Positions 1 to 64,000 of a stretch of 64,000 bases of DNA are shown here, piece by piece. A model generated the notes under the pieces. That model was not told the origin of the DNA, ran no database searches, and was given only the letters and a program-made list of their open reading frames with translations. The DNA comes from an uncultured Candidatus Saccharibacteria bacterium (GTDB lineage Bacteria > Patescibacteriota > Minisyncoccia > Minisyncoccales > Staskawiczbacteraceae). The DNA is taken from NCBI GenBank assembly GCA_964479955.1, contig CAYZNK010000001.1, positions 219,824 through 283,823 on the forward strand. Reading direction: 5' to 3'. A program made the translations under genes and the position numbers. Numbering within the stretch: the stretch's first letter is position 1; the number at the start of each line of letters is the position of its first letter.

Positions 1-2
1 GA

Positions 3-773
3 AACAAAATTGTTGCCGGGGCAGGGACAACTTTGTCTGACTTAGCAAAGTTTGCGTTTGAAAGCGGATTGTCCGGTTTGGAGTGGGCGGCCGGAATTCC
101 CAAGGCAACTGTTGGGGGAGCTGTTTTTGGAAATGCGCAGGCATTTGGGGATAGAATTTCGGATGTTGTAAAAGCCGTTGAGGCTTTGGATGCAAAAACA
201 TTGGAATTTAAAAAGCTTACAAAAGACCAGTGCGGGTTTAATTTAAAAAATAGTGTTTTCAAAAAAACCGTAAAAAATGCCAACAGACTTATAATTATCT
301 CCGCTGTTTTTTTATTAAAAAAGCAGGACAAGGAAATAATAAGAGAAAAAATAAAAGAGCTTTTAAAGTACAGAAAAGACAGGCACCCTTTAAATTTTCC
401 TTCTGCCGGGTCTGTGTTTGTAAATCCGGAAATTTATCCTGTTAAGTTTGCGCAAACAGGGTCTGCGGGCAAATCTGCAGGTTATGGAGGGCAAAAAACA
501 ATCAGCAAGGAGCTGGTTGAAAAGTTTCCTGAATTGGAAGACTTTAATAAAAAAGGCGTAATACATGCAGGATACTTGATTGAAAAAGCCGGATTAAAAG
601 GTAAAAAAATTGGCAGGGCGCAGATTTCTGAAAAGCACGCAAATTTTATAATCAACCTTGGCGGGGCAAAAGCAAAAGACATTGAAGGGCTTGTAAAGCT
701 GGTAAAGCAGAGGGTAAAAAAAATATTTAACATTGACCTTGAAACAGAAATACAAATAATAAAGATGCCGTAG
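3..773 (+). CDS. murB: UDP-N-acetylenolpyruvoylglucosamine reductase MurB, C-terminal part (5' end lies outside the window)
   Basis: Frame is open from the window edge. MurB-like motifs GLSGLEWAAGIPKATVGGAVFGNAQAFG, PSAGSVFVNP and GYLIEKAGLKGKKIGRAQISEKHANFIIN. Confidence 0.85.
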   Translation, partial: NKIVAGAGTTLSDLAKFAFESGLSGLEWAAGIPKATVGGAVFGNAQAFGDRISDVVKAVEALDAKTLEFKKLTKDQCGFNLKNSVFKKTVKNANRLIIISAVFLLKKQDKEIIREKIKELLKYRKDRHPLNFPSAGSVFVNPEIYPVKFAQTGSAGKSAGYGGQKTISKELVEKFPELEDFNKKGVIHAGYLIEKAGLKGKKIGRAQISEKHANFIINLGGAKAKDIEGLVKLVKQRVKKIFNIDLETEIQIIKMP

Positions 774-838
774 CTTGCAAAAGTTATCAACCAGCCTATT
801 GGCAGATTGCATAATTTTGGGCTTGCTTGGCAAATTAT

Positions 839-1210
839 ATGGAAATAATAATTAAAACAAAAAATTTGGATTTAACTCCAATCCTTCAGCAATTTATTGA
901 AGAAAAAATAGGCAGTTTAAAAAAGTTTTTGGATGTTTTAAAAAAAGAGGAATCAGGGAAAACGTTATCTGAAATTTTTGTTGAGGTACAAAAAGCCACA
1001 ATGCACCACAGGAAAGGGGATGTTTTTGTGGTAGAGGCAAAGATTTATCTGCCGGGCAGAAGTTTGATTGCAAAAGTAACAGGAGACGATATGGAAAACG
1101 CAATAGTTGAATTAAAAGACGAGCTTCAGCAGGAGATAAAAAAATACAAGGTAAAGAAAACAGACATAGCAATCAGAAAGCAAAGAAAAAACAAGGATGT
1201 CAATCTTTAG
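839..1210 (+). CDS. hpf: Ribosome hibernation promoting factor / RaiA (S30AE family)
   Basis: MEIIIKTKNLDLTPILQQFIEEKIGSLKKF... is a typical HPF N-terminus. The ATG at 839 is preferred over the TTG at 827. The 3' end overlaps the secA start by 14 nt. Confidence 0.8.
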   Translation: MEIIIKTKNLDLTPILQQFIEEKIGSLKKFLDVLKKEESGKTLSEIFVEVQKATMHHRKGDVFVVEAKIYLPGRSLIAKVTGDDMENAIVELKDELQQEIKKYKVKKTDIAIRKQRKNKDVNL

Positions 1211-3614
1211 TAAAATATTCGGGGACCCGAATGAAAAATATATAAAGTCGTTAAGGCCGGTTTTGGATAAGATAAATTCTTTTGCAGAATCTTTTGAAAA
1301 ACTGTCTGGAGAAGAATTAAAAGCAAAGACAGCAGAGCTAAAAGAAAATCTTTTGCCAAAAAGCGGCAGTGGAAAAACTTTGGACGATTTGTTGCCCGAA
1401 GCTTTTGCTTTGGTGAGGGAGGCCTCAAGAAGAACTTTAAACCAAAGGCATTTTGAGTGCCAGCTGATTGGCGGGATTGTTTTGCATCAGGGCAGGATTG
1501 CTGAAATGAAAACAGGAGAAGGAAAAACATTGTCGGCTACTTTGCCAACTTATTTGAATGCGCTTGAAGGCAAGGGAGTGCATATTATTACAGTAAACGA
1601 TTATTTGGCAAAAAGGGACATGGTTTGGATGGGGCAGATTTACAATGCGCTTGGGATGTCGGTTGGGTGCATTACAAATGAAGGTGGGTATATATATGAT
1701 GCAGAATACAAAAATAAAGAAGAGGATAAAGAAAGGGATATTGTTGGGGGGTTTAAGGTTGTGCAGGACTTTTTAAAGCCTGTTTCAAAAAAAGAGGCTT
1801 ATGGGGCAGATATTACTTATGGCACAAACAACGAGTTTGGGTTTGACTATTTAAGGGACAATATGGTCATTGATAAAAGCCAGGAAGTGCAAAGAAGCCA
1901 TAACTTTGCCATTGTTGACGAAGTTGATTCAATTTTAATTGACGAGGCGCGGGTGCCTTTAATTATTTCAGGGCAGGGAGAAGACGCCACAGACAAGTAT
2001 TATAACTTTGCTAAAATTGTTTTGCCCTTGGAAAAGGATATAGACTACACAATTGATGAAAAAATGAAAACAGCAACCTTTACAGAGCAGGGCCAAAACA
2101 GGGTTGTAAAAGTTTTGGGAAGCGATCCGTGGTATGACAACGACATTACCACAACGCACCAGTTGGAATCTGCATTAAGGGCAAAAGCTTTGTTTATAAA
2201 AGACAGGGATTATACTGTAAAAGGCGGAGAGGTTTTAATTATTGACGAGTTTACCGGAAGGATTTTGCCGGGGCGCAGGTGGTCTGGCGGGCTTCATCAG
2301 GCTGTTGAGGCAAAAGAGGGTTTAAGAGTGAATCCCGAATCTTTAACAATGGCAACAATTACTTTCCAAAATTATTTTAGGATGTACAAAAAGCTTGCCG
2401 GAATGACGGGAACCGCTTTGACTTCGGCAGAAGAGTTTGACAAGGTTTACAAGCTGGACGTTGTTTCAATCCCAACAAACAAACCTTTGCAAAGAAATGA
2501 TTCTGCAGACAAAGTTTTTAAAACAGAAACCGGAAAATATAAGGCAGTTGTAAAAGAAATTGAAGAACTTCACAAAAAAGGCCAGCCAATTTTGGTTGGC
2601 ACAAAGTCTGTTGAAAAAAATGAGTATCTTGGAAAATTGCTTAGCGTGCAGGGAATACCCCATGAAATTTTAAATGCAAAGAACCACGAAAGGGAAGGAG
2701 AAATAATAGCGCAGGCAGGAAAAAAAGGGTCTGTTACAATTGCAACAAACATGGCAGGGCGTGGAGTTGACATTATTCTGGGAGGGAACCCGTCAACAAA
2801 AGAGGAGTCGCAAAAAATTAAGGAGCTGGGCGGGTTGCATGTTATTGGAACAGAAAGGCACGATGCAAGAAGAATTGACAATCAGCTTAGGGGAAGGTCG
2901 GGCAGGCAGGGAGACCCTGGTTCAACGCAATTTTTTATTTCTTTAGAGGATGACTTGATGAGGATTTTTGGCGGAGAAAAAATAAAGTCATTGATGAATG
3001 TTTTAAATGTGCCAGAAGACGAGCCCTTGCAGGCCGGGATGATTTCAGGGGCAATTGAGTCTGCCCAGACAAAAATTGAAGGGTTTAATTTTGACGCAAG
3101 ACATCACTTGCTTGAATATGATGACGTTATAAACAAGCACAGGGAAATAATATACAAGAAACGCAAGGCGATTTTAGAAAACCCCAAATCAGAAATTTTA
3201 AATTCCGAACAGATTAAAAATGAAGATTTTAAAAATGAACTGGACAAAAAAGAAAAAGAACTTGGCGAAGAAAATTTTAATCAAGTTTGCAAATTTGTTA
3301 GTTTGAAAGTTTTGGACACTCTGTGGCAGGAGCATTTGTCTTATATGGACCATGTAAGGGATTCTGTAAGGTTAAGGGCTTATGCTGGGAGAGACCCTTT
3401 GGTGGAATATAAAAACGAGGGGCGCAAGGCGTTTGCGCAGTTGTTGGCAACAATTGATTCAACAATTGCAGAAAACATAATAAAGGCAGGCTTGGTTAAA
3501 CCTCAAAATTCAATGCCAATTCGCCAACCGGCGGATCAAAATAAAGAAGTTGGCAGAAACGACCCTTGCCCTTGCGGTAGTGGTAAAAAATATAAACGTT
3601 GCCATGGCAAATAA
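1197..3614 (+). CDS. secA: Preprotein translocase ATPase SecA
   Basis: 805 aa. MKTGEGKTL Walker A, DEVDSILIDEARVPLIISG, TNMAGRGVDI, and the C-terminal zinc motif CPCGSGKKYKRCHG. Confidence 0.97.
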   Translation: MSIFSKIFGDPNEKYIKSLRPVLDKINSFAESFEKLSGEELKAKTAELKENLLPKSGSGKTLDDLLPEAFALVREASRRTLNQRHFECQLIGGIVLHQGRIAEMKTGEGKTLSATLPTYLNALEGKGVHIITVNDYLAKRDMVWMGQIYNALGMSVGCITNEGGYIYDAEYKNKEEDKERDIVGGFKVVQDFLKPVSKKEAYGADITYGTNNEFGFDYLRDNMVIDKSQEVQRSHNFAIVDEVDSILIDEARVPLIISGQGEDATDKYYNFAKIVLPLEKDIDYTIDEKMKTATFTEQGQNRVVKVLGSDPWYDNDITTTHQLESALRAKALFIKDRDYTVKGGEVLIIDEFTGRILPGRRWSGGLHQAVEAKEGLRVNPESLTMATITFQNYFRMYKKLAGMTGTALTSAEEFDKVYKLDVVSIPTNKPLQRNDSADKVFKTETGKYKAVVKEIEELHKKGQPILVGTKSVEKNEYLGKLLSVQGIPHEILNAKNHEREGEIIAQAGKKGSVTIATNMAGRGVDIILGGNPSTKEESQKIKELGGLHVIGTERHDARRIDNQLRGRSGRQGDPGSTQFFISLEDDLMRIFGGEKIKSLMNVLNVPEDEPLQAGMISGAIESAQTKIEGFNFDARHHLLEYDDVINKHREIIYKKRKAILENPKSEILNSEQIKNEDFKNELDKKEKELGEENFNQVCKFVSLKVLDTLWQEHLSYMDHVRDSVRLRAYAGRDPLVEYKNEGRKAFAQLLATIDSTIAENIIKAGLVKPQNSMPIRQPADQNKEVGRNDPCPCGSGKKYKRCHGK

Positions 3615-3804
3615 TATGGATGAAAAAACTTTTGAAAAAGAAATTGCAATGTGCAAAGAGCTATCTAAAAAGAACGGTGGCAAATGCAATTGGGGCGAAT
3701 GTGAAAAATGCGGCGTTGTTCCTTTGTTGTATAAGTTAGGCAAAGGTAAATTATACGAAGCTAAAGACGAGGTAGAGAAAATTAAGAAAGCTACATTACA
3801 ATAG
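3604..3804 (+). CDS. Small Cys-rich hypothetical protein (66 aa); its start overlaps the secA stop
   Basis: The ATG at 3604 overlaps the secA stop codon. Contains the motif KCNWGECEKCGVVPLLYKL. No family recognised. Confidence 0.4.
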   Translation: MANNMDEKTFEKEIAMCKELSKKNGGKCNWGECEKCGVVPLLYKLGKGKLYEAKDEVEKIKKATLQ

Positions 3805-3846
3805 AAACACATTATAGATTTTTGATGGATGTCTGTAAAAAAATTG

Positions 3847-3881
3847 TCTGCGGCCGCAAAAGCGGTGCGCAGATTTTTTTT
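3847..3881 (+). terminator. Rho-independent terminator
   Basis: tctgcg...cgcaga stem with an inner gccgc/gcggt pairing, followed by a T-run. Confidence 0.65.
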
Positions 3882-3938
3882 GTGTGGTAAAATTAGTTAA
3901 ATAGGAGTTTAGAGATAAAATTAACGATTAACAAAAAT

Positions 3939-4241
3939 ATGAAATATAATAAGCTTGTAAGGGATAAAATTCCCGAATATATAAAAAGCAAAGGCGGAAC
4001 GCCAATTATTCATATTGCAGACGATAACGAATACTGGCAGAAATTAAAAGAAAAACTTCAGGAAGAAACAGAGGAATTTTTTGAAAAAGAAGTTATTGAA
4101 GAAATGGCGGATATTCAGGAAGTTGTTGATGCTATGTGTGACTATAAAAATTTTAACAAAGAGAATCTTGATAATGTCAGGCAGAGGAAAACTGAAGAAC
4201 GCGGGGCATTTAAGAAAAAAATTATTTTGGAAGAATCATGA
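3939..4241 (+). CDS. MazG-like / PRA-PH-like nucleoside triphosphate pyrophosphohydrolase
   Basis: N-terminal [11 protein letters not shown] plus acidic helices [22 protein letters not shown], characteristic of all-alpha NTP pyrophosphohydrolases. Confidence 0.65.
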
Positions 4242-4702
4242 AAAAATTGCAGACACTGATAATAATTCATCAGCATCCCAAAATATTACTTGGAATGAAA
4301 AAGCGCGGATTTGGCGCAGGCAGATGGAACGGCTTTGGTGGAAAGCTTGCTGACGGAGAAACAATTGAGCAGGCGGCTCACAGGGAAATTTTTGAGGAAG
4401 CCGGCATAAAATGTGATGGCTTGCAAAAGGCGGGAGTTATTGATTTTGAGTTTAAAGGAAAACCGGAAATTTTACAGGTGCATATTTTTAAGGCCGATAA
4501 TTATTCAGGCAGTATAAAAGAAACAGAGGAAATGAGACCGCAGTGGTTTGATGTTAGTGAAATTCCGTTTAAAAATATGTGGCCGGATGATATTTATTGG
4601 TTGCCGATGTTTTTGGACGGTAAAAAATTCAGGGGAAAATTTGTTTTTGGGGAGTCTGATGCAATTATTGAAAATGAATTGCAGGAAGTAAAAGAAATAT
4701 AA
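4238..4702 (+). CDS. Nudix hydrolase (MutT / 8-oxo-dGTPase-like)
   Basis: Nudix box [24 protein letters not shown]. 4-nt overlap with the upstream MazG-like gene. Confidence 0.8.
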
Positions 4703-4709
4703 TCAGAAT

Positions 4710-5597
4710 ATGGCGGGCTATAAAAAAATAATTATTTTTTTGATTATAGTTTTCTCCCTTGGGGCCGGTTTTTGGTTTAGGGAAGATATTTTGAAATTTT
4801 TGGATTATGCCGGCTCGCAAATAAACATAGGTATTAATGATTTTCAAAAAACAGAGGTGGGGAATCTTATAACAAGGGCGCAAAAAGAAATATTTACGCC
4901 TTATCCCTTGAACATAGGCGGAGCCAAAAAAGAAGTTGTTTTATTAAAAAGCAAGATTATAGAAGAGACAAATTTGCAGAGAAAAACCGCAGGCCTGCCG
5001 GAGCTTGCTGAAAACGAATTATTAAACCAGGCAGCTTTGGCAAAAGCCAACGATATGTTTAAGAATCAATACTTTGAGCACATATCTCCTGAAGGAATAA
5101 GCTCGGGGGATTTGGTGCAGTTTTATGGATATGAATATATTGTCACGGGGGAAAACCTTATACTTGGAAATTTTGAAAATGAAGCTGAGCTTGTTGAAAG
5201 CTGGATGAACAGCCCGGGCCACAGGGAAAATATTTTGAATTCCCGATATACTGATATAGGAATTTCTGTTGTGCAGGGAAACTATGAGGGTCATTCTGTA
5301 TGGATATCTGTGCAGGAATTTGGTTTTCCTTTGTCTGTATGTGAGGAGCCTGACAGCGGTTTTAAAAATCAAATTGACAGTAAAAAAACAAATTTGGACC
5401 AGTTGGGGCTTAGTATTGACCAAAAGAAAGCGCAAATTGAGACAGCAGACAGAAATACGGCATATTACAATCAGATGATAAATGATTATAACTTGATGGT
5501 GCAGGATTATAATAGCTTGGCAGAGGAGCTAAAAGAAATGGTTTCAGTATATAACAGGCAGGTAAATGATTTTAACAATTGTGTTAAAGGAAAATAA
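4710..5597 (+). CDS. Membrane-anchored CAP/SCP (YkwD-like) domain protein with a coiled-coil tail
   Basis: N-terminal TM helix. CAP motif WMNSPGHRENILNSRYTDIGISV. Confidence 0.7.
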   Translation: MAGYKKIIIFLIIVFSLGAGFWFREDILKFLDYAGSQINIGINDFQKTEVGNLITRAQKEIFTPYPLNIGGAKKEVVLLKSKIIEETNLQRKTAGLPELAENELLNQAALAKANDMFKNQYFEHISPEGISSGDLVQFYGYEYIVTGENLILGNFENEAELVESWMNSPGHRENILNSRYTDIGISVVQGNYEGHSVWISVQEFGFPLSVCEEPDSGFKNQIDSKKTNLDQLGLSIDQKKAQIETADRNTAYYNQMINDYNLMVQDYNSLAEELKEMVSVYNRQVNDFNNCVKGK

Positions 5598-5600
5598 AAA

Positions 5601-5628
5601 AACCGTGATTTCCTTTCACGGTTTTGTC
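5601..5628. terminator. Bidirectional hairpin terminator between convergent genes
   Basis: aaccgtga / tcacggtt stem flanked by an A-run and a T-run. Confidence 0.6.
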
Positions 5629-5651
5629 TTGCCTCACGGCGTTGAAAGAAC

Positions 5652-5924
5652 TTATGCTCCGTCGCCATTGATGTGGTTTCTCTTATGAGGTCCCCCAAGG
5701 ATTTTGTCTATCTGTACAAATTTAACTTCGCAACATTCATCTTCTTCAAATAATTCGTCTGGACTTAAAGTCATGGGGACGCAGTTTTGCGGAACAAGAT
5801 CTTCGGGAAAAGCAATCACTATGTGCGCCTTTCTGTCGCTATTACTAATAAAATAGGTCTCTCCAGACCGAAAACCTTTTCCTTTTTCACCCCAGATTCT
5901 TCTGACAATTATTTTTTCTCCCAC
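5652..5924 (-). CDS. Hypothetical protein (90 aa)
   Basis: Clean ORF convergent with the CAP gene. No family recognised. Confidence 0.35.
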   Translation of the reverse strand: MGEKIIVRRIWGEKGKGFRSGETYFISNSDRKAHIVIAFPEDLVPQNCVPMTLSPDELFEEDECCEVKFVQIDKILGGPHKRNHINGDGA

Positions 5925-6065
5925 GGTATTTTCTCCTATCCAAAGAGAAAAAACTTAGAAAACAAAGAGCTTTAAATATAATAACTTTTTTTAAGGTATA
6001 ATAGCAATAGTTGTTTTATAAAATTTTTTAAATTAAGATTATTAAAACAGTAAAAAAGAAAAAAT

Positions 6066-6566
6066 ATGAAAATTGCAATCATTTCAGACACTCACGGAAA
6101 TACGGCAAATTTTAAAAAAGCAATTAACTGGATAAATAAAGAAAACATCGGTTTGGTTTTACATTGCGGGGATATAGGAGCTCCTGAAACATTAAAAGAA
6201 TCTTTAGAAAATTTTAAGGGACAGCTTTTTGGAGTTTTAGGAAATATGGATGCGGATTATAAAATTTCGGTTGGCGAGTATAATAAAATTCCAAACGTAA
6301 AGATAGAAGAAAAAATTTTAGAAATAAAAATCACAAATAAAAATATCGCCCTAACCCACAAACCGGAAGACGCCAGGGAATTGGCTGAATCAGGAAAATA
6401 TGACTTTGTTTTCTATGGACACACGCATAAACCCTGGGAGGAAAAAATTGGAAATTGCAGAATGATAAATCCGGGAGAACTGGCGGGACAAATTTTCAAG
6501 CCCAGTTTTGCAGTTTATGATTTTGAAACAAATTCTCTTAATCTTAAAATTTTAGAAAATATATAG
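6066..6566 (+). CDS. YfcE/MJ0936-family metallophosphoesterase
   Basis: Motifs ISDTHGN, HCGDI, GNMD and YGHTH. Confidence 0.8.
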   Translation: MKIAIISDTHGNTANFKKAINWINKENIGLVLHCGDIGAPETLKESLENFKGQLFGVLGNMDADYKISVGEYNKIPNVKIEEKILEIKITNKNIALTHKPEDARELAESGKYDFVFYGHTHKPWEEKIGNCRMINPGELAGQIFKPSFAVYDFETNSLNLKILENI

Positions 6567-6637
6567 TTTTTAAGATTGACTATTTCAAAATCAAGGGATA
6601 TAATATTAAATTATCTCTAAATTTAATATACTCCAAA

Positions 6638-8062
6638 ATGCAACAGAAACATTATATTTTTATAGTAGTTGTGGTCTTGGCTGTTTTTGCCGGGATTTTT
6701 TCATATCCAAATTATTTTAACAAGGCAGTTGATTATTTAAATTTGAAAATGTCTTGGACATTGCCGCACTTTTGGGAAAGAAATTATTTTTTGGGGCTTG
6801 ATTTACAAGGAGGAGTAAGTTTAGTTTACCAGGCAGACCTTAGCGAGGTTTCAGAAAAATCAGAAGCAATGGAGGCGTTGAGAGATGTCATTGAAAGGAG
6901 AATAAACCTGTTTGGGGTTTCAGAACCTGTTGTGCAAATACAGGGAGAGAATAGGCTTGTCATTGAATTACCGGGAGTTACGGATGTGGAGCAGGCAATT
7001 AAAATGATTGGAGAAACTCCTTATTTGGAATTTGACGAGCAGAGAACCGAAGAAGAAACAAAACAGATAACAGACAAAATACAAGAACTTCAAAAAATCC
7101 AGGAAGAGGGAGGGGATATTACATCTGTTGAAAATTGGTCAATTGCTTTGCAAAACCCATACTTTAAACCAACAGAACTGACAGGAAAATATTTAGAAAA
7201 AGCAACAGTTGTTTTTGATAATACAACTTACAAACCTCAAATCCAGCTTAAGTTTGACGACGAGGGGGCGGAGATTTTTAGGCAGATAACAGCAAGAAAC
7301 ATTGGAAAGCCTTTAGCAATTTATTTGGACGGATATTCAATTATTGACACATCCGGAGACGGAGTTATTGATACATCTGATATATACGCCCCTATTGTAC
7401 AAGATGAAATTCCTGGCGGGGAAGCTATCATCACTTCAACCGATATGAATATACAAACCGCAAACTCAATTGCAACCAGATTAAATTCTGGGGCTTTGCC
7501 TGTTAAGATTGGAGAGCCAATTTCACAGGAAACAGTGGGGCCCACTTTGGGTTCTGTTTCTTTGGAAAAATCCCTGATTGCCGGAATTTTCGGGTTATTG
7601 GCGGTTATTGTTTTTATGATTCTGTTTTACAGGCTGCCGGGCCTCTTGGCATCTGTTGCATTGATAATTTATGTTGCAATCAACCTTTCAATATTTAAAT
7701 TGATTCCCGTTACATTAACAATGGCTGGAATTGGAGGATTTATACTGTCAATTGGAATGGCCGTTGACGCAAATATTTTAATTTTTGCAAGAATGAAAGA
7801 AGAAATAAAGCAGGGAAAGTCTTTGTCCCAGTCAATAGATGAAGGATTTAAAAGAGCATGGCCTTCAATTCGCGACAGCAACCTGAATTCTTTGATTGTC
7901 TGCGCCATTTTATTTATGTTTTCAACTTCATTTATAAAGGGATTTGCCCTAACGTTGTCTTTGGGTATCATTGTCAGCTTGTTTTCCGCAATATTCATAA
8001 CTAGGATTTTGTTGATGATGTTTATAGGAAATTGGGTAGAAAACAAAAAGTGGTTGTTATAA
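6638..8062 (+). CDS. secD: Protein translocase subunit SecD
   Basis: LGLDLQGG motif, periplasmic domain, and a C-terminal six-TM block with GIGGFILSIGMAVDANILIFARMKEE. Confidence 0.9.
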   Translation: MQQKHYIFIVVVVLAVFAGIFSYPNYFNKAVDYLNLKMSWTLPHFWERNYFLGLDLQGGVSLVYQADLSEVSEKSEAMEALRDVIERRINLFGVSEPVVQIQGENRLVIELPGVTDVEQAIKMIGETPYLEFDEQRTEEETKQITDKIQELQKIQEEGGDITSVENWSIALQNPYFKPTELTGKYLEKATVVFDNTTYKPQIQLKFDDEGAEIFRQITARNIGKPLAIYLDGYSIIDTSGDGVIDTSDIYAPIVQDEIPGGEAIITSTDMNIQTANSIATRLNSGALPVKIGEPISQETVGPTLGSVSLEKSLIAGIFGLLAVIVFMILFYRLPGLLASVALIIYVAINLSIFKLIPVTLTMAGIGGFILSIGMAVDANILIFARMKEEIKQGKSLSQSIDEGFKRAWPSIRDSNLNSLIVCAILFMFSTSFIKGFALTLSLGIIVSLFSAIFITRILLMMFIGNWVENKKWLL

Positions 8063-8099
8063 TTTAAAAAATAAAAATGCGCCAGATGGCGAAAATCAA

Positions 8100-8999
8100 A
8101 TGAACTTCCAATTTACAAAATATTCAAAAGTTTATTATATTTTTTCAGCGATATTGATTGCGGGCTCAATTTTTGCTTTGTCTGCGTACGGACTAAAATT
8201 TGGAATTGAGTTTGCCGGAGGGAGTAATATGCAAATTGAATTTGAGGGTGTAAGGCCTTCAAATGAATCAATACAGCAGACGCTCGCGGAATTTAATTTG
8301 GGGGAAATAACTGTCCAGCCAACGGGACAAACAGGCGCAATTTTAAAATTTCAGGGAGTTGAAGAATCAGTCCATCAGCAGATACTTGCAAAATTGAACG
8401 ACACTTATAAAGCAACCGAAAAGAGCTTTCAGTATATTGGTCCTTCTGTTGGAAAAGAGTTAAGAAATTCCACACAGGTTGCAATAGCCTTGGCTCTTTT
8501 GGCAATTACTATATATATAGCTTTTGCCTTCAGAAAAGTTTCAAGGCCGGTTTCTTCTTGGAAATACGGAATAGCATCTTTGATTGCGCTCTTTCATGAT
8601 ATTTTAATACCGATTGGAATGTTTTCTGTTTTAGGAAAAATTTATAATGTTGAAATAACAATTCTCATTATAGCGGCCCTTTTGACTGTTTTGGGATTTT
8701 CAGTGCATGATACAATTGTTATTTTTGACAGGATAAGAGAAAATATTTTGAGAAAGGGGATGGGTCAGTTTGAGGATACTGTGAATTGGAGTTTAAATCA
8801 AACACTTGGCAGGTCTTTGAGTACGGTTTTCAGCACATTAATAGTTCTTATATCAATATACTTTTTTGGAGGAGATACGCTTAGATATTTTTCATTAGCC
8901 TTGATTGTTGGAATAACGTCTGGAGCGTATTCATCTATTTTTATAGCCAGCCCCTTGCTTGTTTCTTGGTATAAATTTGGATTAAAGAGGGGTAAATAA
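8100..8999 (+). CDS. secF: Protein translocase subunit SecF
   Basis: GIEFAGG motif. TM block with HDTIVIFDRIREN. Confidence 0.9.
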   Translation: MNFQFTKYSKVYYIFSAILIAGSIFALSAYGLKFGIEFAGGSNMQIEFEGVRPSNESIQQTLAEFNLGEITVQPTGQTGAILKFQGVEESVHQQILAKLNDTYKATEKSFQYIGPSVGKELRNSTQVAIALALLAITIYIAFAFRKVSRPVSSWKYGIASLIALFHDILIPIGMFSVLGKIYNVEITILIIAALLTVLGFSVHDTIVIFDRIRENILRKGMGQFEDTVNWSLNQTLGRSLSTVFSTLIVLISIYFFGGDTLRYFSLALIVGITSGAYSSIFIASPLLVSWYKFGLKRGK

Positions 9000-9117
9000 A
9001 AGATAACTCCAATATATGTTAGCTTAAGAGATTTAAGGTATTTTTGTTAAAAAAGATAGTAGGTAGTTGACAAGGTATTGTTAATATGGTAAACTAAAAT
9101 AATTAAAATTTAAACAT

Positions 9118-10146
9118 ATGGAAAAGGCTAGTTATAAACAAATTTACCAAAAACTTACCAATGGTCTTTCCCCCAAAACAAAAGATGTTTTGAACCGCAG
9201 ATTTGGGGTAAAAACAGGCACACCTGAAACCTTAGAATCAATAGGAAAAACCTTTGGAATCACAAGAGAAAGAGTCCGCCAAATAGAGGAGGTTGGTTTT
9301 AATTATATTAGAAAGCAGAACAAGGAAATCTTGGATGCTGTTTATGCTGATTTTACCAAATATTTTGAAGAAAAAGGCGGGTTCAAAAAAGAAGAAGTTG
9401 CATTAGAAGAGCTGGGAGGAAAAACCCAAAAGCCATATGTTTTATTTTTACTGACACTTGGAAGCCAATTTTCAAAGATTTGCGAGAAAAAAGATTTTTA
9501 CTATTTCTGGTCCACTCTGCCCGAAGCAAAAACAGAAGTAAAGAAAAACCTGGACACCTTGGTTTCTGACATTAAAAAAATAGGCAAGCCCATTTCTAAA
9601 GAAGAATTTTATGGAGAGATTTCTTCAAAGCGCGGTTTTTCACAGTTGGCGATATTGTCATATCTTGAAATTTCAAAGAGAATCCAAGAAAATAAAGAAG
9701 GAAAATTGGGCCTTATTGACTGGCCAGAAATAAAGCCAAGAGGAGTAAGAGACAGGGCATTTTTAGTTTTCAAAAAACACCAAAAACCTTTGCATTTCAC
9801 CGAAGTTGCAACGTTGATAGATAAATTAGAATATAATTTGCCAAACAAAAAAACATACGCGCAGACAGTGCATAATGAGCTGATTAAGGATTCAAGGTTT
9901 GTTTTAGTGGGGCGTGGAACGTATGCTTTGGCTGAATGGGGCTATGCTCCCGGAACAATCAAAGATGTTATTACCGGTCTTTTGGAATCAAAACAAGAGC
10001 CAATGCACAGGGATGAAATCGTAAAAGAAGTTTTATCGCAGAGATTGGTTGCAAAAAATACTGTTTTAATGAACTTAAACAATAAGAAATATTTTGAAAA
10101 AGATTCTCAAGATAAGTATTTCTTAAAAGGAGTTCAGCAAAATTAA
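9118..10146 (+). CDS. Sigma-70 region-4-like HTH protein with a C-terminal HARE-HTH-like domain
   Basis: TLESIGKTFGITRERVRQIEE resembles the sigma-70 region 4 HTH. C-terminal LHFTEVATLIDKL...HNELIKDSRFVLVGRGTYALAEWGY resembles the RpoE-delta/HARE-HTH fold. Confidence 0.55.
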   Translation: MEKASYKQIYQKLTNGLSPKTKDVLNRRFGVKTGTPETLESIGKTFGITRERVRQIEEVGFNYIRKQNKEILDAVYADFTKYFEEKGGFKKEEVALEELGGKTQKPYVLFLLTLGSQFSKICEKKDFYYFWSTLPEAKTEVKKNLDTLVSDIKKIGKPISKEEFYGEISSKRGFSQLAILSYLEISKRIQENKEGKLGLIDWPEIKPRGVRDRAFLVFKKHQKPLHFTEVATLIDKLEYNLPNKKTYAQTVHNELIKDSRFVLVGRGTYALAEWGYAPGTIKDVITGLLESKQEPMHRDEIVKEVLSQRLVAKNTVLMNLNNKKYFEKDSQDKYFLKGVQQN

Positions 10147-10163
10147 AAATTACAAGCAAAAAG

Positions 10164-10186
10164 GCGGGGGAAACCCCGTTTTTTGC
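10164..10186 (+). terminator. Rho-independent terminator
   Basis: cgggg gaaa ccccg hairpin followed by a T-run. Confidence 0.6.
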
Positions 10187-10363
10187 TTTCCGGCAGTTGG
10201 CGAATTAGTTTTCCACAGAGAGATGTCCAGCTAAGTTGGACAAGTTGTACCAATAAGTTAAAATTAATATAAACGCCATAAAAGACCATGGACTTAAGCC
10301 CGTGAATTTATATTTTGACAAAAAACAAGCTAAAAACTATAATAAGGTAAGTTTTTTAATTTT

Positions 10364-10801
10364 ATGAAAAACATCGGAAAAACAGTTAAGTTTATCAGTA
10401 GATGTTTTTTGGCGTTCATTGTTGCGGGAGCTTTTTTGTATACATTGTTGGTTTTGCCAAAGATAAACGACGAAAATTTAATTGATTTGGTTATGGAGGG
10501 GGCTCACACAGGATTATCAAAGCCGGTTGTTAAAATAGCGTTTGAGGGTGAAAATAAGGCAAGCGACAGAATTGCCAAGATAGAAAATCCCAAAGGAACA
10601 TCAGTACAAAAACAGGAGGTGGCAAAGGGGGATTCGCCAATCGTTCTGTTTGATATTTCCGCTCAGCCTGTTTTTGAGAAAAACAATAAGGCAGTCCTTA
10701 TTTTATGGATTTTAATTTTTGCATCACTTGTTGTATTTATAATTGCGTTAATCAGAAGAATGGTTAGAAAAGCAAAAATTAATAAAATTAAAGAGGATTA
10801 A
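10364..10801 (+). CDS. Hypothetical membrane protein (N- and C-terminal TM helices)
   Basis: First gene of a tightly spaced six-gene operon. A TTGACA-17-TATAAT promoter lies at about 10315-10343. Confidence 0.5.
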   Translation: MKNIGKTVKFISRCFLAFIVAGAFLYTLLVLPKINDENLIDLVMEGAHTGLSKPVVKIAFEGENKASDRIAKIENPKGTSVQKQEVAKGDSPIVLFDISAQPVFEKNNKAVLILWILIFASLVVFIIALIRRMVRKAKINKIKED

Positions 10802-10824
10802 TAAATTAAAAGAAAGCATTTCCA

Positions 10825-11634
10825 ATGCCCAAGAACTTGAGCCGTAAAAACATTAAATTTTTAATTTTTTCATTGGCGTTTTTATCAATAGGATACGGAT
10901 TTTATATCGAAGCAGAGGATTATACCGATGCCAGCCCGATAGAGACAAAATCAGAAAATTCAGAAAACAGAATTGCTCCCGGGGAATTCTTGCCCGTATC
11001 TGTTAAATTGATAAATTTCGGTTCTTTAAAAAGAGTAGATGTAATTGTAGATTATAAAATTTTAAATAAATACAACGAAGAAGTTTATTCAGAAAATGAA
11101 ACCGTAGCCGTTGAAACAACAGCATCTTTTGTAAAACGAATACAAATTCCAAACAATATTGATTCCGGAAACTATACCTTGGTTAGTATTCTGACTTATC
11201 CATATCAGGAACAGCCGGCAGTGTCTAAGTTTTCATTTACTGTTGAAAAAAAGATAGGAGGATTTTTTGCAAATGATTTGATTTTATATTCAGCTATTGC
11301 CTTTTTACTTATTTTTGCCGGATTAGTTTTTGTCTATTTTTTTACAGGATACGGTCAGAGGCATAAAGTTATGCTTTATGACTATAGCGACAAACCAAAA
11401 AGTCAAATTATTTATTACCAAATTTTAGGCAACATTATTTCTGAAATGCGTTTGAGAATAGGGGACGATGCCATTGATATTGCTAAAGATATTCCAAATT
11501 TGCATATTAACGAAAAAAATGGCTATATAATTGATATTAAAGACGCGCCTGCAAAAATTATAGCTTTACTTATTTCCCGCTATGAAAAAATATCCGGACA
11601 GCGTCTTAGCTTTAGCTTACGGCCCAAAAAATAA
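10825..11634 (+). CDS. Hypothetical membrane protein
   Basis: N-terminal signal/TM, a beta-rich ectodomain, a central TM helix and a cytoplasmic tail. Confidence 0.5.
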   Translation: MPKNLSRKNIKFLIFSLAFLSIGYGFYIEAEDYTDASPIETKSENSENRIAPGEFLPVSVKLINFGSLKRVDVIVDYKILNKYNEEVYSENETVAVETTASFVKRIQIPNNIDSGNYTLVSILTYPYQEQPAVSKFSFTVEKKIGGFFANDLILYSAIAFLLIFAGLVFVYFFTGYGQRHKVMLYDYSDKPKSQIIYYQILGNIISEMRLRIGDDAIDIAKDIPNLHINEKNGYIIDIKDAPAKIIALLISRYEKISGQRLSFSLRPKK

Positions 11635-11656
11635 AAATCATTAAAAATTAAAGGGT

Positions 11657-12055
11657 ATGAATAAAACAAATAAAAACACAAAAATTTTAATTGTTGAAGA
11701 CGACCCTGCGGCAAGAGGTGTTTATTTGGCTGTCTTAGAAAAAAGCGGTTTTGAGGTAATAGTTGCCGTAAATGGAAAAGACGGGCTGGAAAAGGCTCTT
11801 GAGGATACTCCAGATTTAATATTGCTTGATATTTGCATGCCTGTTATGGATGGGTTTGCGATGCTTAGTGAATTGAGAAAGACCGGAGAATATGGAAAAA
11901 ATGTTCCAATTATTCTACTGACAAACTTAAGCGCAGATGATGAAGATATCATAAAAAAAGTTGTCCAGACAGAGCCCGTTTATTACATAGTTAAATCCGG
12001 ATTCTCTATAAACGACCTGGTCAACAAGATTAACGAAGCATTATCTTCCAAATAA
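11657..12055 (+). CDS. Stand-alone response-regulator receiver domain (CheY-like)
   Basis: ILIVEDD, phospho-acceptor context DLILLDICMPVMDG, and ILLTN. Confidence 0.85.
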   Translation: MNKTNKNTKILIVEDDPAARGVYLAVLEKSGFEVIVAVNGKDGLEKALEDTPDLILLDICMPVMDGFAMLSELRKTGEYGKNVPIILLTNLSADDEDIIKKVVQTEPVYYIVKSGFSINDLVNKINEALSSK

Positions 12056-12079
12056 ATAATATTTTTAAGGATTTTTTCT

Positions 12080-12298
12080 GTGGATATTTTTAATTTATTG
12101 TTAATATTATTGTTCGTGGTAACGGCAATTTATTATATTGTATTTTTTTCACTTACTTATTATTGGCACGAGAACAAAACTACATTTATCGTTGTTCCGT
12201 TGATTTATACGTTTGAATTTTTTGTCGCAGGATTTTTAGTTATTTCAATAATTTCAATTGTTTTTAATTATTTTCCGGAATTGTTAAATTTTTTATAA
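12080..12298 (+). CDS. Small two-TM membrane protein
   Basis: 72 aa, hydrophobic, sits within the operon. Confidence 0.4.
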   Translation: MDIFNLLLILLFVVTAIYYIVFFSLTYYWHENKTTFIVVPLIYTFEFFVAGFLVISIISIVFNYFPELLNFL

Positions 12299-12303
12299 AA
12301 TAA

Positions 12304-13698
12304 ATGCCTTTTAAATTATCTCCGCTATTATTTTGGAAAACCAGCCTTAAAGAAATAATATGGGACCCTTTTTGGTGGATAATTTTGTTTATAATTATTT
12401 TGTGTATTCCATTTTTAAGAGTTTGGTGGTGGTTTTTTTTGCCTATTATGCTGGCGATACAACTAAGAGTTCTTTATTTATGGTGGATAAACTGGGATTT
12501 TGCTTATGCCAAGGTAAAATGGAAAATTCTGGAAATAATTCCGCCAAGAGAAGTTTTAACTCCCTTTAAGGCAATGGAGGATGTTTTTAATTTGGTTTGG
12601 CCTATTTGGGATGGGGCGAACTGGAGAGAAAAGTGGTGCGAGGGAGAATTGGACAACTCTCCATTTTGGTGCTCATGGGAGATAGCCAGTTTGGAAGGGA
12701 AAATCCATTTTTATTTAAGAACTCTTTCTCAGCACAGAACATCAATAGAAAGCGCCCTTTATGCCCATTATCCCGACATAGAAATAACAGAGGTTTCGGA
12801 TTACACAAAGTTTGTCCCACTCACAATCCCAAACGAAGATTGGGATCTCTATGGAGAGGATTTTTATTTGGTTAGAGACCCGGGTTATCCGATAAAAACT
12901 TATGAAAAATTTTTTGAACCGCAGGGAGAAAGAATTTCAGCGGAAGAAAAAAGAATAGACCCGATTATTTCCTTATTGGAATCAATGTCAAAGCTTGGGC
13001 CCGGAGAACACTATTGGGCGCAGTTTATAACAATTCCGATTGCCGATTCAGATTACCCCTGGAAAATTGGGGCCCAAAAGATAGTGGATACTATTTCCAA
13101 AAGACCTCAAAAAAAAGAGACAACGCTTATGGACGACTTAATATATATAGTAAGGCAAATTCTTTTAGGTCCTGAAAAAGAAGGTTCTGGCGATAAAGCA
13201 ACATATAAATGGTCAGACCCCGAGAAAGAAGAATCCGGTGAAAGAGAAATGGTTTTAACCCCAGGCGAAAGAGAACTTATTTCTGATATTGAGAACAAAA
13301 TGAAAAAATCAATTTTTAAGGTTTCTATAAGGGGTGTTTATGTTGCAAAAAGAGAAAATCTAAAAGGTTCGCACAAGGTTTTGGTTAGGTCGTACCTTCA
13401 GCATTTTTCTTTGCAAAATGCAAATAGATTTTCTTTTTCAGCCGAGACAAGGCCAAAAGTCCATTATATTATGAGAAAAAGAAGAGCATATTTGAGGGCA
13501 AGAAAAATATTAAAGAATGCGATTTCAAGGCTTACCCCAATGTTTCCTGATAGGGAAAAATATTGCGCTATTCTAAGTTCTGAAGAGCTGGCGACAATAT
13601 TTCACTTCCCATTAAGGGTTTCAGGAATGGTTTCCCCAACAATGTCTAAAGTTGAGTCCAAGAAAGCTGGCCCTCCGCCAAATTTGCCAATAGAATAA
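12304..13698 (+). CDS. Conserved membrane protein, partner of the downstream T4CP-like ATPase
   Basis: N-terminal Trp-rich TM helices plus a large soluble domain. 16-nt gap to the ATPase gene. Confidence 0.5.
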   Translation: MPFKLSPLLFWKTSLKEIIWDPFWWIILFIIILCIPFLRVWWWFFLPIMLAIQLRVLYLWWINWDFAYAKVKWKILEIIPPREVLTPFKAMEDVFNLVWPIWDGANWREKWCEGELDNSPFWCSWEIASLEGKIHFYLRTLSQHRTSIESALYAHYPDIEITEVSDYTKFVPLTIPNEDWDLYGEDFYLVRDPGYPIKTYEKFFEPQGERISAEEKRIDPIISLLESMSKLGPGEHYWAQFITIPIADSDYPWKIGAQKIVDTISKRPQKKETTLMDDLIYIVRQILLGPEKEGSGDKATYKWSDPEKEESGEREMVLTPGERELISDIENKMKKSIFKVSIRGVYVAKRENLKGSHKVLVRSYLQHFSLQNANRFSFSAETRPKVHYIMRKRRAYLRARKILKNAISRLTPMFPDREKYCAILSSEELATIFHFPLRVSGMVSPTMSKVESKKAGPPPNLPIE

Positions 13699-13714
13699 TT
13701 TTATAAAATAAAAA

Positions 13715-15646
13715 ATGGAAGAAAACAGCGAAATAAATTTTTTCGGGATGACAAGCTTTAGAAGCCAAAAAAAGAGATTTGGCATTAAAACCGATGATAG
13801 GCGGAGGCATTTTTATTGTATAGGAAAAACCGGAATGGGAAAATCAAACTTAATGGAAAACATGGCAATCCAAGACATTCAAAAAGGCAGAGGAATAGCC
13901 TATGTTGACCCGCATGGAGAAGGGGCTGAGAAACTTTTGGATTTTGTGCCTTTGGATAGAATTAATGATGTCGTGTTTTTTAATCCTGCTGATTTAGATT
14001 ATCCAATTGCTTTTAATGTTATGGAAAAAGTTGATTTCAGATATAGGCATTTAGTCGCAGGAGGATTGATGGGAGTTTTTAAAAAAGTTTGGCCGGATGT
14101 ATGGTCAGCCCGTATGGAATATATTTTAAACAATTCTATTTTGGCTTTGCTTGAATATCCTGATTCAACTTTATTAGGAATAAATAGGATGCTTGCTGAC
14201 CCGGAATATAGGCAGGAAGTTGTTTCCAAAATTACAGACCCGATTGTAAAATCTTTCTGGGTGACAGAATACGCAAGATATACCCAAAGATATGAAATTG
14301 AAGCAACCGCTGCGATACAGAATAAAGTGGGGCAGTTTATTTCAAATCCATTGATAAGAAATATAATCGGCCAGACAAAGTCCACAATAAATATGAGAGA
14401 GATTATGGATGAAAAGAAAATATTTATCATAGATTTGTCCAAGGGAAGAATCGGCGAAGACAATTCAAGGTTGTTGGGTGCGCTTTTAATCACAAAACTT
14501 CAGCTTGCGGCAATGTCGCGCGTTGATATTACAGAAGATGGCAGAAAGGATTTTTATCTTTATGTTGATGAATTTCAAAATTTTGCAACAGAATCTTTTG
14601 CTAATATTTTATCTGAAGCCAGAAAATACAGGTTAAACATTACGTTGGGGCATCAATATATAAACCAGATGGATGAAATCGTCAGGGACGCTGTTTTTGG
14701 AAACGTGGGAACCCTTGCTGTTTTTAGGGTTGGAGCAGAGGATGCGGAATTTTTGGAAAAAGAATTTTCTCCGGAATTTACTGCAACAGACCTTGTTAAT
14801 TTGCCTAAGTACAATATTTATTTAAAATTAATGATAGACGGAATTTCTGGTCATCCGTTTTCAGCTCAAACTTTACCCCCTCCCGAACCCCTTGAAATTT
14901 CAAACAGGGAAAAAATAATAAATGCATCAAGGCAGAGATATGGCGTTAAAAGGGACATAGTTGAAGAAAAGATTTCCGACTGGTCGGGAATCAATCGGGA
15001 AGACGGGGGTAAAAAGCCAGATATAGGCAAGGAAAAAAGAATGGAAAAGAATGATGGGCAAAATAATCCGACAGCCCTTTACGATGCTATTTGTTCAAAC
15101 TGTAATAAATCCATAAAAGTTATTTTTCCTCCGGAAAAAGGAAGGCCCGTTTATTGCAAAAATTGTTTAAAAAAAATAAAATTCAAAGATGATCATGCTG
15201 TTGTTACAACTGGTATAAGAGAGAATGCCATCGGAAGAAAGTCAGGCACAGAAAATATAGAAAAAGAGAATCGGGCGGAAAACGATAAAAATTTTGATAG
15301 AGAAGATAAAATAGAGAATGTTTCTTTTGAAAGGATAAAATCAGACAGGCAGATTTCAGAAAACATTAAACAAGCAGAACACAAAAGGAAGGAGATAAAT
15401 TTGTCGGAGTTACGTAGGGTTATAGAAAAATCTTTGAATTCTACAAAACAGGAAGATTTTGGCGATAAAGATAATCTTCAGAAAAAAAATGATACTGAAA
15501 AAGAATCTTCAATTAAAACAACTGATGAAAATAAACAAGTATTACTTGATTCTCCTGCCAAAGATAATAAAATAGAAGACGCAATATTGCTTCCCGGGGT
15601 AAATTTAAAAAAACAAATAAAACCCGGAGAAAAAATAAAATTATAA
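13715..15646 (+). CDS. Type IV secretion coupling protein-like (TraD/VirD4/DUF87-type) P-loop ATPase with a C-terminal zinc ribbon and acidic/lysine-rich tail
   Basis: Walker A GKTGMGKS, Walker B FYLYVDEFQNF, ARKYRLNITLGHQYINQ. Zinc ribbon CSNCNKSIKVIFPPEKGRPVYCKNC. Confidence 0.75.
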   Translation: MEENSEINFFGMTSFRSQKKRFGIKTDDRRRHFYCIGKTGMGKSNLMENMAIQDIQKGRGIAYVDPHGEGAEKLLDFVPLDRINDVVFFNPADLDYPIAFNVMEKVDFRYRHLVAGGLMGVFKKVWPDVWSARMEYILNNSILALLEYPDSTLLGINRMLADPEYRQEVVSKITDPIVKSFWVTEYARYTQRYEIEATAAIQNKVGQFISNPLIRNIIGQTKSTINMREIMDEKKIFIIDLSKGRIGEDNSRLLGALLITKLQLAAMSRVDITEDGRKDFYLYVDEFQNFATESFANILSEARKYRLNITLGHQYINQMDEIVRDAVFGNVGTLAVFRVGAEDAEFLEKEFSPEFTATDLVNLPKYNIYLKLMIDGISGHPFSAQTLPPPEPLEISNREKIINASRQRYGVKRDIVEEKISDWSGINREDGGKKPDIGKEKRMEKNDGQNNPTALYDAICSNCNKSIKVIFPPEKGRPVYCKNCLKKIKFKDDHAVVTTGIRENAIGRKSGTENIEKENRAENDKNFDREDKIENVSFERIKSDRQISENIKQAEHKRKEINLSELRRVIEKSLNSTKQEDFGDKDNLQKKNDTEKESSIKTTDENKQVLLDSPAKDNKIEDAILLPGVNLKKQIKPGEKIKL

Positions 15647-15649
15647 GGA

Positions 15650-16693
15650 ATGATTAATTTATTGAAAAATTTGGATGTGAGAAAGCGCGTTTTGGTGAGG
15701 TGTGATTTTAATATTCCCTTGGATGAAAAGGGGGATATTTTGGATGATTTCAGAATACAGAAATCTTTGTCAACAATAAAATATTTAATAGAAAAAGGAG
15801 CTAAAATAATTTTGATGAGCCACTTGGACCCGAAGAGTACGGGCGTAGCCGATAGAAAATTTAATTTTAATAACATCGGGAAAAAATTATCAGAGCTTTT
15901 GGATATTCCTATTATAAAAATAGATGACTGTATAGGTCCGGAAGCTGAACAACAAAGCCAGAAGTTAAATCCTGGAAAAATATTGTTGTTGGAAAATCTG
16001 AGATTTTATAAAGAAGAAACCGAAGGAGATGAAAATTTCGCCAAAAAATTGTCTTTTCTTGGAGATGTTTATGTAAACGACGCTTTTTCTGTTTGTCATA
16101 GGGACCATGCGTCAATTACGGGAATTCCCAATTTTTTGGAATCTTGTGCGGGTCTTTTGTTGGAAAAAGAAATTGAAATTTTGGATAAAATATTGAAAAA
16201 TTCCCAAAGGCCAATGATTGCCATAGTGGGGGGAAAAAAGGTAGAAACCAAAGCAAAATTTATTGAAAAAATTTCAGAGGTTTCTGATTTTGTATTGGTT
16301 AGCGGATTGATAAAAAAAGAAATTATTGAAAAAAATATAAAGTTTAATTATCCTGAAAAAATAATTGGGCCTTCGGATAATCTGGATGCGCCGGACATTG
16401 ATCAAAAAACAGCTGAAATGTTTAGGGAAAAAATATTAAACTCAAAGACAGTCTTATGGAATGGCCCTTTTGGAAAGTTTGAAGACGAAAAATTTGCGGC
16501 TGGAACCTTGGCCTTGGCTTTGGCAATAATAGAAAGCAAGGCATTTTCTGTTGTTGGCGGAGGAGAGACAATTGAATTTTTGGAAAAACAAGATATGATT
16601 CATAGTTTCTCCCATGTGTCAACCGGGGGCGGGGCAATGTTAAATTATCTTTCGGGAGACGAATTACCAGGAATAAAAGCATTGCAAAAATAA
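15650..16693 (+). CDS. pgk: Phosphoglycerate kinase (short form, 347 aa)
   Basis: VRCDFNIPLD, ILMSHL, and NDAFSVCHRDHAS. The last differs from the canonical NDAFGTAHR. Confidence 0.85.
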   Translation: MINLLKNLDVRKRVLVRCDFNIPLDEKGDILDDFRIQKSLSTIKYLIEKGAKIILMSHLDPKSTGVADRKFNFNNIGKKLSELLDIPIIKIDDCIGPEAEQQSQKLNPGKILLLENLRFYKEETEGDENFAKKLSFLGDVYVNDAFSVCHRDHASITGIPNFLESCAGLLLEKEIEILDKILKNSQRPMIAIVGGKKVETKAKFIEKISEVSDFVLVSGLIKKEIIEKNIKFNYPEKIIGPSDNLDAPDIDQKTAEMFREKILNSKTVLWNGPFGKFEDEKFAAGTLALALAIIESKAFSVVGGGETIEFLEKQDMIHSFSHVSTGGGAMLNYLSGDELPGIKALQK

Positions 16694-16743
16694 AAAATTT
16701 AAATAATTATTGCTTGTAGTATTTAGGAAAGAAATAATAAAAT

Positions 16744-17904
16744 ATGAAACAAAAAATAAAAGGACTGGAAGAAGTCTCAAAAAGGATAAAAAAAGCCGTT
16801 CAAGAAAAAGAACGGATTATTTTGTATGGAGATTCAGACCTTGATGGAATCTCCTCGGTTGTTATTTTGGAAGAAGCAATAAAAAGCCTGGGTGGTTCTA
16901 TTGATTCGGCATTTTTTCCTGACAGGGAAAAGGACGGATACGGCATAAACCCGAAAGCACTTGATGTTTTAAAGAAAAAAGCGCCAGCTCTTCTTATTAC
17001 GTTAGACCTTGGAATCAGCAATGTAGAAGAGGTGGATATTGCCAATAAAATGGGTTTTGAAGTAATAATAATTGACCATCATGAAACATTAACCGGAATT
17101 CCAAATGCCTTGATTATAGTTGACCCAAAGCAAAAAACAGACAATTATCCTTTTAAGGGTTTGGCAAACGTAGGAGTCACTTTTAACCTTTGCGAAGAAT
17201 TATTAGACAACCCTCCGATTGGCGGAATTTCTAAAAGTTTGAAAAACAGTTTTTTAGAGCTTGCCGCTTTGGGCACAATTGCGGATATGGTTCCGCAAAT
17301 TGACCAAAATAAAAAAATTATTGAAGAAGGCTTGAGGTCTTTAAAAAATACTTATCGTCCCGCATTGCGGGCCTTTTTTGATGTCTTGGGTAGCACTGCT
17401 GTTTTTGGACCGGATTTGCAAAAGATAATATCTGCCCTTAATGCCGCAGAAAGCATTGATTTTGAAAATGAATCTTACAGGTTGTTAATAAATTCTTCTG
17501 CTAAAGAATGTAAAGAGATGGTTCAAAAATTAATTCTGAAAAACCAGGATAAGCAAATCCAAATCAGAAATATAGTCCAAGAGACTGAAAGGAGGATATT
17601 GCAAAAAACAGATAAGTCTATTGTTTTTGAGGGGGATAGGGCATGGAGGCTTACTTTGGCCGGGTCTGTGGCGTCAATACTTTGCAATAAATATCAGAAA
17701 CCCGTTTTTATTTTCAGAAAGGGCGACAAGGAAAGTTGCGGTTCTGTGAGAAATCCTTTAGGCACAAATTCAGTTGAAGCGATGAAGTCATGCAATGGTC
17801 TGTTGATGACTTACGGAGGGCATGCACAGGCTTCCGGTTTCAGGATAAAAAATGAAAATTTAGATGAGTTTGAGGATTGTTTGATTAATTTTTTTAAAAA
17901 ATGA
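16744..17904 (+). CDS. DHH/DHHA1 phosphoesterase, short RecJ-like
   Basis: YGDSDLDGISS, IIIDHHE (DHH), and GGHAQASGF (DHHA1). Confidence 0.75.
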   Translation: MKQKIKGLEEVSKRIKKAVQEKERIILYGDSDLDGISSVVILEEAIKSLGGSIDSAFFPDREKDGYGINPKALDVLKKKAPALLITLDLGISNVEEVDIANKMGFEVIIIDHHETLTGIPNALIIVDPKQKTDNYPFKGLANVGVTFNLCEELLDNPPIGGISKSLKNSFLELAALGTIADMVPQIDQNKKIIEEGLRSLKNTYRPALRAFFDVLGSTAVFGPDLQKIISALNAAESIDFENESYRLLINSSAKECKEMVQKLILKNQDKQIQIRNIVQETERRILQKTDKSIVFEGDRAWRLTLAGSVASILCNKYQKPVFIFRKGDKESCGSVRNPLGTNSVEAMKSCNGLLMTYGGHAQASGFRIKNENLDEFEDCLINFFKK

Positions 17905-18344
17905 AAAAATTTGTAATTTACACCGATGGAGGCTCGCGCGGGAATCCGGGTAGGGCGGCTGTCGGAATTGTTATCTGTAATGAAGTGGGTCAGGTTGTTA
18001 AAAAATACGGGCAATACCTTGGAGATAACTTAACAAATAACGAAGCGGAATATGAAGCTGTAATTTTTGCTCTTAAGAAATTCAAGAGTCTTTTTGGAAA
18101 AACTTTGTCTAGGAGTACAGATACTGAAATAAGGAGCGACTCTGAATTTTTGGTAAAGCAGATGAATGGTGAATACAAAATTTTAGACGAAAAAATTCAA
18201 AAATTATTTATTGAGGCCTGGAATTTAAGATTGGATTTTAAAAATGTAAAATTTAAACATATAGGTCGAGAAAAGAATGCTATTGCAGACCAGCTGGTTA
18301 ATGAAGCCCTGGACTCGCAGGCCGAAACCAAAAAACTAATTTAA
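17901..18344 (+). CDS. rnhA: Ribonuclease HI
   Basis: IYTDGGSRGNPG, NNEAEYEAVIFAL, DSEFLV and NAIADQLVNEA. Confidence 0.85.
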   Translation: MKKFVIYTDGGSRGNPGRAAVGIVICNEVGQVVKKYGQYLGDNLTNNEAEYEAVIFALKKFKSLFGKTLSRSTDTEIRSDSEFLVKQMNGEYKILDEKIQKLFIEAWNLRLDFKNVKFKHIGREKNAIADQLVNEALDSQAETKKLI

Positions 18345-18378
18345 TTTTTTTATTGTCAAATGACAGTAGAGATAAAAA

Positions 18379-18404
18379 ATCCCGCAATAAAGCGGGATTT
18401 TTTA
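18379..18404 (+). terminator. Rho-independent terminator
   Basis: atcccgc aataaa gcgggat followed by a T-run. Confidence 0.7.
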
Positions 18405-18406
18405 TT

Positions 18407-18816
18407 ATCCTAATAAGACCGTAAGCCGAATTCTGTTTTATGCAATCATCTATCTGCCCATTCGATTACTCTCAGGGTCAAGCGAACTACTTTTCTCCTT
18501 TAAAAGGCCTAAAATTCATAAATGAATTTTCCGGGGTTTTGCCCCGAGCCTGCTAAAGGGTTTGTTCTTGCGCCCAATAAGGATTTAGCCGTTTCATTCT
18601 GGCATTACTGCCAGAGTCGCCCAATCCCTTGCGGGATGGGCGCCCGACCCTTTCGGGTCTATGGCGTTTCTGTTCGCACCTCGTCCCGCCGAAGCGGGAG
18701 ACGGCTGTTAGCCGCTATTTTTTTATCCTTCACTGATAAATCAGTTCAGGAGGGTGTTCGGACTTTCCTCCCTCTTGCTGTTATAGCAAAAAAGCGATTG
18801 CTCGTCTTATTAGGAT
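18407..18816 (-). ncRNA. rnpB: RNase P RNA (bacterial type)
   Basis: On the minus strand, GGAGGAAAGTCCGAAC (P4 5' strand) and ACAGAATTCGGCTTAC (P4 3' strand). Terminal P1 pairing between atcctaataagacg and ggtcttattaggat. Ends are approximate. Confidence 0.85.
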
Positions 18817-18918
18817 GTTTTAATTATATTAACATATTATATCTTTGTCAAGGGGTTGGAAAAAAGCCAAAAAAAGATTAAGATGAAACATTATTGTCTT
18901 TTTTATTTTATCTGATAA

Positions 18919-20580
18919 ATGATTAAAAAAATTTTAAATTCTCAGACAAAAAGCATAAGTTCGGCATCCTTAATTTTAGCCGTCTCATATTTTTTGAGCG
19001 CTGTTTTGGGATTGTTAAGAGACAGGTTACTGGCGGGGACTTTTGGGGCAGGAAACGAACTGGATGTTTATTATACTGCTTTTACGGTACCCGATTTTAT
19101 TGCTTTGATTCTAATTTTTGGGGCAATCAGTGCGGCGGTAATTCCTATTTTTAGCGAATATTTGATAAAAGACCAAAAATCAGCATGGAAGTATATTTCA
19201 ACTTTTTTGAATATTTTTCTGGGGTTTTTAATTGCGGTCTGTGGAATTTTGATGTTTTTTACTCCTGCGATTATTTCTGTAATAGCGCCAGGATTTTCAG
19301 GAGAAAAAAAGGAAATGGCTATTTTGCTGATGAGGATTATGTTCTTAAGCCCCATAATTTTAGGGGCTTCAAATATGATAAGTGGAGTTTTGCAAGTTTT
19401 TCATAGGTTTTTGATTACAGCTTTGGCTCCCTTAATGTATAATATCGGAATAATATCTGGTATTTTATTTTTTGTCCCCAAGATAGGATTATCTGGTCTT
19501 GCGTGGGGAGTTGTTTTTGGAGGAGTTTTGCATTTGGCGGTGCAATTGCCTGCATTTTTTATTTCGGGGTTTAGATATCAGTTTAATTTTAATTACAAAA
19601 ATCCCGGAGTTGTAAAAACAGTGAAATTGATGGCGCCGAGGTCTCTGGGCTTGGGGGCGGGACAGTTAAATACAATTGCAACAACTGCGATTGCTTCAAC
19701 CTTAATGGCCGGGTCAATTGCTGTTTTTAATTTAGCAAATAATTTGTCGTCAATTTTTGTAAATGCTGTTGCAGTTTCTATTTCAACCGCCGCTTTTCCC
19801 TCCATGTCAATGAATTTTATTAAAAATGAGGGGGAAGAATTCTTAAGGAAATTTTCGGGAATTTTAAGGCAAATATTATTTTTGACTATTCCTATAAGCT
19901 TGCTTGTGCTGGTTTTAAGAGCCCAGATTGTAAGGGTAATTTTGGGAGCAGGAAATTTTGGCTGGGCGGATACAAAACTTACAACTGCATGCCTTGGGAT
20001 TTTGGCATTGAACTTGATTGCCCAGGCCTTAATTTTATTTCTGTCAAAGACTTTTTATGCCGCCCATAATACTAAAATTCCGGCGTTAATCAGCGCAGGA
20101 ACAGTTGCGGTTAATGTTGCTTTGAGCCTGTTTTTAGTTTTTGTGATAAAATTTTCTCCGGACTTTTCAAATTTTTTAAAGCATATTTTCAGGCTGAACG
20201 GAACGGAAAACATTGGGGTTGTGGGATTGTCTTTGGCATATTCAATAACGGCTGTTTTGGAAAGCCTTTTTCTTTTGTATTTGTTTTATAAAAATTTTTT
20301 GATGAAAAACAGTCCTAAAAAGAGAGTAAAGGAAATTTTAGATTCTGTAAGTAGGATTTTAATTGCAAGTGTTTTTATGTTTGCTGTTTCATTTTCAATA
20401 AGGCAAATTTTTGGCTCGTTTATAAGTCTGCAAAATTTTTGGGGAGTATTTTTGCAATTGGTTTTATCGGGCACAGCAGGAATTGCAGTTTATATATTTG
20501 TCTCTTATTTATTAAAATCGTCAGAATTAGAAACTATTAGAAGTTCCATTATTAAAAAATTTTTATATCCATCCAAATAA
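18919..20580 (+). CDS. murJ: Lipid II flippase MurJ (MviN)
   Basis: 553 aa polytopic protein. N-terminal LLRDRLLAGTFGAGNELDVYYTAFTVP is typical of MurJ. Confidence 0.85.
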   Translation: MIKKILNSQTKSISSASLILAVSYFLSAVLGLLRDRLLAGTFGAGNELDVYYTAFTVPDFIALILIFGAISAAVIPIFSEYLIKDQKSAWKYISTFLNIFLGFLIAVCGILMFFTPAIISVIAPGFSGEKKEMAILLMRIMFLSPIILGASNMISGVLQVFHRFLITALAPLMYNIGIISGILFFVPKIGLSGLAWGVVFGGVLHLAVQLPAFFISGFRYQFNFNYKNPGVVKTVKLMAPRSLGLGAGQLNTIATTAIASTLMAGSIAVFNLANNLSSIFVNAVAVSISTAAFPSMSMNFIKNEGEEFLRKFSGILRQILFLTIPISLLVLVLRAQIVRVILGAGNFGWADTKLTTACLGILALNLIAQALILFLSKTFYAAHNTKIPALISAGTVAVNVALSLFLVFVIKFSPDFSNFLKHIFRLNGTENIGVVGLSLAYSITAVLESLFLLYLFYKNFLMKNSPKKRVKEILDSVSRILIASVFMFAVSFSIRQIFGSFISLQNFWGVFLQLVLSGTAGIAVYIFVSYLLKSSELETIRSSIIKKFLYPSK

Positions 20581-20589
20581 TTTGATAAA

Positions 20590-22446
20590 ATGCAAGAAAA
20601 TATCAGAAATTTTTCTATAATCGCGCATATTGACCACGGAAAGTCTACTTTGGCTGACAGGCTTTTGGAATTGACCGGCAGCATAGACCCCAAAAAAATG
20701 ATGCCGCAGTTTTTGGATTCAATGGATTTGGAAAGGGAAAAGGGAATCACCATAAAGCTAAAAGCCATAAGAATGGAACTCGACGAATTAAAAATTAAAA
20801 ATTTAAAATTAGAAATTCCAGATTCAAAATATATTTTGAATCTGGTAGACACTCCGGGCCATGTTGATTTTTCTTATGAAGTTTCTAGGTCTCTTGAGGC
20901 TGTTGAAGGGGCTATTTTACTTGTTGACGCAACACAGGGGATTCAAGCCCAAACCCTGGCAAATCTTGAGCTGGCAAAACAACAAAATTTGAAAATTATT
21001 CCCGTTGTAAATAAAATAGATTCTCCTATCGCGAAGGTCCAAGAAACGATTGAGGAATTATCAGGCCTTTTGAATGTTACGCCAGAAGAGATTATAAAAA
21101 TATCAGCTAAAGACGGCACAAATGTTTTAGAGGTTTTGAAAGCCATAATAAAAGATATCCCTGCCCCGTCCTTCGCTGTGGCTCAGGACGAAACGGCAAA
21201 TCCATTTCGAGCGTTAATCTTTGATTCTGAATATGATTCTTTCAAGGGGGTTATAGCTTATGTAAGGGTTGTTGACGGGGAAATTTTAAGTGGACAAAAA
21301 ATAAAACTAATGGCTTCGGGGGCTGATGCGGAAGTCAAGGAGACTGGCTATTTATCTGCAAGGGGCAAAGACGGATTTTCCGCAAAAGAAAAAATTTCAG
21401 CAGGAGACATAGGATATATTGCAACAGGAATAAAAGAACCGGGAAAAGTTATGTCAGGAGACACAATTATAAAATTGTTTCCCGCAAACGCAAAAGTTGA
21501 TATCTCTCCCTTACCTGGATATCAGGAGCCAAAGCCAATGGTTTTTGCAAGCCTGTATCCTGAAAATCCAGATGACTTTGATTTACTGAAAGTTGCTTTA
21601 TCTAAATTAAAGTTGAATGACCCTGCTTTGGTTTTTGAGCCAGAGATGAAAGAGGCTTTGGGAAGGGGATTTAATTGCGGATTTCTGGGGACTTTGCATA
21701 TTGAAATTATTTCTGAAAGACTGCAAAGAGAATTTGGGCTTGAGTTGGTTATATCAACTCCGTCTGTTGTTTATAAAATTTTTGACCAGAAAGACAAAGA
21801 AGTTTTAATTTATTCGGCATCCGATTGGCCCGAGCAGTCAAAAATTAAAAAAACAGAAGAGCCGTGGGTTTCTTTGGAAGTTGTTGCTCCGGCTTCCCAA
21901 ATTGGAAAGATAATGGAAATTTTAAAAAGCTTAAAAGGAAACTACTTGGAAACAAATTATTTAAGCACGGAAAAAGTAATTATTGTTTTTGAAACTCCTT
22001 TGCGGGGGATTATCGCAAATCTTTATGACAAGATAAAAACAGCCAGCCAAGGGTATGCCTCAATGAACTACAGGGTGATAGGATACAGACCCGGAAAATT
22101 GGTAAAAATGGAAATATTGGTTGCGGGCCGGAAAGAAGAGGCATTGTCCAGGATTGTTTCAGAGGACGAGGCATATTTTGAGGGGAAAAAAATGGTTGAA
22201 AAGTTAAAAGACGTTTTGCCGCCTCAAATGTTTTCTGTTGCTTTGCAGGCGGCTGTTGGTGGAAAAATCATTGCCAGGGAAACAATTAAGGCATATATGA
22301 AAGATGTTGCAGGGTATCTTTATGGCGGAGATGTTACCAGAAAGAATAAACTTCGGGAAAAACAGAAAAAAGGCAAAAAATTAATGAAGGAAAAAGGAAG
22401 AGTGAATGTCCCAACAAAAGCATTTCTTGAAGTTTTTAGGGCATAA
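20590..22446 (+). CDS. lepA: Elongation factor 4 (LepA)
   Basis: NFSIIAHIDHGKSTLADRL, DTPGHVDF, NKID, and a LepA C-terminal domain. Confidence 0.95.
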   Translation: MQENIRNFSIIAHIDHGKSTLADRLLELTGSIDPKKMMPQFLDSMDLEREKGITIKLKAIRMELDELKIKNLKLEIPDSKYILNLVDTPGHVDFSYEVSRSLEAVEGAILLVDATQGIQAQTLANLELAKQQNLKIIPVVNKIDSPIAKVQETIEELSGLLNVTPEEIIKISAKDGTNVLEVLKAIIKDIPAPSFAVAQDETANPFRALIFDSEYDSFKGVIAYVRVVDGEILSGQKIKLMASGADAEVKETGYLSARGKDGFSAKEKISAGDIGYIATGIKEPGKVMSGDTIIKLFPANAKVDISPLPGYQEPKPMVFASLYPENPDDFDLLKVALSKLKLNDPALVFEPEMKEALGRGFNCGFLGTLHIEIISERLQREFGLELVISTPSVVYKIFDQKDKEVLIYSASDWPEQSKIKKTEEPWVSLEVVAPASQIGKIMEILKSLKGNYLETNYLSTEKVIIVFETPLRGIIANLYDKIKTASQGYASMNYRVIGYRPGKLVKMEILVAGRKEEALSRIVSEDEAYFEGKKMVEKLKDVLPPQMFSVALQAAVGGKIIARETIKAYMKDVAGYLYGGDVTRKNKLREKQKKGKKLMKEKGRVNVPTKAFLEVFRA

Positions 22447-22515
22447 TCCTGAAGACTTTTTGTTTTGATTGTCTTTTTCCTAATATTTTATATAATTAAA
22501 TAATCCGCTTCCGCT

Positions 22516-22533
22516 TCCGCCAACTGGCGGATG
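22516..22533. repeat. Dispersed hairpin core TCCGCCAACTGGCGGATG (copy 1 of 3)
   Basis: The same 18-mer occurs at 49149-49166. A two-mismatch variant (TCCGCCGGCTGGCGGATG) occurs at 39063-39080. Each copy is nested in its own outer stem. Confidence 0.7.
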
Positions 22534-22563
22534 GCGGGAAAAAATATTTAATTAAAAATAGAA

Positions 22564-24090
22564 ATGATGAATAAAAAAATATTTGTGTTGGTGATATTTT
22601 GCGTTATTTTATTTTCCTCTGCTGCAAGCGTCGGAGCTATGACAGAAGCAGAAAGGCAGGCGCTTATTGCGCAGATACAAGCGCAGATTACGGCGCTTCA
22701 GTCGCAATTGTATGCAATGCTTCAGGCTCAGCAATCAGGAACCTCAAGTACAGCCGGTTCTTCATGGTGCCACACTTTTACAACCACGCTGCTTTTGGGC
22801 AGTTCCGGGCAAGAAGTTTCTTTTTTGCAGACAGCCATGCAGAAAGAAGGCTATATTATTTCTTCTTCTGAAATCCAGACATCATATTTTGGCAGTTCAA
22901 CAAAACAAGCAGTTGTAAGTTTTCAAGAAAAATATAGGGGTGATATTTTAACTCCTTATGGTTTGACATATGGCACAGGGAACGCGGCGCTTTTAACCAG
23001 GACAAAATTAAACGAGCTATACGGATGTACTGGCTCAACATCATCAATAACAACCTGTACCCCTTATTGGTCATGTGGGGACTGGGGAGTTTGTTCTAAT
23101 AATCAACGCACACGAACTTGCTATGACACCAATTACTGCGGAACAACCACCAACAAACCCGCAACAACTCAGTCTTGTTCATCAACTACATGTAGTCCCG
23201 TTTGGTCTTGCAGTTCATGGGGCACCTGTTCTAATAATCAACGCACACGAACTTGCTATGATACAAACTACTGCGGAACAACCACCAACAAACCCGCAAC
23301 AACTCAGTCTTGTTCATCAACTACATGTAGTCCCGTTTGGTCTTGCAGTTCATGGGGCACCTGTTCTAACAACCAACAAACCAGAACTTGCTATGACACC
23401 AATTACTGCGGAACAACCACCAACAAACCAGCAACAACTCAATCGTGTTCTTCAACCTGCACTCCCAGTTGGTCGTGCGGAGATTGGAGTACTTGTGTAA
23501 ATGGACAGCAAACAAAAACTTGCTATGATACAAACTACTGCGGAACAACCACCAACAAACCCGCAACAACTCAGTCTTGTTCATCAACTACATGTAGTCC
23601 CGTTTGGTCTTGCAGTTCATGGGGCACCTGTTCTAACAACCAACAAACCAGAACTTGCTATGACACCAATTATTGTGGCACAACAACAGGAAAGCCAGCA
23701 GAAACAGAATATTGTTGTGTTCCTAATTGGACTTGTGGGAATTGGAGTTTTTATTGTGTAAATAAACAACGCACCCGAACTTGTTATGACACCAATTATT
23801 GTGGCACAACAACAGGAAAGCCAGCAGAAACAGAATATTGCTGTGAAGCAGAATGGCAATGTGAAGATTGGGGGGATTGCACAAACAATCTACATTGGAG
23901 AATGTGTTGGGATATAAACAATTGTGAGCCATATATTATTGAAGAAGAGTATTGTTGTGAACCAAATTGGGAATGCACAAATTGGGGGGTTTGTAGATTT
24001 TATACACAAACTAGAATTTGCGAAGATACTAATATGTGTAATGACAACGTAAATAAACCAGAAGAATCTCAATATTGTGATGTTCCATAA
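22564..24090 (+). CDS. Secreted protein: signal peptide, coiled-coil, peptidoglycan-binding-like domain and 8 Cys/Trp-rich repeats
   Basis: Signal peptide. [19 protein letters not shown]...[13 protein letters not shown] resembles PG_binding_1. Then 8 repeats of C-x-P-x-W-x-C-x2-W-x2-C-x6-R-x-C-x-D-x-N-x-C. Confidence 0.8.
23056..24087 (+). repeat. Tandem array of about 123-bp coding repeats (8 units; the inner units are near-identical at DNA level)
   Basis: By eye, an exact 77-nt string (cccgcaacaactcag...cacctgttctaa) occurs three times, starting at 23157, near 23294 and near 23560. Confidence 0.85.
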
Positions 24091-24118
24091 ATAAATATTA
24101 TCAATTTTAAAAATAACA

Positions 24119-24142
24119 AGCGCCTAATCAGCGCTTTTGTTT
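24119..24142 (+). terminator. Rho-independent terminator
   Basis: agcgc ctaatca gcgct followed by a T-run. Confidence 0.6.
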
Positions 24143-24207
24143 TTAAACTTGTTTTTTTTAAAATTTTATGATAAAATTTATAGCATACATGTACAATATA
24201 TAGGTAT

Positions 24208-24278
24208 CGCGCCTTGGAGGAGTAGTACCTCGACAGTCTCATAAGCTGTAGGCCCCCGTGCAATTCGGGGAGGCGCAA
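24208..24278 (+). tRNA. Non-canonical tRNA-like gene, anticodon CAT, initiator-like C1:A72 mismatch
   Basis: Hand fold: CGCGCCT TG GAGG AGTAGTA CCTC G ACAGT CTCATAA GCTGT AGGC CCCCG TGCAATT CGGGG AGGCGCA A. The D-loop lacks GG, the T-loop is TGCAATT, and the variable loop is 4 nt. Confidence 0.5.
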
Positions 24279-24343
24279 CAAAAATTGTAATATTTAAAAA
24301 CCCACGGTATAATTAATAATTATATTATTATCGTGGGTTTTAA

Positions 24344-25024
24344 ATGGCTAAATCAAAACAAAAAATAAAAGCGCTTGAGTTAAGAGAGAAAAAAGGAGAA
24401 AGCATTAAACAAATAGCGCAAAAATTAGGAGTTTCTAAAAGCACCGTAAGTTTATGGTGTAGAGATATTATACTGACTGAGAAACAAATCAAAAATTTAC
24501 ATAATAGAATGGTTTCTTTAAGTTATGTTGGACGAATGAAGGGTGCGCGTGCAAATCATGAAAAAAGAATAAACAGAATAAAAGAACAAAATGAAAAAGG
24601 AATAGAAGTTATAGGAAAATTATCAGAAAGGGATTTGCTTGTAGCTTCGGTGGCGTTATATTGGGGTGAGGGATGCAAAAAAAGCCGACAGTTGTCCATA
24701 AATAATTCTGACCCTGAGATGTTAAAATTTATAATGGCAGTTTTTAGAAAGGTGTGGAAAATTAAAGAAAACAGATTCGCGCCATATGTTGGTATAAATA
24801 TTATCCATAAAAAAAGAGACGAAGAAATTAGAGAATACTGGTCTAAAATAATAAAAATTCCCAAAGAGCAATTTCGAAAGACTATTTTTATAAAAGCGAA
24901 AAATAAAAAAGTCTATAAAAATTTAAACAGCCATTATGGCACTCTCACAATAAGAATTTTAAAACCAATGGAAATATATTATCAGATGATGGGTTTAATA
25001 AATGGAATGGTAAATGGAATATAA
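24344..25024 (+). CDS. HTH plus LAGLIDADG-like (putative homing-endonuclease-like) protein
   Basis: N-terminal HTH ESIKQIAQKLGVSKSTVSLWC. Core ASVALYWGEGCKK...NNSDPEMLKFIMAVF...EIREYWSKIIKIP...HYGTLTIRI resembles degenerate LAGLIDADG folds. Lies between tRNA genes. Confidence 0.45.
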   Translation: MAKSKQKIKALELREKKGESIKQIAQKLGVSKSTVSLWCRDIILTEKQIKNLHNRMVSLSYVGRMKGARANHEKRINRIKEQNEKGIEVIGKLSERDLLVASVALYWGEGCKKSRQLSINNSDPEMLKFIMAVFRKVWKIKENRFAPYVGINIIHKKRDEEIREYWSKIIKIPKEQFRKTIFIKAKNKKVYKNLNSHYGTLTIRILKPMEIYYQMMGLINGMVNGI

Positions 25025-25029
25025 TAAAT

Positions 25030-25103
25030 GCCGGAGTAGCTCAGCGGTAGAGCAATGCTTTCATAAGGCAGAGGTTTCGTGGGTTCGAATCCCACCTCCG
25101 GCA
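25030..25103 (+). tRNA. tRNA-Met family (anticodon CAT; elongator Met or Ile2 not distinguishable)
   Basis: Acceptor GCCGGAG/CTCCGGC, D-arm GCTC-AGCGGTA-GAGC, anticodon loop TTCATAA, T-arm GTGGG-TTCGAAT-CCCAC. My hand fold leaves an A:G mismatch closing the anticodon stem and an unusually long 7-nt variable region. Confidence 0.75.
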
Positions 25104-25140
25104 CTGGATTATTTAAGAATATAAATTATAATTCAACTAT

Positions 25141-25219
25141 GCGGGCATGGTGTAGCCTGGTCCAACACGCCTCCCTGTCACGGAGGAGATCGGGGGTTCA
25201 AATCCCCCTGCCCGCGCCA
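25141..25219 (+). tRNA. tRNA-Asp (GTC), CCA encoded
   Basis: Acceptor GCGGGCA/TGCCCGC, anticodon stem-loop CCTCC-CTGTCAC-GGAGG, T-arm GGGGG-TTCAAAT-CCCCC, and 3' GCCA. Confidence 0.9.
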
Positions 25220-26824
25220 TCGTGTACTAACAGAGCCCAAAAGCTCTGTTTTGTTCTTAAAATCGCCTATTTTCGTTGGTTCCAACCTTAAATAACTGGC
25301 TTCTATCGCCGGGTACTCTTTTATTATCGGCACAAACCACTCATTTGGCTCAATAATCAGTTTTTCCCCTCTAATAACTGGGTTTTGGCCCAAAGTTCTT
25401 AGTATTTCTCGCCTCAGTTCCAACCCTCCGGTAGCAAATGCCTTCCTGGCGTAGGCGGCGAACTTGAATGTCCTCTCTGTCAGCTCTAGCCACTTTTCAA
25501 CCTTCGATTCGCTTTCTCCTAATTTTTGCTTGATTTGGGAGATTTTTGTTTGAATATCCTTTTTCTCTTTTAAAAATGTTTCGTCGTCAATAAGTAGGCG
25601 ATACCTCATTTTAGTTAGTTCATCTAATTCAGTTTGTGCTTGTGCCATTGCTTTCTGCTGGGTTTCGTAAATTGTGTTTTTATCTGCGTTCTGCTGATCC
25701 TTGCCTTCTTTCAAAATTTCTATTGCCCAATGCAGGAACTCCGGGAGTATTGTGTACTTCTCAATTTCTTGCTCAATTTGCAGTTCCAATTTTTCCTTCG
25801 GCACAGTTTTCTTTTGCGAGCATTTAACACCCTTTCTCCTTCGCGTGCAGAAATAATATGTGAAGTTCTTTATTTTGTTTGTGCTTTTAATAAACTTCTC
25901 TTTCTCAACTGCCGTATAAAGACAGCCACACTCTGCGCAATGTATTGCGCCAGTAAATGCAAAGTGGTGCGTTTTTGGTCTTTGCTTTCCTTTACGGCCC
26001 AAGATTTTTTGAGCCACATCATATTCCTCCAGCGTTATCATTCTTTTATGTTTTCCTTCATACAATGTTTTATCTCTGCCCCAATAAAAAATCCCAGCAT
26101 AAAATGGGTTTGTAAAAATTTTGTATATTGCAGTTCTCGATAATGGTCCTCCGCCTTTTCTTTTTGTTTTCCTAACCCTATATCCCCATTGATTGTTTGC
26201 TATGTTCAAAATCTGCGGAGTTGAATAGCTCCCGGTTAGCAGCAAGTCCCACATTTTACGGATCAGCGGAAATCTTTCCTCATCTACCAATATGTCATTT
26301 TCGCCCCGTTCTTTTATTTTGCTATTCAAATATCCTTCCGGGGCTGATCCGGGTCGCCAGCCTTTTATAAGCTTACTGTCGGTTCCGCGTTTCACCGCCT
26401 TTCTTAAGTCCAGTATGTATTGGTTTGCCATTCCGGTCTCCACATTGAATAACAACACATTATCGTCTGGTAAATGTTCTCTTTCAATTGTTTGTATGGA
26501 TTTTAGAATTCCTTGTTGCAACATCCAGCTCAATCTCCCAGAGTCAATTGGATTTCGCGACAACCTGTTTATATGCCAGCATAATATCCCATCGGCTTCG
26601 CGTTCCTCAATCCGCCTTAGCATCTCATCAAATAGCGGGCGATTGTTCGGCTTCTTTGCAGACTTTGCCTCTGTATAGATTTTTTCAACCTTCAGGCCCA
26701 AGTCTGCAGCCAGCAGTTTTAATCTGTTCAGCTGGTCATCAATTGACTGCACCTGCCGGTCCTCTGACTCTGAGGATTTTCTGGCATATATAAAATATTT
26801 TAATCTGTTGCTTGTTTGGTTCAT
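25178..26824 (-). CDS. Large serine recombinase (integrase)
   Basis: N-terminal resolvase domain YARKSSESEDRQVQSIDDQ...RLSRN, recombinase domain, zinc ribbon CAECG...YYFCTRRRKGVKC, and a coiled-coil. The last 14 codons and the stop lie inside tRNA-Asp. Confidence 0.9.
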   Translation of the reverse strand: MNQTSNRLKYFIYARKSSESEDRQVQSIDDQLNRLKLLAADLGLKVEKIYTEAKSAKKPNNRPLFDEMLRRIEEREADGILCWHINRLSRNPIDSGRLSWMLQQGILKSIQTIEREHLPDDNVLLFNVETGMANQYILDLRKAVKRGTDSKLIKGWRPGSAPEGYLNSKIKERGENDILVDEERFPLIRKMWDLLLTGSYSTPQILNIANNQWGYRVRKTKRKGGGPLSRTAIYKIFTNPFYAGIFYWGRDKTLYEGKHKRMITLEEYDVAQKILGRKGKQRPKTHHFAFTGAIHCAECGCLYTAVEKEKFIKSTNKIKNFTYYFCTRRRKGVKCSQKKTVPKEKLELQIEQEIEKYTILPEFLHWAIEILKEGKDQQNADKNTIYETQQKAMAQAQTELDELTKMRYRLLIDDETFLKEKKDIQTKISQIKQKLGESESKVEKWLELTERTFKFAAYARKAFATGGLELRREILRTLGQNPVIRGEKLIIEPNEWFVPIIKEYPAIEASYLRLEPTKIGDFKNKTELLGSVSTRWRGQGDLNPRSPP

Positions 26825-26898
26825 ACTTTTGTAATTTTAATAATGGTCCAAGGATACCTTGTTGGAACCATTATGTCGCCTTGGATTTGGTAAGCAAG

Positions 26899-27498
26899 CT
26901 ACTGCCAGTTGATATCTTCTTTTTTGCCTGCAAATTCCAGCCATTGTCCGCCGTCTTTTGGAATGCAGTATTTTCTCCCAGACTTTTCAACTATTCTCAT
27001 GCCCCTATAATAAGGTTTTAATTTTTTAGAAGTATCCCTTTCTTTTATCTCCTTATTATTTAACTCCTTACTATTGGAAGTCCTTGTGGTGAACTTCATA
27101 AGTTTATCCTGTAAACTAGTGAAGTCTATGTGGCAAACTTCACTATACTCTTTCAAAGTTTCAGGATTTATCGGCTTCCAATGTTTTTTATGATGTAGTA
27201 CATATCTGTTGTTGGCTGTTTTGCCTACTCTTTGTTTCCGGATTATTCCCCAGAATTCCAGCCTTTTTATCCCGTCTATTATTTTACTTCGCGATATCGC
27301 CAATTCCTCCCGGATAAAATTTATAGACGGCCAGCTCTTTTGCAGTTTGTTGGCATGCCTGCAGAGGGAGTTATAAACTCCTACGGCGTAGATTTCTAGG
27401 AATCTTGCATAGCCGTTAAGAAATTTGTCATCGGTTATATACTGTTCTTTTTGCCGAAGATCTCTTATTTCAAATTTTTCCTCGTTATTTTCCATCAT
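26899..27498 (-). CDS. Winged-helix replication-initiator-like (DnaD/phage Rep N-terminal-like) protein
   Basis: WPSINFIREELAISRSKIIDGIKRLEFWGIIRKQR is typical of MGE wHTH replication or regulatory proteins. Confidence 0.45.
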   Translation of the reverse strand: MMENNEEKFEIRDLRQKEQYITDDKFLNGYARFLEIYAVGVYNSLCRHANKLQKSWPSINFIREELAISRSKIIDGIKRLEFWGIIRKQRVGKTANNRYVLHHKKHWKPINPETLKEYSEVCHIDFTSLQDKLMKFTTRTSNSKELNNKEIKERDTSKKLKPYYRGMRIVEKSGRKYCIPKDGGQWLEFAGKKEDINWQ

Positions 27499-27760
27499 GT
27501 TTGTGCAACTCTTGCCACCGCTTTTGATTGCGGGTATTTAGCATTTTTAAATTTGATACAGGAACAACTTTGAGAACACGGTGGGGAGCTAGTGTTCTTA
27601 TGCCTTTTTGGTTTTTGCCTTTTTTATTTAAGCAGAATGGACAGCGATTTTCGTCTGGCAGTTTATTTCTAAGTTCTGCCTCTTTGTCTAACGGACAAAC
27701 ATTTATTGGGCAGAAATTAAATCGCGGGCAATCTTCAAAATAGTTTATTGTTTGGTTCAT
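27485..27760 (-). CDS. Small Cys-rich hypothetical protein
   Basis: CPRFNFCPINVCP...CPFC. Overlaps both neighbouring genes within the operon. Confidence 0.4.
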   Translation of the reverse strand: MNQTINYFEDCPRFNFCPINVCPLDKEAELRNKLPDENRCPFCLNKKGKNQKGIRTLAPHRVLKVVPVSNLKMLNTRNQKRWQELHKHDGK

Positions 27761-27954
27761 AAATTTATGTCGCCAGTTTCTTGGCGGCGTTTTTGTAAAT
27801 TATTATATTCTTGTTCAGTCATTGGTTTGTAAACCAGCTCAACCATGCGAAGTAGGGAAGCTGCTTTTTCAAAAGCTTCCTCCCGGCTAATCTCCTTACC
27901 GAAGCGATTCTTGTAAATTTCCATAAAAGATATGATTTGTTTATCGGTCAGCAT
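27757..27954 (-). CDS. Small hypothetical protein (65 aa)
   Basis: ORF with 4-nt and 14-nt overlaps with its neighbours. Confidence 0.4.
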   Translation of the reverse strand: MLTDKQIISFMEIYKNRFGKEISREEAFEKAASLLRMVELVYKPMTEQEYNNLQKRRQETGDINL

Positions 27955-28198
27955 GATAAAGCCGCGTTTTTAAAGTTCTTAGACAATCTAAAAAAGCAAC
28001 GGGTTCCACAAGGAGCTCGCGCCTCCAATATCTTTGAATTAAATCGTCTAAGTTTTTATCGCGTTGGAATAAAAAGGTTGCTTTATTATTTTCCCAATTT
28101 ATTGCTTCAATTGGCCGGTTAAAAAAGCATAAGCAATTCGCCAAATTCAAATCAGATGTTTCAAAAAAGTCATTTTCTTTTAGTAATCCTGATTTCAT
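27941..28198 (-). CDS. Small MGE-associated protein (DUF5659-like by recollection)
   Basis: ETSDLNLANCLCFFNRPIEAINWENNKATFLFQRD...LKTRLY matches the pattern I recall for this small phage/plasmid family. Confidence 0.4.
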   Translation of the reverse strand: MKSGLLKENDFFETSDLNLANCLCFFNRPIEAINWENNKATFLFQRDKNLDDLIQRYWRRELLVEPVAFLDCLRTLKTRLYHADR

Positions 28199-28289
28199 AT
28201 TTTTAGAAATTTTAATAATAAAAAAACTATATTCTGGTTTGAATATAGTCCTTTTTTCGGAACGTGTTTGAATTTTAGGCTAAATTAGG

Positions 28290-29081
28290 CTATTCTGGGT
28301 GATTTTTTATGTGGGCCATTTCTAATTGCTTCATGAGTAGAGCAATATTTATTCCTTTGTTTTGCAAATATTCTTTCGTGATTTTATCTCCGGCATATGT
28401 AATCATTCCTTTTTTGCTCCTTTTCGGAAAAAATGCTTTAAGAATTTCTTTTGTGAACCCAAGCTGATAAAGTATATCGGCGATACTTCCGCCGCCAATT
28501 TCTTCTTTAAGAAAATTTGGCAAATCACTTTTCTTTATTGGAGTGTTTGCATTTTTACTTCTTATAAATTCTAGGGTTTCAAAATTAGTTCCCACTGCAT
28601 GCGGTTTTGAAAGGAGGAAATTATTTATCCAGATTTCCCTGTCTTTGACTGTTAGCTGAAAGGTTTCCGGCAATTCAGTTTTGACATTTTTAGTTGCAGC
28701 TATTTTTTCTATTTCTTGTCTTAATTCTTTGATCTCATTAATCAATTTATCTATTTTTTCTGTTTCTGTTTTGGCAACAACTATCTGCTCTGGATTGCCT
28801 GATTTTTGTATTTCAATGTTTTTTTGACGGACATCTCCCAAAGAAAATTCAATTTTTTGAAGCGTTGGGATAATTGTTTTTAAAGTTTCGCCCGCAGGAA
28901 TTAGATAAGTCTTAGCTGAATCGTTCAAATCTTCGGCGTATTTTTTCATCCTTTGCATCTGCGGTTCTAAACTAGCAAGACTGTCAACCAAAAAATCTAA
29001 ATTTGGGATTTGGCAAAAACGGCCATAGAGTTTCAAGCTCTTATCAATATCTTCCAAAATACGCTTATGTATTTCCAGCAT
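28290..29081 (-). CDS. Hypothetical coiled-coil protein (263 aa)
   Basis: AGAGGA SD-like sequence upstream. No family recognised. Confidence 0.45.
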   Translation of the reverse strand: MLEIHKRILEDIDKSLKLYGRFCQIPNLDFLVDSLASLEPQMQRMKKYAEDLNDSAKTYLIPAGETLKTIIPTLQKIEFSLGDVRQKNIEIQKSGNPEQIVVAKTETEKIDKLINEIKELRQEIEKIAATKNVKTELPETFQLTVKDREIWINNFLLSKPHAVGTNFETLEFIRSKNANTPIKKSDLPNFLKEEIGGGSIADILYQLGFTKEILKAFFPKRSKKGMITYAGDKITKEYLQNKGINIALLMKQLEMAHIKNHPE

Positions 29082-29237
29082 AATTTTAGTAATCCTCTAT
29101 AGTAATTTTCGCTTTTATACTGCCACTTTTCAGATATTTTTTCAAGGAAAAGGTGATTAATCATAAAAACCCCTAAAAGTACCCCTTTTTACACCCTTTG
29201 GCAATCTATTTGGAGATTTTTAGGATCTCCCAAAAAA

Positions 29238-29350
29238 CCCGCTGTTTTGCCCTGTTTTGCCGAACAAAAGTTAGTCGTTTTGGTCGTTTATCAAGCTAAA
29301 AGACGAGCAAACGCCCGTCTTTCTCCCAAACCCCTCACAAAACCCCTAAG
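29238..29350. repeat. Non-coding module, copy A (iteron-like TAGTCGTT/TGGTCGTT, GCCGAACAAAAG, GCTGTTTTGCC x2, CTCACAAAACCCC)
   Basis: Shares several blocks with 38666-38850: ttagtcgttttggtcgttt vs ttagtcgttattggtcgttt, gccgaacaaaag, (c)gctgtttt repeats, and cacaaaac(a)ccc. Confidence 0.7.
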
Positions 29351-29364
29351 GATTGCTCAAAACC

Positions 29365-29901
29365 CTATAGTCTTTCATCTATTAGATCCCATTTATTCAG
29401 ATATTTAGAAATATCCCAACCATTAAATCCTTTCCCCGGAGGAATCGCTACTGTACGAACATTGCTATCGTTATGTATTTGCCCTTTTTTGCCGAGTGCT
29501 TTCATCCACATGGAATGGGCTTCCTTAACATTTTTAGACAACTCAGAGGATGGGATAATATAGTATTCAAAATTTTGAGTCGAATCCATTATCGGGATAC
29601 CGCCTAAGATCCAAAAGAAATTATTTCCGTAATCTATCTCGGCTTTTCTGCCAACGCTGCAAGTTTTATCTCCTGGTCTAAAAGTTTTTACTTGAATGTG
29701 TACAAATTTCGTACCGCCTTTATTACTACATAAAATATCAGTATTAGGACAATTTCCCATAGTTACAACTGCTACCAAACCACGACGACATAATTCCCCT
29801 GCAATAAAAAATTGACTGGCACTTCCACGATGAGTTTTGTCTGTTTTCTCGATTGTATGTTCCTCCATGTCTTTATTTTTGTTTTTATTTTTTACCAACA
29901 A
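29365..29901 (-). CDS. PD-(D/E)xK-like nuclease-fold protein (178 aa)
   Basis: GSASQFFIAGELCRRGLVAVVTMGNCPNTDILCSNKGGTKFVHIQVKT fits an E...D...(Q/E)xK restriction-endonuclease-like core (Hjc/YraN-like topology). Confidence 0.45.
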   Translation of the reverse strand: MLVKNKNKNKDMEEHTIEKTDKTHRGSASQFFIAGELCRRGLVAVVTMGNCPNTDILCSNKGGTKFVHIQVKTFRPGDKTCSVGRKAEIDYGNNFFWILGGIPIMDSTQNFEYYIIPSSELSKNVKEAHSMWMKALGKKGQIHNDSNVRTVAIPPGKGFNGWDISKYLNKWDLIDERL

Positions 29902-30869
29902 ATGTTAACGTTTGTTTTGATTTGTTTCTTTAAATAATCTTTAACATCGTATATTCCTCCAACCTGATCGATTAAGCCGTTATCTTTTGCCATTTGACCA
30001 AGCATTGATGAACCGTCAGCCAACTCTGTTACCTTCTTTATGTCCATATGTCTATTTTCGGAAACATATTTGATAAAATTATTGTAGAGGACTTTTACAT
30101 CTCTCATAAAAAGATCTCCCTCTTCTTGAGTTAGTATTTTATCTGGATTTCCGGCATCCTTAAATTTACCTTCGCTTAATTCGTAAAATGTAAGCCCGTC
30201 AGTTGTATTTTTATCAGAGTTTCCAACATAAGACATCGTAACTCCAATACTCCCGACATCTGAATTTGCGGAAGCAATAATATATTTAGCACCGGAGGCG
30301 GCAAGATAAGCAGCTGAATTTCCTCTTTCCCTGATTAAGGCAACTGTTGGCTTTTTTAAGTGTTTTAAAGCTTCAGCAATCTCCCATCCTCCAACTGGAG
30401 AACCACCTGACGAATCGACTTGAAGCAATATAGCTTTTATTGAATTATTCTTGTTTGCTTTCTCTATCGCGGCAGTTATATCTTCCGCAGAAGCAACATC
30501 TTTGCTCGATTGACCGCTACCATCACTTGCTGCATTTTTGTATGTGTAAAGCCCGCCATAGAGTTTAATTCCTTGTACATTGCAATCACCATAAGGCAGA
30601 ACGGGTATTTTTGAATCCGTCAAAATCAATAGCTGCATTAAAAATCCTGTAAGCAAAAATGCTAATCCCAGCAAAGAAATCTTTTTATCCTTCAAAAAGC
30701 CCGCCCTCGTATAAAAATGCCTCTGATCATTACTGACCTCTTTATTCTTATCTAAATCTATTAGTAAATCATCCTCCAACGCTCGTCTTGTTTTTAAAAA
30801 TGGAAAAGCCAGTATCATCGTTCCAGTAATACTGAATAACAAACCTAAAATTTGAATAAAAAATATCAT
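29892..30869 (-). CDS. Two-TM N-terminal domain fused to an SppA/S49 serine peptidase domain
   Basis: VDSSGGSPVGG, KPTVALIRERGNSAAYLAASGAKYIIASANSDVGSIGV (S49 signature context). Two N-terminal hydrophobic helices. Confidence 0.75.
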   Translation of the reverse strand: MIFFIQILGLLFSITGTMILAFPFLKTRRALEDDLLIDLDKNKEVSNDQRHFYTRAGFLKDKKISLLGLAFLLTGFLMQLLILTDSKIPVLPYGDCNVQGIKLYGGLYTYKNAASDGSGQSSKDVASAEDITAAIEKANKNNSIKAILLQVDSSGGSPVGGWEIAEALKHLKKPTVALIRERGNSAAYLAASGAKYIIASANSDVGSIGVTMSYVGNSDKNTTDGLTFYELSEGKFKDAGNPDKILTQEEGDLFMRDVKVLYNNFIKYVSENRHMDIKKVTELADGSSMLGQMAKDNGLIDQVGGIYDVKDYLKKQIKTNVNICW

Positions 30870-30872
30870 ATT

Positions 30873-31184
30873 TTAATATTTAAAATCCTCTTCCTCAAAT
30901 TTATCTCTTATTATTTGTTTTCTGAGTCTTAAAACTTCGAATTCTCTTTTGAGTTGATTGTTTTTATCTCTTTCCATCATAAGCATACCCTCCAATGCTT
31001 CCGTGGAATATTTCACGTCCTCACGGACTTCCTCGGTAATATCCTTCAGCTTAAAAAATAGTTTTTCTACTTTAATTTTAGCAGCCAAAAGTTCAATTTC
31101 TTCATCAGACTTTTTAATTTCAGCTTCCTTTTCTTTTAGCCGACTAATTGTATCGTCCAATAGTTGTTGTTTAATGTTTTCCAT
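30873..31184 (-). CDS. Small coiled-coil protein (103 aa)
   Basis: Highly charged heptad-like sequence. 3-nt and 5-nt gaps to its neighbours. Confidence 0.45.
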   Translation of the reverse strand: MENIKQQLLDDTISRLKEKEAEIKKSDEEIELLAAKIKVEKLFFKLKDITEEVREDVKYSTEALEGMLMMERDKNNQLKREFEVLRLRKQIIRDKFEEEDFKY

Positions 31185-31189
31185 ATTTT

Positions 31190-32272
31190 TTAATACTTTT
31201 CTAAAATTTTTATATAATTTGTTAACCTGTTCAAAAGTTCATCGTACGTAACAAAATTTATATTATTTAAGGAAAGGCACAAGAGTCGGAAGTCATCCCT
31301 CTCTTTTTGAGAATTAAGATTATTTGATCGACCAGCAAGAATTATTCCCCGAGGCCGCAAAACTTTTAAATTAATTTTAAATTTATCAAGTATATAGCCC
31401 CTCACAGCTGGTCCATTGTTGGTAATGTTTTCGATATAGTTCTCTACTTGAATTATGGCCCTTGAAATTTCTGAATCCCAAAAAAAGTTACCTCTTCCAG
31501 CATCCTCCTTAAGTAGCGGCGTAGTAGGTTTTTTAATCTCTAAAATATCGAGATAATTATCATGTGTAACTATGGAAAAATCAGGAAATTTTGTATTGCC
31601 AATACCAATGTTCATTTTTTCTATTGCGGATATATATCCCTGCTGAATTAAAAGTATGTTTTTCTTTATATATTTTTGCCAATACGTTTCTCCATACGTT
31701 CCTCCAATAGCCTTTTCTAAATCAGAAGATAATTCCTTTAATGATTTTATTTGCGCTTTGGCTTTTAAAAAATTTACAGCGCTCAGAGATTCCGAAGCGA
31801 TAAATTCGGGCAGAAACTTGTTTATTGAATCTCTATCTTCTGGTGAAAGTCGTGGTAAAATTTTCTGACCTAACAGATTGGAAATTGTGCCGGGTACGTA
31901 AACTGGAGTTTCTTCTTTTTCGAAAAAAGAAGGATAAACAAGCGCAAAATAATTTAAAATTATGTCGTTTTTTATATCTCTTGTTCTTTCCCAAAGCTCC
32001 CCATTAATCATTTTAAGCGTCTTTTGAGAAGTCCTTATGCGATGTATATTCCTTTCTAGTATTATAGAATCTGTTTCTTCAGTTATTATCCATTGAAACT
32101 TTTTGAATTTTCTTTTTAAAACTTCTAATATATGCTTACCGAAATTTATTCTTCCGTCCGTAGAAAGGCCTTTTGGCCTTTTGCCCTCATAATAAATCTT
32201 CGTGCCTTTCAGCGCATCACCATAACTCCTATTTTTTACAATTACATATTTCTTTTTTGCTATTCTCGCCAT
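31190..32272 (-). CDS. Shedu-like (DUF4263-type) PD-(D/E)xK nuclease
   Basis: C-terminal FPDFSIVTHDNYLDILEIKKP (D...ExK), SRAIIQVENY, RGIILAGRS and NINFVTYDELLNRL match the DUF4263/SduA pattern as I recall it. Confidence 0.6.
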   Translation of the reverse strand: MARIAKKKYVIVKNRSYGDALKGTKIYYEGKRPKGLSTDGRINFGKHILEVLKRKFKKFQWIITEETDSIILERNIHRIRTSQKTLKMINGELWERTRDIKNDIILNYFALVYPSFFEKEETPVYVPGTISNLLGQKILPRLSPEDRDSINKFLPEFIASESLSAVNFLKAKAQIKSLKELSSDLEKAIGGTYGETYWQKYIKKNILLIQQGYISAIEKMNIGIGNTKFPDFSIVTHDNYLDILEIKKPTTPLLKEDAGRGNFFWDSEISRAIIQVENYIENITNNGPAVRGYILDKFKINLKVLRPRGIILAGRSNNLNSQKERDDFRLLCLSLNNINFVTYDELLNRLTNYIKILEKY

Positions 32273-32283
32273 AATTTTTACTA

Positions 32284-32460
32284 CTAAAATTTTTCAACCT
32301 CTTTTTCAGCATTAGAACAGGCCGGGTAATTCCGACAAACAAGATTTTCAGTTGCTTTTTTTGCCGGCTCTCCTTCTCTTTTTAATCGTGCATATTGAGA
32401 AGGTTTCAGCGGCTCTCCGCATGTTTCACATTTTTCAATATCTTTATCTAAGGTTGCCAT
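32284..32460 (-). CDS. Zinc-ribbon mini-protein (58 aa; absent from the supplied ORF track, presumably because it is under 60 aa)
   Basis: Hand translation: MATLDKDIEKCETCGEPLKPSQYARLKREGEPAKKATENLVCRNYPACSNAEKEVEKF. Cys pairs CxxC and C-x5-C. Begins 1 nt after the methyltransferase stop. Confidence 0.45.
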   Translation of the reverse strand: MATLDKDIEKCETCGEPLKPSQYARLKREGEPAKKATENLVCRNYPACSNAEKEVEKF

Positions 32461-32461
32461 T

Positions 32462-34405
32462 TTATCTTTCGATTAATTTTTTTGTAGAATTTTCTACGAT
32501 TTCCACTTCTTTATCTGTAAGTCCATACAATTTATAAACTATTTGATCTATTTCATTCTCATACTCTTTAACTTTTTCCTGCTTTACAGGATTGTCCAAG
32601 TAATCTTGCGTTTTCGTAATCGCTAAAATTTTATCAACAAGTTCAATAAATGGTTTTTGTTTTGCTTCTGAAGCTTCTTTGATTGGTAATTTTTTAATAT
32701 GAGCTGGATAAATATCCAAACCAAAACTAAAAAACTTTTGGAATAACCACTTAAAAAGATTCGAGTTTATAAGTGATAATAAAAATAATAGATCATATTG
32801 CTTAGATAACTTGATTCTACCACCATTAATAATACTTTTAAGCTGGCTATACTTGTCTAGTGGAAGTGAGTAATATGGGATGATTACATACACTGTATTA
32901 TCGGCGTAAAGATTATCCTGATCGTAAAGAAAAGACAACCCATCCCTTCCAATTATTCTCTTGCCAATCAATTTGTGATTTTCAAACAACTCCTGATATC
33001 TTGGCTCCCTATGGACATCTGGCGTGAATTTCAAAAATAATGTTTTATTTACTCGCCATCTTGAAATATATTTTCCTTCTATGTATGGTTTTAAATTATT
33101 TGCCTTCTGTTTATAGATAAATTCATCTTTTTTAACGCCCTTTTCAGCGTTATGAAGAACCGCTCCATATATAACAAAGCATATCTCTGAAAGATTTATT
33201 GTGTCTTTATAAATTTTTCTTTGTAGATCTGATTCTTTTTTCCCGATATCCAATCTAAAATTCATATCCGGCAATTCCTTAAAAAAATTTTGCTTGATCG
33301 TTGAATACCTGCTCTCAGTATTTATAATCATCCCTAGTTCAGAATTATCGCCGTTTTTTAAATCTGAGTCATACAGATTTAGTAACTTCACTTCGTCATT
33401 GGACGTATTCTCGTTATTATCAACGATAGTTATTGCTGTATCTACGGTTGCTTCAAAAACCTTTAAATTAAAATTGATAATTCTTAGTAAATGTTTATGT
33501 AGTAAAATTTCTCTTATTTTAGATCCATATTTTTGGGAAAAATATTTATTGCTAGTAATAAAGCAAAGATTACCGCCCTTCTTTAGCAATTGCAGAGCTT
33601 TTTCGATAAAAATAATATAAATATCGTAATGAGCAGTTGGTGAGTGAAATTCTTTTTCATAAAAGGGTTTTAACTCTCCGGTCATGTTTTTTGATGACAA
33701 ATAAGGCGGATTCGCGATCACAATTCCGAACCCTTCTTTTATTCCAAACATCCATTCAGGATCAAACCAAGTTGATGCCTTGTGACCGAACGGATCCCAT
33801 GTCATCAAACTTCCTGTCAAATTTGCCATTCCTCCTCTCTTTTTTTCTATAACCTTCTCAAACATCCTTTTTTGCGCCTGGACAAACTGCAATTTTAATT
33901 TCTCTCTTTCTACTCCTGAAGCATTAAAAAACATCTCACGAAGTTCTTTAAGTTCACCTATTCCACTCTCGTCTTCAAATAAACCCTGCTGATTACTCGT
34001 CGACGGCTTTGGGAGACCAATTAAGCTATTTGCGGTTACAAATTTAAAGTCCAGATTTGGGAGTGGCTCTATCCCTCTGTTTTCCAAGTCATCATGGACG
34101 CTTTCATCAACGATTAAAGTTAAAAAACACCTCAACCTTGATATTTCTGTTGCGATTGGTTGAATGTCAACGCCATAAATATTTTTTCTTACAACTCCCA
34201 ATTTGCGAATATAATCAAAATTCTCGTTCTCGAATTCTCTTTTAATCACCCTTTTCATCTCAGGAGAAACGTTTTGGATTTGCTTTTGAAACCAAATCCT
34301 TCCATCAGCATCCACTTGCTGTAAAATGAAAACTATTTTCTGCAGCGCTCCAATTGGAAAAGCGCCCGAACCGCAGGCTGGGTCCAATATCTTCACACTC
34401 TCCAA
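32462..34405 (-). CDS. Eco57I/TaqI-like gamma-class N6-adenine DNA methyltransferase with a TaqI-like C-terminal specificity domain; N-terminally short (starts at motif I, TTG start only)
   Basis: Motif I ILDPACGSGAF, NIYGVDIQPIATEISRLRCFL, LPNLDFKFVTANSL, and motif IV FGIVIANPPYL. Confidence 0.85.
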   Translation of the reverse strand: MESVKILDPACGSGAFPIGALQKIVFILQQVDADGRIWFQKQIQNVSPEMKRVIKREFENENFDYIRKLGVVRKNIYGVDIQPIATEISRLRCFLTLIVDESVHDDLENRGIEPLPNLDFKFVTANSLIGLPKPSTSNQQGLFEDESGIGELKELREMFFNASGVEREKLKLQFVQAQKRMFEKVIEKKRGGMANLTGSLMTWDPFGHKASTWFDPEWMFGIKEGFGIVIANPPYLSSKNMTGELKPFYEKEFHSPTAHYDIYIIFIEKALQLLKKGGNLCFITSNKYFSQKYGSKIREILLHKHLLRIINFNLKVFEATVDTAITIVDNNENTSNDEVKLLNLYDSDLKNGDNSELGMIINTESRYSTIKQNFFKELPDMNFRLDIGKKESDLQRKIYKDTINLSEICFVIYGAVLHNAEKGVKKDEFIYKQKANNLKPYIEGKYISRWRVNKTLFLKFTPDVHREPRYQELFENHKLIGKRIIGRDGLSFLYDQDNLYADNTVYVIIPYYSLPLDKYSQLKSIINGGRIKLSKQYDLLFLLSLINSNLFKWLFQKFFSFGLDIYPAHIKKLPIKEASEAKQKPFIELVDKILAITKTQDYLDNPVKQEKVKEYENEIDQIVYKLYGLTDKEVEIVENSTKKLIER

Positions 34406-34797
34406 TGCATCGATAATTTTATTTTTGTATCTTCACTATAAGTATCTAGTTTTTTTTGCAGGGTTATAAATTCCTTTTCAATTTTAACAGGATCAATCGG
34501 TGTAATTTTTGCTTTTGTAATTAAAACAGCCACGGGATTAATATCCACGGCTATTGACGGTCGGCCCATTAATTTTGACTCGACAATTGTTGTTCCGCAG
34601 CCTCCGAACGGGTCAACTATAAAATCTCCCTCTCTCGTATATTTTTCGGCTAATCGAGAAACAATTTGAGGTATAAATTTCGCGGGATAGCGATGATATC
34701 CATGGGTAACATAGGCGGTGTCCTTTCTGGTTTTTTCGGAGAATGACCACGTCTGGTCGACTTTTGTGTTTGCAAATAATGTTTTTGTTGGGCTCAT
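34393..34797 (-). CDS. N-terminal fragment of a second DNA methyltransferase (motif X-like plus motif I only)
   Basis: HGYHRYPAKFIPQIV...DFIVDPFGGCGTTIVESKLMGRPSIAVDINPVAVLITKAK. No (D/N/S)PPY motif before the stop. 13-nt out-of-frame overlap with the next methyltransferase ORF. Confidence 0.55.
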   Translation of the reverse strand: MSPTKTLFANTKVDQTWSFSEKTRKDTAYVTHGYHRYPAKFIPQIVSRLAEKYTREGDFIVDPFGGCGTTIVESKLMGRPSIAVDINPVAVLITKAKITPIDPVKIEKEFITLQKKLDTYSEDTKIKLSMHWRV

Positions 34798-34855
34798 AAC
34801 TTTATTAACTTATTTTGCCTTTTTTTGGATAAAAATGCAACCTTATTTATATCTA

Positions 34856-34884
34856 TTGACTTTGGTAAACACGGGTGCTACACT
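34856..34884 (+). promoter_or_regulatory. Putative sigma-70 promoter of lexA (TTGACT-17-TACACT); would give a leaderless or near-leaderless mRNA
   Basis: The -10 element ends 9 nt before the ATG at 34894. No SD sequence is visible. Confidence 0.4.
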
Positions 34885-34893
34885 TAATATAAC

Positions 34894-35532
34894 ATGGAAA
34901 ACAAAAACAACCAACAAGAGTTATCCACAAACGAAAGGAAGGCGTTGCGCATTATACGCAATTGGTTTTTGCATAAAGGCAGAAACCCTTCTATTAGAGA
35001 ATTGACCAAAGAAATGGGTTTTGGCTCAACCAGGTCTTCTCTTTTATTGGTTAACAGGCTTATAGACAAAAAGATTCTTCTCCGAAAAGATGACGGGGGT
35101 TTAAGAATTTTAAGTAATTTTGGAGAGCACAGGTTTGCTGCCAAAACTGTTGATGTGCCTTTAGTCGGAGTCGTTTCTTGTGGCGCACCCATTTTTGCAG
35201 AAGAGAACATAGAAGCCCTTTATCCGGTTTCGACGACATTGGCTCACCCCGGCTCTCGTTATTTCCTTCTTCGTGCCACAGGAGACTCAATGAATAAAGC
35301 TGGAATAAATGATGGCGATTTAGTGCTGGTAAGGCAACAAGCCACGGCCGATGCGGGCCAGAAGGTAGTTGCGCTGATTGACGACGAAGCCACAGTAAAA
35401 ATTATTCGCCTTACTCCCGACGCTGTAATATTGGAGCCAAGATCAAGCAATAAAAACCACAAACCAATTATCCTTTCCAGAGATTTTCAAATTCAGGGAG
35501 TTGTAATCGCAACTGTCCCGATTAAACATTAA
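34894..35532 (+). CDS. lexA: LexA-family repressor (wHTH plus S24 autopeptidase)
   Basis: N-terminal LexA DNA-binding-like PSIRELTKEMGFGSTRSSLLLVNRLIDKKIL. Cleavage-site region VVSCGAP (Cys-Gly, as in UmuD). Catalytic GDSM and the Lys in EATVKII. Confidence 0.85.
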   Translation: MENKNNQQELSTNERKALRIIRNWFLHKGRNPSIRELTKEMGFGSTRSSLLLVNRLIDKKILLRKDDGGLRILSNFGEHRFAAKTVDVPLVGVVSCGAPIFAEENIEALYPVSTTLAHPGSRYFLLRATGDSMNKAGINDGDLVLVRQQATADAGQKVVALIDDEATVKIIRLTPDAVILEPRSSNKNHKPIILSRDFQIQGVVIATVPIKH

Positions 35533-35602
35533 TTAGGCAAATAAAATTACTATAATTATATCATTTAAATCAAGGAATTGAGCTGGGCATTTCCAAGTTT
35601 GA

Positions 35603-35845
35603 ATGAAAATTACAATGAAAAGAGATATCCATGTAGTTCCTTACAATGGAGATTGGGCTGTTAAAAAAGAAGGCGTAAAGCAGCCGGTGTCAGTGCATCA
35701 CAAAAAAGCCAATGCCGAAGTTAAAGCTATCCAACTTGGCAAACAAACTAAAGTCGAAGTCGTTTATCATGGCAAAGACGGCAAGATTCAGGATTCTGAT
35801 AGTTATGGCAAGGATCCGCATCCGCCAAAAGATAAAAAGTTTTAA
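35603..35845 (+). CDS. DUF2188-family small protein
   Basis: HVVPYNGDWAVKKEG...HGKDGKIQDSDSYGKDPHPPKDKK matches the DUF2188 pattern. Confidence 0.6.
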   Translation: MKITMKRDIHVVPYNGDWAVKKEGVKQPVSVHHKKANAEVKAIQLGKQTKVEVVYHGKDGKIQDSDSYGKDPHPPKDKKF

Positions 35846-35847
35846 TT

Positions 35848-37389
35848 ATGAGGATTAAAGATTTCTTTAGAAAGATATTTTTTTATTTTTCAAAGCTGAT
35901 AAGAAGAAATAAATTCCCAGTTCTTGATAAATACACAAAAGAATATATCACTTATTTTAATCACCTTTTTGCTAGAGCATCTAACGCTAATGGTTTTGAT
36001 TTTCTTTGTACTATTCTGAGGGTAGAGGGTATAACAAGCGGTCATTGGGATGCTTTTGTAGAGGCCGAAGAAGCACTAATGGATTTTAGCAAAGTCCTTA
36101 GGAAAATTTCCAGGAAAAAACATTCAAAAAGAGCTTTAAGGCTAGCGTTATTTTTATATTGTCATTCCACAGAAATGTCAGCTCCGTATGAAATTATTGC
36201 CAACCTGTTAAGTTGTTGTCAGAGTAAGTCCTACAGGATGTATCCCTTTAGTGAATTGGTCAAAGTAATACAGAAAGAAGGGACGTTTCCTGAAAGGAAA
36301 TTACCAAGCCCGGTTAAAAAAGTTAAATATATCAAGCAACTTGCTGATAATTGTGGCGAGTCAAGGATTGTGGAAATTATTGAGAGTTTTTTCCATCCGG
36401 AATTGAGAAACGCTTTTTATCATTCAGATTATGCAATATCGGAAGATGAATTCAGAATTATACAAGGTAGGAAAATAGGCGATGAAGTAATCTCGTTAGA
36501 AAAATTATCTGAAATTCTAACTAAATGCTTTGCATTTTATTCAGCGTTTTTTATTGCTTACAACAGAACGAAAAAGGACTTAGCTCTTGAAAAAAAATTC
36601 CACCGTTGGCCAAATTATGAAGTTTTGGAAATTTTGTCTGATAAGGATGGTTTAACGGGATTCAAAGTCCATTTCCCAAATAATACCAGCGCTTTTTTTG
36701 AAAGGAAAAAATATAAAGGCACTATGGGGATGAATCTAGGTCCAGAGAATGAAGGAATTAGTTTATTTATAGGAGACATAGAATCTTATAAAAAAGCAGA
36801 AGACTGGTTTGTAAATGGGAAACCGTTTGATGAATTTGGGACTAGATATAATAAATATGGATATTGGAAACCCATTATATTTAGAGGCAATAGCGACAGA
36901 ATCCAAAGTAAGGCAGTCGATATGACAGAGGATAAAATTGTTCAAGGATGCCTTTTTTATATTTTTTCAACTGGACACAAATCCATTGAGTTTACAATTA
37001 AAAGTAAAGAAAAATTATTTGGAAGAGATGAATATTCAAGACCTCTATTTGGGAAAAACAAAAATTTCGTTATCAAAAATTTAGGTATAAATAGTAATGG
37101 GATTTACTTGTATGACGGCTCTGTTTATTTAGATTTAGTCGATGTTAAATCTGTTAAAGGTGGGATCAAAAAAATAAATAGTTGCATTGATAACTTCAAA
37201 AAAATTGATCCACATCTTGTGAGTTGTCTTAAATACCAACTTTATCACTCTGCTGCACCTCAAAAGAATAGCAATGGAACTTTTTCTATTGTGCTCAGTA
37301 TGGATAGCCCTCGAGGAACCCTTGTTGCCTCCGATTTAGCAATATTTCCGAAACAAGATTGGAAGATAAAAGAAGAATGGATTTATTAA
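35848..37389 (+). CDS. Hypothetical 513-aa protein: all-alpha N-terminal half with an RNxxxH (HEPN-like) motif, and an unknown beta-rich C-terminal half
   Basis: ELRNAFYHSDY at residues 185-195 (motif nt 36406-36423) fits the HEPN Rx4-6H signature. 2-nt gap after the DUF2188 gene. Confidence 0.45.
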   Translation: MRIKDFFRKIFFYFSKLIRRNKFPVLDKYTKEYITYFNHLFARASNANGFDFLCTILRVEGITSGHWDAFVEAEEALMDFSKVLRKISRKKHSKRALRLALFLYCHSTEMSAPYEIIANLLSCCQSKSYRMYPFSELVKVIQKEGTFPERKLPSPVKKVKYIKQLADNCGESRIVEIIESFFHPELRNAFYHSDYAISEDEFRIIQGRKIGDEVISLEKLSEILTKCFAFYSAFFIAYNRTKKDLALEKKFHRWPNYEVLEILSDKDGLTGFKVHFPNNTSAFFERKKYKGTMGMNLGPENEGISLFIGDIESYKKAEDWFVNGKPFDEFGTRYNKYGYWKPIIFRGNSDRIQSKAVDMTEDKIVQGCLFYIFSTGHKSIEFTIKSKEKLFGRDEYSRPLFGKNKNFVIKNLGINSNGIYLYDGSVYLDLVDVKSVKGGIKKINSCIDNFKKIDPHLVSCLKYQLYHSAAPQKNSNGTFSIVLSMDSPRGTLVASDLAIFPKQDWKIKEEWIY

Positions 37390-37425
37390 AATTGTTTAAT
37401 TCTTGATTGGGCTTAAAACAAATTT

Positions 37426-38610
37426 ATGATACATAAAAAGTTAGAAGATATTCTAATCGGAGATATAAATTATCTTGTTGAGAATAATATTCAAGAAAGA
37501 AAAACCCTTGAGTATAAGTCAGTGCTACCCAGTAATTCTGATGGGGATAAAAAAGAGTTCTTAGCTGATATATCATCTCTTGCCAACACAGAGGGTGGAG
37601 ATTTAATTTACGGGATTAAGGAAGTTGCCGGAATTCTGCAAAAGGATATTGGATTTATAACTCAAAACATAGATGCAGATATAGCCCGGCTGCATAATTT
37701 AATTAGGGACGGAATATCTCCTAGGATAATAGTAGAAATAAAAACTCTTGATTGCGTCGATGGGAGAAAAATTCTTATTTTGAGAACCAAGGCCAGTGTT
37801 GAATTTCCTCACAGAGTTATTCTTGGTGCCCACGACAAATTTTATAGGCGAAATACAAATGGCAAATATGCAATGGATGTCGGAGAATTAAGGGGGGCGT
37901 TTAATAGATCAGGAGAATTAGCCGAAAGGATCAAAAGTTTTAGGAGTCAAAGAGTTTTTGATATAAAATCTGGAGAAACACCAAAACAGTTAAATGATGC
38001 TTCGTCTTTTTTTGCGATACATATTATTCCGATGTCTGCATTTAGTACTTCATTTAGTATTGGTTCGGAGAAACTACTTTCATTGAGGAACGCACAGCAC
38101 GCTAATTCTTTTTGCCCTTTATATGCAAGCGGATGGAGCTATAGGATAAATCTTGATGGAGTCGTAGCTTACTCTCATAGCGGAGAAACTATTAGAAATT
38201 ATACTCAACTTTACCGAGACGGGAGAATTGAGGCAATAGAAACAACGATTTTAAATAAAGGGGACGATCAAGAAAAAATGTTTTTGCCGATGGCTGCGCT
38301 TGAAAATATGATTATGCAATATACTGGAAAAATGCTAGGTCTTTTATCCGGATTTGAATTTCAACCCCCATTTTATATTTATTTATCTTTTATTGGCGTA
38401 AAGGGATTCACCGTCCTCGAACCGCCATCTCGGATTTTAGATCAAGAACCAATTACGCAAGATGATCTGTTTCTCCCAGAAATTATTATTGAGAGTTTCT
38501 CAGATAATTTACACCACAAATTTAGACCAATATTTGATATGATTTGGAACGCAGCGGGTATAAGCAGGTCGTTAGATTTTGATGAAGAAGGAAATTTTGT
38601 TCCAGTTTAG
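37426..38610 (+). CDS. Schlafen/AlbA_2-domain protein with an unknown C-terminal domain
   Basis: ERKTLEYKS...KKEFLADISSLANTEGGDLIYGIKE is the AlbA_2 (Schlafen-type divergent AAA/DNA-binding) signature. Confidence 0.6.
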   Translation: MIHKKLEDILIGDINYLVENNIQERKTLEYKSVLPSNSDGDKKEFLADISSLANTEGGDLIYGIKEVAGILQKDIGFITQNIDADIARLHNLIRDGISPRIIVEIKTLDCVDGRKILILRTKASVEFPHRVILGAHDKFYRRNTNGKYAMDVGELRGAFNRSGELAERIKSFRSQRVFDIKSGETPKQLNDASSFFAIHIIPMSAFSTSFSIGSEKLLSLRNAQHANSFCPLYASGWSYRINLDGVVAYSHSGETIRNYTQLYRDGRIEAIETTILNKGDDQEKMFLPMAALENMIMQYTGKMLGLLSGFEFQPPFYIYLSFIGVKGFTVLEPPSRILDQEPITQDDLFLPEIIIESFSDNLHHKFRPIFDMIWNAAGISRSLDFDEEGNFVPV

Positions 38611-38665
38611 GTTTTTCAAATAAGATTTCTTGTAATGTATGCATTACAAGAGCCTAAAAGGCGCC

Positions 38666-38850
38666 TCTCTCCCTTCACAAAACACCCACATTCTCTTGTA
38701 TTATACTTGCGCTAAAAGTTAGTCGTTATTGGTCGTTTGCCGAACAAAAGCTTTTGCAGCTCTTCAGCAGCTTTTACTGCAAACGTCAGCCGTTAAATCA
38801 CCGTTTTAAAACGGTGATTTCGCTGTTTTTCCGCTGTTTTAACAGCGGCG
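38666..38850. repeat. Non-coding module, copy B (homologous to 29238-29350), plus a perfect 26-nt palindrome
   Basis: ctctcccttcacaaaacaccc, gctaaaagttagtcgttattggtcgtttgccgaacaaaag, palindrome aaatcaccgttttaaaacggtgattt (38795-38820), and cgctgtttttccgctgttttaacagcgg. Confidence 0.7.
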
Positions 38851-39047
38851 GTCCATTCTCATTTAACTGTTAATCGACTGTTTTATCAGTCTAATTTTAA
38901 TTGTTGGGTTAATACTGCTTTTCCTGCATCGAATGGCTTTACTACCATATCCGCGTTTGTGCCTTCGGCGGTCAGGTTGGGGATTGAAATATACTCTTTT
39001 TGCCCTTGAATTATAGTCTTAACCTGCCACACTACGTTGCGCATTTT

Positions 39048-39088
39048 AAACGCCTCATGCTGTCCGCCGGCTGGCGGATGAGGCGTTT
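39048..39088 (+). repeat. Composite hairpin AAACGCCTCAT...ATGAGGCGTTT enclosing the TCCGCCGGCTGGCGGATG core (left flank of the PurH-like gene)
   Basis: Outer 11-bp stem and inner ccgcc/ggcgg stem, with T-rich sequence downstream. Same stem family as 40894-40924 and 47557-47596. Confidence 0.7.
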
Positions 39089-39209
39089 GACTTTTTCTAT
39101 TTTTTACGTTAATTTTGACTATCGTGTTTGTTTGCTTAAAAGAGTGCAAACTCTTTGGCAACCAAGCGGTTCGTTGACATTTTGTTCAATTAGAGAAAGA
39201 GAGATAGTC

Positions 39210-40817
39210 ATGAGCCAGCCAGATAAGTGGGCATTGATTTCTGTTTGCAACAAAACGGGTATTTGCGAATTTGCGCAAGAGCTTGTTGGTTTGGGGTGGA
39301 AAATTATGGCTTCGGGAGGCACGGCAAAAGCGTTGACCGAAGCTGAAATCCACGTGAAAGATGTTGCCGAACTCGTTGGCGGCGATGCGATTCTTAAGCA
39401 CCGTGTTGTCACGCTTTCACGCGAACTTCACGCTGGACTTCTCGCTGACAAGAAAGATCCCGAACAGGTCGCTGAAATGGAAAAACTCGGCTTGCCAATC
39501 ATCGACATGGTTGTTTGTGACTTCTATCCGTTGCGCGATGCAATCGCCAAACCCGGAGCCACCGTTGATTCGGTGGTGGAATTGACTGACATCGGTGGAC
39601 CCACCATGGTTCGTTCGGCGGCCAAAGGTGGCAGGATTGTGGTTTGCCGTTTTGAGGATCGCCAGCGCCTTTTAACCGCACTACAATTGGGCCACATTTC
39701 TCCATCGGTGTTGGAAGAGTTGCGCGCTCGTGCCGAGTTTGAAGTTGCCCGCTATTGCATGGATTCTGCGAGATTTCATAGTGCTGGCGGATTTGAGGGA
39801 TTTTTTGGCGAGTTGACAGTTAATCTGCCAAAAGGCGAGAACGGATATCAAACTCCGGCTGCGCTATACAAGGACCCGGATGTTGCCAATCCCTTTGGAT
39901 TAGACAAGTACCTTGTTCTTGATGGCGTGCCATTGAGTTACAACAACTACACAGATATCGACCGGTTGTATCAGACCATGTTGCACATCCTTGCTGCATG
40001 GTCGCTGAATTTTCGTTGTGCTCCATATATTGCCGTAGGCGTTAAGCACGGAAACGCTTGCGCTGCCGCTGTTGGCACAGATGTTTGTGAGGTTGTTAGG
40101 AAAGCCGCAATCGGAGACAACCGGGCAATGTTTGGCGGCCTTATGATGTGTAATTTTCCGCTTGATGGAGAATTGGCAAAGACCATAGTTACATCTGGCA
40201 TGAATGGCAGGACACAAAAGTTTGATAGCGTCATCGCTACTGGTTTTAACCAGGATGCCATGAGATTTTTCCAGCGTAAGGGTGGCCGATGCAGAATTGT
40301 TCGCGCGCCGTTTGGACTGGGAAAAGGTCTGGGAATCGCCAACAAGCTGTTCCGCCAAGTGGAAGGCGGATTCCTGGTGCAACCCGGCTATGGTTTTGTG
40401 CCAGATTTCAGCAAGATGCAAGTTTGCGGAGTCCCTGGCAGGGATTTCACAAAGGATTTGGCTTTGGCTATTGCTGTTGGAAGTACATCCAACAGCAATA
40501 CAATTACCATTGCCAACAACGGCATGCTTTTGGGCAACGGCGTTGGCCAGCATGACCGCGTTGGAGCAGCCGAACTGGCAATCAAACGCGCCCGCGACGC
40601 CGGACACGACAACGAACTTGAGGGGGCTTCCGCTTACTCGGATTCCTTTTTCCCGTATCCTGATGCGCCAAAAGTTCTGATTGACGCAGGCATCCAGGCT
40701 ATATTCAGCACTTCGGGCAGCATCAATGACAAACTGACGCATGATCTTTGCAGGGAACGAGGCGTCATTTTGTACCAAATGCCGGACAGCGAAGCGCGCG
40801 GATTTTTCCGCCACTAA
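39210..40817 (+). CDS. Divergent PurH-like protein (MGS-like/IMP cyclohydrolase plus AICAR transformylase domains), visibly GC-rich
   Basis: ALISVCNKTGICEFAQ, ASGGTAKAL, DFYPL, TDIGGPTMVRSAAKG, GENGYQ, SYNNYTDIDR, GVKHGNACAAAV, MFGGLMMCNF, GGFLVQ, GVGQHDRV, YSDSFFPYPD, and C-terminal RGFFRH. These align in order with PurH motifs, but many near-invariant residues differ. The ATG at 39210 is preferred (AG-rich RBS); the track ORF start at 39000 runs through the hairpin. Confidence 0.75.
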   Translation: MSQPDKWALISVCNKTGICEFAQELVGLGWKIMASGGTAKALTEAEIHVKDVAELVGGDAILKHRVVTLSRELHAGLLADKKDPEQVAEMEKLGLPIIDMVVCDFYPLRDAIAKPGATVDSVVELTDIGGPTMVRSAAKGGRIVVCRFEDRQRLLTALQLGHISPSVLEELRARAEFEVARYCMDSARFHSAGGFEGFFGELTVNLPKGENGYQTPAALYKDPDVANPFGLDKYLVLDGVPLSYNNYTDIDRLYQTMLHILAAWSLNFRCAPYIAVGVKHGNACAAAVGTDVCEVVRKAAIGDNRAMFGGLMMCNFPLDGELAKTIVTSGMNGRTQKFDSVIATGFNQDAMRFFQRKGGRCRIVRAPFGLGKGLGIANKLFRQVEGGFLVQPGYGFVPDFSKMQVCGVPGRDFTKDLALAIAVGSTSNSNTITIANNGMLLGNGVGQHDRVGAAELAIKRARDAGHDNELEGASAYSDSFFPYPDAPKVLIDAGIQAIFSTSGSINDKLTHDLCRERGVILYQMPDSEARGFFRH

Positions 40818-40893
40818 TTCTCATCGCAGAATTTGATTTCTATGGCGTTGACCTTTGGTTAGCGCCTTTTTTATTTCTAGACTTGTATATTTT

Positions 40894-40924
40894 AAACGCC
40901 TCACACTACCAGCATGAGGCGTTT
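40894..40924 (+). repeat. Hairpin AAACGCCTCA...TGAGGCGTTT (right flank of the PurH-like gene)
   Basis: Shares ttttaaacgcctca and atgaggcgtttga with the left-flank hairpin. Confidence 0.7.
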
Positions 40925-40994
40925 GATTTGCTTTTAATTTGGGAAGGATTTTGGTAGGATATAAAATATATCTATTGTTAAATTACATAAACTT

Positions 40995-41738
40995 ATGGAA
41001 AAGGAAAATGTTAAAAAAATTGTAAAAGACGCTTATAAAAAAATTGCAGAGAGCAGTTCTTCTTGCTGTTGCAGTTGCAATGGCGCAAAAAATATTTCAA
41101 AGAGTATTGGATATACAGACGAAGAACTAAAAATTGTGGGTGAGGCTAATCTTGGTTTGGGGTGCGGAAACCCTTTAGCTTTTGGAAAGATAAAGGAGGG
41201 AGATATTGTTTTGGATTTAGGGTCTGGGGCTGGGATAGACGCAATTTTAGCTGCTAAAAAAGTTGGACCAAAGGGAAAAGTTATTGGTGTTGATATGACA
41301 GAAGAAATGATAGAAAAAGCAAAAGAAAATGCCAAAAAGCAGGGCATAGAAAATGCTGAATTTTTGCTGGGAGAAATAGAAAACTTGCCTTTGCCGGATA
41401 ATTTTGTTGACACAATAATAACAAATTGCGTTATTAATCTTACGCCCGACAAAGCAAAGACATTTAGTGAAGCATACAGGGTTTTAAAGCCGGGTGGCAA
41501 AATTTATTTGTCTGACATTGTTTTATTGGAGGAATTAACAAAAGAGCAGAGAAATAACAAAGAGCTGATTTCCGGCTGTGTTGCGGGGGCTTTGTTGAGA
41601 GACGACTATTTAAACAAAATAAAAACTGCGGGATTTGATGTTAAGGTTTTATATGAAAACACCGGCATAAGCAAACAACAGTATAATGGAATGCCCCTTG
41701 AGAGCATAATGGTTGAATTAACTAAAAATGGAAAATAA
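40995..41738 (+). CDS. arsM: ArsM-like SAM-dependent (arsenite) methyltransferase
   Basis: N-terminal Cys cluster SSSCCCSC, GCGNP, VLDLGSGAGIDA, VIGVDMTEEM, TNCVINL and LKPGG. Confidence 0.75.
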   Translation: MEKENVKKIVKDAYKKIAESSSSCCCSCNGAKNISKSIGYTDEELKIVGEANLGLGCGNPLAFGKIKEGDIVLDLGSGAGIDAILAAKKVGPKGKVIGVDMTEEMIEKAKENAKKQGIENAEFLLGEIENLPLPDNFVDTIITNCVINLTPDKAKTFSEAYRVLKPGGKIYLSDIVLLEELTKEQRNNKELISGCVAGALLRDDYLNKIKTAGFDVKVLYENTGISKQQYNGMPLESIMVELTKNGK

Positions 41739-42747
41739 AAATAAAAAAATTGCTCGGGTTATATGCGAGTACAAAGGGGCATACAAAGTTAAAGCTGATG
41801 CCGAGGAATTTTTGGCTAAAATAACAGGTAAGCAGATGTTTGAGGCTTTATCAAGAGAAGATTACCCTGCTGTTGGGGATTGGGTTGTCATTGAAGAATT
41901 GCCCCAGCACCAAGCTGTGATTAAAGAAATTCTTCCCAGAAAAACAATAATTAAGAGAAAGTCTGTCAGGCAAAATGATGTTCAGGTTATAGCCGCAAAT
42001 GTTGATGTTGCTTTTGTCGTTGAATCTTTTGGGAGGGATTTTAATTTAAACCGCTTTGAAAGGTATTTTTCAATAGTGCATAATGGAGAAATAAAGCCGG
42101 CAATTATTTTAAATAAAATTGATTTGATTTCAGAACAGGAGCTTAAAGATAAGTTACAGCAAATTAAAAACAGGTTTCCTGATATTGATGTTATTGCCAC
42201 CAGTATTGTAAATGACAGCGAATTGGACGAATTGAAAAAATATATGGAGCAAGGCAAAACATATTGTTTCTTGGGTTCCTCTGGGGTTGGAAAGTCATCT
42301 TTGATAAACAAATTGCTTGGAAAAAATATTATAAAGACAGAAGATATAAGTTTGTATTCGGAAAGAGGAAAACATATTACAACGGCCAGACAGATGTATT
42401 TTTTAGAGAACGGAGCTGTTGTGATTGATAACCCCGGGATGAGAGAGGTTGGCATGGCAGATGCAGGTTATGGCATTGATGACTTATTTGAAGAAATATC
42501 GTCCTTGTCTATGCAATGTAAGTATAAAGATTGCACGCATACTCATGAGTCTGGATGCAAAGTTTTGGATGCAATAAAATCAGGCAAAATTGACAAGAAA
42601 AAATATCTAAATTATTTAAACCTTAAAAAAGAGGCAAAGTATTACGAAATGTCTGAATATGAGAGAAGGGAAAAGAATCGTAAATTTGGAAAGTTTTTAA
42701 ATAAAACAAAAAAATCTTTTAAAAAATCAAACTATAAAGATTTTTAA
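41728..42747 (+). CDS. rsgA: Ribosome small-subunit-dependent GTPase RsgA (YjeQ)
   Basis: Circularly permuted GTPase: NKIDL, then GSSGVGKSSLINKL. Zinc knuckle CKYKDCTHTHESGC. Confidence 0.9.
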   Translation: MENKNKKIARVICEYKGAYKVKADAEEFLAKITGKQMFEALSREDYPAVGDWVVIEELPQHQAVIKEILPRKTIIKRKSVRQNDVQVIAANVDVAFVVESFGRDFNLNRFERYFSIVHNGEIKPAIILNKIDLISEQELKDKLQQIKNRFPDIDVIATSIVNDSELDELKKYMEQGKTYCFLGSSGVGKSSLINKLLGKNIIKTEDISLYSERGKHITTARQMYFLENGAVVIDNPGMREVGMADAGYGIDDLFEEISSLSMQCKYKDCTHTHESGCKVLDAIKSGKIDKKKYLNYLNLKKEAKYYEMSEYERREKNRKFGKFLNKTKKSFKKSNYKDF

Positions 42748-42836
42748 ATATTATATAGCAATTAGAATATTTTTATTTGTATTTTTTATAAAATCTCTTG
42801 AAATAGTAGGGATTTTTTGATAAAATATAAAGTAAG

Positions 42837-42856
42837 TTCGCCCTATGGCGAATTTT
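42837..42856 (+). terminator. Probable rsgA terminator
   Basis: ttcgcc ctat ggcgaa followed by tttt. Confidence 0.5.
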
Positions 42857-42886
42857 AGAAAGAAGGTTATTTTTATAGGTAAACTC

Positions 42887-42983
42887 TTGACATTATATTT
42901 TAATTAGTGTATTATTAGGGATATAAAGCTCAAACAATAAGTAGCTTTTTTAATTTGAAAATTATTGTTGTTTGAGTTTTTTT
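42887..42983 (+). promoter_or_regulatory. Promoter (TTGACA-17-TATTAT) followed by a leader hairpin and T7 run upstream of the glycosyltransferase gene; candidate attenuator or small RNA
   Basis: -35 at 42887-42892 and -10 at 42910-42915. ctcaaacaataa / ttattgttgtttgag stem (42929-42976) followed by ttttttt, ending 40 nt before the ATG at 43024. Confidence 0.4.
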
Positions 42984-43023
42984 ATTTTGCAGATACTTTC
43001 GTAAAAATTAAAAGTAAACCAAA

Positions 43024-44310
43024 ATGATTATACTTTCAAACGGATTTACCACTAATATGCCCAACTCTGAAGAAGTCTCTCAGGGCGGACCGGCTAATTT
43101 TGCGCGCCTTTTTTCAGCAAGTGTTGTTTCTGATGCCCGCAATAAATGGATAGGCGTAGTGTTTCAAACAAGCAATTCTGACAATGTACGCCTTAAAAAG
43201 ATTTTTTCTTTTTCTCAAAAGGAATATTTAAAAATGTATATTCCCAGAAAAGCGCTTAAGCAAATTTTACAGGCGAAAAAGAGCGTTAATCCGGAAAAAA
43301 TTTTTGATGTCTCAATAACTCGTCTTACTAACTTTATAAAGAAAAATAAGCCGGATGTGATATTCTTAAATGGTTTCGGAATTTTTAACTGGGTGATTCT
43401 AAAGGCAGGTCAACGCGCAGGAGTGCCGGTGGTTATTCAGCACGCCGGAATTTTAACTAAAGAAGTTAGATTGCATAAACACCTTTATTCCAAGGCTGGA
43501 TTAAAGGTTATGGAAAGAATGGAAAAAGACTCAACAAATTTAACTGATGCAGAGATATTCCTTAATACATGGAGCCGTGATTATTATAAAAAGCACGTTG
43601 CAAAAAGATATGATGATAATGCAGTTGTAATACCACTTCCTTTTGATTTTTCAGCATTTAACAATACGCCAAAAGATCAAAAAAAATCAATCATTAAAAA
43701 TCCCAAAGGATATCTTAGCATAGGAACTATAGCTCGTTGGGATAAAATAAAAAATCATAAGGCAATTTTAGCTTTAGCTCGCGCGGCAAAATCCCAAGGA
43801 TTAGCCTGGAAATTTTATGCTGTTGCTAAGATTCCAGAATTGCATCCCTTGAAGAAAGATTATAAAAAAAATGTGACAGTTTTTCCATCACTGGATAGAA
43901 TTGGAATATCAGATTTTTGCCGTTCTATGGATTTATTAATCCTTCCTTCTATTTTTGATGTTTCTCCAACAGTTGTGTTAGAGGCAATTGCCACAGATAC
44001 GCCCGTTGCAATATCCGACCATGTGGGGTATGTAAACAAATTTATAGAATGTGGCGCAAAAAAATGGATTGTTGATTTTAACAATCCCGATAAAGCGTTA
44101 AGACGTATTAAATCCCTTGCCCGCAAACCAATGCCTCAAATGCTAAGAAGAGAAATAGCAGAAGACCATAATTACGTTAAAATTTTTTCTGCCTATATTA
44201 ATTTATTTGAAAAAGTTATTTCTGAAAAAAATATTAGCGTTAAAGGACTGGACATTAAAATGATAGTGGATGGATTTAATAGTAGAGAAGTGTTACAGAA
44301 GCCAGCATAG
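43024..44310 (+). CDS. GT-B fold glycosyltransferase (GT4-like)
   Basis: C-terminal LILPSIFDVSPTVVLEAIATDTPVAISD (E-x7-E-type motif region). Confidence 0.7.
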   Translation: MIILSNGFTTNMPNSEEVSQGGPANFARLFSASVVSDARNKWIGVVFQTSNSDNVRLKKIFSFSQKEYLKMYIPRKALKQILQAKKSVNPEKIFDVSITRLTNFIKKNKPDVIFLNGFGIFNWVILKAGQRAGVPVVIQHAGILTKEVRLHKHLYSKAGLKVMERMEKDSTNLTDAEIFLNTWSRDYYKKHVAKRYDDNAVVIPLPFDFSAFNNTPKDQKKSIIKNPKGYLSIGTIARWDKIKNHKAILALARAAKSQGLAWKFYAVAKIPELHPLKKDYKKNVTVFPSLDRIGISDFCRSMDLLILPSIFDVSPTVVLEAIATDTPVAISDHVGYVNKFIECGAKKWIVDFNNPDKALRRIKSLARKPMPQMLRREIAEDHNYVKIFSAYINLFEKVISEKNISVKGLDIKMIVDGFNSREVLQKPA

Positions 44311-44324
44311 TTTAAATAAGACTC

Positions 44325-44347
44325 AGCCCCGCTTAGCGGGGCTTTTG
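44325..44347 (+). terminator. Rho-independent terminator
   Basis: agccccgc tta gcggggct followed by tttt. Confidence 0.75.
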
Positions 44348-44470
44348 AGTTGTTGCAAATAGCTTGATTGTTTGATAAAATATTTAAATTGGCTAAGGAT
44401 TATTAGATATCTTTGGCAATAATGCTGCGGACGCGAGTCCGTAGTTTGTATTATTAAATTATTTCTTAAT

Positions 44471-45841
44471 ATGAATTTTAAAAGAATTATTGCGTTATCG
44501 TTTTTGTTTTCAATAATGGCAATGCCGGTTTTTGCTTCAGAGCACTCAAGTCAAAGCCACGCCGAGGAAATTTCTTTGGCTTTAATATATATTGTTGTTG
44601 TATTATTATTTGCAAAAATTTCAGGGCTTATTGAAAAAGCAGGACAGCCCGCTGTTTTGGGGGAATTGATAACGGGAGTTGTTTTGGGAAATTTGGCTTT
44701 GTTGGGGATTAATTTTTTTGAGCCCATAAAAACAAATCAATTTTTGTTGTTTATGTCAGAGTTGGGAGTTATTATTTTGCTCTTTCAGGTTGGGTTGGAG
44801 TCTAATATTTCGCAGATGAAAAAAGTGGGGCTAAAAGCCTTTTTGGTGGCAACTGTTGGGGTTGTCTGTCCGTTTGTTTTGGGAACATATATGATAGGGC
44901 CGTGGCTTTTTCCAGGAGTGTCCGCAAATGCTTATTTGTTTTTGGGAGCGGCATTGACTGCAACATCTGTTGGAATTACTGCCAGGGTTTTTAAGGATTT
45001 GAATAAATTAGCAACGCCCGAAGCTCAGATAGTTTTAGGAGCCGCTGTCATTGATGACGTAATGGGACTTATAATTTTGGCTGTTGTTTCTGCGATAGCA
45101 ACAGTTGGGTCGGTAAGCCTTGGTGGAATTGCAGCAATATTTTTAAAAGCAGTTGCATTCTTGGCAGGAGCAATATTTATTGGCCAGGTATCAGCTCCAT
45201 TTTTAGGAAAAGTGTTTTCAAAAATACATACGGGCATAGGAATGAAATTTACCTTGGCATTGAGCTTTGCATTTTTGTTTTCTTACGCCGCCCAGAAAGC
45301 AGGCTTGGCTCCCATAGTTGGAGCTTTTGCAGCAGGGCTTGTTTTGGATCCAGTTCACTTTAAATATTTTAAAAGACCCAAAACAGCAGAAGATTTAATG
45401 AAAAACCTGGAAAAAATTAATAGTTCGGAAAAAGAAAAAATAAAAAAAATTGCCGAATGTTGTTCAGAAAAACATGTTGAAGATTTAATAGAACCATTGG
45501 CCCATTTTTTTGTACCTTTGTTTTTTGTGATGACTGGAATGAGCGTACAGATACAAACTTTATTTAATCCAAAAATACTGTTGGTTTCTTTGGGGATAGT
45601 CGTTGTGGCAATTGCAGGTAAATATGTTTCCGGATTTTTTGCAGGAAACGTTAATAAAAATATTGTTGGCTTTGGAATGGTTCCAAGGGGAGAAGTGGGG
45701 CTTATTTTTGCGTCAATGGGAATAGGTCTTGGGGTTATAAATGAAGAGATATTTTCAGTAATTGTTATAATGGTTATATTTACCACTCTTTTAACCCCAC
45801 CAGTACTTACATATTTTGTAAAAAAGAATAATCAGGGTTAA
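44471..45841 (+). CDS. Cation:proton antiporter (CPA2/Kef-NapA type)
   Basis: 456 aa polytopic protein. GQPAVLGELITGVVLG and PRGEVGLIFA motifs. Confidence 0.8.
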   Translation: MNFKRIIALSFLFSIMAMPVFASEHSSQSHAEEISLALIYIVVVLLFAKISGLIEKAGQPAVLGELITGVVLGNLALLGINFFEPIKTNQFLLFMSELGVIILLFQVGLESNISQMKKVGLKAFLVATVGVVCPFVLGTYMIGPWLFPGVSANAYLFLGAALTATSVGITARVFKDLNKLATPEAQIVLGAAVIDDVMGLIILAVVSAIATVGSVSLGGIAAIFLKAVAFLAGAIFIGQVSAPFLGKVFSKIHTGIGMKFTLALSFAFLFSYAAQKAGLAPIVGAFAAGLVLDPVHFKYFKRPKTAEDLMKNLEKINSSEKEKIKKIAECCSEKHVEDLIEPLAHFFVPLFFVMTGMSVQIQTLFNPKILLVSLGIVVVAIAGKYVSGFFAGNVNKNIVGFGMVPRGEVGLIFASMGIGLGVINEEIFSVIVIMVIFTTLLTPPVLTYFVKKNNQG

Positions 45842-45944
45842 TTTTTAGGCTTGAGCTTGTATAATTAATAAAGAGCGCGTATCATAAATTATAGGGAGTC
45901 TGTGTAGTTTGGGCAACCTGTTTACAAATAAAACACATAAAAAT

Positions 45945-46631
45945 ATGAAAAAAATATTTTTTTTAGCGCTTTGTTTATTTTTTGTTTTATCTGCCCCATT
46001 TGCGTTTGCCGATGATGTCCAATTTGATTGTGCTTTTGAAGGACAAGAGGGAGATGTACATGGTAAAAATTGTTGCGAAGGTTTAACCAGTGTTGCTATT
46101 AATAATGTTCCATTGTCGTCAGGACTATGTCCTTCGGTTTTGCCGTCTTACGGAACTCAGTTTTATTGCATAAAATGCGGAGACGGAATCTGCGGGGAAA
46201 GAGAAAATAAATGCAATTGTCCAAGTGATTGCAATAACGGCGGAGATTCAGTTCAAAATTGTCCGGATTCATCTTCTATTGAATGTGATGGGGGGAGAAT
46301 TGTTTTTGACGATACAACGGATGAAAGCGGGTGCTCTAATTTTAAGTGCATCAAGGATCTTTCTAATGGTGAGCCGGCGGAGATAAAAATAACGCCAGGG
46401 TATGCTTCTGAAACTGTTGTAGAAAAAGTTGGAGATTTGGATTTTAATGTACAGCTTCAGGAAACCAAAGAAAACAACAATTTAAAATTTGTTTATCAGA
46501 CAGATGAAAAAGAAAAAGAGATAAAAATTTTTGGCTTGTTTAAAATTAAAATAAAAGTGAGTGCTCAGATAGATGCTCTAACCGGAGATATTAAAATAAA
46601 GATGCCCTGGTGGAGTATTTTTGCGTGGTAG
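45945..46631 (+). CDS. Secreted Cys-rich hypothetical protein
   Basis: Signal peptide MKKIFFLALCLFFVLSAPFAFA from the ATG at 45945. Many Cys residues, e.g. CIKCGDGICGERENKCNCPSDC. Confidence 0.5.
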   Translation: MKKIFFLALCLFFVLSAPFAFADDVQFDCAFEGQEGDVHGKNCCEGLTSVAINNVPLSSGLCPSVLPSYGTQFYCIKCGDGICGERENKCNCPSDCNNGGDSVQNCPDSSSIECDGGRIVFDDTTDESGCSNFKCIKDLSNGEPAEIKITPGYASETVVEKVGDLDFNVQLQETKENNNLKFVYQTDEKEKEIKIFGLFKIKIKVSAQIDALTGDIKIKMPWWSIFAW

Positions 46632-46649
46632 TAATTTAATTTAAAAAAA

Positions 46650-46682
46650 CAGCCCTGAGCATAGTCGAAGGGCTGTTTTTGT
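46650..46682 (+). terminator. Rho-independent terminator
   Basis: cagccc...gggctg followed by a T-run. Confidence 0.7.
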
Positions 46683-46740
46683 TTGACTTTTTTAAAATTA
46701 GCATTATTGTAAGGTAATACTATTAAACATCATTTAAAAT

Positions 46741-47541
46741 ATGACATCATTTTTTATATTTTTTACGGCGCATCCGTATTGGGGCAGTTTCTTGATATTT
46801 GTAGCGGCAGTTATTTTAGTCTCAATAAAACAAATAAACCAATATGAAAAAGGGGTAAAGTTCATGTTAGGAAAGTATGTGGGCACAATGGAGCCGGGAT
46901 GGAGATTAATTTTCCCGATTATTCAGTCTTATCATAAAGTTGACTTAAGGGTAAAAGCAGTTGACGTTCCCAACCAAGAAGCAATCACAAAAGACAATAT
47001 TTCTGTAAGCGTAAATGCGGTAATTTATTATAAAATAGATGCCGCCGAAAAAGCGGTTTTGGAAGTGGAGAATTTTTATTATGCGATTTCGCAACTTGCT
47101 CAGACAACAATGAGAAACGCAGTGGGTCAGGTGGACTTAGACGATCTTTTATCTCAAAGGAACAGGGTTTCTGAAAATATCAGGTTAATTATAGACAAGG
47201 AAACAGACCCGTGGGGGATTAAGGTTTTGAATGTTGAATTAAAAGACATAACTTTACCAGAAGAAATGAAAAGGGTTATAGGCAAGCAAGCAGAGGCGGA
47301 AAGAGAAAAAAGAGCAATAATTATTAAAGCAGAAGGAGAAGTAGCCGCCGCAAACAACATGGCAAAAGCTGCTGAAACTCTGGCTAATTCAAAAGGGGCT
47401 TTGCATCTTAGGACATTGCAATCAATTAATGATATAAGTTCTGACCAGTCAAATACAATTGTTTTCGCAATTCCCCTGGAAGTGCTAAGGGCATTTGAAA
47501 ATTTTGGCAAGTCTCAATCTCAGGAGCAGAAAAATCAATAG
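46741..47541 (+). CDS. SPFH/band-7 (stomatin/prohibitin-like) membrane protein
   Basis: N-terminal TM. VDLRVKAVDVPNQEAITKDNISVSVNAVIYYKI, then an EAEREKRA coiled region. Confidence 0.85.
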   Translation: MTSFFIFFTAHPYWGSFLIFVAAVILVSIKQINQYEKGVKFMLGKYVGTMEPGWRLIFPIIQSYHKVDLRVKAVDVPNQEAITKDNISVSVNAVIYYKIDAAEKAVLEVENFYYAISQLAQTTMRNAVGQVDLDDLLSQRNRVSENIRLIIDKETDPWGIKVLNVELKDITLPEEMKRVIGKQAEAEREKRAIIIKAEGEVAAANNMAKAAETLANSKGALHLRTLQSINDISSDQSNTIVFAIPLEVLRAFENFGKSQSQEQKNQ

Positions 47542-47556
47542 GTCAACCGTAACATT

Positions 47557-47596
47557 AAACGCCCCACCCCTCCAGCTGGAGGGGTGGGGCGTTTTA
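47557..47596 (+). terminator. Perfect palindromic terminator AAACGCCCCACCCCTCCAGCTGGAGGGGTGGGGCGTTT
   Basis: 17-bp stem. Same AAACGCCYCA...TGRGGCGTTT ends as the hairpins flanking the PurH-like gene. Confidence 0.8.
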
Positions 47597-47729
47597 AAAT
47601 GTATTTTGAAATAAAAAAGATGGCTGGTGTGTAGTAATAAATGTAAGTAAAGGTCGGTTATTCCTATCTAAAATCCTGCTTTTGCAAACTGTTAAATTGA
47701 CGGTTTTGCAAAAGCAGGAACCAATAATA

Positions 47730-48287
47730 ATGAATAAAAAATATTTATTATATGCTATTTTCCCTGTAATTGCGTTAGTTTCAATTAGTGGGTTTGTGTT
47801 GGCGGATTCAACAAATGCCAATGTAATAAACCCAATGGCTAACATTGTAAATGCAATTGCAGAAAAATTTAATTTGAATGTAAGCGATGTCCAAGATGTT
47901 TTTGACGAGCAAAGGGCGACAATGGAAGCTAATCGTCAAGAACATAGGGAGGAAATGCAGGCAGACATGCAAGAAAAATTTAATGAAAGAATCAATCAGG
48001 CAGTTTCTGACGGTAAATTGACTCAGGCTCAGGCAGATTTGATTATTGCCAAAAAAGCTGAATTATGTAGCCAACAAACAAGCATGGAGGGCAAAACAAG
48101 AGAAGAAATTTTAGCCTTTCAGAAATCCCAGAGAGACTCTTTGGAACAATGGGCAAAAGACAATAATATTCCAACAGGATATATTATGTTCTGTGGAATG
48201 GGTCGCGGAAAAGGTTCTGGTGATTTTGGGCCTCAAAGAATGAACAGACCGCAAAATAGTCAAGAAACAAGTTCAGCCTCTGAATAG
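47730..48287 (+). CDS. Secreted helical hypothetical protein
   Basis: Signal peptide MNKKYLLYAIFPVIALVSISGFVLA from the ATG at 47730. Confidence 0.5.
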   Translation: MNKKYLLYAIFPVIALVSISGFVLADSTNANVINPMANIVNAIAEKFNLNVSDVQDVFDEQRATMEANRQEHREEMQADMQEKFNERINQAVSDGKLTQAQADLIIAKKAELCSQQTSMEGKTREEILAFQKSQRDSLEQWAKDNNIPTGYIMFCGMGRGKGSGDFGPQRMNRPQNSQETSSASE

Positions 48288-48309
48288 TTTAAGCAAGTAA
48301 AGTTAGCTA

Positions 48310-48342
48310 AAAACCGCCTCTGGCAAGAAAGGCGGTTTTTTG
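48310..48342 (+). terminator. Rho-independent terminator
   Basis: aaaccgcc...ggcggttt followed by a T-run. Confidence 0.75.
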
Positions 48343-48378
48343 GTAGAATTAATAAAAAATAATTAAAGTTTAAACATT

Positions 48379-49116
48379 ATGGTTTTTTTGCAGATTTTAA
48401 CAGCAACTTTTTTAATAACTCTGTGTGTCTGGGTGGCGGTTTTGTTTTTATTATTTAAGAAAGAAACGCTTTCTAAGATTACAATATTTCTTGTGTCTTT
48501 TTCAGCCGGAGCTTTGATTGGCGGAGCATTTTTGCATTTGCTTCCAGAAGCTGCGGAATTATTAGAGCCAAGTAAAATGTTTTTAATTTCTTTATCTGCT
48601 TTTGTAGCTTTCTTTTTTGTTGAAAAATTATTGCATTGGAGGCACTGCCACAAAGACAACTGCGATATCCATACATTTGGACATATGAGTTTGCTTGGAG
48701 ATACCTTGCATAATTTTATTGACGGACTAGTTGTTGCCGGCTCTTTTTTGGCTGATTTTAATTTGGGAGTTGTTACAACGCTTGCCATTGCTCTTCATGA
48801 GATACCGCAAGAAATAGGGGATTTTGGGGTAGTTATACATGCTGGCTTTACGCGGCTTAAGGCCTTTATACTTAACTATCTTGTTGCCTTAACAGTTGTT
48901 TTAGGAGGAATTGCCGGCTATTTTATTTCTTTTTATTCTGACAATATCGTGGGGTATATGCTACCGTTTGCAGCAGGAGGATTTATTTATGTTGCAGCCT
49001 CCGATTTGATGCCGGAGATAAGAAAAGAAACTGTCTTTAAAAAATCACTCGTTTCTTTTTTAATTTTTTTGTTGGGTATAATGTTAATGTTCATAATGAG
49101 GATGTTTGGTGAATAG
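48379..49116 (+). CDS. ZIP-family metal (zinc) transporter
   Basis: HNFIDGLVV and HEIPQEIGDFGVV motifs. Polytopic. Confidence 0.85.
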   Translation: MVFLQILTATFLITLCVWVAVLFLLFKKETLSKITIFLVSFSAGALIGGAFLHLLPEAAELLEPSKMFLISLSAFVAFFFVEKLLHWRHCHKDNCDIHTFGHMSLLGDTLHNFIDGLVVAGSFLADFNLGVVTTLAIALHEIPQEIGDFGVVIHAGFTRLKAFILNYLVALTVVLGGIAGYFISFYSDNIVGYMLPFAAGGFIYVAASDLMPEIRKETVFKKSLVSFLIFLLGIMLMFIMRMFGE

Positions 49117-49131
49117 AAATATAAATTAAAG

Positions 49132-49181
49132 AACGGCTCACCCCGCTCTCCGCCAACTGGCGGATGACGAGGTGGGCCGTT
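49132..49181. repeat. Composite hairpin containing the TCCGCCAACTGGCGGATG core (copy 3)
   Basis: Outer stem aacggctcacc / ggtgggccgtt. Core at 49149-49166. Confidence 0.7.
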
Positions 49182-49194
49182 TGATTTGCGGCAT

Positions 49195-49500
49195 TCAGGC
49201 TGTTTTTTGCTTTTGCCTTTTTGAAGATTTGTTTCTAAAAAGAAAGGTTATGTCTTTTGCCTTGCCCCGCGAAATTCCTTTATTTATTGTGCGGCAGAAT
49301 ACCTTGATATTAATTCCACTGCTCCTGCTTTGCCAAAAAAAATTGGCCTGGCTGAAAGAAACCAGCCAGAGGTCCCGCTGTTTGCCGTCATTGCAAGGGA
49401 CCGCTCTGTAAGAATTTTCTTCTGAAACTTCCATGGCAATAATTTCGTTTGATTGGGCATCTTGAGGTTCTAAAAACCATTCGTATTCTTGTTTTGACAT
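49195..49500 (-). CDS. Hypothetical protein (101 aa)
   Basis: The ATG at 49500 is preceded by GGAGG, a strong SD. No family recognised. Confidence 0.45.
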   Translation of the reverse strand: MSKQEYEWFLEPQDAQSNEIIAMEVSEENSYRAVPCNDGKQRDLWLVSFSQANFFWQSRSSGINIKVFCRTINKGISRGKAKDITFLFRNKSSKRQKQKTA

Positions 49501-49690
49501 AACCGCCTCCCATATAAAAGTACAATTGCCAACCAACATAGCTGGCGGTAAAAGTATTGTATAATTTAAAATTTAAAATGGCAATATATCATATACAAAT
49601 TGTCGTTTTTTATTCACATTCAGCTATTGCTTTGGGGTTGTTTTTAAGGTAAAATAAGAGAATATAGCCAGACTTTAAGAGAATAGATTT

Positions 49691-50833
49691 ATGAATAAAC
49701 ATATTGTTATAGAGGATAAAAATCAAGAAGTTTTGATTGGAAAACTGCAGAAGAGGACAGACACAAAAGCCGAAAGAATTAAAAGGCTTTTGGCTCTTCC
49801 TGACCTTGCAAAAAAAGAAAACTCTCCGGTTAAAATTTTATTTGACCAGATAATAAACCTGCCAAGATTTAAGGATTTTGATATAGTTGAATTTCCTAAG
49901 ATTATAACAACAGAACAATGTTTTGATCTTTTAAATACTCCAAAAGACCACCCAAGCAGAAAAGAAACAGATACTTATTATCTGGATGACAACCATATAT
50001 TGAGAACTCAAATGACGGCTTTTTGGTCTTTTTATTTAAAGAATCCGGAAGTTTTTGAAAAACTTGAAAAAGACGGGGAAATAAAGGCATTGTCTCCGGG
50101 AATTGTTTTTAGAAAAGACGAGATAGACAGAAGCCATTATCCTGCATTTCATCAGATAGATGGTCTGTTAATTTGTAAAAAATCAAAAAGAATTATAACC
50201 CAAGATGATTTAAAAGAAGTTCAGGCAGATTTGGCAAAGGGGATTTTTGGCAAAGATATTGAGTACAAATTTATAGAAGACACTTTTCCTTATACAATAG
50301 AGAGTCTTGAAATGGATATTATGTTCAACGGTCAGTGGCTTGAAGTGAATGGAGCCGGGCTTGTAAATCCTGTTGTGCTTAAAAATTTTGGAATTAATCC
50401 TGAACTTTACAATGGCTGGGCATTTGGATTTGGGGAAAGATTAGCAATGATTAAAATGGGCATACCAGACATCAGAATTTTGTGGTCAAACGACCCAAGG
50501 ATAACCAACCAGTTCAAAGATATAAACAGCAAATTTAAGGAAGTAAGCAAATATCCTGCAACTTCCAGGGATATTTCGTTTGTAATTGATAAAAATATAA
50601 ATTTGAATAATTATTACGAAATTGTCCGCGACTATGCGGAAAACTTGATTGAAGAAGTAAAACTTGTTGACGAATACGAAGATGAAAAAAAATTTGGGAA
50701 AGACAAAAAGTCGTATACTTTCAGGATTGTTTACAGAAGTCCGGAAAGAACGTTAACTAATGAAGAAATAAATATTATTCAAGAAAAAATAAGAGAAAAA
50801 ACAAAACAGGATTTAGACGCTGTTTTGAGGTAG
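49691..50833 (+). CDS. pheS: Phenylalanyl-tRNA synthetase, single-chain form: PheS-type class II catalytic core fused to an FDX-ACB anticodon-binding domain (mitochondrial-type architecture)
   Basis: HPSRKETDTYY, FRKDEIDRSHYPAFHQIDG (motif 2), and GWAFGFGERLAMIKMGIPDIRILWSNDPR (motif 3). Then YPATSRDISFVI...SYTFRIVYRSPERTLTNEEIN (FDX-ACB). No pheT gene is adjacent. Confidence 0.8.
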   Translation: MNKHIVIEDKNQEVLIGKLQKRTDTKAERIKRLLALPDLAKKENSPVKILFDQIINLPRFKDFDIVEFPKIITTEQCFDLLNTPKDHPSRKETDTYYLDDNHILRTQMTAFWSFYLKNPEVFEKLEKDGEIKALSPGIVFRKDEIDRSHYPAFHQIDGLLICKKSKRIITQDDLKEVQADLAKGIFGKDIEYKFIEDTFPYTIESLEMDIMFNGQWLEVNGAGLVNPVVLKNFGINPELYNGWAFGFGERLAMIKMGIPDIRILWSNDPRITNQFKDINSKFKEVSKYPATSRDISFVIDKNINLNNYYEIVRDYAENLIEEVKLVDEYEDEKKFGKDKKSYTFRIVYRSPERTLTNEEINIIQEKIREKTKQDLDAVLR

Positions 50834-50898
50834 TAAATTTTACTGTCATTTGACAGTGAAGTCAGACAAGCAATTATAAATTATCCAAAATAAATAAA

Positions 50899-53076
50899 AT
50901 GAAATTAAACATAAAGTCAAAAGACGAAGAAGCTGTTGAAAAAAAGGTAGTGGCAAAGAGTGATTTGAAGAAGACAGAAAAACCAAAACCCGTAAAGCAG
51001 GTTCCTGTTTTAGATAAAAAAATTTCTGGTAAAACAACGGTCAAAAAAGTTGAAAAAACAGCTTTGCCAGAAAAAAAGGAATCTGCTTTGGAAGATATTA
51101 AAAATGAAGTTTCTGAAAAGATCGCAGAAAGGAAGGCCGGAGGTTCTGAGCTACAGGCGAAGAAAACAAGAAAAGAAGGCGAATATACTGCAAAAGATAT
51201 TTATGTTTTAAAAGGGCTGGAGCCTGTAAGAATGAGGCCTGGAATGTATATTGGCTCAACAGGAGTTGATGGCCTCCATCATTTGATTTGGGAAGTTGTT
51301 GACAATTGTTTGGATGAGGCAATGGCAGGTTATGCAAAAAATATAGAAGTTATTTTATTACCCGAGGGCAGAGTAAAAATTTCTGATGACGGAAGAGGAA
51401 TTCCAGTCGAAAAGCATCCTGACACAGGAAAGTCAACATTGGAAACGGTTTTGACAACTTTGCACGCAGGAGGAAAATTTGGAGGAGAAGCTTATAAAGT
51501 TTCGGGGGGACTTCACGGAGTTGGAGTTTCGGTTGTTTGCGCTTTGTCCACTTATATGTTGGCTGAAGTGAAAAGGGACGGGGGAGTATATCAACAGGAA
51601 TATTTCAGGGGTAAGCCCAAAACTCCTGTTAAAAAAGTTGGGGAATCAAAAACAACAGGAACAACTCAGACATTTGATGCTGACCCGCAAATTTTTTCTG
51701 AAATAAAATATGACCCTAAAAGAATTTTAAATCATTTGCGCCAGCAGGCATATCTGACAAAAGGGGTAAAAATCATTTTTAAAGATGAAAGAGAAAAGGA
51801 AAAAGAAACGTCATACGCATTTTATTTTGAAGGCGGAGTCGGTTCTTATGTAAAATATTTGGTTGAAGGAAATAATCCGCGTCACTCAAATATCTTTTCA
51901 ATAGCTTCTGAAAAAGACGGCATTGCAGTTGAGGCCGCATTTCAATATACCCAGGAAATGGAATGCACAGAAGAATCTTTTGCAAATAATATTTATACGG
52001 TTGAAGGTGGAACTCATATCTCAGGGTTTAGAACAGCCCTGACAAGGTCATTGAACGATTATGCAAGAAGGGAAGGATATTTAAAAGAAAAGGATGAGAA
52101 CTTTACAGGAGAGGATGTAAGGGAAGGTTTGACTGCCGTTGTTTCTGTAAAAATAAAAACTCCGCAGTTTGAAGGTCAGACAAAAGCAAAGCTGGGAAAC
52201 CCTGAAGCCAAAGCTGCCGTTGAGGCTGCTGTAATGGAGGGACTTTCAGATTTTTTGGAGAGAAATCCTTCGGATTCAAAATCAATAATTGAAAATTGTT
52301 TACTGGCAACAAAAGCAAGGCTTGCCGCCAAAGCCGCCAGACAAACTGTTTTGAGAAAAGGAGCCTTAGAAGGTTTGGCTCTGCCCGGGAAACTTGCAGA
52401 TTGCTTATCCAGAAAACCGGAAGAATCAGAAATTTATATTGTTGAGGGAGATTCTGCCGGCGGTTCTTCAAAGCAGGCCAGAGACAGGAGATTCCAGGCA
52501 ATTTTGCCATTGCGCGGTAAAATTTTGAATGTTGAAAGGGCGAGGCTTGATAAAATGTTAGCCTCAAAAGAAATTAAAGCGCTGATTATTGCCATGGGAA
52601 CCGGCATTGGAGAAGATTTTGATATTGAAAAATTAAGGTATCACAGGATTGTTATTATGACAGATGCCGATGTTGATGGCGCTCATATAAGGACATTGCT
52701 TTTGACCTTCTTTTACAGGTATTTTAAATCTATTGTTGAAAGTGGATATATTTATATTGCTCAACCGCCGCTTTATAAAATTCAGTCAGGAAAGAATGCT
52801 CAGTATGCCTATTCAGATGAGGAAAAGGATAAGATTATAAAAACAATGGGAAAGGCTTCAGCTTCAATACAGCGATATAAGGGTCTGGGAGAAATGAATC
52901 CAGAACAACTTTGGGAAACAACAATGAATCCTGAAAATAGGACCTTACTGCAGGTCGCGATAGAAGAAGCCCATGAAGCAGACAAAACCTTTGATATTTT
53001 GATGGGTGAGGAAGTTGAGCCACGGAAAAAATTTATCCAAACTCACGCAAAAGCAGTTAAAAATTTGGATATATAA
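50899..53076 (+). CDS. gyrB: DNA gyrase subunit B with a roughly 95-aa Lys-rich N-terminal extension
   Basis: LEPVRMRPGMYIGST, HHLIWEVVDNCLDEA, GGLHGVG, YIVEGDSAGGS, IMTDADVDGAHI, and YKGLGEMNPEQLWETTM. Confidence 0.95.
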   Translation: MKLNIKSKDEEAVEKKVVAKSDLKKTEKPKPVKQVPVLDKKISGKTTVKKVEKTALPEKKESALEDIKNEVSEKIAERKAGGSELQAKKTRKEGEYTAKDIYVLKGLEPVRMRPGMYIGSTGVDGLHHLIWEVVDNCLDEAMAGYAKNIEVILLPEGRVKISDDGRGIPVEKHPDTGKSTLETVLTTLHAGGKFGGEAYKVSGGLHGVGVSVVCALSTYMLAEVKRDGGVYQQEYFRGKPKTPVKKVGESKTTGTTQTFDADPQIFSEIKYDPKRILNHLRQQAYLTKGVKIIFKDEREKEKETSYAFYFEGGVGSYVKYLVEGNNPRHSNIFSIASEKDGIAVEAAFQYTQEMECTEESFANNIYTVEGGTHISGFRTALTRSLNDYARREGYLKEKDENFTGEDVREGLTAVVSVKIKTPQFEGQTKAKLGNPEAKAAVEAAVMEGLSDFLERNPSDSKSIIENCLLATKARLAAKAARQTVLRKGALEGLALPGKLADCLSRKPEESEIYIVEGDSAGGSSKQARDRRFQAILPLRGKILNVERARLDKMLASKEIKALIIAMGTGIGEDFDIEKLRYHRIVIMTDADVDGAHIRTLLLTFFYRYFKSIVESGYIYIAQPPLYKIQSGKNAQYAYSDEEKDKIIKTMGKASASIQRYKGLGEMNPEQLWETTMNPENRTLLQVAIEEAHEADKTFDILMGEEVEPRKKFIQTHAKAVKNLDI

Positions 53077-53079
53077 TAT

Positions 53080-53334
53080 ATGTTTGATAACCTAAAAAAA
53101 ATAGCAGAGCTTAAAAAAATGCAGGATTCTTTCAAAAAAGAAAAAGAATCAGTTGAGATATCCGGCGTTTTTGTTTCTGTGAATGGAAGTCTTGATATTG
53201 AAGAAGTAAGATTAAATCCAGATTTGGGTATTGAAGACCAGCAAAATATAGTAAAGCAGTGTTTCAATGAGGCAAAAGAAAAAATTCAGAAGAAATTGGC
53301 AAAAAATTTAATGGGGTCTGGATTCGGACTTTAA
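53080..53334 (+). CDS. ybaB: YbaB/EbfC-family nucleoid-associated protein
   Basis: 84 aa. Shows the LKKMQDSFKKEKESVEISG...VSVNGSLDIEEVRLNPDL pattern. Confidence 0.7.
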   Translation: MFDNLKKIAELKKMQDSFKKEKESVEISGVFVSVNGSLDIEEVRLNPDLGIEDQQNIVKQCFNEAKEKIQKKLAKNLMGSGFGL

Positions 53335-53398
53335 TTTGACTTTTTTTAAATAATCGGCTATTGTAATATATAGCCCCCGTTGCGGGGTTTTAAAAACC

Positions 53399-53593
53399 AT
53401 GAATATAACACAAAAAATCAAAGTTTTCTTTAAGGAGGTCTATGTTGAAATGAAAAAAGTGAGTTGGCTTTCAAGAAAAGAAATTGTAAAATATACATTA
53501 ATTGTTCTGGGATTTACCGCAATTTCAGCTGCTTTTTTGGGGGGATTAGACTATATTTTTTCTATTATAATCAAGAATTTTATTTTAAGGTAA
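53399..53593 (+). CDS. secE: Preprotein translocase subunit SecE
   Basis: FFKEVYVEMKKVSWLSRKE followed by a single TM helix. Lies upstream of nusG. Confidence 0.75.
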   Translation: MNITQKIKVFFKEVYVEMKKVSWLSRKEIVKYTLIVLGFTAISAAFLGGLDYIFSIIIKNFILR

Positions 53594-53634
53594 AATAATT
53601 TGCGCCGTTTTCAAAAAAATAGCGCCATCATATT

Positions 53635-54183
53635 ATGCCAAAACAAGTAATAGAACAAGAGCGAAACTGGTATGTTCTTCATACTTATTCAGGATATGAA
53701 GACGCAGTGGCAAAAAATCTTAAGCAAAGGATTGAGTCTTTGGGTATGGAAGATAAAATTTTTAATGTCATTGTTCCAAAAGAAAAAAAGATAAAAATAA
53801 AAAACGGAAAAAGAAAAACAGTTGAAGAAAAGATTTACCCGGGATATGTTTTAGTTGAAATGATAGTTACTGATGCTTCCTGGTATGTTGTAAGAAACAC
53901 TCCAAGGGTAACAGGATTTTTGGGGGCAGGAACAACTCCTGTGCCGGTTTCCAAGGAAGACATTGATGAGTTAATGAAAAGAATGGATATTAAGGAACCT
54001 GAATTTACCATTGATTTTGAAGTTGGGGATTCTGTCAAAATTACAGACGGTCCGTTTAAGGGAGCAGAAGGAAAAATTTCTGAAATTGACCAGGAAAAAG
54101 GAAAAGGAAAAGTTATGGTTAATATGTTTGGAAGAGACACATCTGTTGAATTAGACTTATTGCAAATTAAAAAAACAACATAA
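53635..54183 (+). CDS. nusG: Transcription termination/antitermination factor NusG
   Basis: WYVLHTYSGYE (NGN domain) and KOW domain GDSVKITDGPFKGAEGKISEI. Confidence 0.95.
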   Translation: MPKQVIEQERNWYVLHTYSGYEDAVAKNLKQRIESLGMEDKIFNVIVPKEKKIKIKNGKRKTVEEKIYPGYVLVEMIVTDASWYVVRNTPRVTGFLGAGTTPVPVSKEDIDELMKRMDIKEPEFTIDFEVGDSVKITDGPFKGAEGKISEIDQEKGKGKVMVNMFGRDTSVELDLLQIKKTT

Positions 54184-54258
54184 AATTTAAAAAACTAAAT
54201 ATTGCTTTTGGACATATGATTTTTTCATTAATCCATCACATAGTATTTAGCAAACAAT

Positions 54259-54684
54259 ATGGCAAAAGAAATTAAAGCGGTTGTTAAGGTGAATATTCCT
54301 GCTGGAAAAGCAACACCGGCTCCTCCAATTGGACCTGCTTTGGCGCAACACGGATTGAACATTGCAGAATTCTGCCAGAAATTCAATGCGGCAACTCAAC
54401 AAATGGCAGGTTACACCATTCCGGCTGAAGTGACAATTTATAAAGACAGGAGTTATGACTTTAAACTGAAAACTCCGTTGGCCTCCGAGCTGTTGAAGAA
54501 AGCGGCAGGAGTTGAAAAAGGATCCGGAGTACCCAACAAAACAAAAGTTGGGAAGGTTACAAAAGCCCAGTTAAGGGAAATAGCAGAAAAAAAATTGCCC
54601 GACCTTAATACAACAGACATAGAGCAGGCAATGAAAATCATTGCAGGCACAGCCAAAAACATGGGCATTGAAGTAAAAGAGTAA
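54259..54684 (+). CDS. rplK: 50S ribosomal protein L11
   Basis: [30 protein letters not shown]. Confidence 0.97.
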
Positions 54685-54723
54685 AAAATTTAACAAATAT
54701 TACTTTTATAACATATCATTCTA

Positions 54724-54842
54724 TTGACAGGGTGTCCCGTCTAGGTATATACTGAAAATGTACCTGCGAGGCGTCAGTCTCTATCGGCATTTTAGCTGAT
54801 GGCAGGTACACTAAAAAACCCCCTCTTTGAAGGGATTTTTTA
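54724..54842 (+). ncRNA. Candidate small RNA unit: promoter (TTGACA-16-TATATA), 50-nt hairpin and a weak terminator
   Basis: -35 at 54724-54729 and -10 at 54746-54751. gtacctgc...gcaggtac hairpin at 54760-54809. ccct cttga aggg with flanking A- and T-runs at 54813-54842. No coding potential. Confidence 0.3.
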
Positions 54843-54856
54843 GTGTATTTTTATCT

Positions 54857-55318
54857 TTATTTTATCCAGAATCTACCTTTTTTCTTGGTGCTGGCTATTT
54901 TTACATTGTCACCCATAACGCTGAAAAAATGTTTATCTTTTTTTTCCAGTTGTCTTATGACAACTTTTATTATGCAATCGTCAACCTTATCTACAAAAGT
55001 CCAAAAATGGGCAGTCGATTCTATGAGTATTTTTTCTCCGTGGCGATTTACCTTTTCTTTCGTTTCGGTTTTTCTGTAAACTATTTTAGCAGTAGGATTT
55101 TTTATTATTTGTTCAACATAGGAGAGTAAGGTAAAACGTCTTTTTTGTTCGTTTCTTGTTCGTGGAATGCGGCCTTTTCTTAAAAGATGATCAAATCCTG
55201 CGCTTGTAAATAAAACATATTCATCACCCAAAGCAGGGCATTTTATTCTGCCGATTTTTGAGTAAATTTGTTTCGCTTGTTGTTTCGCTTTTTTGTATCC
55301 TAATTTTTGGGCGTCCAT
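54857..55318 (-). CDS. Hypothetical basic protein (153 aa)
   Basis: Plausible protein composition. The overlapping plus-strand ORFs are F/Y-rich shadows. Confidence 0.45.
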   Translation of the reverse strand: MDAQKLGYKKAKQQAKQIYSKIGRIKCPALGDEYVLFTSAGFDHLLRKGRIPRTRNEQKRRFTLLSYVEQIIKNPTAKIVYRKTETKEKVNRHGEKILIESTAHFWTFVDKVDDCIIKVVIRQLEKKDKHFFSVMGDNVKIASTKKKGRFWIK

Positions 55319-55366
55319 AATTTAAAAATTATTTTAATATACCATAATCAAAATAATTTTGTAAAT

Positions 55367-55531
55367 GCGTACTCGTTAAGACACCATTTTGGCACGGATT
55401 TAGCTAAGAAGGGATTTAACAACTCTTTAATTTCGGAAGCATTGGGGCACGCCCAACTTTCGTCATCATTCCAGTACACACAGATCAGAAATAAGGATTT
55501 AGAATTAGCTTTAAGAAAGAGATTAAATTAG
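55367..55531 (+). pseudogene. C-terminal remnant of a tyrosine recombinase/integrase
   Basis: YSLRHHFGTDLAKKGFNNSLISEALGHAQLSSSFQYTQI matches the box II region (LRH...LGH...Y) of tyrosine recombinases. No N-terminal or core domain lies upstream. Confidence 0.6.
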
Positions 55532-55556
55532 GGATACTTGAGGGGCAAGTGAAGCC

Positions 55557-55585
55557 TTGACAAAGATTACTATTAGGTGTATAAT
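55557..55585 (+). promoter_or_regulatory. Consensus sigma-70 promoter TTGACA-17-TATAAT upstream of the radical-SAM gene
   Basis: TTGACA at 55557-55562 and TATAAT at 55580-55585. Lies in AT-rich DNA immediately before the GC-rich ORF. Confidence 0.6.
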
Positions 55586-55651
55586 AAAAATATGTACGTT
55601 GTCAATTAGTTTGTGTTGATCAAGATAAACCCATAACGAAAGGATAGAGCC

Positions 55652-57358
55652 ATGAAACGCGTTCTGAACGTCTTTGTTGCGATATTGATGCTCTTTGCGA
55701 GCTTCGATGTCCGGGCCGAGAAGATTGGGCAAGTCCATGGATTGGACATCAATCTGCTCGGGATGCCATCGCTCGTCTACTTCGACCTGCACGGTCGCGG
55801 AATCGAGTTGAAAAAAGACGAAGTTTTGATAGTGCACTCAGCTTGTATCGTTCAGCACTTCGTCGGCGGCGGCTTTGGTTGGTACCAGGAACTTTATATC
55901 CCGCCAACCGTCCTCAAGATCATGCCGAGAACTATCGACTGCGTGTTGACGCAGACGAGTCTTTCTGCTCCGTCTCGCAGATCCAAGCGGAAGGAATCGG
56001 ACAAGTCAATTGTCTTGATTCAGCCGCAGTATCCGCACGGCGGAAGGAAGCAGACGTATCTGCCAGCAGGAGTTCTGAATCTCGGTAGTCGTCTGACGCA
56101 AGCTGGAGCGGAGGTTGATTTCATCGACCTCAATCGCACAGGATTTCGGGACAGTCTCGCGATTCTGAAACACAGCGACGTTATCGGCATCACAGTTCTT
56201 GGCCCGCCGTACATTCCGGAAGTCATCAAGACTATTCGGATGATTCGACAGGCCGGACTCAATCAGCCGGTAATGGTCGGCGGACAAGGAGTGTCTCTTC
56301 TCAAGGACGAAAGCAATTTTACCAAATGGTTCGACGGCCTCGGGGCAGTTCAAATTAAGACTGCTCAGGAGATCGCCGGCTGTTGCGGAATTGCTCCGGA
56401 GAACATTCCGAGCGAGTACGAAGTTTCGCTGGTACCTATGTTTGAGAAGATGTCTGCGGAAGAACTTCGTGCCTACCTCACCAAGGAGTTCCCGCTTTTT
56501 CTGAGCCAGGGTTGCACATTCAATTGTGCATTCTGTGCCGCAGACAAAGCGAAGAAGGAGAGATATCGCACCAGCGAATCTCTTGCCGAGGAAGTGCGTT
56601 GGATATGCAAATATCTGGCGTCCATCGGACACAAGGAACTTCAGGCGTACCTCAGCAATCTCGACGGCTTTCAAACGCCGAAGGATTTTGAGGAAAAGCT
56701 GACTCTCGTAAAGAAGATTTACGAAGAACACGGAATCGTTCCGCGCCTGCGGTGTCTCGCGACCTCGCGATGCACATTCAAAGCGTGCCAGAAGGATCCG
56801 GAACTTCCAAAGTGTCTTCACGAGTGCGGCCTCGAGGTGGTTGGATTCGGAGCCGACGGCGCCGACGAAGAAGTGTGGGCCAGGCAAAACAAAACCCACA
56901 ATTCGATGTCAGAGCTTCAGACCGCGGCGGATGCGATGGAGAGGGCAGGGATCACTGTGGAGTTTCTGATGGTGTTCGGATTTCAAGACGACAACATCAA
57001 GACGCTCTGGCGTGATTTCAAGTTCTCTATGCGTGAAGCGTGGAAGGGTCGTATCATTCGGCCTTACCTTGCCAAATCGCAAACGCCGGCTGGACGCTGG
57101 CAGACGAACGACCCGCTTGTTGAAGCGATGGTTGCGGACCCGACTCTGCTCTCACGGCTTGATTACGCGATGATCGGTTCTGTGCAAACGCACCCGAAAT
57201 TCTTTCATCGGATGACGGCGAACGGAGCCTATTTGGCTCTTATCGGATTGCTTGCCCCGTTTGGCAAGTGTCCGACTCGTCCGTTGGTTCCGGTGCCGAA
57301 AGGTTTTGGGCGCTCAATCGCACACCTGATCAATCGGTTCATGCCGTTCGACAAATAG
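55652..57358 (+). CDS. B12-binding-domain (class B-like) radical SAM enzyme with an N-terminal signal-peptide-like extension, visibly GC-rich
   Basis: IVLIQPQYP...YLPAGVLNLGSRL...VDFIDLN (B12-binding-like domain) and LSQGCTFNCAFCAA (CxxxCxxC). N-terminal MKRVLNVFVAILMLFASFDVRA. Confidence 0.8.
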   Translation: MKRVLNVFVAILMLFASFDVRAEKIGQVHGLDINLLGMPSLVYFDLHGRGIELKKDEVLIVHSACIVQHFVGGGFGWYQELYIPPTVLKIMPRTIDCVLTQTSLSAPSRRSKRKESDKSIVLIQPQYPHGGRKQTYLPAGVLNLGSRLTQAGAEVDFIDLNRTGFRDSLAILKHSDVIGITVLGPPYIPEVIKTIRMIRQAGLNQPVMVGGQGVSLLKDESNFTKWFDGLGAVQIKTAQEIAGCCGIAPENIPSEYEVSLVPMFEKMSAEELRAYLTKEFPLFLSQGCTFNCAFCAADKAKKERYRTSESLAEEVRWICKYLASIGHKELQAYLSNLDGFQTPKDFEEKLTLVKKIYEEHGIVPRLRCLATSRCTFKACQKDPELPKCLHECGLEVVGFGADGADEEVWARQNKTHNSMSELQTAADAMERAGITVEFLMVFGFQDDNIKTLWRDFKFSMREAWKGRIIRPYLAKSQTPAGRWQTNDPLVEAMVADPTLLSRLDYAMIGSVQTHPKFFHRMTANGAYLALIGLLAPFGKCPTRPLVPVPKGFGRSIAHLINRFMPFDK

Positions 57359-57391
57359 GGTTTGCTTCTTGAGCAAACAAGCGACATTCAT

Positions 57392-57430
57392 GCCCCTGCA
57401 TTCACACGAGTGCAGGGGCGTTTTATTTTT
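57392..57430 (+). terminator. Rho-independent terminator
   Basis: gcccctgca...tgcaggggc followed by ttttattttt. Confidence 0.8.
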
Positions 57431-57436
57431 AAAAAT

Positions 57437-57464
57437 TTGACACGGGTTCTTGCTGGAGTATAAT
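57437..57464 (+). promoter_or_regulatory. Putative promoter TTGACA-16-TATAAT for the dTMP gene cluster
   Basis: TTGACA at 57437-57442 and TATAAT at 57459-57464. Confidence 0.5.
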
Positions 57465-57592
57465 TATAAAAAAGGCACACTAAAATATAAAACTTAGGAA
57501 CTATTATTTTAATGGAAAGCTGGTGGAAATGCACTTGCTTTTTATTTGCTGTAAGTGATAGAATAACTAAACTAAAATTAAATTATAAAAAT

Positions 57593-58249
57593 ATGGAGGA
57601 CAAAAAATATGTTCGCCCTTCGTGGGATGATTATTTTTTAAATTTACTGGACCCAATTGGCAGTAGGGGAACTTGTGACAGAGGAAGAAGCGGAGCTGTA
57701 ATTGTGGGGCCGGAACATACTATAATTGCAACAGGATATGTTGGAGCTCCTCCGGGACAGCCGCATTGCGACGAAGTGGGGCATTTGATGCAGACAGTTA
57801 TCCGTGACGGAAAAGAGTCTCGTCATTGCATAAGAACATTGCATGCGGAAGAAAACGCAATTTTGCAGTGCGCAAGAGACGGCATAAGTGTTAAAGGGGC
57901 CACTATTTATACAAAAATGGTTCCTTGTTATAACTGCGCAATGAGGATAGTAAGGGTTGGAATAAAAAGGGTTGTTGCTTTAAAAAGGTATCATGCAGAT
58001 GAAATGTCCATTAAGCTTTTTAGGGACGCTGAAGTAAATTTGGTTATTATGGATAACACTGTTGAGCAATACAGCAATCAGGGCGGAAATAATTACAGAG
58101 AGGAGGAAAAAAGGAACATAGCAATGAACCTTTCAGAAAACCAAAGGCCTGTTATAGACGAAGACGGGTTTGTGAGCATTAAAGAAGTTTTGATGCAGGA
58201 AGGTAAAAAAGAAAATATTAACAATGGCCAGGGATTTAATGTAAGCTAA
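57593..58249 (+). CDS. dCMP deaminase (ComEB-type) with a roughly 80-aa C-terminal extension
   Basis: HAEENAILQ and PCYNCAMRIV zinc-binding motifs. The ATG at 57593 is preferred. Confidence 0.85.
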   Translation: MEDKKYVRPSWDDYFLNLLDPIGSRGTCDRGRSGAVIVGPEHTIIATGYVGAPPGQPHCDEVGHLMQTVIRDGKESRHCIRTLHAEENAILQCARDGISVKGATIYTKMVPCYNCAMRIVRVGIKRVVALKRYHADEMSIKLFRDAEVNLVIMDNTVEQYSNQGGNNYREEEKRNIAMNLSENQRPVIDEDGFVSIKEVLMQEGKKENINNGQGFNVS

Positions 58250-58258
58250 TCAAATTAT

Positions 58259-58882
58259 ATGGCAAACAAAGACAATGAACAAATTTTAGTTGTAAGGTCC
58301 GATATTATTTTTGGCAAGGAAAAATGGCAGGGACTGAAAACTGATAATTTAGATTATTATTTGGATTTGATAAAAAATAATTATGAATTTAAAAGAAGAG
58401 GAGACATGGAAACAGACAGTTCTTATCAACAAATAATTCCATACATGATTTTCAGCTTTGAAAACCCGGAAAAAAATAAGGAACGCAAATTTTTTGCGTA
58501 TAAGTATATAAAAAATGCGGGGGAGACGCGTTTAATAAATAATGATTATCAGCTTGGCGTGGGAGGACATATAAATAAAGAAGACATAAGCGACAATACA
58601 GATATTTTGGAACAGGGCATGATGCGTGAGTGGGAAGAAGAAGTTGATTTTAGAGGAAAGTTTTTAGATAAAAAATTGGTGGGCATAATCAATGACGACT
58701 CCCGCGAAGTTGAGCAAGTGCACCTTGGACTTGTTTATCATTTTGTGGGGGACAGCCCGGATATAAGCATCAAAGAAACAGATAAAATGGAGGGCAAGAT
58801 GCTTGGATTAAAAGAAATTGGCGAGAATATAGGCCATAGTCCATGGATGCAAATAGTTTATAAAGAATATTTATTAAAATGA
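58259..58882 (+). CDS. Nudix-fold-like hypothetical protein
   Basis: Loose Nudix box GGHINKEDISDNTDILEQGMMREWEEEVDF. 4-nt overlap with tmk. Confidence 0.4.
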   Translation: MANKDNEQILVVRSDIIFGKEKWQGLKTDNLDYYLDLIKNNYEFKRRGDMETDSSYQQIIPYMIFSFENPEKNKERKFFAYKYIKNAGETRLINNDYQLGVGGHINKEDISDNTDILEQGMMREWEEEVDFRGKFLDKKLVGIINDDSREVEQVHLGLVYHFVGDSPDISIKETDKMEGKMLGLKEIGENIGHSPWMQIVYKEYLLK

Positions 58883-59493
58883 TAAAAAATACATATCCAG
58901 GTAAATTTTTTGTTATTGAGGGTCTTGACGGTTCGGGAAAATCAGCTCAAGTTGATTTGGCGATTGATTATTTAAAAGAAAAAGGCAAGGAGGTTGTTGT
59001 TACAAAAGAGCCGACAATAGATTCAGATGCTGGAAAAAAAATAAAACAGGCGTTAAAAAAGGAAATTATTATAGAGCCGTTAGAACTTCAGGGCCTTTAT
59101 GTGCAGGATAGAAAAGAACATTTAGAAAAAAAAGTTATTCCGGCGTTGAAAGAAGGAAAATTTGTTGTTTCATCAAGGTATGCTTTTTCAACTTTTGCAT
59201 ACGGATATTCCGATGGATTAGACGTTGATTTATTGGTAAAAATGAACGATAATTTTTTATTGCCGAATTTGACTATTATAGTTGATGTTTCTCCCGATTC
59301 TTGCGTTAAAAGAATTGAAAACAGGGGAGAAGGAAAAGAATTATTTGAGCAAAAAGAAAAATTAACAAAAGTTAACGAGATTTATAAAAAAATTCCGCAA
59401 ATGTTTGAAAATGTTTTTATGGCGAATGGCGAAAAGTCTATTGAAGAAGTTTTTAAAGAAATCAAAAAAATAATTAACGAAAAAATATTATGA
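58879..59493 (+). CDS. tmk: Thymidylate kinase
   Basis: FFVIEGLDGSGKSAQ P-loop. DRY-like SSRYAFST region. Confidence 0.9.
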   Translation: MIKNTYPGKFFVIEGLDGSGKSAQVDLAIDYLKEKGKEVVVTKEPTIDSDAGKKIKQALKKEIIIEPLELQGLYVQDRKEHLEKKVIPALKEGKFVVSSRYAFSTFAYGYSDGLDVDLLVKMNDNFLLPNLTIIVDVSPDSCVKRIENRGEGKELFEQKEKLTKVNEIYKKIPQMFENVFMANGEKSIEEVFKEIKKIINEKIL

Positions 59494-60203
59494 AAATTTT
59501 GCAAAACGCAGGCAGTTACAGGATATTGGGCATTATGGCCGGCCTTGACGGTGAAAACCCATTGCAGCTTATTGAAAGGGCCGGCAGAACTGCTTATCAA
59601 AGCAGAGATAAAATTACAGATGAATCGGCTTTGAAATTTGCGGAGATTTTAAGAAAAAGAGGTCATGAATCGGTGTTTGAACATTCCTGTATGACAGTTG
59701 AATTCAATGATGTTTCACGCGGAATGACTCACGAATTAGTAAGGCACAGAATTGCGGCTTTTACCCAAGAATCAACAAGATATGTTGATGAAAAAGAATT
59801 CAGAGTTATAGCTCCCCCGGGAAAGGATGTTGAAGAAAAACTGGTTGATTTAAATTTGCCCGGGGCTGAAAATGGGGGATTAAAAGTTTCCCTTAAGGTT
59901 TCTTTCAAAGACTGGATTGATTTAAATGAGCAAATGTACAAAGGTTTAAGAGCTCAAGGCTGGGTTCCGCAAGATGCAAGACAGATTTTACCAACAGGAA
60001 TAAAGTCTCAAATTGTGCTTACTGCAAATCTGCGCGAATGGCGCCATATTTTAAAAATGAGATGCGCCCCTGATTCTCATTGGGAAATAAGGGAGGTAAT
60101 GGTCAAATTATTAAAAGATGTCAAAGAAAGGATACCTATTTTGTTTGACGACTTTGAAATTGCCCAAGATGGACAAAGTGCTATATTAACAAAGCCCCAG
60201 TAA
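59490..60203 (+). CDS. thyX: FAD-dependent thymidylate synthase ThyX
   Basis: ThyX motif RHRIAAFTQESTRY. Confidence 0.9.
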   Translation: MKILQNAGSYRILGIMAGLDGENPLQLIERAGRTAYQSRDKITDESALKFAEILRKRGHESVFEHSCMTVEFNDVSRGMTHELVRHRIAAFTQESTRYVDEKEFRVIAPPGKDVEEKLVDLNLPGAENGGLKVSLKVSFKDWIDLNEQMYKGLRAQGWVPQDARQILPTGIKSQIVLTANLREWRHILKMRCAPDSHWEIREVMVKLLKDVKERIPILFDDFEIAQDGQSAILTKPQ

Positions 60204-60258
60204 TAGAAATCAAAAATGGCTTGAAACTCAAGTCATTTTTTTGTATCATTTATAAATT

Positions 60259-61038
60259 ATGGCAATTAGTAAAGAGTTTTTACCAATATTGGAGGCTGCT
60301 AAGGCAGGGGGAAAAATTGTCAAAAAATATTTTGGCAAGGTTTTGGACATTGAAGGGAAATCAATACCATGTGATTTTAGGACAAGAGCAGATTTAGAAT
60401 CCGAAAAGGTAATACTAAAAATATTATCAAAAAATTTCCCTGAATATAATATTTTTTCTGAAGAGGCTGGAGAAATAAATAAAAATTCAGAGTATACATT
60501 TTATGTTGACCCCTTGGATGGAACAAATAATTTTATTCTTGGAATTCCGTATTTTTCAGTAAGTATTGGTTTGATGAAAGACAGTAAAATAATTTTTGGG
60601 GTGGTTTATAATCCCATTGTTGATAATATATATTATGCAGAGGATGGCAAGGGAGCATTTTTAGATGGAAAGAGAATAAAGGTTAATAATGAATCTGATA
60701 TAAAAAATTGTTCTGTTTCGTTGGTTGTAAATTACGGTTTTTCGGTTGATAATTTTATAAAAATGGTAAGAAATTTGTATAAAAAAGATGTCAAAAGAGT
60801 TTTAAAATTTTGGTCAGTTGCCTTAGATTATTGCCTTTTGGCTTCGGGAAAAATTGAGGCAGTTGTTCTATACGATGTTCCCTTGTATGATTTTGTAGCG
60901 GGGAAAATAATTGTCACAGAGGCTGGGGGATTGGTTAGTGATTTTAACGGCAGGGAATTGAAGAATGATAGACAGAATATTTTTTTGGCAAGCAATGGAA
61001 CAAAAATTCATAAAAAAATATTAGAATCTTTAAAATAA
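60259..61038 (+). CDS. Inositol monophosphatase family protein (SuhB-like)
   Basis: FSEE, and VDPLDGTNNF. Confidence 0.85.
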   Translation: MAISKEFLPILEAAKAGGKIVKKYFGKVLDIEGKSIPCDFRTRADLESEKVILKILSKNFPEYNIFSEEAGEINKNSEYTFYVDPLDGTNNFILGIPYFSVSIGLMKDSKIIFGVVYNPIVDNIYYAEDGKGAFLDGKRIKVNNESDIKNCSVSLVVNYGFSVDNFIKMVRNLYKKDVKRVLKFWSVALDYCLLASGKIEAVVLYDVPLYDFVAGKIIVTEAGGLVSDFNGRELKNDRQNIFLASNGTKIHKKILESLK

Positions 61039-61040
61039 AT

Positions 61041-62525
61041 ATGACATATAAGCCAACAATAGGTTTAGAAATTCACGCAGAGCTGAAAACTGTTTCCAAA
61101 ATGTTTTGCTCGTGCAAAAATGACCCCGATGAAAAAAGGCCAAATTATAATATTTGTCCTGTTTGTACTGCGCAGCCGGGAACTCTGCCTGTTGCAAACA
61201 GGCAGGCAATTGAGAATGTAATTAAAGCAGGACTGGCTTTAAATTGTAAGATTGCCAAAGAATCAAAGTTTGACAGGAAAAACTATTTTTATCCGGATTT
61301 ACCAAAGGGATATCAGATCTCGCAGTATGACCAGCCTTTGTGTGAAAAAGGATATTTGGAGATAGAAGGCAGAAAAATTGGCATTACAAGGATACATTTG
61401 GAAGAAGACACCGGAAGCTTGGTGCATCTTTTCGAGCCCGAAGGTTCTCAGAACCGAAAGCCTGAAGGAGCAGATTATTCTTTAGTTAATTTAAATAGGG
61501 CCGGAGTTCCTTTAATGGAATTGGTAACAGAACCGGACATAACTTCCGGTAAAGAAGCAAGGATGTTTGCAGAAGAATTGCAGATGATTTTAAGATATCT
61601 GGGAGTTTCTTTTGCTGATATGGAAAAGGGGCAGATGAGGGTTGAAGTAAATATTTCTGTAAGCAAAACCGATAAGCTGGGAACAAAAGTTGAAATTAAA
61701 AATTTGAACTCATTTAAAGTTGTTGAAAAAGCAGTTGACTTTGAAATAAAAAGGCAGACAGAAGTTTTGGAAGAAGGGAAAAAAGTGGTTCAAGAAACAA
61801 GGGGCTGGCATGATAAAAAAGAAATTACTTTTTCACAAAGAGAAAAGGAAGAGGCGCATGATTATAGATATTTCCCTGAGCCCGATTTGCCTTCTATGAA
61901 TTTTGAAGACAACTACATTGAAGAAATAAAGGTTAAGATTCCCGAGTTGCCTCAGCAAAAAAGAGAAAGATTTGCTAAAGAATATGGATTAGATGATTCT
62001 TCAATAGAAATTTTTGTTGTTAACAAGGATTTAAGCGAATATTTTGAAAAAGTTGTTTCTGAATTTGAAGAATGGACAGAGGAGCAAGAAAATAATAAAG
62101 AGCACAAAAAAGTATCAAAATTAGTTGCTAACTATTTGATTACAGACATCAACGGCTTGTTGGCCGAAAAGGAATTTGCAGAAACTAATTTTAAGATAAC
62201 TCCGGAAAATTTTGCCGAGTTTATAAAGATGATTTACAAAGGAGAAATTACATCCAAAGTGGCTAAAATGGTTTTAGCAGATATGTTTAATACTGGTTCT
62301 GACCCGTCTAATATAGTTGACGAAAATAATTTAAGGCAGATGTCAGATGATGGGGAATTGGAAAAAATAATAAAAGAAGTTGTTGCAAAGAATCCAAAAG
62401 CAGTTGAAGATTACAAGGCAGGCAAACAGAACTCAATTCAATTTTTGGCAGGCCAGGTCATGGCTGCCACTAGAGGAACAGCCAACCCAGAAAAGGTTAG
62501 AAACGTTCTTAAGAGTATTTTATAA
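61041..62525 (+). CDS. gatB: Asp/Glu-tRNA(Asn/Gln) amidotransferase subunit B
   Basis: IGLEIHAELKT, PVCTAQPGTLPV, RKNYFYPDLPKGYQISQ, and a YqeY-like C-terminal tail. Confidence 0.95.
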   Translation: MTYKPTIGLEIHAELKTVSKMFCSCKNDPDEKRPNYNICPVCTAQPGTLPVANRQAIENVIKAGLALNCKIAKESKFDRKNYFYPDLPKGYQISQYDQPLCEKGYLEIEGRKIGITRIHLEEDTGSLVHLFEPEGSQNRKPEGADYSLVNLNRAGVPLMELVTEPDITSGKEARMFAEELQMILRYLGVSFADMEKGQMRVEVNISVSKTDKLGTKVEIKNLNSFKVVEKAVDFEIKRQTEVLEEGKKVVQETRGWHDKKEITFSQREKEEAHDYRYFPEPDLPSMNFEDNYIEEIKVKIPELPQQKRERFAKEYGLDDSSIEIFVVNKDLSEYFEKVVSEFEEWTEEQENNKEHKKVSKLVANYLITDINGLLAEKEFAETNFKITPENFAEFIKMIYKGEITSKVAKMVLADMFNTGSDPSNIVDENNLRQMSDDGELEKIIKEVVAKNPKAVEDYKAGKQNSIQFLAGQVMAATRGTANPEKVRNVLKSIL

Positions 62526-63441
62526 AGTTTTTAACTAACTTATCGGCCTGTTTTTGATTTTTAATCCAATTGATTTTTTTATCTCTTTTAAACCAAGTCA
62601 TCTGGCGTTTGGCAAAATGTTCTGACTCTATTTGAATTTTACCCACCATTTCTTGTTGGGTAATTTTATTTTGAAGATACTGCGCAACAAATTTGTACTC
62701 TAAGCCAAATTCTTCAAGTCTTTTCCATGATAATCCCGATTTGTGAAGGTTTTTTACTTCGTTTATAAGAGCATTATTTTTTAACCGATTTTGCAGCCTT
62801 TTTTGAATATTTTTTCTTAATTCTTCATGAGATTTATTTATGCCAATTTGTAGAATTTCAAAATTATTTCTTTTAAAGTCTTGTTTTAACTTAGGCACCG
62901 GTTTTTTTGTAGACATTATAATTTCCAATGCCCTTATAAGCCTGCGGGGATTATATTTATCAATATTTTTTGCTCTTCTTGGGTCTTTTTTCAAAAGCAA
63001 GCTATATAATTCTTGAATAGACTTTTTCTCTAATTCTTTCCTTAATTTCCAGTTTGGTTTTACTTCTGGAATTAAAATATCATTAACAATTGACTGTATA
63101 TAAAATCCTGTTCCGCCAACTAAAATTGGAAGCTTGCCTCTTTTTTGAATATTTTTTATTGCCTTCAGCGCAAGTTTTTGATACTGGGAAACCGTAAATT
63201 TTCTTTTTGGGTTTGCAACGTCTAGGAGATAATGGGGGACACCTTGCATTTCTTTTTTGGTTATTTTGCCGGAGCCAACATCCAGGCCTTTGTAAACCTG
63301 CCTTGAGTCAGCCGAAAGCACCTGACCATTATATTTTTTGGCTAGCTTTATAGATAGGTCAGTTTTTCCGGAAGCCGTTGGGCCTAAAATAACCAATAAT
63401 TTACCTGCCTGCCGGACAGGCAGATTTTTTCTTTTTTGCAT
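62509..63441 (-). CDS. miaA: tRNA dimethylallyltransferase MiaA
   Basis: ILGPTASGKT P-loop, and VGGTGFYI. Confidence 0.9.
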   Translation of the reverse strand: MQKRKNLPVRQAGKLLVILGPTASGKTDLSIKLAKKYNGQVLSADSRQVYKGLDVGSGKITKKEMQGVPHYLLDVANPKRKFTVSQYQKLALKAIKNIQKRGKLPILVGGTGFYIQSIVNDILIPEVKPNWKLRKELEKKSIQELYSLLLKKDPRRAKNIDKYNPRRLIRALEIIMSTKKPVPKLKQDFKRNNFEILQIGINKSHEELRKNIQKRLQNRLKNNALINEVKNLHKSGLSWKRLEEFGLEYKFVAQYLQNKITQQEMVGKIQIESEHFAKRQMTWFKRDKKINWIKNQKQADKLVKNFIKYS

Positions 63442-64000
63442 TTACCAAATCAATTAAAACTTTTTCTCTGCGTTTTTTTTCTTTCCACGGAACATTGTCT
63501 TCTAATTTTGCCGCTGCTGTGCCTTCTCGCGGGGAGTATTTGTTAATAAAGGCAACGCCATAGCCAATTTGCTTTATTGTTTTTACGGTATTGTTAAACT
63601 GCTTTTTTGTTTCGCCGGGAAATCCAACAATTATATCTGTTGAAAACCTTGTTTTTGGTAAAGCCTTTCTGATTTTTTTGACGAGCGCTTTATATTGTGC
63701 GACTGTATAGGGTCGATTCATTTTTTTAAGAATTTCGTCGTCTCCTGATTGTATGGGCAGATTCAAATCTGTTGAAAGCTTTTTGCATTTTTTCATTGTT
63801 TCTATAAGTTCATCTGAAAAATCTTTTGGATGGCTGGTTGTAAAGTTTAAAACAAAATCTCCTGGAAATTCGTCTATTTTTTTAAGCAATTTTGGAAAAT
63901 TAAAATTTTTATTTTTGTAGCTATTCACATTTTGGCCAAGCAGCCAGATTTCTTTTTTTCCTTGTTTGACTAAATTTTTTACTTCCGCGATTATTTTTTC
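63401..64000 (-). CDS. miaB: MiaB-type methylthiotransferase (radical SAM), 3' part only; 5' end outside the window; apparently lacks the C-terminal TRAM domain
   Basis: LPIQSGDDEILKKMNRPYT, TDIIVGFPGETKKQF, and INKYSPREGTAAA. The frame stays open to the window edge. The ORF ends about 12 aa after the KEKKRREKVL helix. Confidence 0.8.
   Translation of the reverse strand, partial: EKIIAEVKNLVKQGKKEIWLLGQNVNSYKNKNFNFPKLLKKIDEFPGDFVLNFTTSHPKDFSDELIETMKKCKKLSTDLNLPIQSGDDEILKKMNRPYTVAQYKALVKKIRKALPKTRFSTDIIVGFPGETKKQFNNTVKTIKQIGYGVAFINKYSPREGTAAAKLEDNVPWKEKKRREKVLIDLVNAKKKKSACPAGR

Follow-up and report, generated by a model that had tools for sequence, protein, structure and literature searches.

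The characterised large serine recombinases (LSRs) of phiC31, Bxb1, A118/LI and TP901-1 have the domain order Resolvase, Recombinase, zinc ribbon, act on short attachment (att) sites and leave no flanking duplication. Most characterised LSRs target protein-coding or intergenic sequences. tRNA and tmRNA genes are used by islands and prophages with tyrosine integrases (Islander/TIGER type, P4-like), in which the tRNA is kept functional, defence cargo is carried and the integrase gene adjoins the tRNA; these elements bring their own copy of a tRNA 3' segment, so that the island is flanked by a direct repeat. In two other tyrosine systems, the fusellovirus SSV1 and the Myxococcus phage Mx8 (intP/intX), attP lies inside the integrase gene: the integrase C-terminus is replaced in Mx8, and the integrase gene is split in two in SSV1. 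The tycheposons of Prochlorococcus are small integrative cargo elements found at tRNA genes, and a part of them have replication genes; they are mostly of the tyrosine-recombinase kind and flanked by partial tRNA copies, with a large serine recombinase in 27 of 937 (10.1101/2020.12.28.424599), these last being described without att anatomy.

We analysed a stretch of 64,000 nucleotides (hereafter, the window) from a Staskawiczbacteria-like genome (Patescibacteria), in which a minus-strand recombinase gene converges on a tRNA-Asp gene and overlaps it. We consider it likely that this locus is a defence-cargo island of at least 9.6 kb, inserted by its LSR at the extreme 3' end of tRNA-Asp, with an attP that overlaps the end of the recombinase gene. 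The island shares its site, its kind of cargo and the place of its integrase gene with the tyrosine-type islands, but it uses another enzyme family, restores only 2-5 nt of the tRNA, has no repeat in the window and has a predicted terminator inside the integrase ORF. Unlike most characterised LSRs, its family targets tRNA 3' ends, and its attP would overlap the stop region of the recombinase itself. As in SSV1 and Mx8, integration would rewrite the integrase ORF; the likeness is a functional analogy only and, in contrast to SSV1, only the non-conserved tail past the last conserved codon would be exchanged. The features of the locus are the following.

25141-25219, plus strand: tRNA-Asp (GTC), predicted by ARAGORN and matched by Rfam at 66 bits; 25141-25217 from the host, 25218-25219 from the element
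25178-26824, minus strand: large serine recombinase ORF, 548 aa
25217-26824, minus strand: conserved recombinase body, residues 1-536 (Pfam, homologues, invariant W536, PDB matches)
25178-25216, minus strand: host-encoded C-terminal tail RGQGDLNPRSPP and TGA stop, antisense of tRNA-Asp positions 35-73
25214-25217, no strand assigned: core GCGC, tRNA positions 71-74, common to occupied and empty sites; must contain the crossover dinucleotide
25218-25262, no strand assigned: putative P' arm of attL, the last ~15 conserved recombinase codons (100% identical to L081; family consensus)
25229-25256, plus strand: intrinsic-terminator-like hairpin and T-run, antisense within the recombinase codons KTELLGSV
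26899-27954, minus strand: element backbone, with an HTH_36 protein (26899-27498) and small ORFs at 27485-27760 and 27757-27954 (Pfam, L081)
27941-34797, minus strand: variable part with cargo (Pfam)
34798-41727, no strand assigned: zone expected to hold the right end (attR), from synteny with L096

The ORF is predicted to encode a large serine recombinase by its domain order: Pfam places Resolvase (PF00239) at residues 11-147 (E = 2e-17), Recombinase (PF07508) at residues 183-276 and then a zinc ribbon (PF13408, Zn_ribbon_recom) at residues 290-354. Among 25 recombinase sequences the catalytic serine motif YARKSSESEDRQ is invariant, and the conserved body closes with an invariant Trp codon, TGG at 25217-25219 (W536), which is the end of the conserved protein in every tail form. 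A PDB search matched the protein to the catalytic domain of TP901-1 integrase and, over residues 235-428, to the RD-ZD of A118 integrase; these matches to characterised LSRs were weak (E-values 5e-7 to 5e-4). The window recombinase (P0152 in our protein collection) has more than 3000 homologues at 62-96% identity, and 548 loci of the family were found among species-representative genomes. Exact-protein look-ups with the recombinase and two flanking host proteins returned no match, and a family search of viral contigs gave relatives of at most 37% identity only. We found no description of this integrase family in the literature; it is large and apparently undescribed.

An initial annotation of this DNA had noted that the minus-strand ORF runs 42 nt into tRNA-Asp, which we confirmed, and that its last 14 residues are antisense tRNA sequence. 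The tail is indeed antisense to the tRNA, but the count was off by one: there are 13 such residues (WRGQGDLNPRSPP) plus the stop, that is, 12 residues past W536 and then UGA. The overlap between stop and anticodon is likewise real, since the sequence read directly has the anticodon at 25177-25179 and the TGA at 25178-25180, which places the TGA on tRNA-Asp anticodon positions 35-37. The overlap of the two genes goes beyond chance, because the 3' end of the recombinase gene overlaps an antisense tRNA 3' end in the same convergent manner in 64 of 80 family loci from distinct species. The exact position of the stop follows from the frame, which is fixed by the Trp codon (TGG is CCA antisense), and the stop is UGA because that is the antisense of U35-C36-A37. 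The overlap of stop and anticodon is a by-product of this geometry, without demonstrated meaning. The same tail end is present in other tRNA-Asp insertions (P0004, P0005, P0028 and L071), and in those of L081, L033 and L055 an earlier stop intervenes. An alternative genetic code carries little weight as an explanation for the ORF end; code 25 is not known outside Gracilibacteria and Absconditabacteria. Reading TGA as a sense codon would merely extend the ORF deeper into the tRNA.

The tRNAs targeted across the family are of nine types (His, Asn, Trp, Gln, Ser, Asp, Lys, Glu and Ile). The recombinase stop falls 10-315 nt into the tRNA across the 64 related loci, and some tails run past the tRNA. 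Homologue C-termini have sequence in common as far as the Trp codon and no further, and past it the tail follows the identity of the tRNA (DSNP, DSNQ and DLNP are antisense of the T loop), so the idea that the terminal residues depend on tRNA context was not refuted. Encoded CCA is present in 59 of 65 target tRNAs and in 28 of 104 other tRNAs from the same loci (Fisher p = 4e-17), and on target tRNAs it is predicted to be element-derived.

The boundary between host and element was placed by comparison with empty sites. The tRNA-Asp of three close relatives (L093-95) is identical to that of the window, and their LepA is 93% identical; a further, more distant empty site was found in L096. In both cases homology to the window stops at 25217. 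Marking the boundary with a slash, the junction reads CCCGCGC/CATCGTG in the window, CCCGCGC/ACGAAGC in L093 and CCCGCGC/AGAAGAA in L096, so that the four empty sites L093-L096 all read GCGC/A, without CCA, and each has its own downstream terminator. Only the 4-nt core is common to occupied and empty sites, and the host/element boundary falls at 25217/25218, within tRNA positions 71-74. An analogous 4-nt core, CCGC, was obtained from a four-way comparison at L088. The recombinase ORF reads through 25217/25218, which puts the crossover at the end of the integrase ORF; the crossover dinucleotide is probably at tRNA positions 71-72. A different host (L081) also carries this element at its tRNA-Asp, in nearly the same form, with a recombinase 96% identical and a junction 100% identical; the P' arm is 100% identical while the flanking tRNAs differ.

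These comparisons support an integrative element at tRNA-Asp, through the empty sites and the same element in another host, and they bear on what the annotation had expected of the site. Relatives without the element do have different sequence downstream of tRNA-Asp, and this part of the idea was not refuted. The crossover had been placed within the 3' half of the tRNA; it falls at the very last bases (positions 71-74), and ~35 nt separate it from the anticodon. The proposal that the element supplies or shares the tRNA 3' portion stands only in part: such a portion is not what it supplies, but (C)CA, or at most the discriminator and CCA, together with a predicted terminator. The 64-kb window contains no further copy of any part of tRNA-Asp, in line with the expectation that a serine integrase leaves no long duplicated tRNA 3' segment.

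We propose that, in this LSR family, attP and the end of the recombinase gene overlap. The P' arm would be formed by the last ~15 conserved codons (...KTEALASVRARW), the crossover would lie 1-5 nt past the invariant Trp codon, and the codons past the crossover would come from whatever DNA is joined there. A tRNA gene would provide attB at its 3' end: the acceptor 3' strand and the T arm would make up the B arm, in which the T loop is spaced as expected for zinc-ribbon contact of an attB half-site. Integration would cut within tRNA positions 71-74, and element DNA would replace the native 3' flank of the tRNA and its terminator, giving on the tRNA strand (C)CA, a spacer of ~10 nt and a hairpin with a U-run as terminator. 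On the recombinase side, a tail encoded by the P arm would be swapped for an arbitrary tRNA-antisense peptide that extends to the first in-frame stop, and this tRNA-derived tail would be functionally neutral.

The predicted terminator lies at 25229-25256, where it was flagged by a terminator scan; the hairpin folds with dG -10.8 kcal/mol (z = -3.65). Hairpins of the family lie antisense within the conserved codons (K)TEALASV. Over 60 loci, 86% of the cells are paired, and compensatory changes number 63, where shuffles give 18.8 and none of the 500 attained 63; these counts are inflated by shared ancestry. The signal collapses in slid controls. From the covariation and the T-run that follows, the hairpin would terminate transcription of the tRNA.

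The backbone next to the recombinase gene shows ~89% nucleotide identity to L081 with gene order unchanged. The cargo that follows includes a DUF5659-like ORF, a 263-aa ORF, an S49 peptidase and Shedu SduA, as well as an Eco57I-type methylase and an N6_N4 methylase fragment identified with Pfam; the cargo of L081 differs and includes an EcoRI-like gene. The genes at 27941-34797 are all encoded on the minus strand, the island shows an inverted GC skew, and the only recombinase is the serine one. The host gene RsgA (41728-42747 of the window) is just 1.5 kb from tRNA-Asp in L096. Several searches of the window for the right end were negative: no direct or inverted copy of the P' arm as attR or attP; no P-arm-tail peptide motif in six frames; no attR with regular expressions for core, spacer and motif, or by BLAST with five P arms; 23 matches to ATCGTG-N8-TAGAAC with 3 mismatches against 36 expected; no B' sequence of L093 or L096; and noise only from tblastn with the tails. 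Scans of viral contigs found neither P-side sequence nor the P' end of the window.

The tail swap is documented in relatives, and the attP form of the window element itself was not found. The annotation had suggested that the integrase C-terminus would differ between integrated and excised forms, and within the family it does vary with the type of junction: recombinases with 90% identity or more bear alternative tails, several of them tRNA-derived, or a non-tRNA ("P-arm") tail, and their DNA splits directly past TGGCGG. A T-loop-like motif begins 15 nt past the TGG in 46 of 46 tRNA junctions, and at 20 nt in the non-tRNA arms of L013, L040, L044, L082, L097 and, as CAGAAC, L098. In the phiC31 synaptic complex the ZD is 5 bp nearer the centre at attB than at attP (10.1101/2025.05.02.651858). 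The 5-bp outward shift of the motif in P-type arms relative to B-type arms, tested on the relatives, matches this attP-versus-attB rule and is the same shift as in phiC31. All 11 distinct non-tRNA tails have R-[TI] at codons 8-9 past the Trp, the remainder of these tails not being conserved. L040, L044 and L097 have in common ATCGTG-N8-TAGAAC, dyad-symmetric with P', and the dyad centre of L040 reads ACACGAT-GGCG/GGGC-ATCGTGA; the P' arm is without a mirror of the P arm at the expected distance, and B' arms are without a conserved motif. P-tail peptides are homologous across unrelated samples (for example P0120 and P0142), P-tail recombinases adjoin an RCR Rep gene in L097 and a Toprim primase gene in L082, and a single P arm was found joined at the same GCGG to two recombinase 3' ends and to two host flanks. 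From arm spacing and symmetry, we infer that the non-tRNA junctions would be attP.

The contexts of these junctions are varied. The P-type junctions of L013, L040 and L044 lie inside contigs of 0.6-0.76 Mb and are flanked on either side by defence cargo, so these are not excised circles. A tandem array at these loci was rejected within 21 kb, where there is no second copy and there are no long direct repeats. A P-tail recombinase was in no case found on a closed circular contig. The non-tRNA arms were also considered as another structured RNA gene, which was rejected as there is no Rfam match at those junctions. The P arm of L082 is unlike that of L097 despite the same P' arms, and is common to an unrelated LSR element, which indicates mosaicism or off-pathway recombination. 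The L082 P arm also recurs in other contexts within the same community. The contig breaks of L082 and L084, k = 141 nt past the TGG, were considered as a sign that attP and attR coexist; a repeated P arm explains them equally.

That a resident recombinase gene simply abuts the tRNA, as an ordinary vertical overlap without mobility, has practically no standing: the compactness of these genomes and nothing else speaks for it, and it is refuted by the empty sites in close relatives and by nearly the same element in a different host, with the nine tRNA types used, the cargo that differs between copies and the inverted GC skew also against it. It is rather improbable that the non-tRNA junctions are secondary chromosomal sites or other rearrangements instead of attP. 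The large contigs of L013, L040 and L044, the missing circular contig, and the L082-type arm found also beside another LSR and host genes would suit such an origin, but every non-tRNA arm keeps the motif at +20, the P-type spacing, and the dyad symmetry shared by L040, L044 and L097, the Rep or primase gene on P-tail contigs and the homologous tail peptides in unrelated samples all fit attP better. The hairpin, in turn, could serve something other than termination of the tRNA, either as a palindromic DNA site bound by the recombinase or by stabilising the recombinase mRNA at its 3' end. Its place within the P' arm, at ~12-33 nt from the core, is one where protein must bind, and it folds equally on the recombinase strand (-12.4 kcal/mol); we nevertheless regard this as quite unlikely. 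G.U pairs outnumber A.C pairs by 53 to 10, which indicates that pairing is favoured, and kept, in the tRNA-sense RNA; the bases of the stem change freely as long as their partners compensate, which is unlike a motif that a protein recognises; the T-run follows the hairpin only on the tRNA strand; and integration displaces the native terminator present at empty sites.

The remaining alternative to a neutral tail is that the tail swap is a functional switch, in which the P-arm tail would serve integration, stability or directionality, and the tRNA tail, together with convergent tRNA transcription into the end of the gene, would inactivate or silence the integrase once integrated. The initial annotation had raised such a switch of stability or directionality. 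Tails do differ systematically by junction type within the 90% clusters, W-x7-R-T is common to non-tRNA tails, and once integrated the recombinase and tRNA genes are convergent and overlapping, with the predicted tRNA terminator inside the recombinase gene. However, the DNA motif of the P arm can by itself account for the conserved R-T, other residues of P-arm tails are not conserved, and the conserved protein closes at W536 in every form. The integrated tails are heterogeneous, with overlaps of 10-315 nt and some ending past the tRNA, which argues against a specific function and would be unlikely for a tuned degron or inhibitor. We therefore doubt that the swap is a switch, and favour a tRNA-derived tail of no functional consequence at the end of an LSR whose attP overlaps its own gene. 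We put forward only tentatively a broader reading, with a clade spread across the Patescibacteria that has its attB in the tRNA T arm and acceptor, a 5-bp-shifted mimic of the T loop in attP, a triple use of the last ~15 codons as protein C-terminus, as P' arm and, in antisense, as CCA and terminator of the target tRNA, and integration as a state sensor; in such a sensor, the tail swap together with convergent tRNA transcription would shut the integrase down once integrated.

The genomes of Patescibacteria are tiny, and hardly anything is known of their mobile elements; the present analysis defines, from sequence alone, how att sites are organised in a very large integrase family of this group. 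The stretch that serves as protein C-terminus, recombination half-site and compensating antisense terminator would be a clean natural case of triple-use sequence. For annotation, it means that the C-terminal tails given for these proteins in databases would be junction artefacts. Serine integrases are prized as genome-engineering tools, and a clade with attB at tRNA 3' ends, divided into subfamilies for nine or more tRNA types, would give ready landing sites in almost any genome. Finally, elements of the family carry defence cargo, including Shedu, restriction-modification systems and Schlafen-like genes, which probably makes them a main path by which defence genes are exchanged in Patescibacteria.

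The product of a minus-strand ORF in the window is, judging from its domain content, a large serine recombinase (LSR), and the 3' end of this ORF lies antisense within a tRNA-Asp gene. The features of the region are:

25178-26824, minus strand: LSR ORF, 548 aa, with Resolvase, Recombinase and zinc-ribbon domains
25141-25219, plus strand: tRNA-Asp(GTC), called by ARAGORN (Rfam 66 bits), anticodon at 25177-25179
25229-25250 plus T-run, plus strand: terminator-like hairpin flagged by the terminator scan (-10.8 kcal/mol, z = -3.65)
25.2-34.8 kb, minus strand: block genes, namely the recombinase, an HTH_36 protein and small ORFs
25.2-34.8 kb, minus strand: block cargo, namely an S49 peptidase, Shedu SduA, an Eco57I-type methylase and a methylase fragment
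after the block, plus strand: a LexA-like gene, a Schlafen/AlbA_2 gene and purH

The final 14 codons of the LSR ORF (TGG CGC GGG CAG GGG GAT TTG AAC CCC CGA TCT CCT CCG TGA) are the exact antisense of tRNA-Asp positions 76 to 35, and the TGA stop (25178-25180) spans anticodon bases 35-36 plus base 37. The initial annotation was thus right that the stop codon overlaps the anticodon; its 14 antisense residues are 13 residues and the stop, and the rest of its description of the overlap was accurate.

Homologues of the window LSR number over 3000, are 62-96% identical along their full length and come mainly from Patescibacteria metagenomes. They are conserved up to ...KTEALASVRARW, beyond which the tails diverge (RRGWDSNPR, LPGLDSNQD, RGQGDLNPRSPP). 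DSNP and DLNP are the antisense reading of GGTTCGAATC and GGTTCAAATC in the T loop, and the Trp codon (TGG) is antisense to CCA. ARAGORN was run on 80 fetched loci, each from a different species, and an antisense tRNA overlapped the recombinase 3' end in 64 of them (21 His, 11 Asn, 9 Trp, 9 Gln, 8 Ser, 3 Asp, and one each of Lys, Glu and Ile). Among the remaining loci, several were contig ends, and others had, at an equal offset, a tRNA-like T arm that went uncalled. Across family loci, the stop codon lies 10-315 nt into or beyond the tRNA (median 33 nt). Since W = CCA sets the frame, and U35-C36-A37 reads UGA in antisense, the stop falls on the tRNA-Asp anticodon. The ORF stops at this same spot in the tRNA-Asp insertions of the homologous proteins P0004, P0005 and P0028 and of locus L071, and an earlier in-frame stop intervenes in those of loci L081, L033 and L055. 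The overlap of stop and anticodon follows from the fixed register; it shows no sign of function and is incidental.

CCA was encoded in 59 of 65 target tRNAs versus 28 of 104 other tRNAs at the same loci (Fisher p = 4e-17). At the junctions of L055, L071 and L078, a subfamily with tails ...ILSW or LLRG, the element side reads AGTAAG or ACTAAG right after the discriminator and C; no CCA is created, and CCA supply is therefore not universal in the family. Four other loci (L012, L016, L017 and L026; proteins P0070, P0104 and P0112) have, 3' of the recombinase, a tRNA-Asn-like acceptor, T arm and anticodon-stem 3' half, followed by conserved non-tRNA sequence that yields long tails (...GYTYP..S...GLYH.P). 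ARAGORN called no tRNA at this stretch, possibly either a tRNA with an intron or only a piece of a tRNA.

A close relative (contigs L093-L095; LepA 93% identical, about 6 kb upstream at 84-85% nucleotide identity, same gene order) has an empty site at a tRNA-Asp identical to that of the window. After ...CTGCCCGCGC, these contigs read ACGAAGCTTTTAG... and the window reads CATCGTGTACTAAC..., homology stopping at 25217. In the more distant contig L096, ...CCCGCGC is followed by AGAAGAAAAAACCACC...GGTGGTTTTTT, that is, the tRNA and then its own strong terminator (-17.2 kcal/mol). CCA is encoded at neither empty site. Locus L081 has nearly the same element at the tRNA-Asp of another host, with a 96% identical recombinase, a junction 100% identical through ...ACACGATGGCGCGGGC, the same backbone and different cargo; between the two tRNAs many positions differ, and compensatory changes occur in the stems. 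From these comparisons we conclude that the element is mobile, that the entire tRNA-Asp body is host DNA, that the crossover lies within GCGC at tRNA positions 71-74, and that the element supplies only the terminal CA, at most the discriminator plus CCA. The proposal of an integrative element at tRNA-Asp is right, and so is the absence of a long repeat of the tRNA 3' segment. The crossover had been placed in the tRNA 3' half, which is correct as to the 3' part; it maps to the last bases and not near the anticodon. The element had also been suggested to supply the tRNA 3' portion, yet almost none of the tRNA is element-derived, given homology to the empty site up to 25217. We searched for the attR of the window element and for its attP form and found neither; going by synteny with L096, the right border falls somewhere in the 34.8-41.7 kb interval.

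On the tRNA strand, the element starts with CCA-N10-hairpin-TTTT. The hairpin is coded by conserved codons, (K)TEALASV; the stem nevertheless varies among loci (CAGAGG/CCTCTG, CGAGCA/TGCTCG, CAGCCG/CGGCTG, TGGACG/GCGTCCA and others). Among 60 junctions aligned without gaps, 86% of cells were paired, 7 of 8 pairs had double-sided changes, and compensatory cells numbered 63 versus 18.8 in shuffles (0 of 500 as high), counts that are inflated by relatedness among the sequences. Strand asymmetry and slid controls are therefore the stronger arguments: G.U outnumbers A.C by 53 to 10, and G.U pairs only in tRNA-sense RNA; the T-run follows the stem on the tRNA strand only; and the paired fraction drops to 29-52% in slid controls. 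We conclude that the element probably brings a replacement terminator for the tRNA, the native one being displaced.

A minority of homologues have no tRNA past the Trp codon; what they share there is a W-x7-R-[TI] tail, for example WRGIVNDVRTII or WLRIVNDVRTIF. Single 90%-identity clusters contain the same recombinase with at least three different tRNA-derived tails and a non-tRNA tail, so that the predicted dependence of the C-terminus on the junction holds among homologues. The DNA of the alternative forms diverges directly after TGGCGG:

locus L083: AGGAGGTGGGATTCGAACC, tRNA-Ser
loci L082, L084 and L085: TGTATTCTGAATACAGCTCGAACG
locus L097: AACATCGTGGACAATGTTAGAAC

A motif resembling the T loop, T[CTA]G[AC]A[CT], is present in the non-tRNA arms. 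Its start is 20 nt past TGG in L013, L040, L044, L082 and L097, as is that of its variant CAGAAC in L098; in tRNA arms, the distance from TGG to the start of the T-loop motif is 15 nt (46/46). The zinc-ribbon-domain contact of phiC31 integrase lies 5 bp outward in attP versus attB half-sites (10.1101/2025.05.02.651858). Because the 5-bp shift matches this difference, we read the non-tRNA junctions as attP-type, joining P' (element DNA in the last conserved codons) to P (the sequence beyond the Trp codon), with the tRNA as B arm. The dyad symmetry of L040 (ACACGAT-GGCG and GGGC-ATCGTGA, centred at tRNA positions 71/72) fits this reading, as do a rolling-circle Rep gene beside the recombinase in L097 and a Toprim primase in L082. 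No closed circle was recovered, and the P' and B' arms showed no clear mirror of the motif. L013, L040 and L044 have their P-type junctions in contigs of near-genome size, where defence cargo lies to either side and a second copy was absent within 21 kb; these loci may be arrays exceeding the fetched flanks, or reflect homologous recombination between related elements. In L013, two full-length LOOT RNAs (RF03000; 4931-5051 and 19790-19909, both minus strand, 14.9 kb apart) bracket the recombinase and could be the ends of a larger unit.

The conserved R-T of the peptide is the T-loop-like motif read as codons, and P-arm tail conservation is thus explainable by a DNA motif; tails of integrated copies have arbitrary lengths and sequences. 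A role of the tail as a switch is possible, if unsupported; state-dependent control could plausibly come instead from tRNA transcription converging on the 3' end of the gene.

A metagenome scan for the L082-type P arm found it joined at identical GCGG to four partners:

partner 1: the cluster-1 recombinase 3' end
partner 2: the 3' end of another LSR (34% identical), itself ending in tRNA-Trp
partner 3: the start codon of a host ORF
partner 4: a host terminator

In contig L088, attL, attR and the P'-P junction allowed attB to be reconstructed as tRNA-Trp ...CCCCGC joined to ATG..., without CCA and with core CCGC. The presence of the L082 P arm also in an unrelated LSR element indicates mosaicism. 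L088 (2745-3790; also L086, L087, L090 and L091) has two P arms in inverted orientation, separated by about 0.9 kb and flanking a 127-aa ORF. The adjacent LSR gene (509 aa) itself ends in tRNA-Trp, and 99 nt of its 3' end recur, inverted, joined to the inner P arm. This geometry would allow an inversion swapping the tail of that LSR; the orientation was the same in 5/5 contigs.

The genes at 25.2-34.8 kb are all on the minus strand, the window elsewhere being plus-strand, and GC skew flips in the block, whose cargo is typical for defence islands. LepA homologues place the host near Candidatus Staskawiczbacteria. A 134-aa N6_N4 methylase fragment (34393-34797, minus strand), apparently a remnant, adjoins the Eco57I-type methylase gene; it shares 79% nucleotide identity with a portion of a full-length restriction-modification methylase in L096 (7186-7534). 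Since RsgA (41728-42747) is only 1.5 kb from tRNA-Asp in L096, purH and the methyltransferase may also be acquired DNA. GC is 0.42-0.43 at 38-42 kb versus about 0.35 for the remainder of the window, with another local peak of 0.49 at 56001-58000 (about 0.35 elsewhere), and a 390-nt hairpin-rich non-coding spacer precedes purH (within 38611-42000). Upstream, a 226-aa HTH ORF (24344-25024) lies between two tRNA-Met genes (24208-25104), the first of which (24208-24279) was called by ARAGORN and unreported by Rfam at the gathering threshold. This slot has an 84-aa GIY-YIG ORF in L093-L095, and its two tRNAs are just 18 nt apart in L096; it is a second variable slot, possibly for homing-endonuclease-like insertions. 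At 22564-24090, a 508-aa Cys-rich protein has a signal-peptide-like N-terminus and tandem repeats of about 135 nt (45 aa; families D1 and D2), the repeat region being the most divergent part relative to L093.

The window recombinase is a distant LSR, its PDB matches being limited to the catalytic domain of TP901-1 and the RD-ZD of A118 (E = 5e-7 to 5e-4). Targeting of tRNAs is classic for tyrosine integrases, whose elements bring along a copy of the tRNA 3' part and end up between direct repeats; the window island has none. An attP inside the integrase gene occurs in SSV1 and Mx8, both with tyrosine recombinases. Tycheposons include a few LSR-bearing elements at tRNAs, att details being absent (10.1101/2020.12.28.424599). 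In our literature search, whose coverage was incomplete, we found no tRNA-3'-end-targeting LSR family in Patescibacteria and no integrase-embedded antisense terminator, which is absence of evidence only, and nothing relevant on precedents for attP within an integrase gene; in IMG/VR the LSR family was absent (best match 37% identical). The overlap of recombinase and tRNA is real, the stop on the anticodon being an incidental detail of it, and the integration architecture of these LSRs is coherent and widespread, a variant of serine-integrase integration that has apparently not been described.

Follow-up and report, generated by a model that had tools for sequence, protein, structure and literature searches.

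Comparison of the window (the whole 64,000-nt stretch of DNA analyzed here) with related elements showed that, as judged from sequence, positions 25.2–39.04 kb form one mobile element of 13.9 kb integrated at a tRNA-Asp gene. Its single-element architecture, its borders, and the grammar of the repeat units in its two border modules, A and B, were all established in this way. We give somewhat better than even chances to the whole explanation taken jointly, namely, one element whose border modules act as terminators and candidate protein sites. The element is integrative and probably replicative, and its family is large, Patescibacteria-associated, equipped with a large serine recombinase (LSR), and inserted at tRNA 3′ ends. 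As a circle, the element would have a conserved backbone composed of a promoter, the genes for the 263-aa, DUF5659, 65-aa, 91-aa, and Rep O-like proteins, and the recombinase gene plus its tail; the rest would be a cargo bay, with modules A and B as its two non-coding borders with the backbone.

Integration at tRNA-Asp and division of the integrase gene

The integration target, tRNA-Asp (GTC), was detected by ARAGORN and Rfam at 25141–25219 on the plus strand, and the crossover core on the attL side, GCGCCA, is part of its 3′ end (25214–25219, plus strand). As in other LSR elements, the junctions share a short core only, GCGC(CA), at 25214–25219 and 39039–39042. The integrase is adjoined by the same tRNA in L176–L180 and L185. 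On the attR side, homology to L187, L195, L199, and L178 stopped exactly after ...ACGTTGCGC. To the right of the element, the chromosome probably resumes with a hairpin read from the sequence at 39049–39089 on the plus strand, AAACGCCTCAT...ATGAGGCGTTT plus a T-run, which is likely to be the tRNA operon's own terminator; terminator hairpins are also found at the analogous post-junction position in L178, L195, and L199.

The integrated (truncated) form of the large serine recombinase, consisting of 548 aa, is encoded at 25178–26824 on the minus strand and contains Resolvase, Recombinase, and Zn_ribbon_recom domains (Pfam; PF00239, PF07508, and PF13408). Its last 10 residues and stop codon come antisense from the 3′ half of tRNA-Asp: the protein runs ...STRWR and then tRNA-antisense GQGDLNPRSPP*, with the C-terminus ...STRWRGQGDLNPRSPP*. 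A tRNA-antisense peptide after the conserved W forms the C-terminus in 76 of the 120 top homologs. The detached 3′ part of the gene, comprising 49 sense codons (NVVWQVKTII...QQLKLD), was located at 38886–39042 on the minus strand on the basis of codon-phase substitutions, the reading frame, and an unsplit homolog. Its stop codon is at 38886–38888, and it ends at the core GCGC (39039–39042), which is the attR junction; when the integrase frame is carried on across this core, a 587-aa protein results. Among the window, L187, and L195, 14 of the 16 variable columns at 38934–39016 fell in one codon phase. The unsplit homolog P0120 ends ...WLRIVNDVRTIFQRQKEYIYIPDLSPQGQI, matched by the window tail ...WRNVVWQVKTIIQGQKEYISIPNLTAEG; unsplit integrase homolog genes occur in L196 and L206. 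L178 (integrase identity of 72%) carries an in-frame tail of its own, located at the opposite end of a 6-kb element, and its junction (...ACGTTGCGC/A) is identical to that of the window.

Judging from these reading frames, the attachment site is inside the recombinase gene, and integration separates residues 1–538 (left) from the last 49 codons (right). Because the crossover falls inside the recombinase frame, at the position of the tRNA CCA end, the integrated gene lacks its last 49 codons and is completed by tRNA-antisense codons; because only the extreme C-terminus is lost, the integrated copy keeps all catalytic and DNA-binding domains.

Since the last 49 codons of the integrase sit beyond module B, we regard 25.2–39.04 kb as one element. 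The initial annotation had considered two elements in tandem, an integrase-bearing one at 25.2–29.35 kb and an integrase-less one at 29.35–38.85 kb; A and B would then be homologous right ends. A and B are homologous and in the same orientation, and close relatives differ in cargo after A, as accretion predicts. However, the in-frame integrase tail and the sole att junction with the chromosome lie to the right of B (38886–39042), and tblastn with integrase tails gave no match around 29.36 kb in either the window or L176. The A border has no GCGCCA core, P-arm motif, or tRNA fragment, so that the internal junction of islands accreted at one tRNA (a tail, core, or tRNA fragment near 29.36 kb) is absent. 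Furthermore, L178 and L199 have the same layout, with backbone, cargo, and tail in a single unit, and the block order of A is unlike that of B, indicating that the two are not equivalent ends. These findings refute the tandem arrangement, which we consider extremely improbable. L199, the closest complete relative, is apparently intact; its backbone is 93% identical to that of the window, and it has both ends and different cargo.

Backbone genes and cargo bay

The gene for a wHTH protein resembling O-like replication initiators (HTH_36; Pfam PF13730) is located at 26899–27498 on the minus strand, and its product matched the phage families PHROG 391, 270, and 678, "replication initiation O-like", with E-values of 1e-7 to 4e-5. 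Other relatives have a primase and AAA_25 at this position. The backbone operon (27485–29081, minus strand) contains genes for 91-aa, 65-aa, DUF5659 (27941–28198), and 263-aa (28290–29081) proteins, and the DUF5659/263-aa gene pair is swapped for others in L176. The region upstream of the operon (29082–29211, minus strand) is near-identical in L176 and L200 despite different flanking genes. Inspection of this region by eye suggests a minus-strand promoter-like sequence, TTGAAA-N20-TATAAA; a promoter scan made no call for it at 29082–29211.

The variable cargo bay (29360–38627), annotated with Pfam and PADLOC, encodes a 178-aa protein, an S49 peptidase, a 103-aa protein, and Shedu SduA, followed by an Eco57I/type IIG-like methyltransferase plus a methyltransferase fragment, and then a LexA/S24-like repressor (34894–35532), DUF2188, a 513-aa protein, and Schlafen AlbA_2. 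Elements with different cargo between the modules, as envisaged in the initial annotation, do exist: the same bay holds an EcoRI-like protein in L176, a HinfI RM system and a His phosphatase in L199, a trypsin-like protein in L187, and Fic in L195. Among relatives, the cargo changes exactly at the outer edges of A (29359) and B (38628). L176 and L185 (integrase 96% identical) follow the window to 29359 and then carry different cargo, and similarity to L176, L199, and L200 ends at approximately 29359–29366. L187 matches the window from 38628 to 39042, with other cargo on the left and another flank on the right.

Composition of the border modules

Comparison with relatives gave conserved extents of approximately 29212–29359 for module A and 38628–39042 for module B, both larger than first described. 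The modules had been described as non-coding; the look-alike stretches are real, but their extents had been set too small, and the right third of B (38886–39042) is the 3′ end of the integrase gene.

Module A is composed of two copies of CTGTTTTG plus GCCGAACAAAAG, two copies of T(A/G)GTCGTT, and a hairpin-bearing block W. A palindrome read from the sequence at its inner end, GGAGAT-N7-ATCTCC (29212–29230), is kept in L176 and L200 and missing in L199. Unit_X (CGCTGTTTTG/CCCTGTTTTG + CCGAACAAAAG; 29240–29270, plus strand) is conserved in L176, L185, and L200–L205. The adjoining Z repeats (TTAGTCGTT/TTGGTCGTTT; 29271–29289, plus strand) form a segment that is hypervariable across orthologous A modules, being TTAGTCCCTATTAGTCCTTT in L176, unrelated in L200, and absent in L199. 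Block W (29295–29359, minus strand) contains a 7-bp hairpin, AAAGACG...CGTCTTT (29299–29322), which, when read on the minus strand, resembles a terminator for the cargo operon. The hairpin is followed by TCACAAAACCCC and AAGGATTGCTCA, and the last base common to relatives is 29359.

Module B is composed of a hairpin, W, two copies of T(A/G)GTCGTT plus GCCGAACAAAAG, four sets, and the integrase tail. The terminator-like hairpin (38628–38651, minus strand) has a 10-bp stem and is the first block in common with L187; no second such palindrome was found within the window. Block W of B (GCCTAAAAGGCGCC..TCTCTCCC..TCACAAAACACCC; 38652–38688, plus strand) is a diverged copy of that of A, and unit_Z (38714–38750, plus strand) consists of AAAAG, TTAGTCGTTA, TTGGTCGTTT, and GCCGAACAAAAG. 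The four sets (38756–38891, plus strand), found by a pattern scan with an exact 11-nt spacing inside 136 nt, each consist of a 5-mer, the same 5-mer 11 nt on, and then the reverse complement. Their 5-mers are GCAGC (38756–38781), CCGTT (38790–38820), CGCTG (38821–38847), and ACTGT (38866–38891), and the CCGTT set includes the perfect 26-nt palindrome at 38795–38820 that had been reported earlier and was confirmed here. L187, L195, and L199 differ by the gain or loss of whole sets. The 11-nt periodicity of GTT is strongest in module B, which contains the four highest-scoring segments in the 64 kb, and none of 500 shuffles equaled it.

Intrinsic terminators were predicted at 29316–29301 (minus), 38651–38628 (minus), 38795–38820 (plus), and 38876–38891 (plus). 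This assignment leaves the Z repeats and the extra direct copies unexplained. The palindromes plus T-runs are explicable by termination alone. Rfam 15 covariance models gave no match to a known RNA family, with sub-threshold chance hits only, and covariation lent minimal support to a folded RNA (1 of 35 pairs).

Unit grammar shared by the two modules

The A/B blocks listed in the initial annotation were all found where it had placed them, and their similarity exceeded that of all 1483 random interval pairs of sizes equal to A and B: exact matches of at least 8 nt summed to 75, compared with a random maximum of 53 and a 99.5th percentile of 42. Between 29238–29350 and 38666–38850, exact same-strand blocks of 15, 14, 10, 10, 9, and 9 nt were present. 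The longest matches were TTTGCCGAACAAAAG (29256 and 38736; 15 nt) and AAAAGTTAGTCGTT (29266 and 38714; 14 nt), and further matches were TTGGTCGTTT (29280 and 38729), CCGCTGTTTT (29239 and 38831), CGCTGTTTT (29240 and 38821), TCACAAAAC (29335 and 38675), and GCTAAAAG (29295 and 38711). A and B were each other's best non-self match within the window, GCCGAACAAAAG, TGGTCGTT, and AAAAGTTAGTCG were confined to them, and a search of the 64 kb found the module blocks nowhere else.

Both modules are built from one unit family, in which two 10–11-nt direct repeats, each ending in GTT plus a T/A run, precede a third, T/A-rich partner, either GCCGAACAAA or an inverted copy; unit_X, unit_Z, and unit_G each have two 10-nt repeats and G(T)CCGA(N)CAAA. 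This shared construction explains the "permuted" block order of A and B. A runs unit_X, Z repeats, and hairpin W, and B runs hairpin, W, unit_Z, and sets, so that GCCGAACAAAAG stands before the Z repeats in A and after them in B. Thus, the block order does differ, and the unit listing bears out the earlier impression that the two loci carry pieces of a short tandem array in different phases.

Five elements, those of the window, L187, L199, L190, and L183 (a Saccharibacteria MAG), carry an identical 25-nt Z repeat within module sequence that otherwise shows only 72–84% identity. Variant units alter both repeats together, with GGGG in L183 and L190 and TCCC/TCCT in L176. The identity of the GTCGTT unit in five elements suggests that it is a candidate sequence-specific protein site. 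On the other hand, unit_X and the Z repeats are missing from border A of L199, as are the hairpin and W from its border B, and the two borders of this element, compared with each other, had nothing in common. Because the A/B duplication is absent in this closest relative, it is dispensable, and paired sites are not essential. None of these units were found in the more distant members L178, L193, L194, and L206.

Possible functions of the border modules

In the explanation that we prefer, the hairpins would serve as terminators, keeping transcription of the backbone insulated from that of the cargo and vice versa, and the phased repeats would be putative binding sites for an element-encoded DNA-binding protein. 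The candidate binders are the 263-aa/DUF5659 pair encoded beside module A and the Rep O-like protein. The bound protein would form a nucleoprotein structure beside attP, upstream of the backbone promoter, for the control of replication or excision. Both the protein binding by the repeats and its purpose are what we infer. The borders would also be homology anchors for cargo swapping because they are conserved among otherwise mosaic relatives.

Speaking against putative binding sites, a unit holds no more than two copies of each repeat type, and the sets are unlike in sequence, contrary to what would be predicted for a single iteron-binding Rep. The repeats had earlier been proposed to be iterons or operators for the Rep-like protein, and in one form of this proposal A and B would be a two-site replication origin comparable to ori and crr of satellite phage P4. 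The phased binding-site form and the O-like nature of the HTH_36 protein were upheld. In addition, the backbone encodes such a protein, two loci carry the same repeat types with helical phasing, module A accompanies O-like Rep genes in the window, L176, L199, and L200, and the primase/AAA_25 relatives have other intergenic sequence. However, there are two 10-nt copies per repeat type only and no run of identical iterons, and the Z repeats of L176 differ at 5 of 20 positions from those of the window, although its Rep is 90.5% identical. The A-side repeats are missing in L199, and an AT-rich unwinding element or DnaA box was not identified. The 11-nt phasing is present, but the several (usually three or more) near-identical repeats of an iteron-type origin are not; with regard to a P4-like ori and crr pair, the same repeat type lies at two distant loci in the window, and this arrangement is absent in L199. 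The varying repeats track swapped 263-aa/DUF5659 genes rather than Rep. This co-variation comes from four elements. We consider a two-site origin rather unlikely.

Similarly doubtful is the possibility that the repeat units are specificity-coded cis sites that define compatibility groups, with A and B as origin- or partition-like control regions bracketing the defense-gene bay. The fast-swapping 263-aa/DUF5659 pair, or Rep, would then read the 4 nt at the center of these paired 10-nt repeats (GTCG, GGGG, or TCCC) as a specificity core.

The borders may alternatively be structural or insulating DNA, in which stacked terminators are combined with repeats that have no dedicated binding function, and the likeness of A and B is a scar left when related elements exchanged cargo by unequal or homologous recombination. 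The terminator-like hairpins at both borders, oriented against cargo and backbone transcripts, are consistent with this, as are the coming and going of whole sets between relatives, the absence of the duplication in L199, and the mosaicism around the borders. We nevertheless regard it as quite unlikely, given that the non-hairpin 25-nt Z repeat is perfectly conserved in five elements from different hosts, that variant units change both repeats in concert, that termination does not require the additional direct copy found upstream in each set, and that the s1 stem is only 4 bp.

Cargo exchange at dedicated sites had also been suggested. The finding that cargo differs exactly at the outer edges of the modules weakly favors this, but no sign of a dedicated site-specific reaction was found. 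In one form of this suggestion, the direct W copies (or Z units) flanking the cargo would be recombination sites for a circular cargo module, in the fashion of integron cassettes or dif modules. In its favor, W sits at the cargo-proximal edge of A and, past one hairpin, of B, in direct orientation, and the cargo boundaries of relatives fall at these edges. However, the element of the window has no second recombinase, W has no paired inverted core, only one dif-like 10-6-10 palindrome was found and thus no core pair, L199 has W at a single border, and the W copies are diverged with indels. Such cassette exchange is very unlikely.

Implications

Characterization of mobile elements in the Candidate Phyla Radiation has hardly begun, and this locus supplies a testable map with exact ends, backbone, cargo bay, and border modules. 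The integrase has thousands of close homologs beside tRNA genes. Because its gene is divided, the free and the integrated element are predicted to make different enzyme forms, which may act as a directionality or stability switch; the division also provides a simple rule for finding both island ends computationally, with a tRNA-antisense tail at one and an orphan tail ORF at the other. The border modules mark sites of defense-gene exchange. If they are specific protein sites, they could be vector-building handles for organisms with almost no genetic tools, and if the specificity-code reading were true, it would reveal a family of replicative serine-recombinase elements in Patescibacteria that is very large and has not yet been described.

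Comparison with known systems

LSR elements and prophages (phiC31, Bxb1, and A118 type, and islands with an LSR at one end) resemble the present element in having Resolvase, Recombinase, and zinc-ribbon domains in an enzyme at the element's end, precise junctions at which attL and attR share few bases, and cargo. Known LSR att sites are minimal, about 40–50 bp. In contrast, the crossover here is within the recombinase reading frame, at the tRNA CCA-end position, and long repeat arrays lie directly beside the P arm.

In P4, ori and crr are two distant loci with the same initiator-binding repeats, and plasmids and lambdoid phages have iteron origins in which a single initiator binds many copies of the same iteron. 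Short phased repeats several kilobases apart and an element-encoded initiator are shared with these systems, whereas here each repeat occurs twice, neighboring units are unlike, and a close relative does without the second locus. Conserved flanks surround cargo or defense hotspots in P2/P4-like prophages, satellites, and ICEs. Here, too, a conserved backbone lies beside a bay that swaps unrelated defense genes in close relatives, but the flanks, instead of being core genes, consist of non-coding repeat arrays, and in the window these show partial homology to one another.

The integrase genes of SSV-type archaeal tyrosine integrases are partitioned on integration (PMC7253208, PMC8371274). As in those systems, attP is in the integrase ORF, a tRNA gene serves as the target, and integration leaves the gene parts at opposite ends of the element. 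The present element works alike and is not a member of that group, since its enzyme is a serine recombinase; moreover, its hosts are bacterial (Patescibacteria), and only the extreme C-terminus is removed. Mycobacteriophage BPs and its relatives show integration-dependent immunity (PMC4557955), in which, as here, attP is in the 3′ end of a gene and integration alters the encoded C-terminus. In those phages the repressor is affected and the integrase is a tyrosine recombinase, whereas in the present element the recombinase itself is affected.

Similarity and organization of modules A and B

Module A (29238–29350; fuller extent approximately 29212–29359) and module B (38666–38850; fuller extent 38628–39042) were compared by reading the intervals and listing maximal exact matches. 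All blocks that the initial annotation had assigned to both modules were present in one orientation. The longest exact match was TTTGCCGAACAAAAG (15 nt; 29256 in A and 38736 in B), followed by AAAAGTTAGTCGTT (14 nt; 29266 and 38714), and further matches in the same orientation were TTGGTCGTTT, CCGCTGTTTT with CGCTGTTTT, TCACAAAAC, and GCTAAAAG. The core words were unique to A and B within the 64-kb window, each module was the best partner of the other in the window, and their summed exact-match length was 75, compared with a maximum of 53 among 1483 random interval pairs. The similarity is therefore real and exceeds that of every random pair, so that chance resemblance of AT-rich DNA does not account for it. 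The reported 26-nt palindrome at 38795–38820 was also found.

When all related loci from other genomes (designated by L-numbers) were scanned for CCGA(N)CAAA, one recurring unit emerged, in which two 10-nt direct repeats are followed at once by G(T)CCGA(N)CAAA; three versions of it were seen. Unit X (CGCTGTTTTG CCCTGTTTTG CCGAACAAAAG) occurred in module A of the window, L176, and L200; unit Z (TTAGTCGTTA TTGGTCGTTT G(T)CCGAACAAA) in module B of the window, L187, L199, L190, and L183; and unit G (TTAGGGGTTA TTGGGGGTTT TGCCGAACAAA) in L183 and L190. Module A consists, in order, of a palindrome (GGAGAT-N7-ATCTCC), unit X, Z repeats without a proper third part, and block W, which includes a 7-bp hairpin (AAAGACG...CGTCTTT) resembling a minus-strand terminator. 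At the Z-repeat position, module A of L176 and L185 carries TTAGTCCCTATTAGTCCTTT. Module B consists of a hairpin with a 10-bp stem that likewise resembles a minus-strand terminator, a diverged W, unit Z, four sets (s1–s4), and the tail of the integrase gene. Each set contains a 5-mer (GCAGC, CCGTT, CGCTG, or ACTGT), its repeat exactly 11 nt on, and then its reverse complement, and the CGCTG set resembles the X repeats of A. GTT recurs in module B with a period of 11.0 nt, which was reached by 0 of 500 shuffles and gave the strongest windows in the 64 kb. Whole sets were gained or lost among relatives, with two more in L187 and one more each in L195 and L199. According to this unit grammar, GCCGAACAAAAG belongs to unit X in A, left of the Z repeats, and to unit Z in B, right of them. 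Modules A and B are built from one phased repeat-unit family, which explains both their similarity and their differing block order, and the view that they hold differently phased pieces of an array was correct. Outside the element, the intergenic sequence at 22504–22531 (TCCGC TTCCGC TTCCGC CAACT GGCGGA) shows the same direct-direct-inverted pattern as the sets of module B.

Location of attP inside the recombinase gene

The left flank of the element contains LepA, tRNA-Met, a 226-aa HTH gene, a second tRNA-Met, and tRNA-Asp (25141–25219). The large serine recombinase gene (25178–26824) lies on the minus strand and is followed, on the same strand, by genes for a replication-initiator O-like HTH_36 protein (Rep), a 91-aa protein, a 65-aa protein, DUF5659, and a 263-aa protein, and then by module A. 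From the A side, the cargo encodes a 178-aa protein, S49 peptidase, a 103-aa protein, Shedu SduA, an Eco57I/type IIG-like methyltransferase, a methyltransferase fragment, a LexA/S24-like repressor, DUF2188, a 513-aa protein, and Schlafen AlbA_2; module B and purH follow. The window is from a genome of Patescibacteria-like character; the named homologs of the integrase and the 263-aa protein were from Patescibacteria, Paceibacterota, and Minisyncoccia MAGs, and no exact database record was found for the integrase as listed (548 aa).

The recombinase ORF extends 42 nt into the 3′ half of tRNA-Asp, with the C-terminus ...STRWRGQGDLNPRSPP directly before the stop codon, and the W in this sequence corresponds to the tRNA CCA in reverse complement. 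The same overlap was found in L176–L180 and L185. At the other end, 38886–39042 was conserved at 83–90% in L187, L195, and L199, and the homology of all three ended precisely after ...CCACACTACGTTGCGC. Since 14 of 16 variable columns in 38934–39016 fell in a single codon phase, this region is coding. When the left end (from 25218) and the right end (to 39042) were joined on the minus strand, the recombinase frame stayed open, yielding a 587-aa protein ending in ...STRWRNVVWQVKTIIQGQKEYISIPNLTAEGTNADMVVKPFDAGKAVLTQQLKLD. An unsplit homolog, P0120 (L196), ends in ...WLRIVNDVRTIFQRQKEYIYIPDLSPQGQI, which matches the window tail, and in a second unsplit homolog (L206), the TGGCGC core likewise lies within the gene. 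In the window, residues 1–538 are encoded at the left end and completed by a peptide antisense through tRNA-Asp, and the native final 49 codons, which lie at the right end, continue the frame across the GCGC core (split parts, 25178–25219 and 38886–39042). The L178 recombinase, 72% identical to that of the window, has its own tail (RNVVYNVRTEIQRQTEYVYVPILSNL, then stop) at the opposite end of its 6-kb element (split parts, 3304–3385 and 9400–9429); the tail is in frame across TGG/CGC, and the junction ...ACGTTGCGC/A is as in the window and is followed by a terminator hairpin. Among the best 120 homologs, 76 end in a tRNA-antisense peptide after the conserved W, 30 stop ≤4 residues from W, and approximately 8 keep a native-type tail. 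The in-frame joined tail, the unsplit genes, L178, and these endings place attP within the recombinase gene, at the position corresponding to the tRNA 3′ end, and show that the gene is cut by integration.

The element thus delimited spans approximately 25218–39042, with one pair of ends, the right one past module B. No displaced tRNA-Asp 3′ fragment was found at its far end, the crossover being at the extreme tRNA 3′ end. The circle junction is predicted to be ...CTTAACCTGCCACACTACGTTGCGC/CATCGTGTACTAACAGAGCCC..., and the empty site tRNA-Asp ...CCCTGCCCGCGC/ATTTTAAACGCCTCATG.... The hairpin at 39049–39089 is most simply the original tRNA-operon terminator. The initial annotation had read the similarity of A and B, which stands, as possibly marking the ends of two elements integrated in tandem. 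No integrase tail, core, or tRNA fragment adjoins module A, and the tandem reading was therefore rejected.

The 52-aa minus-strand ORF right of module B, once considered a small AbrB-like DNA-binding protein, had no Pfam match and one database relative, and was then identified as the integrase tail. As annotated, purH (39000–40817) starts at a TTG that falls within the terminator region, and residue 87 is the first to be covered by a Pfam domain; the true start is probably near 39250. An Rfam scan of 39090–39250 at gathering thresholds was negative. Elsewhere, 56001–57000 has a GC content of 0.53 against a background of about 0.35, with no rRNA or other Rfam match.

Backbone and cargo borders in related loci

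L176, L185, and L189, whose recombinases are 96% identical to that of the window, matched the window in two stretches, one running from the tRNAs to 27945 and the other spanning 29096–29359, beyond which they diverged into EcoRI-like cargo. L199, which has both element ends and a 93% identical backbone, matched 25193–29126, 29295–29366, the LexA-like gene (79%), and 38713–39042, and its intervening cargo was a HinfI restriction-modification system and a His phosphatase. L187 matched 38628–39042; to the left of this stretch lies trypsin-like cargo, and to its right, different flanking DNA. These matches indicate that conservation on the backbone side stops at 29359 and that conservation on the tail side starts at 38628 in the window and L187 and at 38713 in L199. 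Modules A and B are the two borders between backbone and cargo; other cargo adjoins them in L176 (EcoRI-like), L199 (HinfI), and L187 (trypsin-like). L195 carries sets and the tail beside a Fic gene. In L190 and L183 (Saccharibacteria MAG), two units and several sets lie between an AbiE pair and a junction-like CACTACG/CCA, next to which is a terminator.

L200–L205 share 28196–29367 with the window and have a different recombinase. In L200, the gene for a small 184-aa resolvase immediately precedes, on its upstream side, that for a 556-aa large serine recombinase (6123–8349). Since L200 combines its own recombinases with module A and the 263-aa/DUF5659 genes of the window, the recombination module has undergone mosaic exchange. 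The LepA–tRNA-Met–tRNA-Met–tRNA-Asp neighborhood (20590–25219) was also found in L177, L178, L193, L197, and L198, and it holds a different integrase-family member in each Patescibacteria genome, indicating a recurrent integration hotspot. The 226-aa HTH_23/HTH_28 (transposase-type HTH) gene at 24282–25023 lies between the two tRNA-Met genes, which are just 12 nt apart in L185, so that this gene has the appearance of a small insertion in its own right; a similar 226-aa gene adjoins the integrase of L193.

Within the cargo bay (29360–38627), the LexA/S24 (CI-like) gene at 34812–35519 was the sole part kept in L199 (3057–3728; 79% nucleotide identity), and L187 encodes a 33% identical homolog (2–904). 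This repressor may belong to the core of the element, as a regulator, and not to the cargo. The methyltransferase fragment, a 134-aa ORF at 34393–34797 adjoining the 647-aa Eco57I-like methyltransferase, matches no more of the N6_N4 DNA methylase profile than the C-terminal third of that profile, which suggests decay or past rearrangement within the cargo.

Putative functions of the repeats and hairpins

The 25-nt Z repeat was identical in five elements from different hosts, within modules of 72–84% identity, and in variant repeats (GGGG; TCCC/TCCT), both copies changed together. The recombinase, Rep, and the 91-aa and 65-aa proteins of L176 were 82–96% identical to those of the window, and DUF5659 only 29%; in L176, an unrelated gene takes the place of the 263-aa gene, and the A-side Z repeat is also altered. 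L200 encodes a 59% identical homolog of the 263-aa protein and has unrelated sequence at the A-side Z position. Covariation across only four elements weakly favors the 263-aa/DUF5659 pair over Rep as the putative binder; a rival reading, a P4-like two-site origin, would assign the sites to Rep. No family or PDB relative was found for the 263-aa protein. DUF5659 was discarded as an excisionase-like protein, its PDB sequence match being an LRR repeat protein, and its AlphaFold model (pLDDT 80) gave no significant fold match. As a LexA Cheo-box (CGAAC-N4-GTTCG), GCCGAACAAAAGTTAG was also discarded: there was one 1-mismatch site, the other units had half-sites only, and at ≤2 mismatches, 8 sites were found against 12 expected, with no enrichment.

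From their placement and orientation, hairpin W of A would stop the minus-strand cargo operon ahead of the backbone promoter, the hairpin of B would stop backbone or tail transcripts before the cargo, and sets s2 and s4 would stop plus-strand cargo transcripts before the tail. RNAalifold predicted conserved hairpins with negligible covariation (compensatory pairs, 1/35), and both strands folded equally well (z about −5.5), as expected of DNA palindromes. An Rfam search of both modules at permissive thresholds gave nothing credible, and three module patterns run against viral contigs yielded chance matches or none, with no multi-block locus.

Border A of L199 lacks the palindrome, unit X, and the Z repeats, its border B lacks the hairpin and W, and the two have no mutual similarity beyond chance. 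The distant members L178, L193, L194, and L206 have other intergenic sequence, and no repeated module was found in the distant relatives L177 and L178. The gaps in L199 and the other sequence of distant members count against an essential paired function of A and B. At the position equivalent to module A, L178 (4904–5213) and L193 (3865–4197) have in common a different conserved, highly structured sequence (GCCTAACCC..hairpin..TATGGCATAAAA, then long hairpins; AGGCATAAAAAACGGTTCAGGTAT twice in L193), possibly a non-coding RNA.

With moderate confidence, we infer that the hairpins insulate transcription of backbone and cargo, that the phased repeats are putative binding sites through which a protein of the element controls replication or excision, and that cargo is exchanged by way of the conserved borders, which provide anchoring homology. 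Rival readings take the borders as terminator arrays of a purely structural nature that bear the scar of a recombination, or as recombination sites of the cassette type. The palindrome at 38628–38651 was rejected as a dif-like site or recombinase core, since the window holds a single copy.

Comparison with known systems

The border arrays are reminiscent of iterons, of the P4 ori/crr pair, and of hotspot flanks; iterons in the strict sense consist of several identical repeats, which the arrays do not have. In the literature searched, no report of serine-recombinase elements in Patescibacteria/CPR was found, and no title or abstract among those retrieved described a serine integrase gene truncated in this way at an attP/tRNA. 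This element gains interest from its split serine-integrase gene and from belonging to so large a family (approximately 3300 integrase-homolog loci) in a poorly known phylum. It works like large-serine-recombinase islands and differs from them in having attP inside the recombinase ORF. An attP inside the integrase ORF is known from archaeal SSV-type tyrosine integrases (PMC7253208, PMC8371274), and the integration-dependent immunity of mycobacteriophage BPs (PMC4557955) resembles the element in concept.

Follow-up and report, generated by a model that had tools for sequence, protein, structure and literature searches.

An intact PurH of a divergent clade, probably acquired laterally as a single-gene cassette, at the edge of a variable region in a Candidatus Staskawiczbacteria genome

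The locus and its genomic setting

The PurH-like gene described here lies in a window of 64 kb (the whole stretch of DNA that was analysed, from a contig of 299 kb), near the distal end of a region that varies between strains (Table 1). This region comprises an island with a serine recombinase, Shedu and methyltransferase genes, followed by the PurH-like cassette and a gene for an ArsM-like methyltransferase. Two related Staskawiczbacteria (L089 and L216) are syntenic with the window up to tRNA-Asp and then lack the entire stretch from 25.2 to 41.7 kb, and rsgA, downstream of the cassette, is syntenic with L089. The island genes beside the PurH-like gene encode the Shedu protein SduA, a type IIG-like methyltransferase, a Schlafen/AlbA_2 protein and a LexA-like repressor. 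The host, whose genome is small and A+T-rich, is assigned to Staskawiczbacteria because the LepA of the window is 83-93% identical to that of this group.

As the initial annotation had stated, no other purine-biosynthesis gene lies nearby: tblastn with eight query proteins (PurB, PurC, PurE, PurCE, PurM, PurA, GuaA and GuaB) finds none in the 64-kb window, which weighs against the main reading given below. On the source contig, no close PurB was found among the best 120 PurB matches, in a search sensitive only to PurB at least 57% identical to the partner encoded in L006. In the non-coding stretch upstream of the gene lie hairpins that resemble terminators (38795-38820 and 38831-38851), together with a motif that recurs at 29.25 kb. 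A purCE or purB pseudogene remnant in this 600-bp gap was considered and rejected, blastn and tblastx giving no similarity beyond the conserved 5' region, and a 52-aa antisense ORF in the gap has no Pfam match.

Table 1. Features of the PurH-like locus and its surroundings (positions in the window)
Feature	Position	Strand	Evidence or remarks
Strain-specific variable region	25218..41727		From the tRNA-Asp 3' end to rsgA; absent from L089 and L216
tRNA-Asp(GTC), left boundary of the variable region	25141..25219	+	Homology to L216 stops at the tRNA 3' end
Large serine recombinase abutting tRNA-Asp	25178..26824	-	GC3 0.44
Non-coding stretch between the AlbA_2 gene and hairpin 1	38611..39045		Sequence, folding, similarity searches
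Matching hairpin 1, arms AAACGCCTCA / TGAGGCGTTT	39046..39090		Exact arm search, folding
5' region carried with the gene	39087..39209	+	Homology to the region upstream of the L001 homologue
PurH-like CDS, 535 aa + stop: MGS-like IMP-cyclohydrolase domain, then AICAR-transformylase domain; clade 'RVVTLSR / KHGNxCG / TSNSN'	39210..40817	+	Domain searches, clade motifs, structure model
Intrinsic terminator of the PurH-like gene	40844..40876	+	GGCGTTGACC-TTT-GGTTAGCGCC plus TTTTTTATTT
Matching hairpin 2, same arms	40892..40926		Exact arm search, folding
Third hairpin, related outer stem AAACGCCCCA / TGGGGCGTTT	47557..47594		Terminator after the Band_7 gene

A full-length PurH-like protein with altered motifs

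PurH transfers a formyl group from 10-formyl-tetrahydrofolate to AICAR, giving FAICAR, which it then cyclises to IMP. The listed ORF spans 39000-40817(+), and the protein (MSQPDKW...RGFFRH) starts at an ATG at 39210. Pfam recognises MGS (PF02142) at residues 17-132 (E 5e-14) and AICARFT_IMPCHas (PF01808) at residues 144-460 (E 1e-37), and residues 4-523 can be aligned with PDB PurH chains, so that this is a full-length, two-domain PurH-like protein. The AlphaFold2 model (pLDDT 92.4, pTM 0.88) retrieves M. tuberculosis PurH as the top Foldseek match (3zzm, 4a1o; TM 0.79-0.83). The end-to-end PurH motif order that was first read from the sequence is thereby borne out, and domains, fold and motif order are those of canonical PurH (M. 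tuberculosis, 3ZZM/4A1O; TIGR00355 / PRK00881). In contrast to these likenesses, the protein is only 30-35% identical to canonical PurH and falls under the curated cut-offs of both NCBIfam equivalogs (NF002049, 323.9 vs 402; TIGR00355, 268.6 vs 528).

Several motifs differ from those of three annotated canonical PurH proteins: DGRVKTLHP has become KHRVVTLSR, LRYGENPHQ has become LPKGENGYQ (R-Y to P-K), VKSNAI is SNSNTI, AAKNH is AAKGG, and NLYPF is DFYPL. The transformylase Lys-His pair is kept as K279/H280 in VKHGNACA, which aligns with canonical KHxNPCG and is invariant in 60 clade members; its human equivalent we take to be K266/H267, following the established ATIC numbering. Equivalents of the cyclohydrolase residues Tyr104, Asp125 and Lys137 are likewise present and clade-invariant (Y106, D127 and K139, aligning with NLYPF, DIGGP and AAAK). 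The RVKTLHP lysine is replaced by V67, and this valine is invariant in 60 close clade members, the equivalent position being K or A in some deeper ones. In human PurH this lysine is Lys66, which flips upon nucleotide binding (PMC9525906). The valine at the Lys66 position, the P-K in place of R-Y and the equivalog scores were all counted against the main reading. The window protein is probably enzymatically active, and in all likelihood it continues to convert AICAR to IMP.

Another homologue of the N-terminal MGS-like cyclohydrolase domain is ForH, from the formycin pathway (PDB 6NKO; E 1e-17, TM about 0.84 when normalised to the target). ForH has a single domain of 216 aa and is encoded in a cluster for a C-nucleoside antibiotic, whereas the window protein has the full PurH length and no such cluster around it.

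A divergent clade in purine and pyrimidine gene clusters

Searches with the window protein returned 2394 homologues, the best of them 80% identical. The signatures HRVVTLSR and SDSFFP occur together in 511 loci of GTDB species genomes, mostly Patescibacteria, and the clade that they mark includes, besides many Patescibacteria, some Nitrospirota, Actinomycetota and DPANN archaea. A long branch separates it from the three canonical PurH proteins in a neighbour-joining tree. The altered motifs (RVVTLSR, GENGYQ, TSNSN and AAKGG) are invariant or nearly so throughout. Thus the initial annotation was right that near-invariant PurH residues are changed, the changes being real relative to three canonical proteins, but they are not private divergence of this gene, since the signature is clade-wide. 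By its sequences, the clade is a large, unnamed, uncharacterised and deeply branching group of predicted bifunctional PurH enzymes, and a search of the literature on PurH in the candidate phyla radiation or Patescibacteria found essentially nothing relevant.

The window gene is intact and under purifying selection. Of the 167 columns conserved to 90% or more in the clade, its protein deviates at only 2, and dN/dS is 0.11-0.13, which places this copy (dN/dS ~0.11) among the most clade-typical members; dS has reached saturation (1.25) even against the nearest homologue. Conservation and dN/dS together rule out the decay of an orphan gene.

Like canonical PurH, the clade keeps the company of purB, purC, purE, purM, purA and guaB. 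These genes (purB, purC/E, purM, purA, guaA/B), and pyr genes as well, adjoin clade members in many genomes, and PurB, PurC, PurE or PurM is encoded near the clade gene in 22 of 80 loci. PurCE and PurB stand beside it in L001, L006 and L007, and L017 shows the order PyrE-F-D-C-B ... PurH-like-PurB-GuaA-PurA-GuaB ... PurM-PurC-PurE. The window gene departs from this pattern: it is an orphan of high G+C content that lies in a variable island, outside any pur operon.

Probable lateral acquisition as a G+C-rich cassette

The PurH-like gene has a G+C content of 0.510 and a GC3 of 0.515, whereas its neighbours have about 0.36 and 0.25-0.39, and the rise is limited to about 38.9-40.8 kb; antisense shadow ORFs over the gene reach 304 aa. 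Both the G+C richness relative to the surroundings and the long shadow ORFs had been noticed at the outset, and both hold. The nearest homologues (L006, L007 and L001; 70-80% identity) are themselves parts of G+C-rich purH-purB-purCE modules within low-GC genomes. Within the subclade of the window gene (L006, L007, L001, L008, L010, L009, L011, L012 and L014), the G+C excess over the host genome is +0.08 to +0.18 in all loci with flanking DNA to compare, which excludes L006, as it lacks a flank outside the pur genes. The GC3, the absence of the region from two relatives and the nearest homologues, which are G+C-rich inserts, together support the lateral acquisition of the gene from higher-GC DNA, as the initial annotation had proposed. 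Its further idea, that the donor was the host of an episymbiont, finds no support: the close relatives of the gene are all on Patescibacteria-like contigs. No donor with a matching genome-wide G+C content was identified.

That the gene is instead native and vertically inherited, its high G+C content reflecting amino-acid composition or expression-linked codon bias, is unlikely. Across 64 clade loci the gene does exceed its distant flanks in G+C (median 0.048), and the saturated dS to the nearest homologue means that any transfer was not very recent; the G+C excess could thus partly reflect something besides recent transfer. However, the gene stands out in GC3, a measure that amino-acid constraint hardly affects (0.52 against about 0.31; other genes of the window 0.23-0.44, one radical-SAM gene excepted), and the ribosomal and translation genes of the window show no such rise. 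In addition, the region is missing from the two relatives, and the sole labelled Staskawiczbacteria homologue, only about 50% identical to the window protein, is not among the nearest ones. Gene and genome G+C also agree in many clade loci, for example in Nitrospirota and in clusters of the purB-C-M-E type.

The extent of the presumably transferred DNA can be read from its relatives, as homology to L006 and L001 at the DNA level is restricted to 39087-40878, which comprises the gene together with its 5' region and terminator. Two blocks of the 5' region (39087-39132 and 39169-39206), separated by a 36-nt insert, share 87-89% identity with the sequence that precedes the L001 homologue. The first holds a TTGACT -35-like hexamer and may act as a promoter, one that a consensus scan did not call; the second comprises the 5' UTR with an AGAGAG ribosome-binding site. 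No riboswitch of the ZTP or purine type was found in the leader, as nothing in the window matches Rfam at the gathering threshold, and 38550-39300 gives merely chance-level snoRNA matches (E up to 1). The terminator of the gene (stem 40844-40866 plus T-run; -15.8 kcal/mol, z -5.7) is kept with compensatory changes in the homologous loci L006, L003, L001 and L007. Compared with the compact purH-purB-purCE (+/- purM) modules of Patescibacteria (L006, L001, L007, L036, L053 and L072), the cassette carries a PurH of the same clade and shares the 5' region, the terminator and the G+C excess over the host genome, but it has only the purH part; L003 and L008 are likewise reduced where L007 keeps purB and purC.

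We therefore give a probability of about 70% to an intact PurH of the divergent clade, acquired laterally as a single-gene cassette from a G+C-rich module and situated at the edge of the variable region. A G+C-rich purH-purB-purCE module would move among low-GC Patescibacteria, and the cassette (5' region, purH and its own terminator) would derive from that module. Lateral transfer would have brought it into a Candidatus Staskawiczbacteria genome, with the distal edge of the hypervariable region downstream of tRNA-Asp as its landing site, and there the orphan PurH may feed salvaged or imported AICAR (ZMP) into IMP.

Function of the orphan gene

By analogy, a second role outside biosynthesis is conceivable for the PurH-like proteins of the clade, either in ribosome-linked hibernation or dimerisation or in ZMP sensing, and the orphan might be kept for such a non-catalytic, moonlighting role; we regard both ideas as long shots. 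The analogy comes from Methanosarcina acetivorans, whose PurH is part of MRDF, a complex that dimerises 50S subunits (PDB 9OU7; PMC12605026) and shows that a PurH can carry a second role outside metabolism. Chain DA of this structure is a full-length homologue of the window protein and its second-best sequence match (E 5e-54, TM 0.80). In addition, the gene follows directly behind rplJ-rplL on the same strand in 13 of 80 clade loci, and orphans are kept intact, both in the window and in L003/L008 relative to L007 at the same site. A second role would explain why intact orphans are retained and traded among purine-poor episymbionts, why one subclade is fixed directly behind rplJ-rplL, and why the nucleotide-clamping cyclohydrolase lysine has been replaced clade-wide. 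Nevertheless, the Methanosarcina protein has canonical RVKTLHP motifs and an archaeal partner, aEF2, and lies outside the divergent clade; the copies linked to rplJL form one vertically inherited subclade, to which the window gene does not belong; and the invariance of the active-site residues speaks for catalysis.

It is very improbable that the protein has left purine biosynthesis and become a nucleotide-modifying or nucleotide-depleting part of the adjacent defence island. The gene does lie at the edge of the island with the Shedu, IIG-like methyltransferase, Schlafen/AlbA_2 and LexA-like genes, it is an orphan in the window, several canonical motif residues are altered, and one related pur module, L036, abuts a gene of a TOTE conflict system. 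Yet PADLOC gives no match, and the altered residues occur clade-wide in genes within pur, pyr and gua clusters. With a 5' region and a terminator of its own, the PurH-like gene does not form an operon with the island genes. Other orphan copies adjoin efflux, transporter, ribosomal or pilus genes; the neighbours of the clade are biosynthetic or housekeeping genes, and a conserved operon with defence genes was not seen. Moreover, phage, plasmid and IMG/VR collections yielded no clade members, only canonical PurH at 30-35% identity. The defence role that the initial annotation had raised is thus not upheld, and neither is its proposed drift towards a non-canonical function: the substitutions cited for it are clade-wide, the genes of the clade are embedded among those for purine and pyrimidine synthesis, and this copy, with the few deviations and low dN/dS reported above, is one of the most typical of its clade.

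The matching hairpins

The cassette is bracketed, as had been claimed, by two hairpins with common arms: exact copies of AAACGCCTCA...TGAGGCGTTT are found at 39048-39088 and 40894-40924, a pair that none of 100 shuffles produced. The common arms extend to 15 and 16 nt, and the two hairpins share their flanks (ATTTTAAACGCCTCA ... ATGAGGCGTTTGAyTT) but differ in the loop, with predicted folding energies of -27.9 kcal/mol for the first and -17.1 kcal/mol for the second. The first ends exactly where homology to the related cassettes starts, and the second lies just past the terminator of the cassette, 70 nt upstream of the next gene. Since the gene has its own conserved terminator, this second hairpin is an extra element beyond the cassette. 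The motif is absent from the related loci L001-L007 and from the relatives L089, L090 and L014.

The stem also occurs in at least 120 unrelated metagenome contigs with G+C contents of 0.23-0.68, and is therefore generic; as none of these contigs is homologous to the window or to PurH, a family-specific mobile element was rejected. Flanking repeats exceed background in only 2 of 77 loci (15 + 16 nt in the window, 56 nt in L068), so that hairpins or att-like repeats were also dismissed as a general feature of the clade, and inspection of the sequence revealed none of the GTTRRRY / RYYYAAC cores (R'/R'') of an integron attC site. The stem at 47557-47594, assigned earlier to the same family, does agree with the two hairpins at 9 of 10 positions in each arm and shows a compensatory change, but its relation to them is weak. 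The two matching hairpins may be terminator-like palindromes of host type that were duplicated, or recruited, where the cassette inserted.

That the segment is an assembly chimera or contaminant read-through, with the repeated hairpins as its joints, is scarcely credible: identical 15-16-nt arms do flank a compositionally foreign segment of 1.8 kb, and short repeats can seed mis-joins, but these repeats are much shorter than assembler k-mers, host-type DNA lies on both sides in one contig (with the syntenic rsgA on one side), as the initial annotation had argued from the flanks, and equivalent G+C-rich inserts recur in independent assemblies (JGI, Logan, ENA and NCBI; e.g. L001/L002 and L003-L005).

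Implications

Most bacteria of the candidate phyla radiation are thought to rely on their hosts for nucleotides. The presence among them of a widespread, distinct and unnamed PurH clade, located in purine and pyrimidine clusters and missed by the curated models of NCBI, bears on this view. Parts of the purine module behave as G+C-rich accessory DNA that is exchanged laterally and can be reduced to purH alone, which suggests that a capacity for late purine synthesis or AICAR salvage is a patchy, tradable trait in these bacteria. The clade also raises the question of FAICAR cyclisation by a PurH that lacks the RVKTLHP lysine. For annotation, it is a warning that a probable PurH is concealed under the label 'hypothetical protein' in many MAGs of Patescibacteria.

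A distinct clade within the PurH superfamily

The product of the G+C-rich gene is a member of the PurH superfamily. As the initial annotation had read from motif order, it follows PurH from end to end: Pfam assigns an MGS-like domain (residues 17-132) and an AICARFT/IMPCHase domain (144-460), and PDB PurH chains align to residues 4-523, the best being that of Mycobacterium tuberculosis (3ZZM, E 3e-58). An AlphaFold2 model, with 60 homologues as input, has a pLDDT of 92.4 and a pTM of 0.88, and superposes on M. tuberculosis PurH with a TM score of 0.79-0.83. However, the clade to which this protein belongs departs from canonical PurH at two defining points, the lysine of RVKTLHP and the curated equivalog cut-offs. 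The two NCBIfam PurH equivalog models score 324 against a cut-off of 402 and 269 against 528, and the lysine is replaced by valine; its human counterpart, Lys66, is conserved and flips upon XMP binding (PMC9525906).

Alignment with three annotated canonical proteins, from Bacillus thuringiensis, Tsukamurella and Qipengyuania, each encoded beside purN or purD, reproduced the residue changes first noticed. In the alignment, DGRVKTLHP has become KHRVVTLSR, LRYGENPHQ LPKGENGYQ, VKSNAI SNSNTI, AAKNH AAKGG and NLYPF DFYPL. These changes are not private to the protein, since 60 homologues (50-80% identity) show the altered states with little or no variation. They also prevail among 150 representatives (50% clustering), nearly all of which carry KHGNxCG and TSNSN; RVVTLSR is there the most frequent form, with RVVTLHP, RVKTLHP and RVKTLSR intermediates. 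In a neighbour-joining tree, the PurH phylogeny that had been proposed as a check, a long branch separates all 128 sampled clade members from the three canonical proteins. The residues that we take from established ATIC/PurH work to be the transformylase Lys-His pair (K279/H280) and the cyclohydrolase Tyr, Asp and Lys (Y106, D127 and K139) have invariant equivalents across the clade. Only two of 167 columns conserved at 90% or more deviate (G285A and Q448H; the median clade member has four), and dN/dS is 0.11-0.13 against the three closest homologues, with dS saturated. Divergence towards a non-canonical function, as first suggested, is therefore not borne out; judged from its sequence, the gene is neither decaying nor diverging privately, and its product is unusually typical of the clade.

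A pattern scan for HRVVTLSR plus SDSFFP, using one genome per GTDB species, returned 511 loci, the majority in Patescibacteria (Moran-, Pacei-, Nomura-, Nealson-, Harrison-, Doudna-, Lipton-, Vogel-, Taylor- and Staskawiczbacteria, together with MAGs labelled "Saccharibacteria"). Beyond Patescibacteria, the clade also occurs in Nitrospirota (on Mb-scale contigs), Actinomycetota, Thermoleophilia and one Aenigmarchaeote. NCBI sources that name its members mostly call them "hypothetical protein", JGI calls them PurH, and a literature search on the clade found nothing.

Gene neighbourhoods and probable function

The closest relatives of the gene lie in purine modules: purH-like, purB and a purC-purE fusion in L006 (80% amino acid and 77% nucleotide identity), purH-like, purB and purC in L007 (75%), and purCE, purH-like and purB amid ribosomal-protein genes in L001/L002 (70%). 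When all ORFs of the best 80 of the 511 loci were clustered, PurB was a neighbour in 18, PurC in 12, PurM in 11, PurE in 9 and the PurCE fusion in 6, with at least one of these in 22 loci. PurA and GuaB consume IMP, and PurB yields AICAR. In the Harrisonbacteria locus L017, the order is PyrE-PyrF-PyrD-PyrC-PyrB-(EamA)-PurH-like-PurB-GuaA-PurA-GuaB ... PurM-PurC-PurE, so the PurH-like protein, placed between PurA/GuaB and PurB, is most simply an IMP-forming PurH. From these contexts and the retained catalytic equivalents, the enzyme probably still turns AICAR into IMP. PurB, the adenylosuccinate lyase partner in these modules, is itself a Patescibacteria-wide family, mostly named "lyase family protein" or "hypothetical protein" in NCBI sources among the matches listed, and thus the whole module appears under-annotated.

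The gene itself is an orphan: as initially noted, no other purine gene lies nearby, tblastn with PurB, PurC, PurE, PurCE, PurM, PurA, GuaA and GuaB of related loci giving none in the 64-kb window. None of the best 120 PurB matches lay on the 299-kb source contig, in a search sensitive only to at least 57% identity to the L006 partner, and no riboswitch was found in the leader. The orphan enzyme may salvage imported or host-derived AICAR/ZMP.

Other recurrent settings of the clade are housekeeping. In about 12 loci the gene lies between uvrA and pilB/pilC, and in 13 of the 80 it directly follows rplJ-rplL. The latter form one monophyletic subclade (L033, L041, L046, L059, L060, L065, L071, L073, L074, L077, L079, L080 and L085), in which rplL and the purH-like gene share a strand and are separated by 30-800 nt in 12 loci and by about 2.2 kb in L059. 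This placement is notable in view of the ribosome binding reported for PurH of Methanosarcina: the M. acetivorans protein is part of the 50S-dimerising MRDF (PDB 9OU7; PMC12605026). With that precedent, a ribosome-linked moonlighting role is conceivable but improbable.

The nucleotide-modifying or depleting defence role first raised for the gene is slightly less probable still. PADLOC gives it no match, and no clade member was found in IMG/VR, GenBank phages or PLSDB plasmids, where every PurH is canonical (30-35% identity); the clade's recurrent neighbours are biosynthetic or housekeeping genes. In a Paceibacterota genome (L036, 14721-16883), a TOTE conflict-system AEP primase-helicase gene adjoins a G+C-rich purM-purH-purB-purCE module, so pur modules reach variable or defence regions elsewhere too.

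Composition and probable lateral acquisition

The gene has a GC of 0.510 and a GC3 of 0.515, whereas the GC3 of 46 other tabulated window genes is 0.23-0.44 with a single exception. Windowed GC, the check that had been proposed, limits the increase to about 38.9-40.8 kb. The antisense shadow ORFs initially remarked upon are present (up to 304 aa), as expected of G+C-rich coding DNA. The exception is a B12-binding radical-SAM gene (568 aa, 55652-57358(+), GC 0.53, GC3 0.62), with nusG-rplK (53.6-54.7 kb) on one side and a dCMP-deaminase gene on the other; it is likely another lateral acquisition.

In the clade tree, the protein groups with L006, L007, L001 and L008, then L010, L009, L011, L012 and L014. 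All members of this subclade with flanking DNA are 0.08-0.18 above the distant-flank GC of their hosts (L006 has no non-pur flank); in L001, the purCE-purH-purB block has a GC of 0.50-0.55 within a genome of 0.33-0.37. By contrast, GC departs by no more than 0.06 from the genome value in the dispersed purH-purB-purC-purM-purE clusters and in the copies of Nitrospirota. The GC3 of the window gene is below that of L006, L001 and L003 (0.61-0.63), which is consistent with partial amelioration towards the host value near 0.31. Of the ten subclade members, six are orphans whose surroundings are unrelated (an efflux operon, a reverse transcriptase, a P-type ATPase together with an ECF transporter component), and L003/L008 has an orphan at the exact site where L007 retains purB and purC; purH alone has thus been repeatedly retained or transferred.

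Many Candidatus Staskawiczbacteria proteins match the window's LepA at 83-93% identity, and L014, about 50% identical to the window protein, is the only clade member so labelled in the best 80 GTDB loci. Two related genomes are syntenic up to tRNA-Asp. L216 (LepA 93%) has 84% DNA identity over 17.9-23.7 kb of the window, and its homology ends at the tRNA-Asp 3' end (25217), where a DUF4238 gene follows; L089 (LepA 83%) has tRNA-Met, tRNA-Met and tRNA-Asp, then a 133-aa ORF, Band_7 and RsgA. Since both diverge beyond the tRNA, the window's 25.2-41.7 kb are strain-specific. Together with the GC3 outlier and the G+C-rich subclade, this supports the proposed horizontal acquisition from higher-GC DNA; vertical inheritance with a gene-specific GC, the best-surviving alternative, is unlikely. 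On sequence grounds, we regard it as a metabolic gene, probably functional, that was gained laterally and lies where a variable island linked to a tRNA has its edge. Though real and tidy, the finding is of moderate biological weight. Its wider interest is that it hints at a late-purine capacity that is mobile and accessory among Patescibacteria, and that it offers an uncharacterised PurH type as a candidate for enzymology.

Cassette boundaries and hairpins

Features of the cassette and its surroundings (window positions)
Feature	Position	Strand	Remarks
Island	25141-38610		inserted at tRNA-Asp
Intergenic stretch			435 bp, AlbA_2 gene to hairpin 1
ORF	39000-40817	+	ATG at 39210, 535-aa PurH-like protein
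Hairpin 1	39048-39088		-27.9 kcal/mol; arms identical to hairpin 2
Leader block 1	39087-39132		TTGAC(T/A) hexamer; DNA similarity to related loci
Leader block 2	39169-39206		ribosome-binding site; DNA similarity to related loci
Cassette terminator	40844-40866 + T-run		predicted; top terminator call of region
Hairpin 2	40894-40924		-17.1 kcal/mol; arms identical to hairpin 1
Third hairpin	47557-47594		outer stem of hairpins 1/2, one compensatory change

DNA similarity to L006, L001 and L003 begins at 39087 and ends near 40878, and a window-specific 36-nt insert separates the two leader blocks. The hairpins said to bound the gene do lie directly outside this cassette, hairpin 1 ending at the first base of homology and hairpin 2 beginning 16 nt past the cassette T-run, 70 nt upstream of an ArsM-like gene; but the downstream one is not the gene's terminator, which is a separate structure that all five loci compared have kept, showing compensatory changes. 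No matching pair arose in 100 shuffles, and the shared arms extend to 15 and 16 nt on their outer sides. The stem family does recur at the third hairpin, as had been noted. An assembly artefact is the least probable of the explanations considered.

At least 120 unrelated metagenome contigs (GC 0.23-0.68), none of them related to the locus, carry the 10+10-nt palindrome, so the arms are diagnostic of nothing; the palindrome is absent from L089, the relative L090, L014 and the related cassettes. Hairpins 1 and 2 may be copies of a host-type, terminator-like palindrome that was duplicated, or used in recombination, when the cassette inserted. A simple target-site duplication is ruled out by the unequal loops (21 versus 11 nt). 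Flanking direct repeats exceed background (random up/downstream pairings, at least 15 nt in 3 of 2000) in two of 77 clade loci, the window and L068. In the latter (Candidatus Taylorbacteria), a near-perfect 56-nt repeat lies on both sides of the gene (9818-9873 and 11641-11696), each copy directly after a terminator and containing a 16-bp palindrome, CCAAGAATGTCAACGC-N3-GCGTTGACATTCTTGG.

No pur remnant was detected by sequence similarity in the 435-bp intergenic stretch, which belongs with the island rather than the cassette because it shares a 25-nt motif with an island intergenic region at 29.25 kb. Two intergenic sites (29256-29289 and 38714-38750) carry the motifs AAAAGTTAGTCGTT(A)TTGGTCGTTT and TTTGCCGAACAAAAG, in an order that differs between them; these could be operators or repeat elements of the island.

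The variable island and its neighbours

The strain-specific segment holds the serine-recombinase island genes, the PurH-like gene and the ArsM-like methyltransferase, and each of the three related genomes compared has different DNA after tRNA-Asp. The island encodes a large serine recombinase (its ORF runs into the tRNA-Asp 3' end), an HTH protein, an S49 peptidase, Shedu SduA, a LexA-like S24 repressor, an unknown 513-aa protein and a Schlafen/AlbA_2 protein; its type IIG-like methyltransferase matches only the methyltransferase/specificity part of models. A 134-aa N6/N4 DNA-methylase fragment (34393-34797(-)) shares about 81% identity in translation (tblastx) with the N-terminal portion of a 423-aa L089 methylase. 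That methylase belongs to a restriction-modification system located elsewhere, between murJ and lepA; the fragment is probably a pseudogene remnant. The SAM-dependent methyltransferase at 40995-41738(+), which we presume to be ArsM-like, has an N-terminal Cys cluster (SSSCCCSCNG) and a host-like GC3 of 0.32, shares 11 nt with the start of rsgA and has no counterpart at the equivalent site in L089. Downstream of lepA, a 508-aa protein (ORF 22564-24090) contains a Cys/Thr/Asn-rich repeat of 135 nt (45 aa), present in 4.4 tandem copies at 23092-23684, and its homologues in relatives are 874, 539, 464 and 730 aa long.
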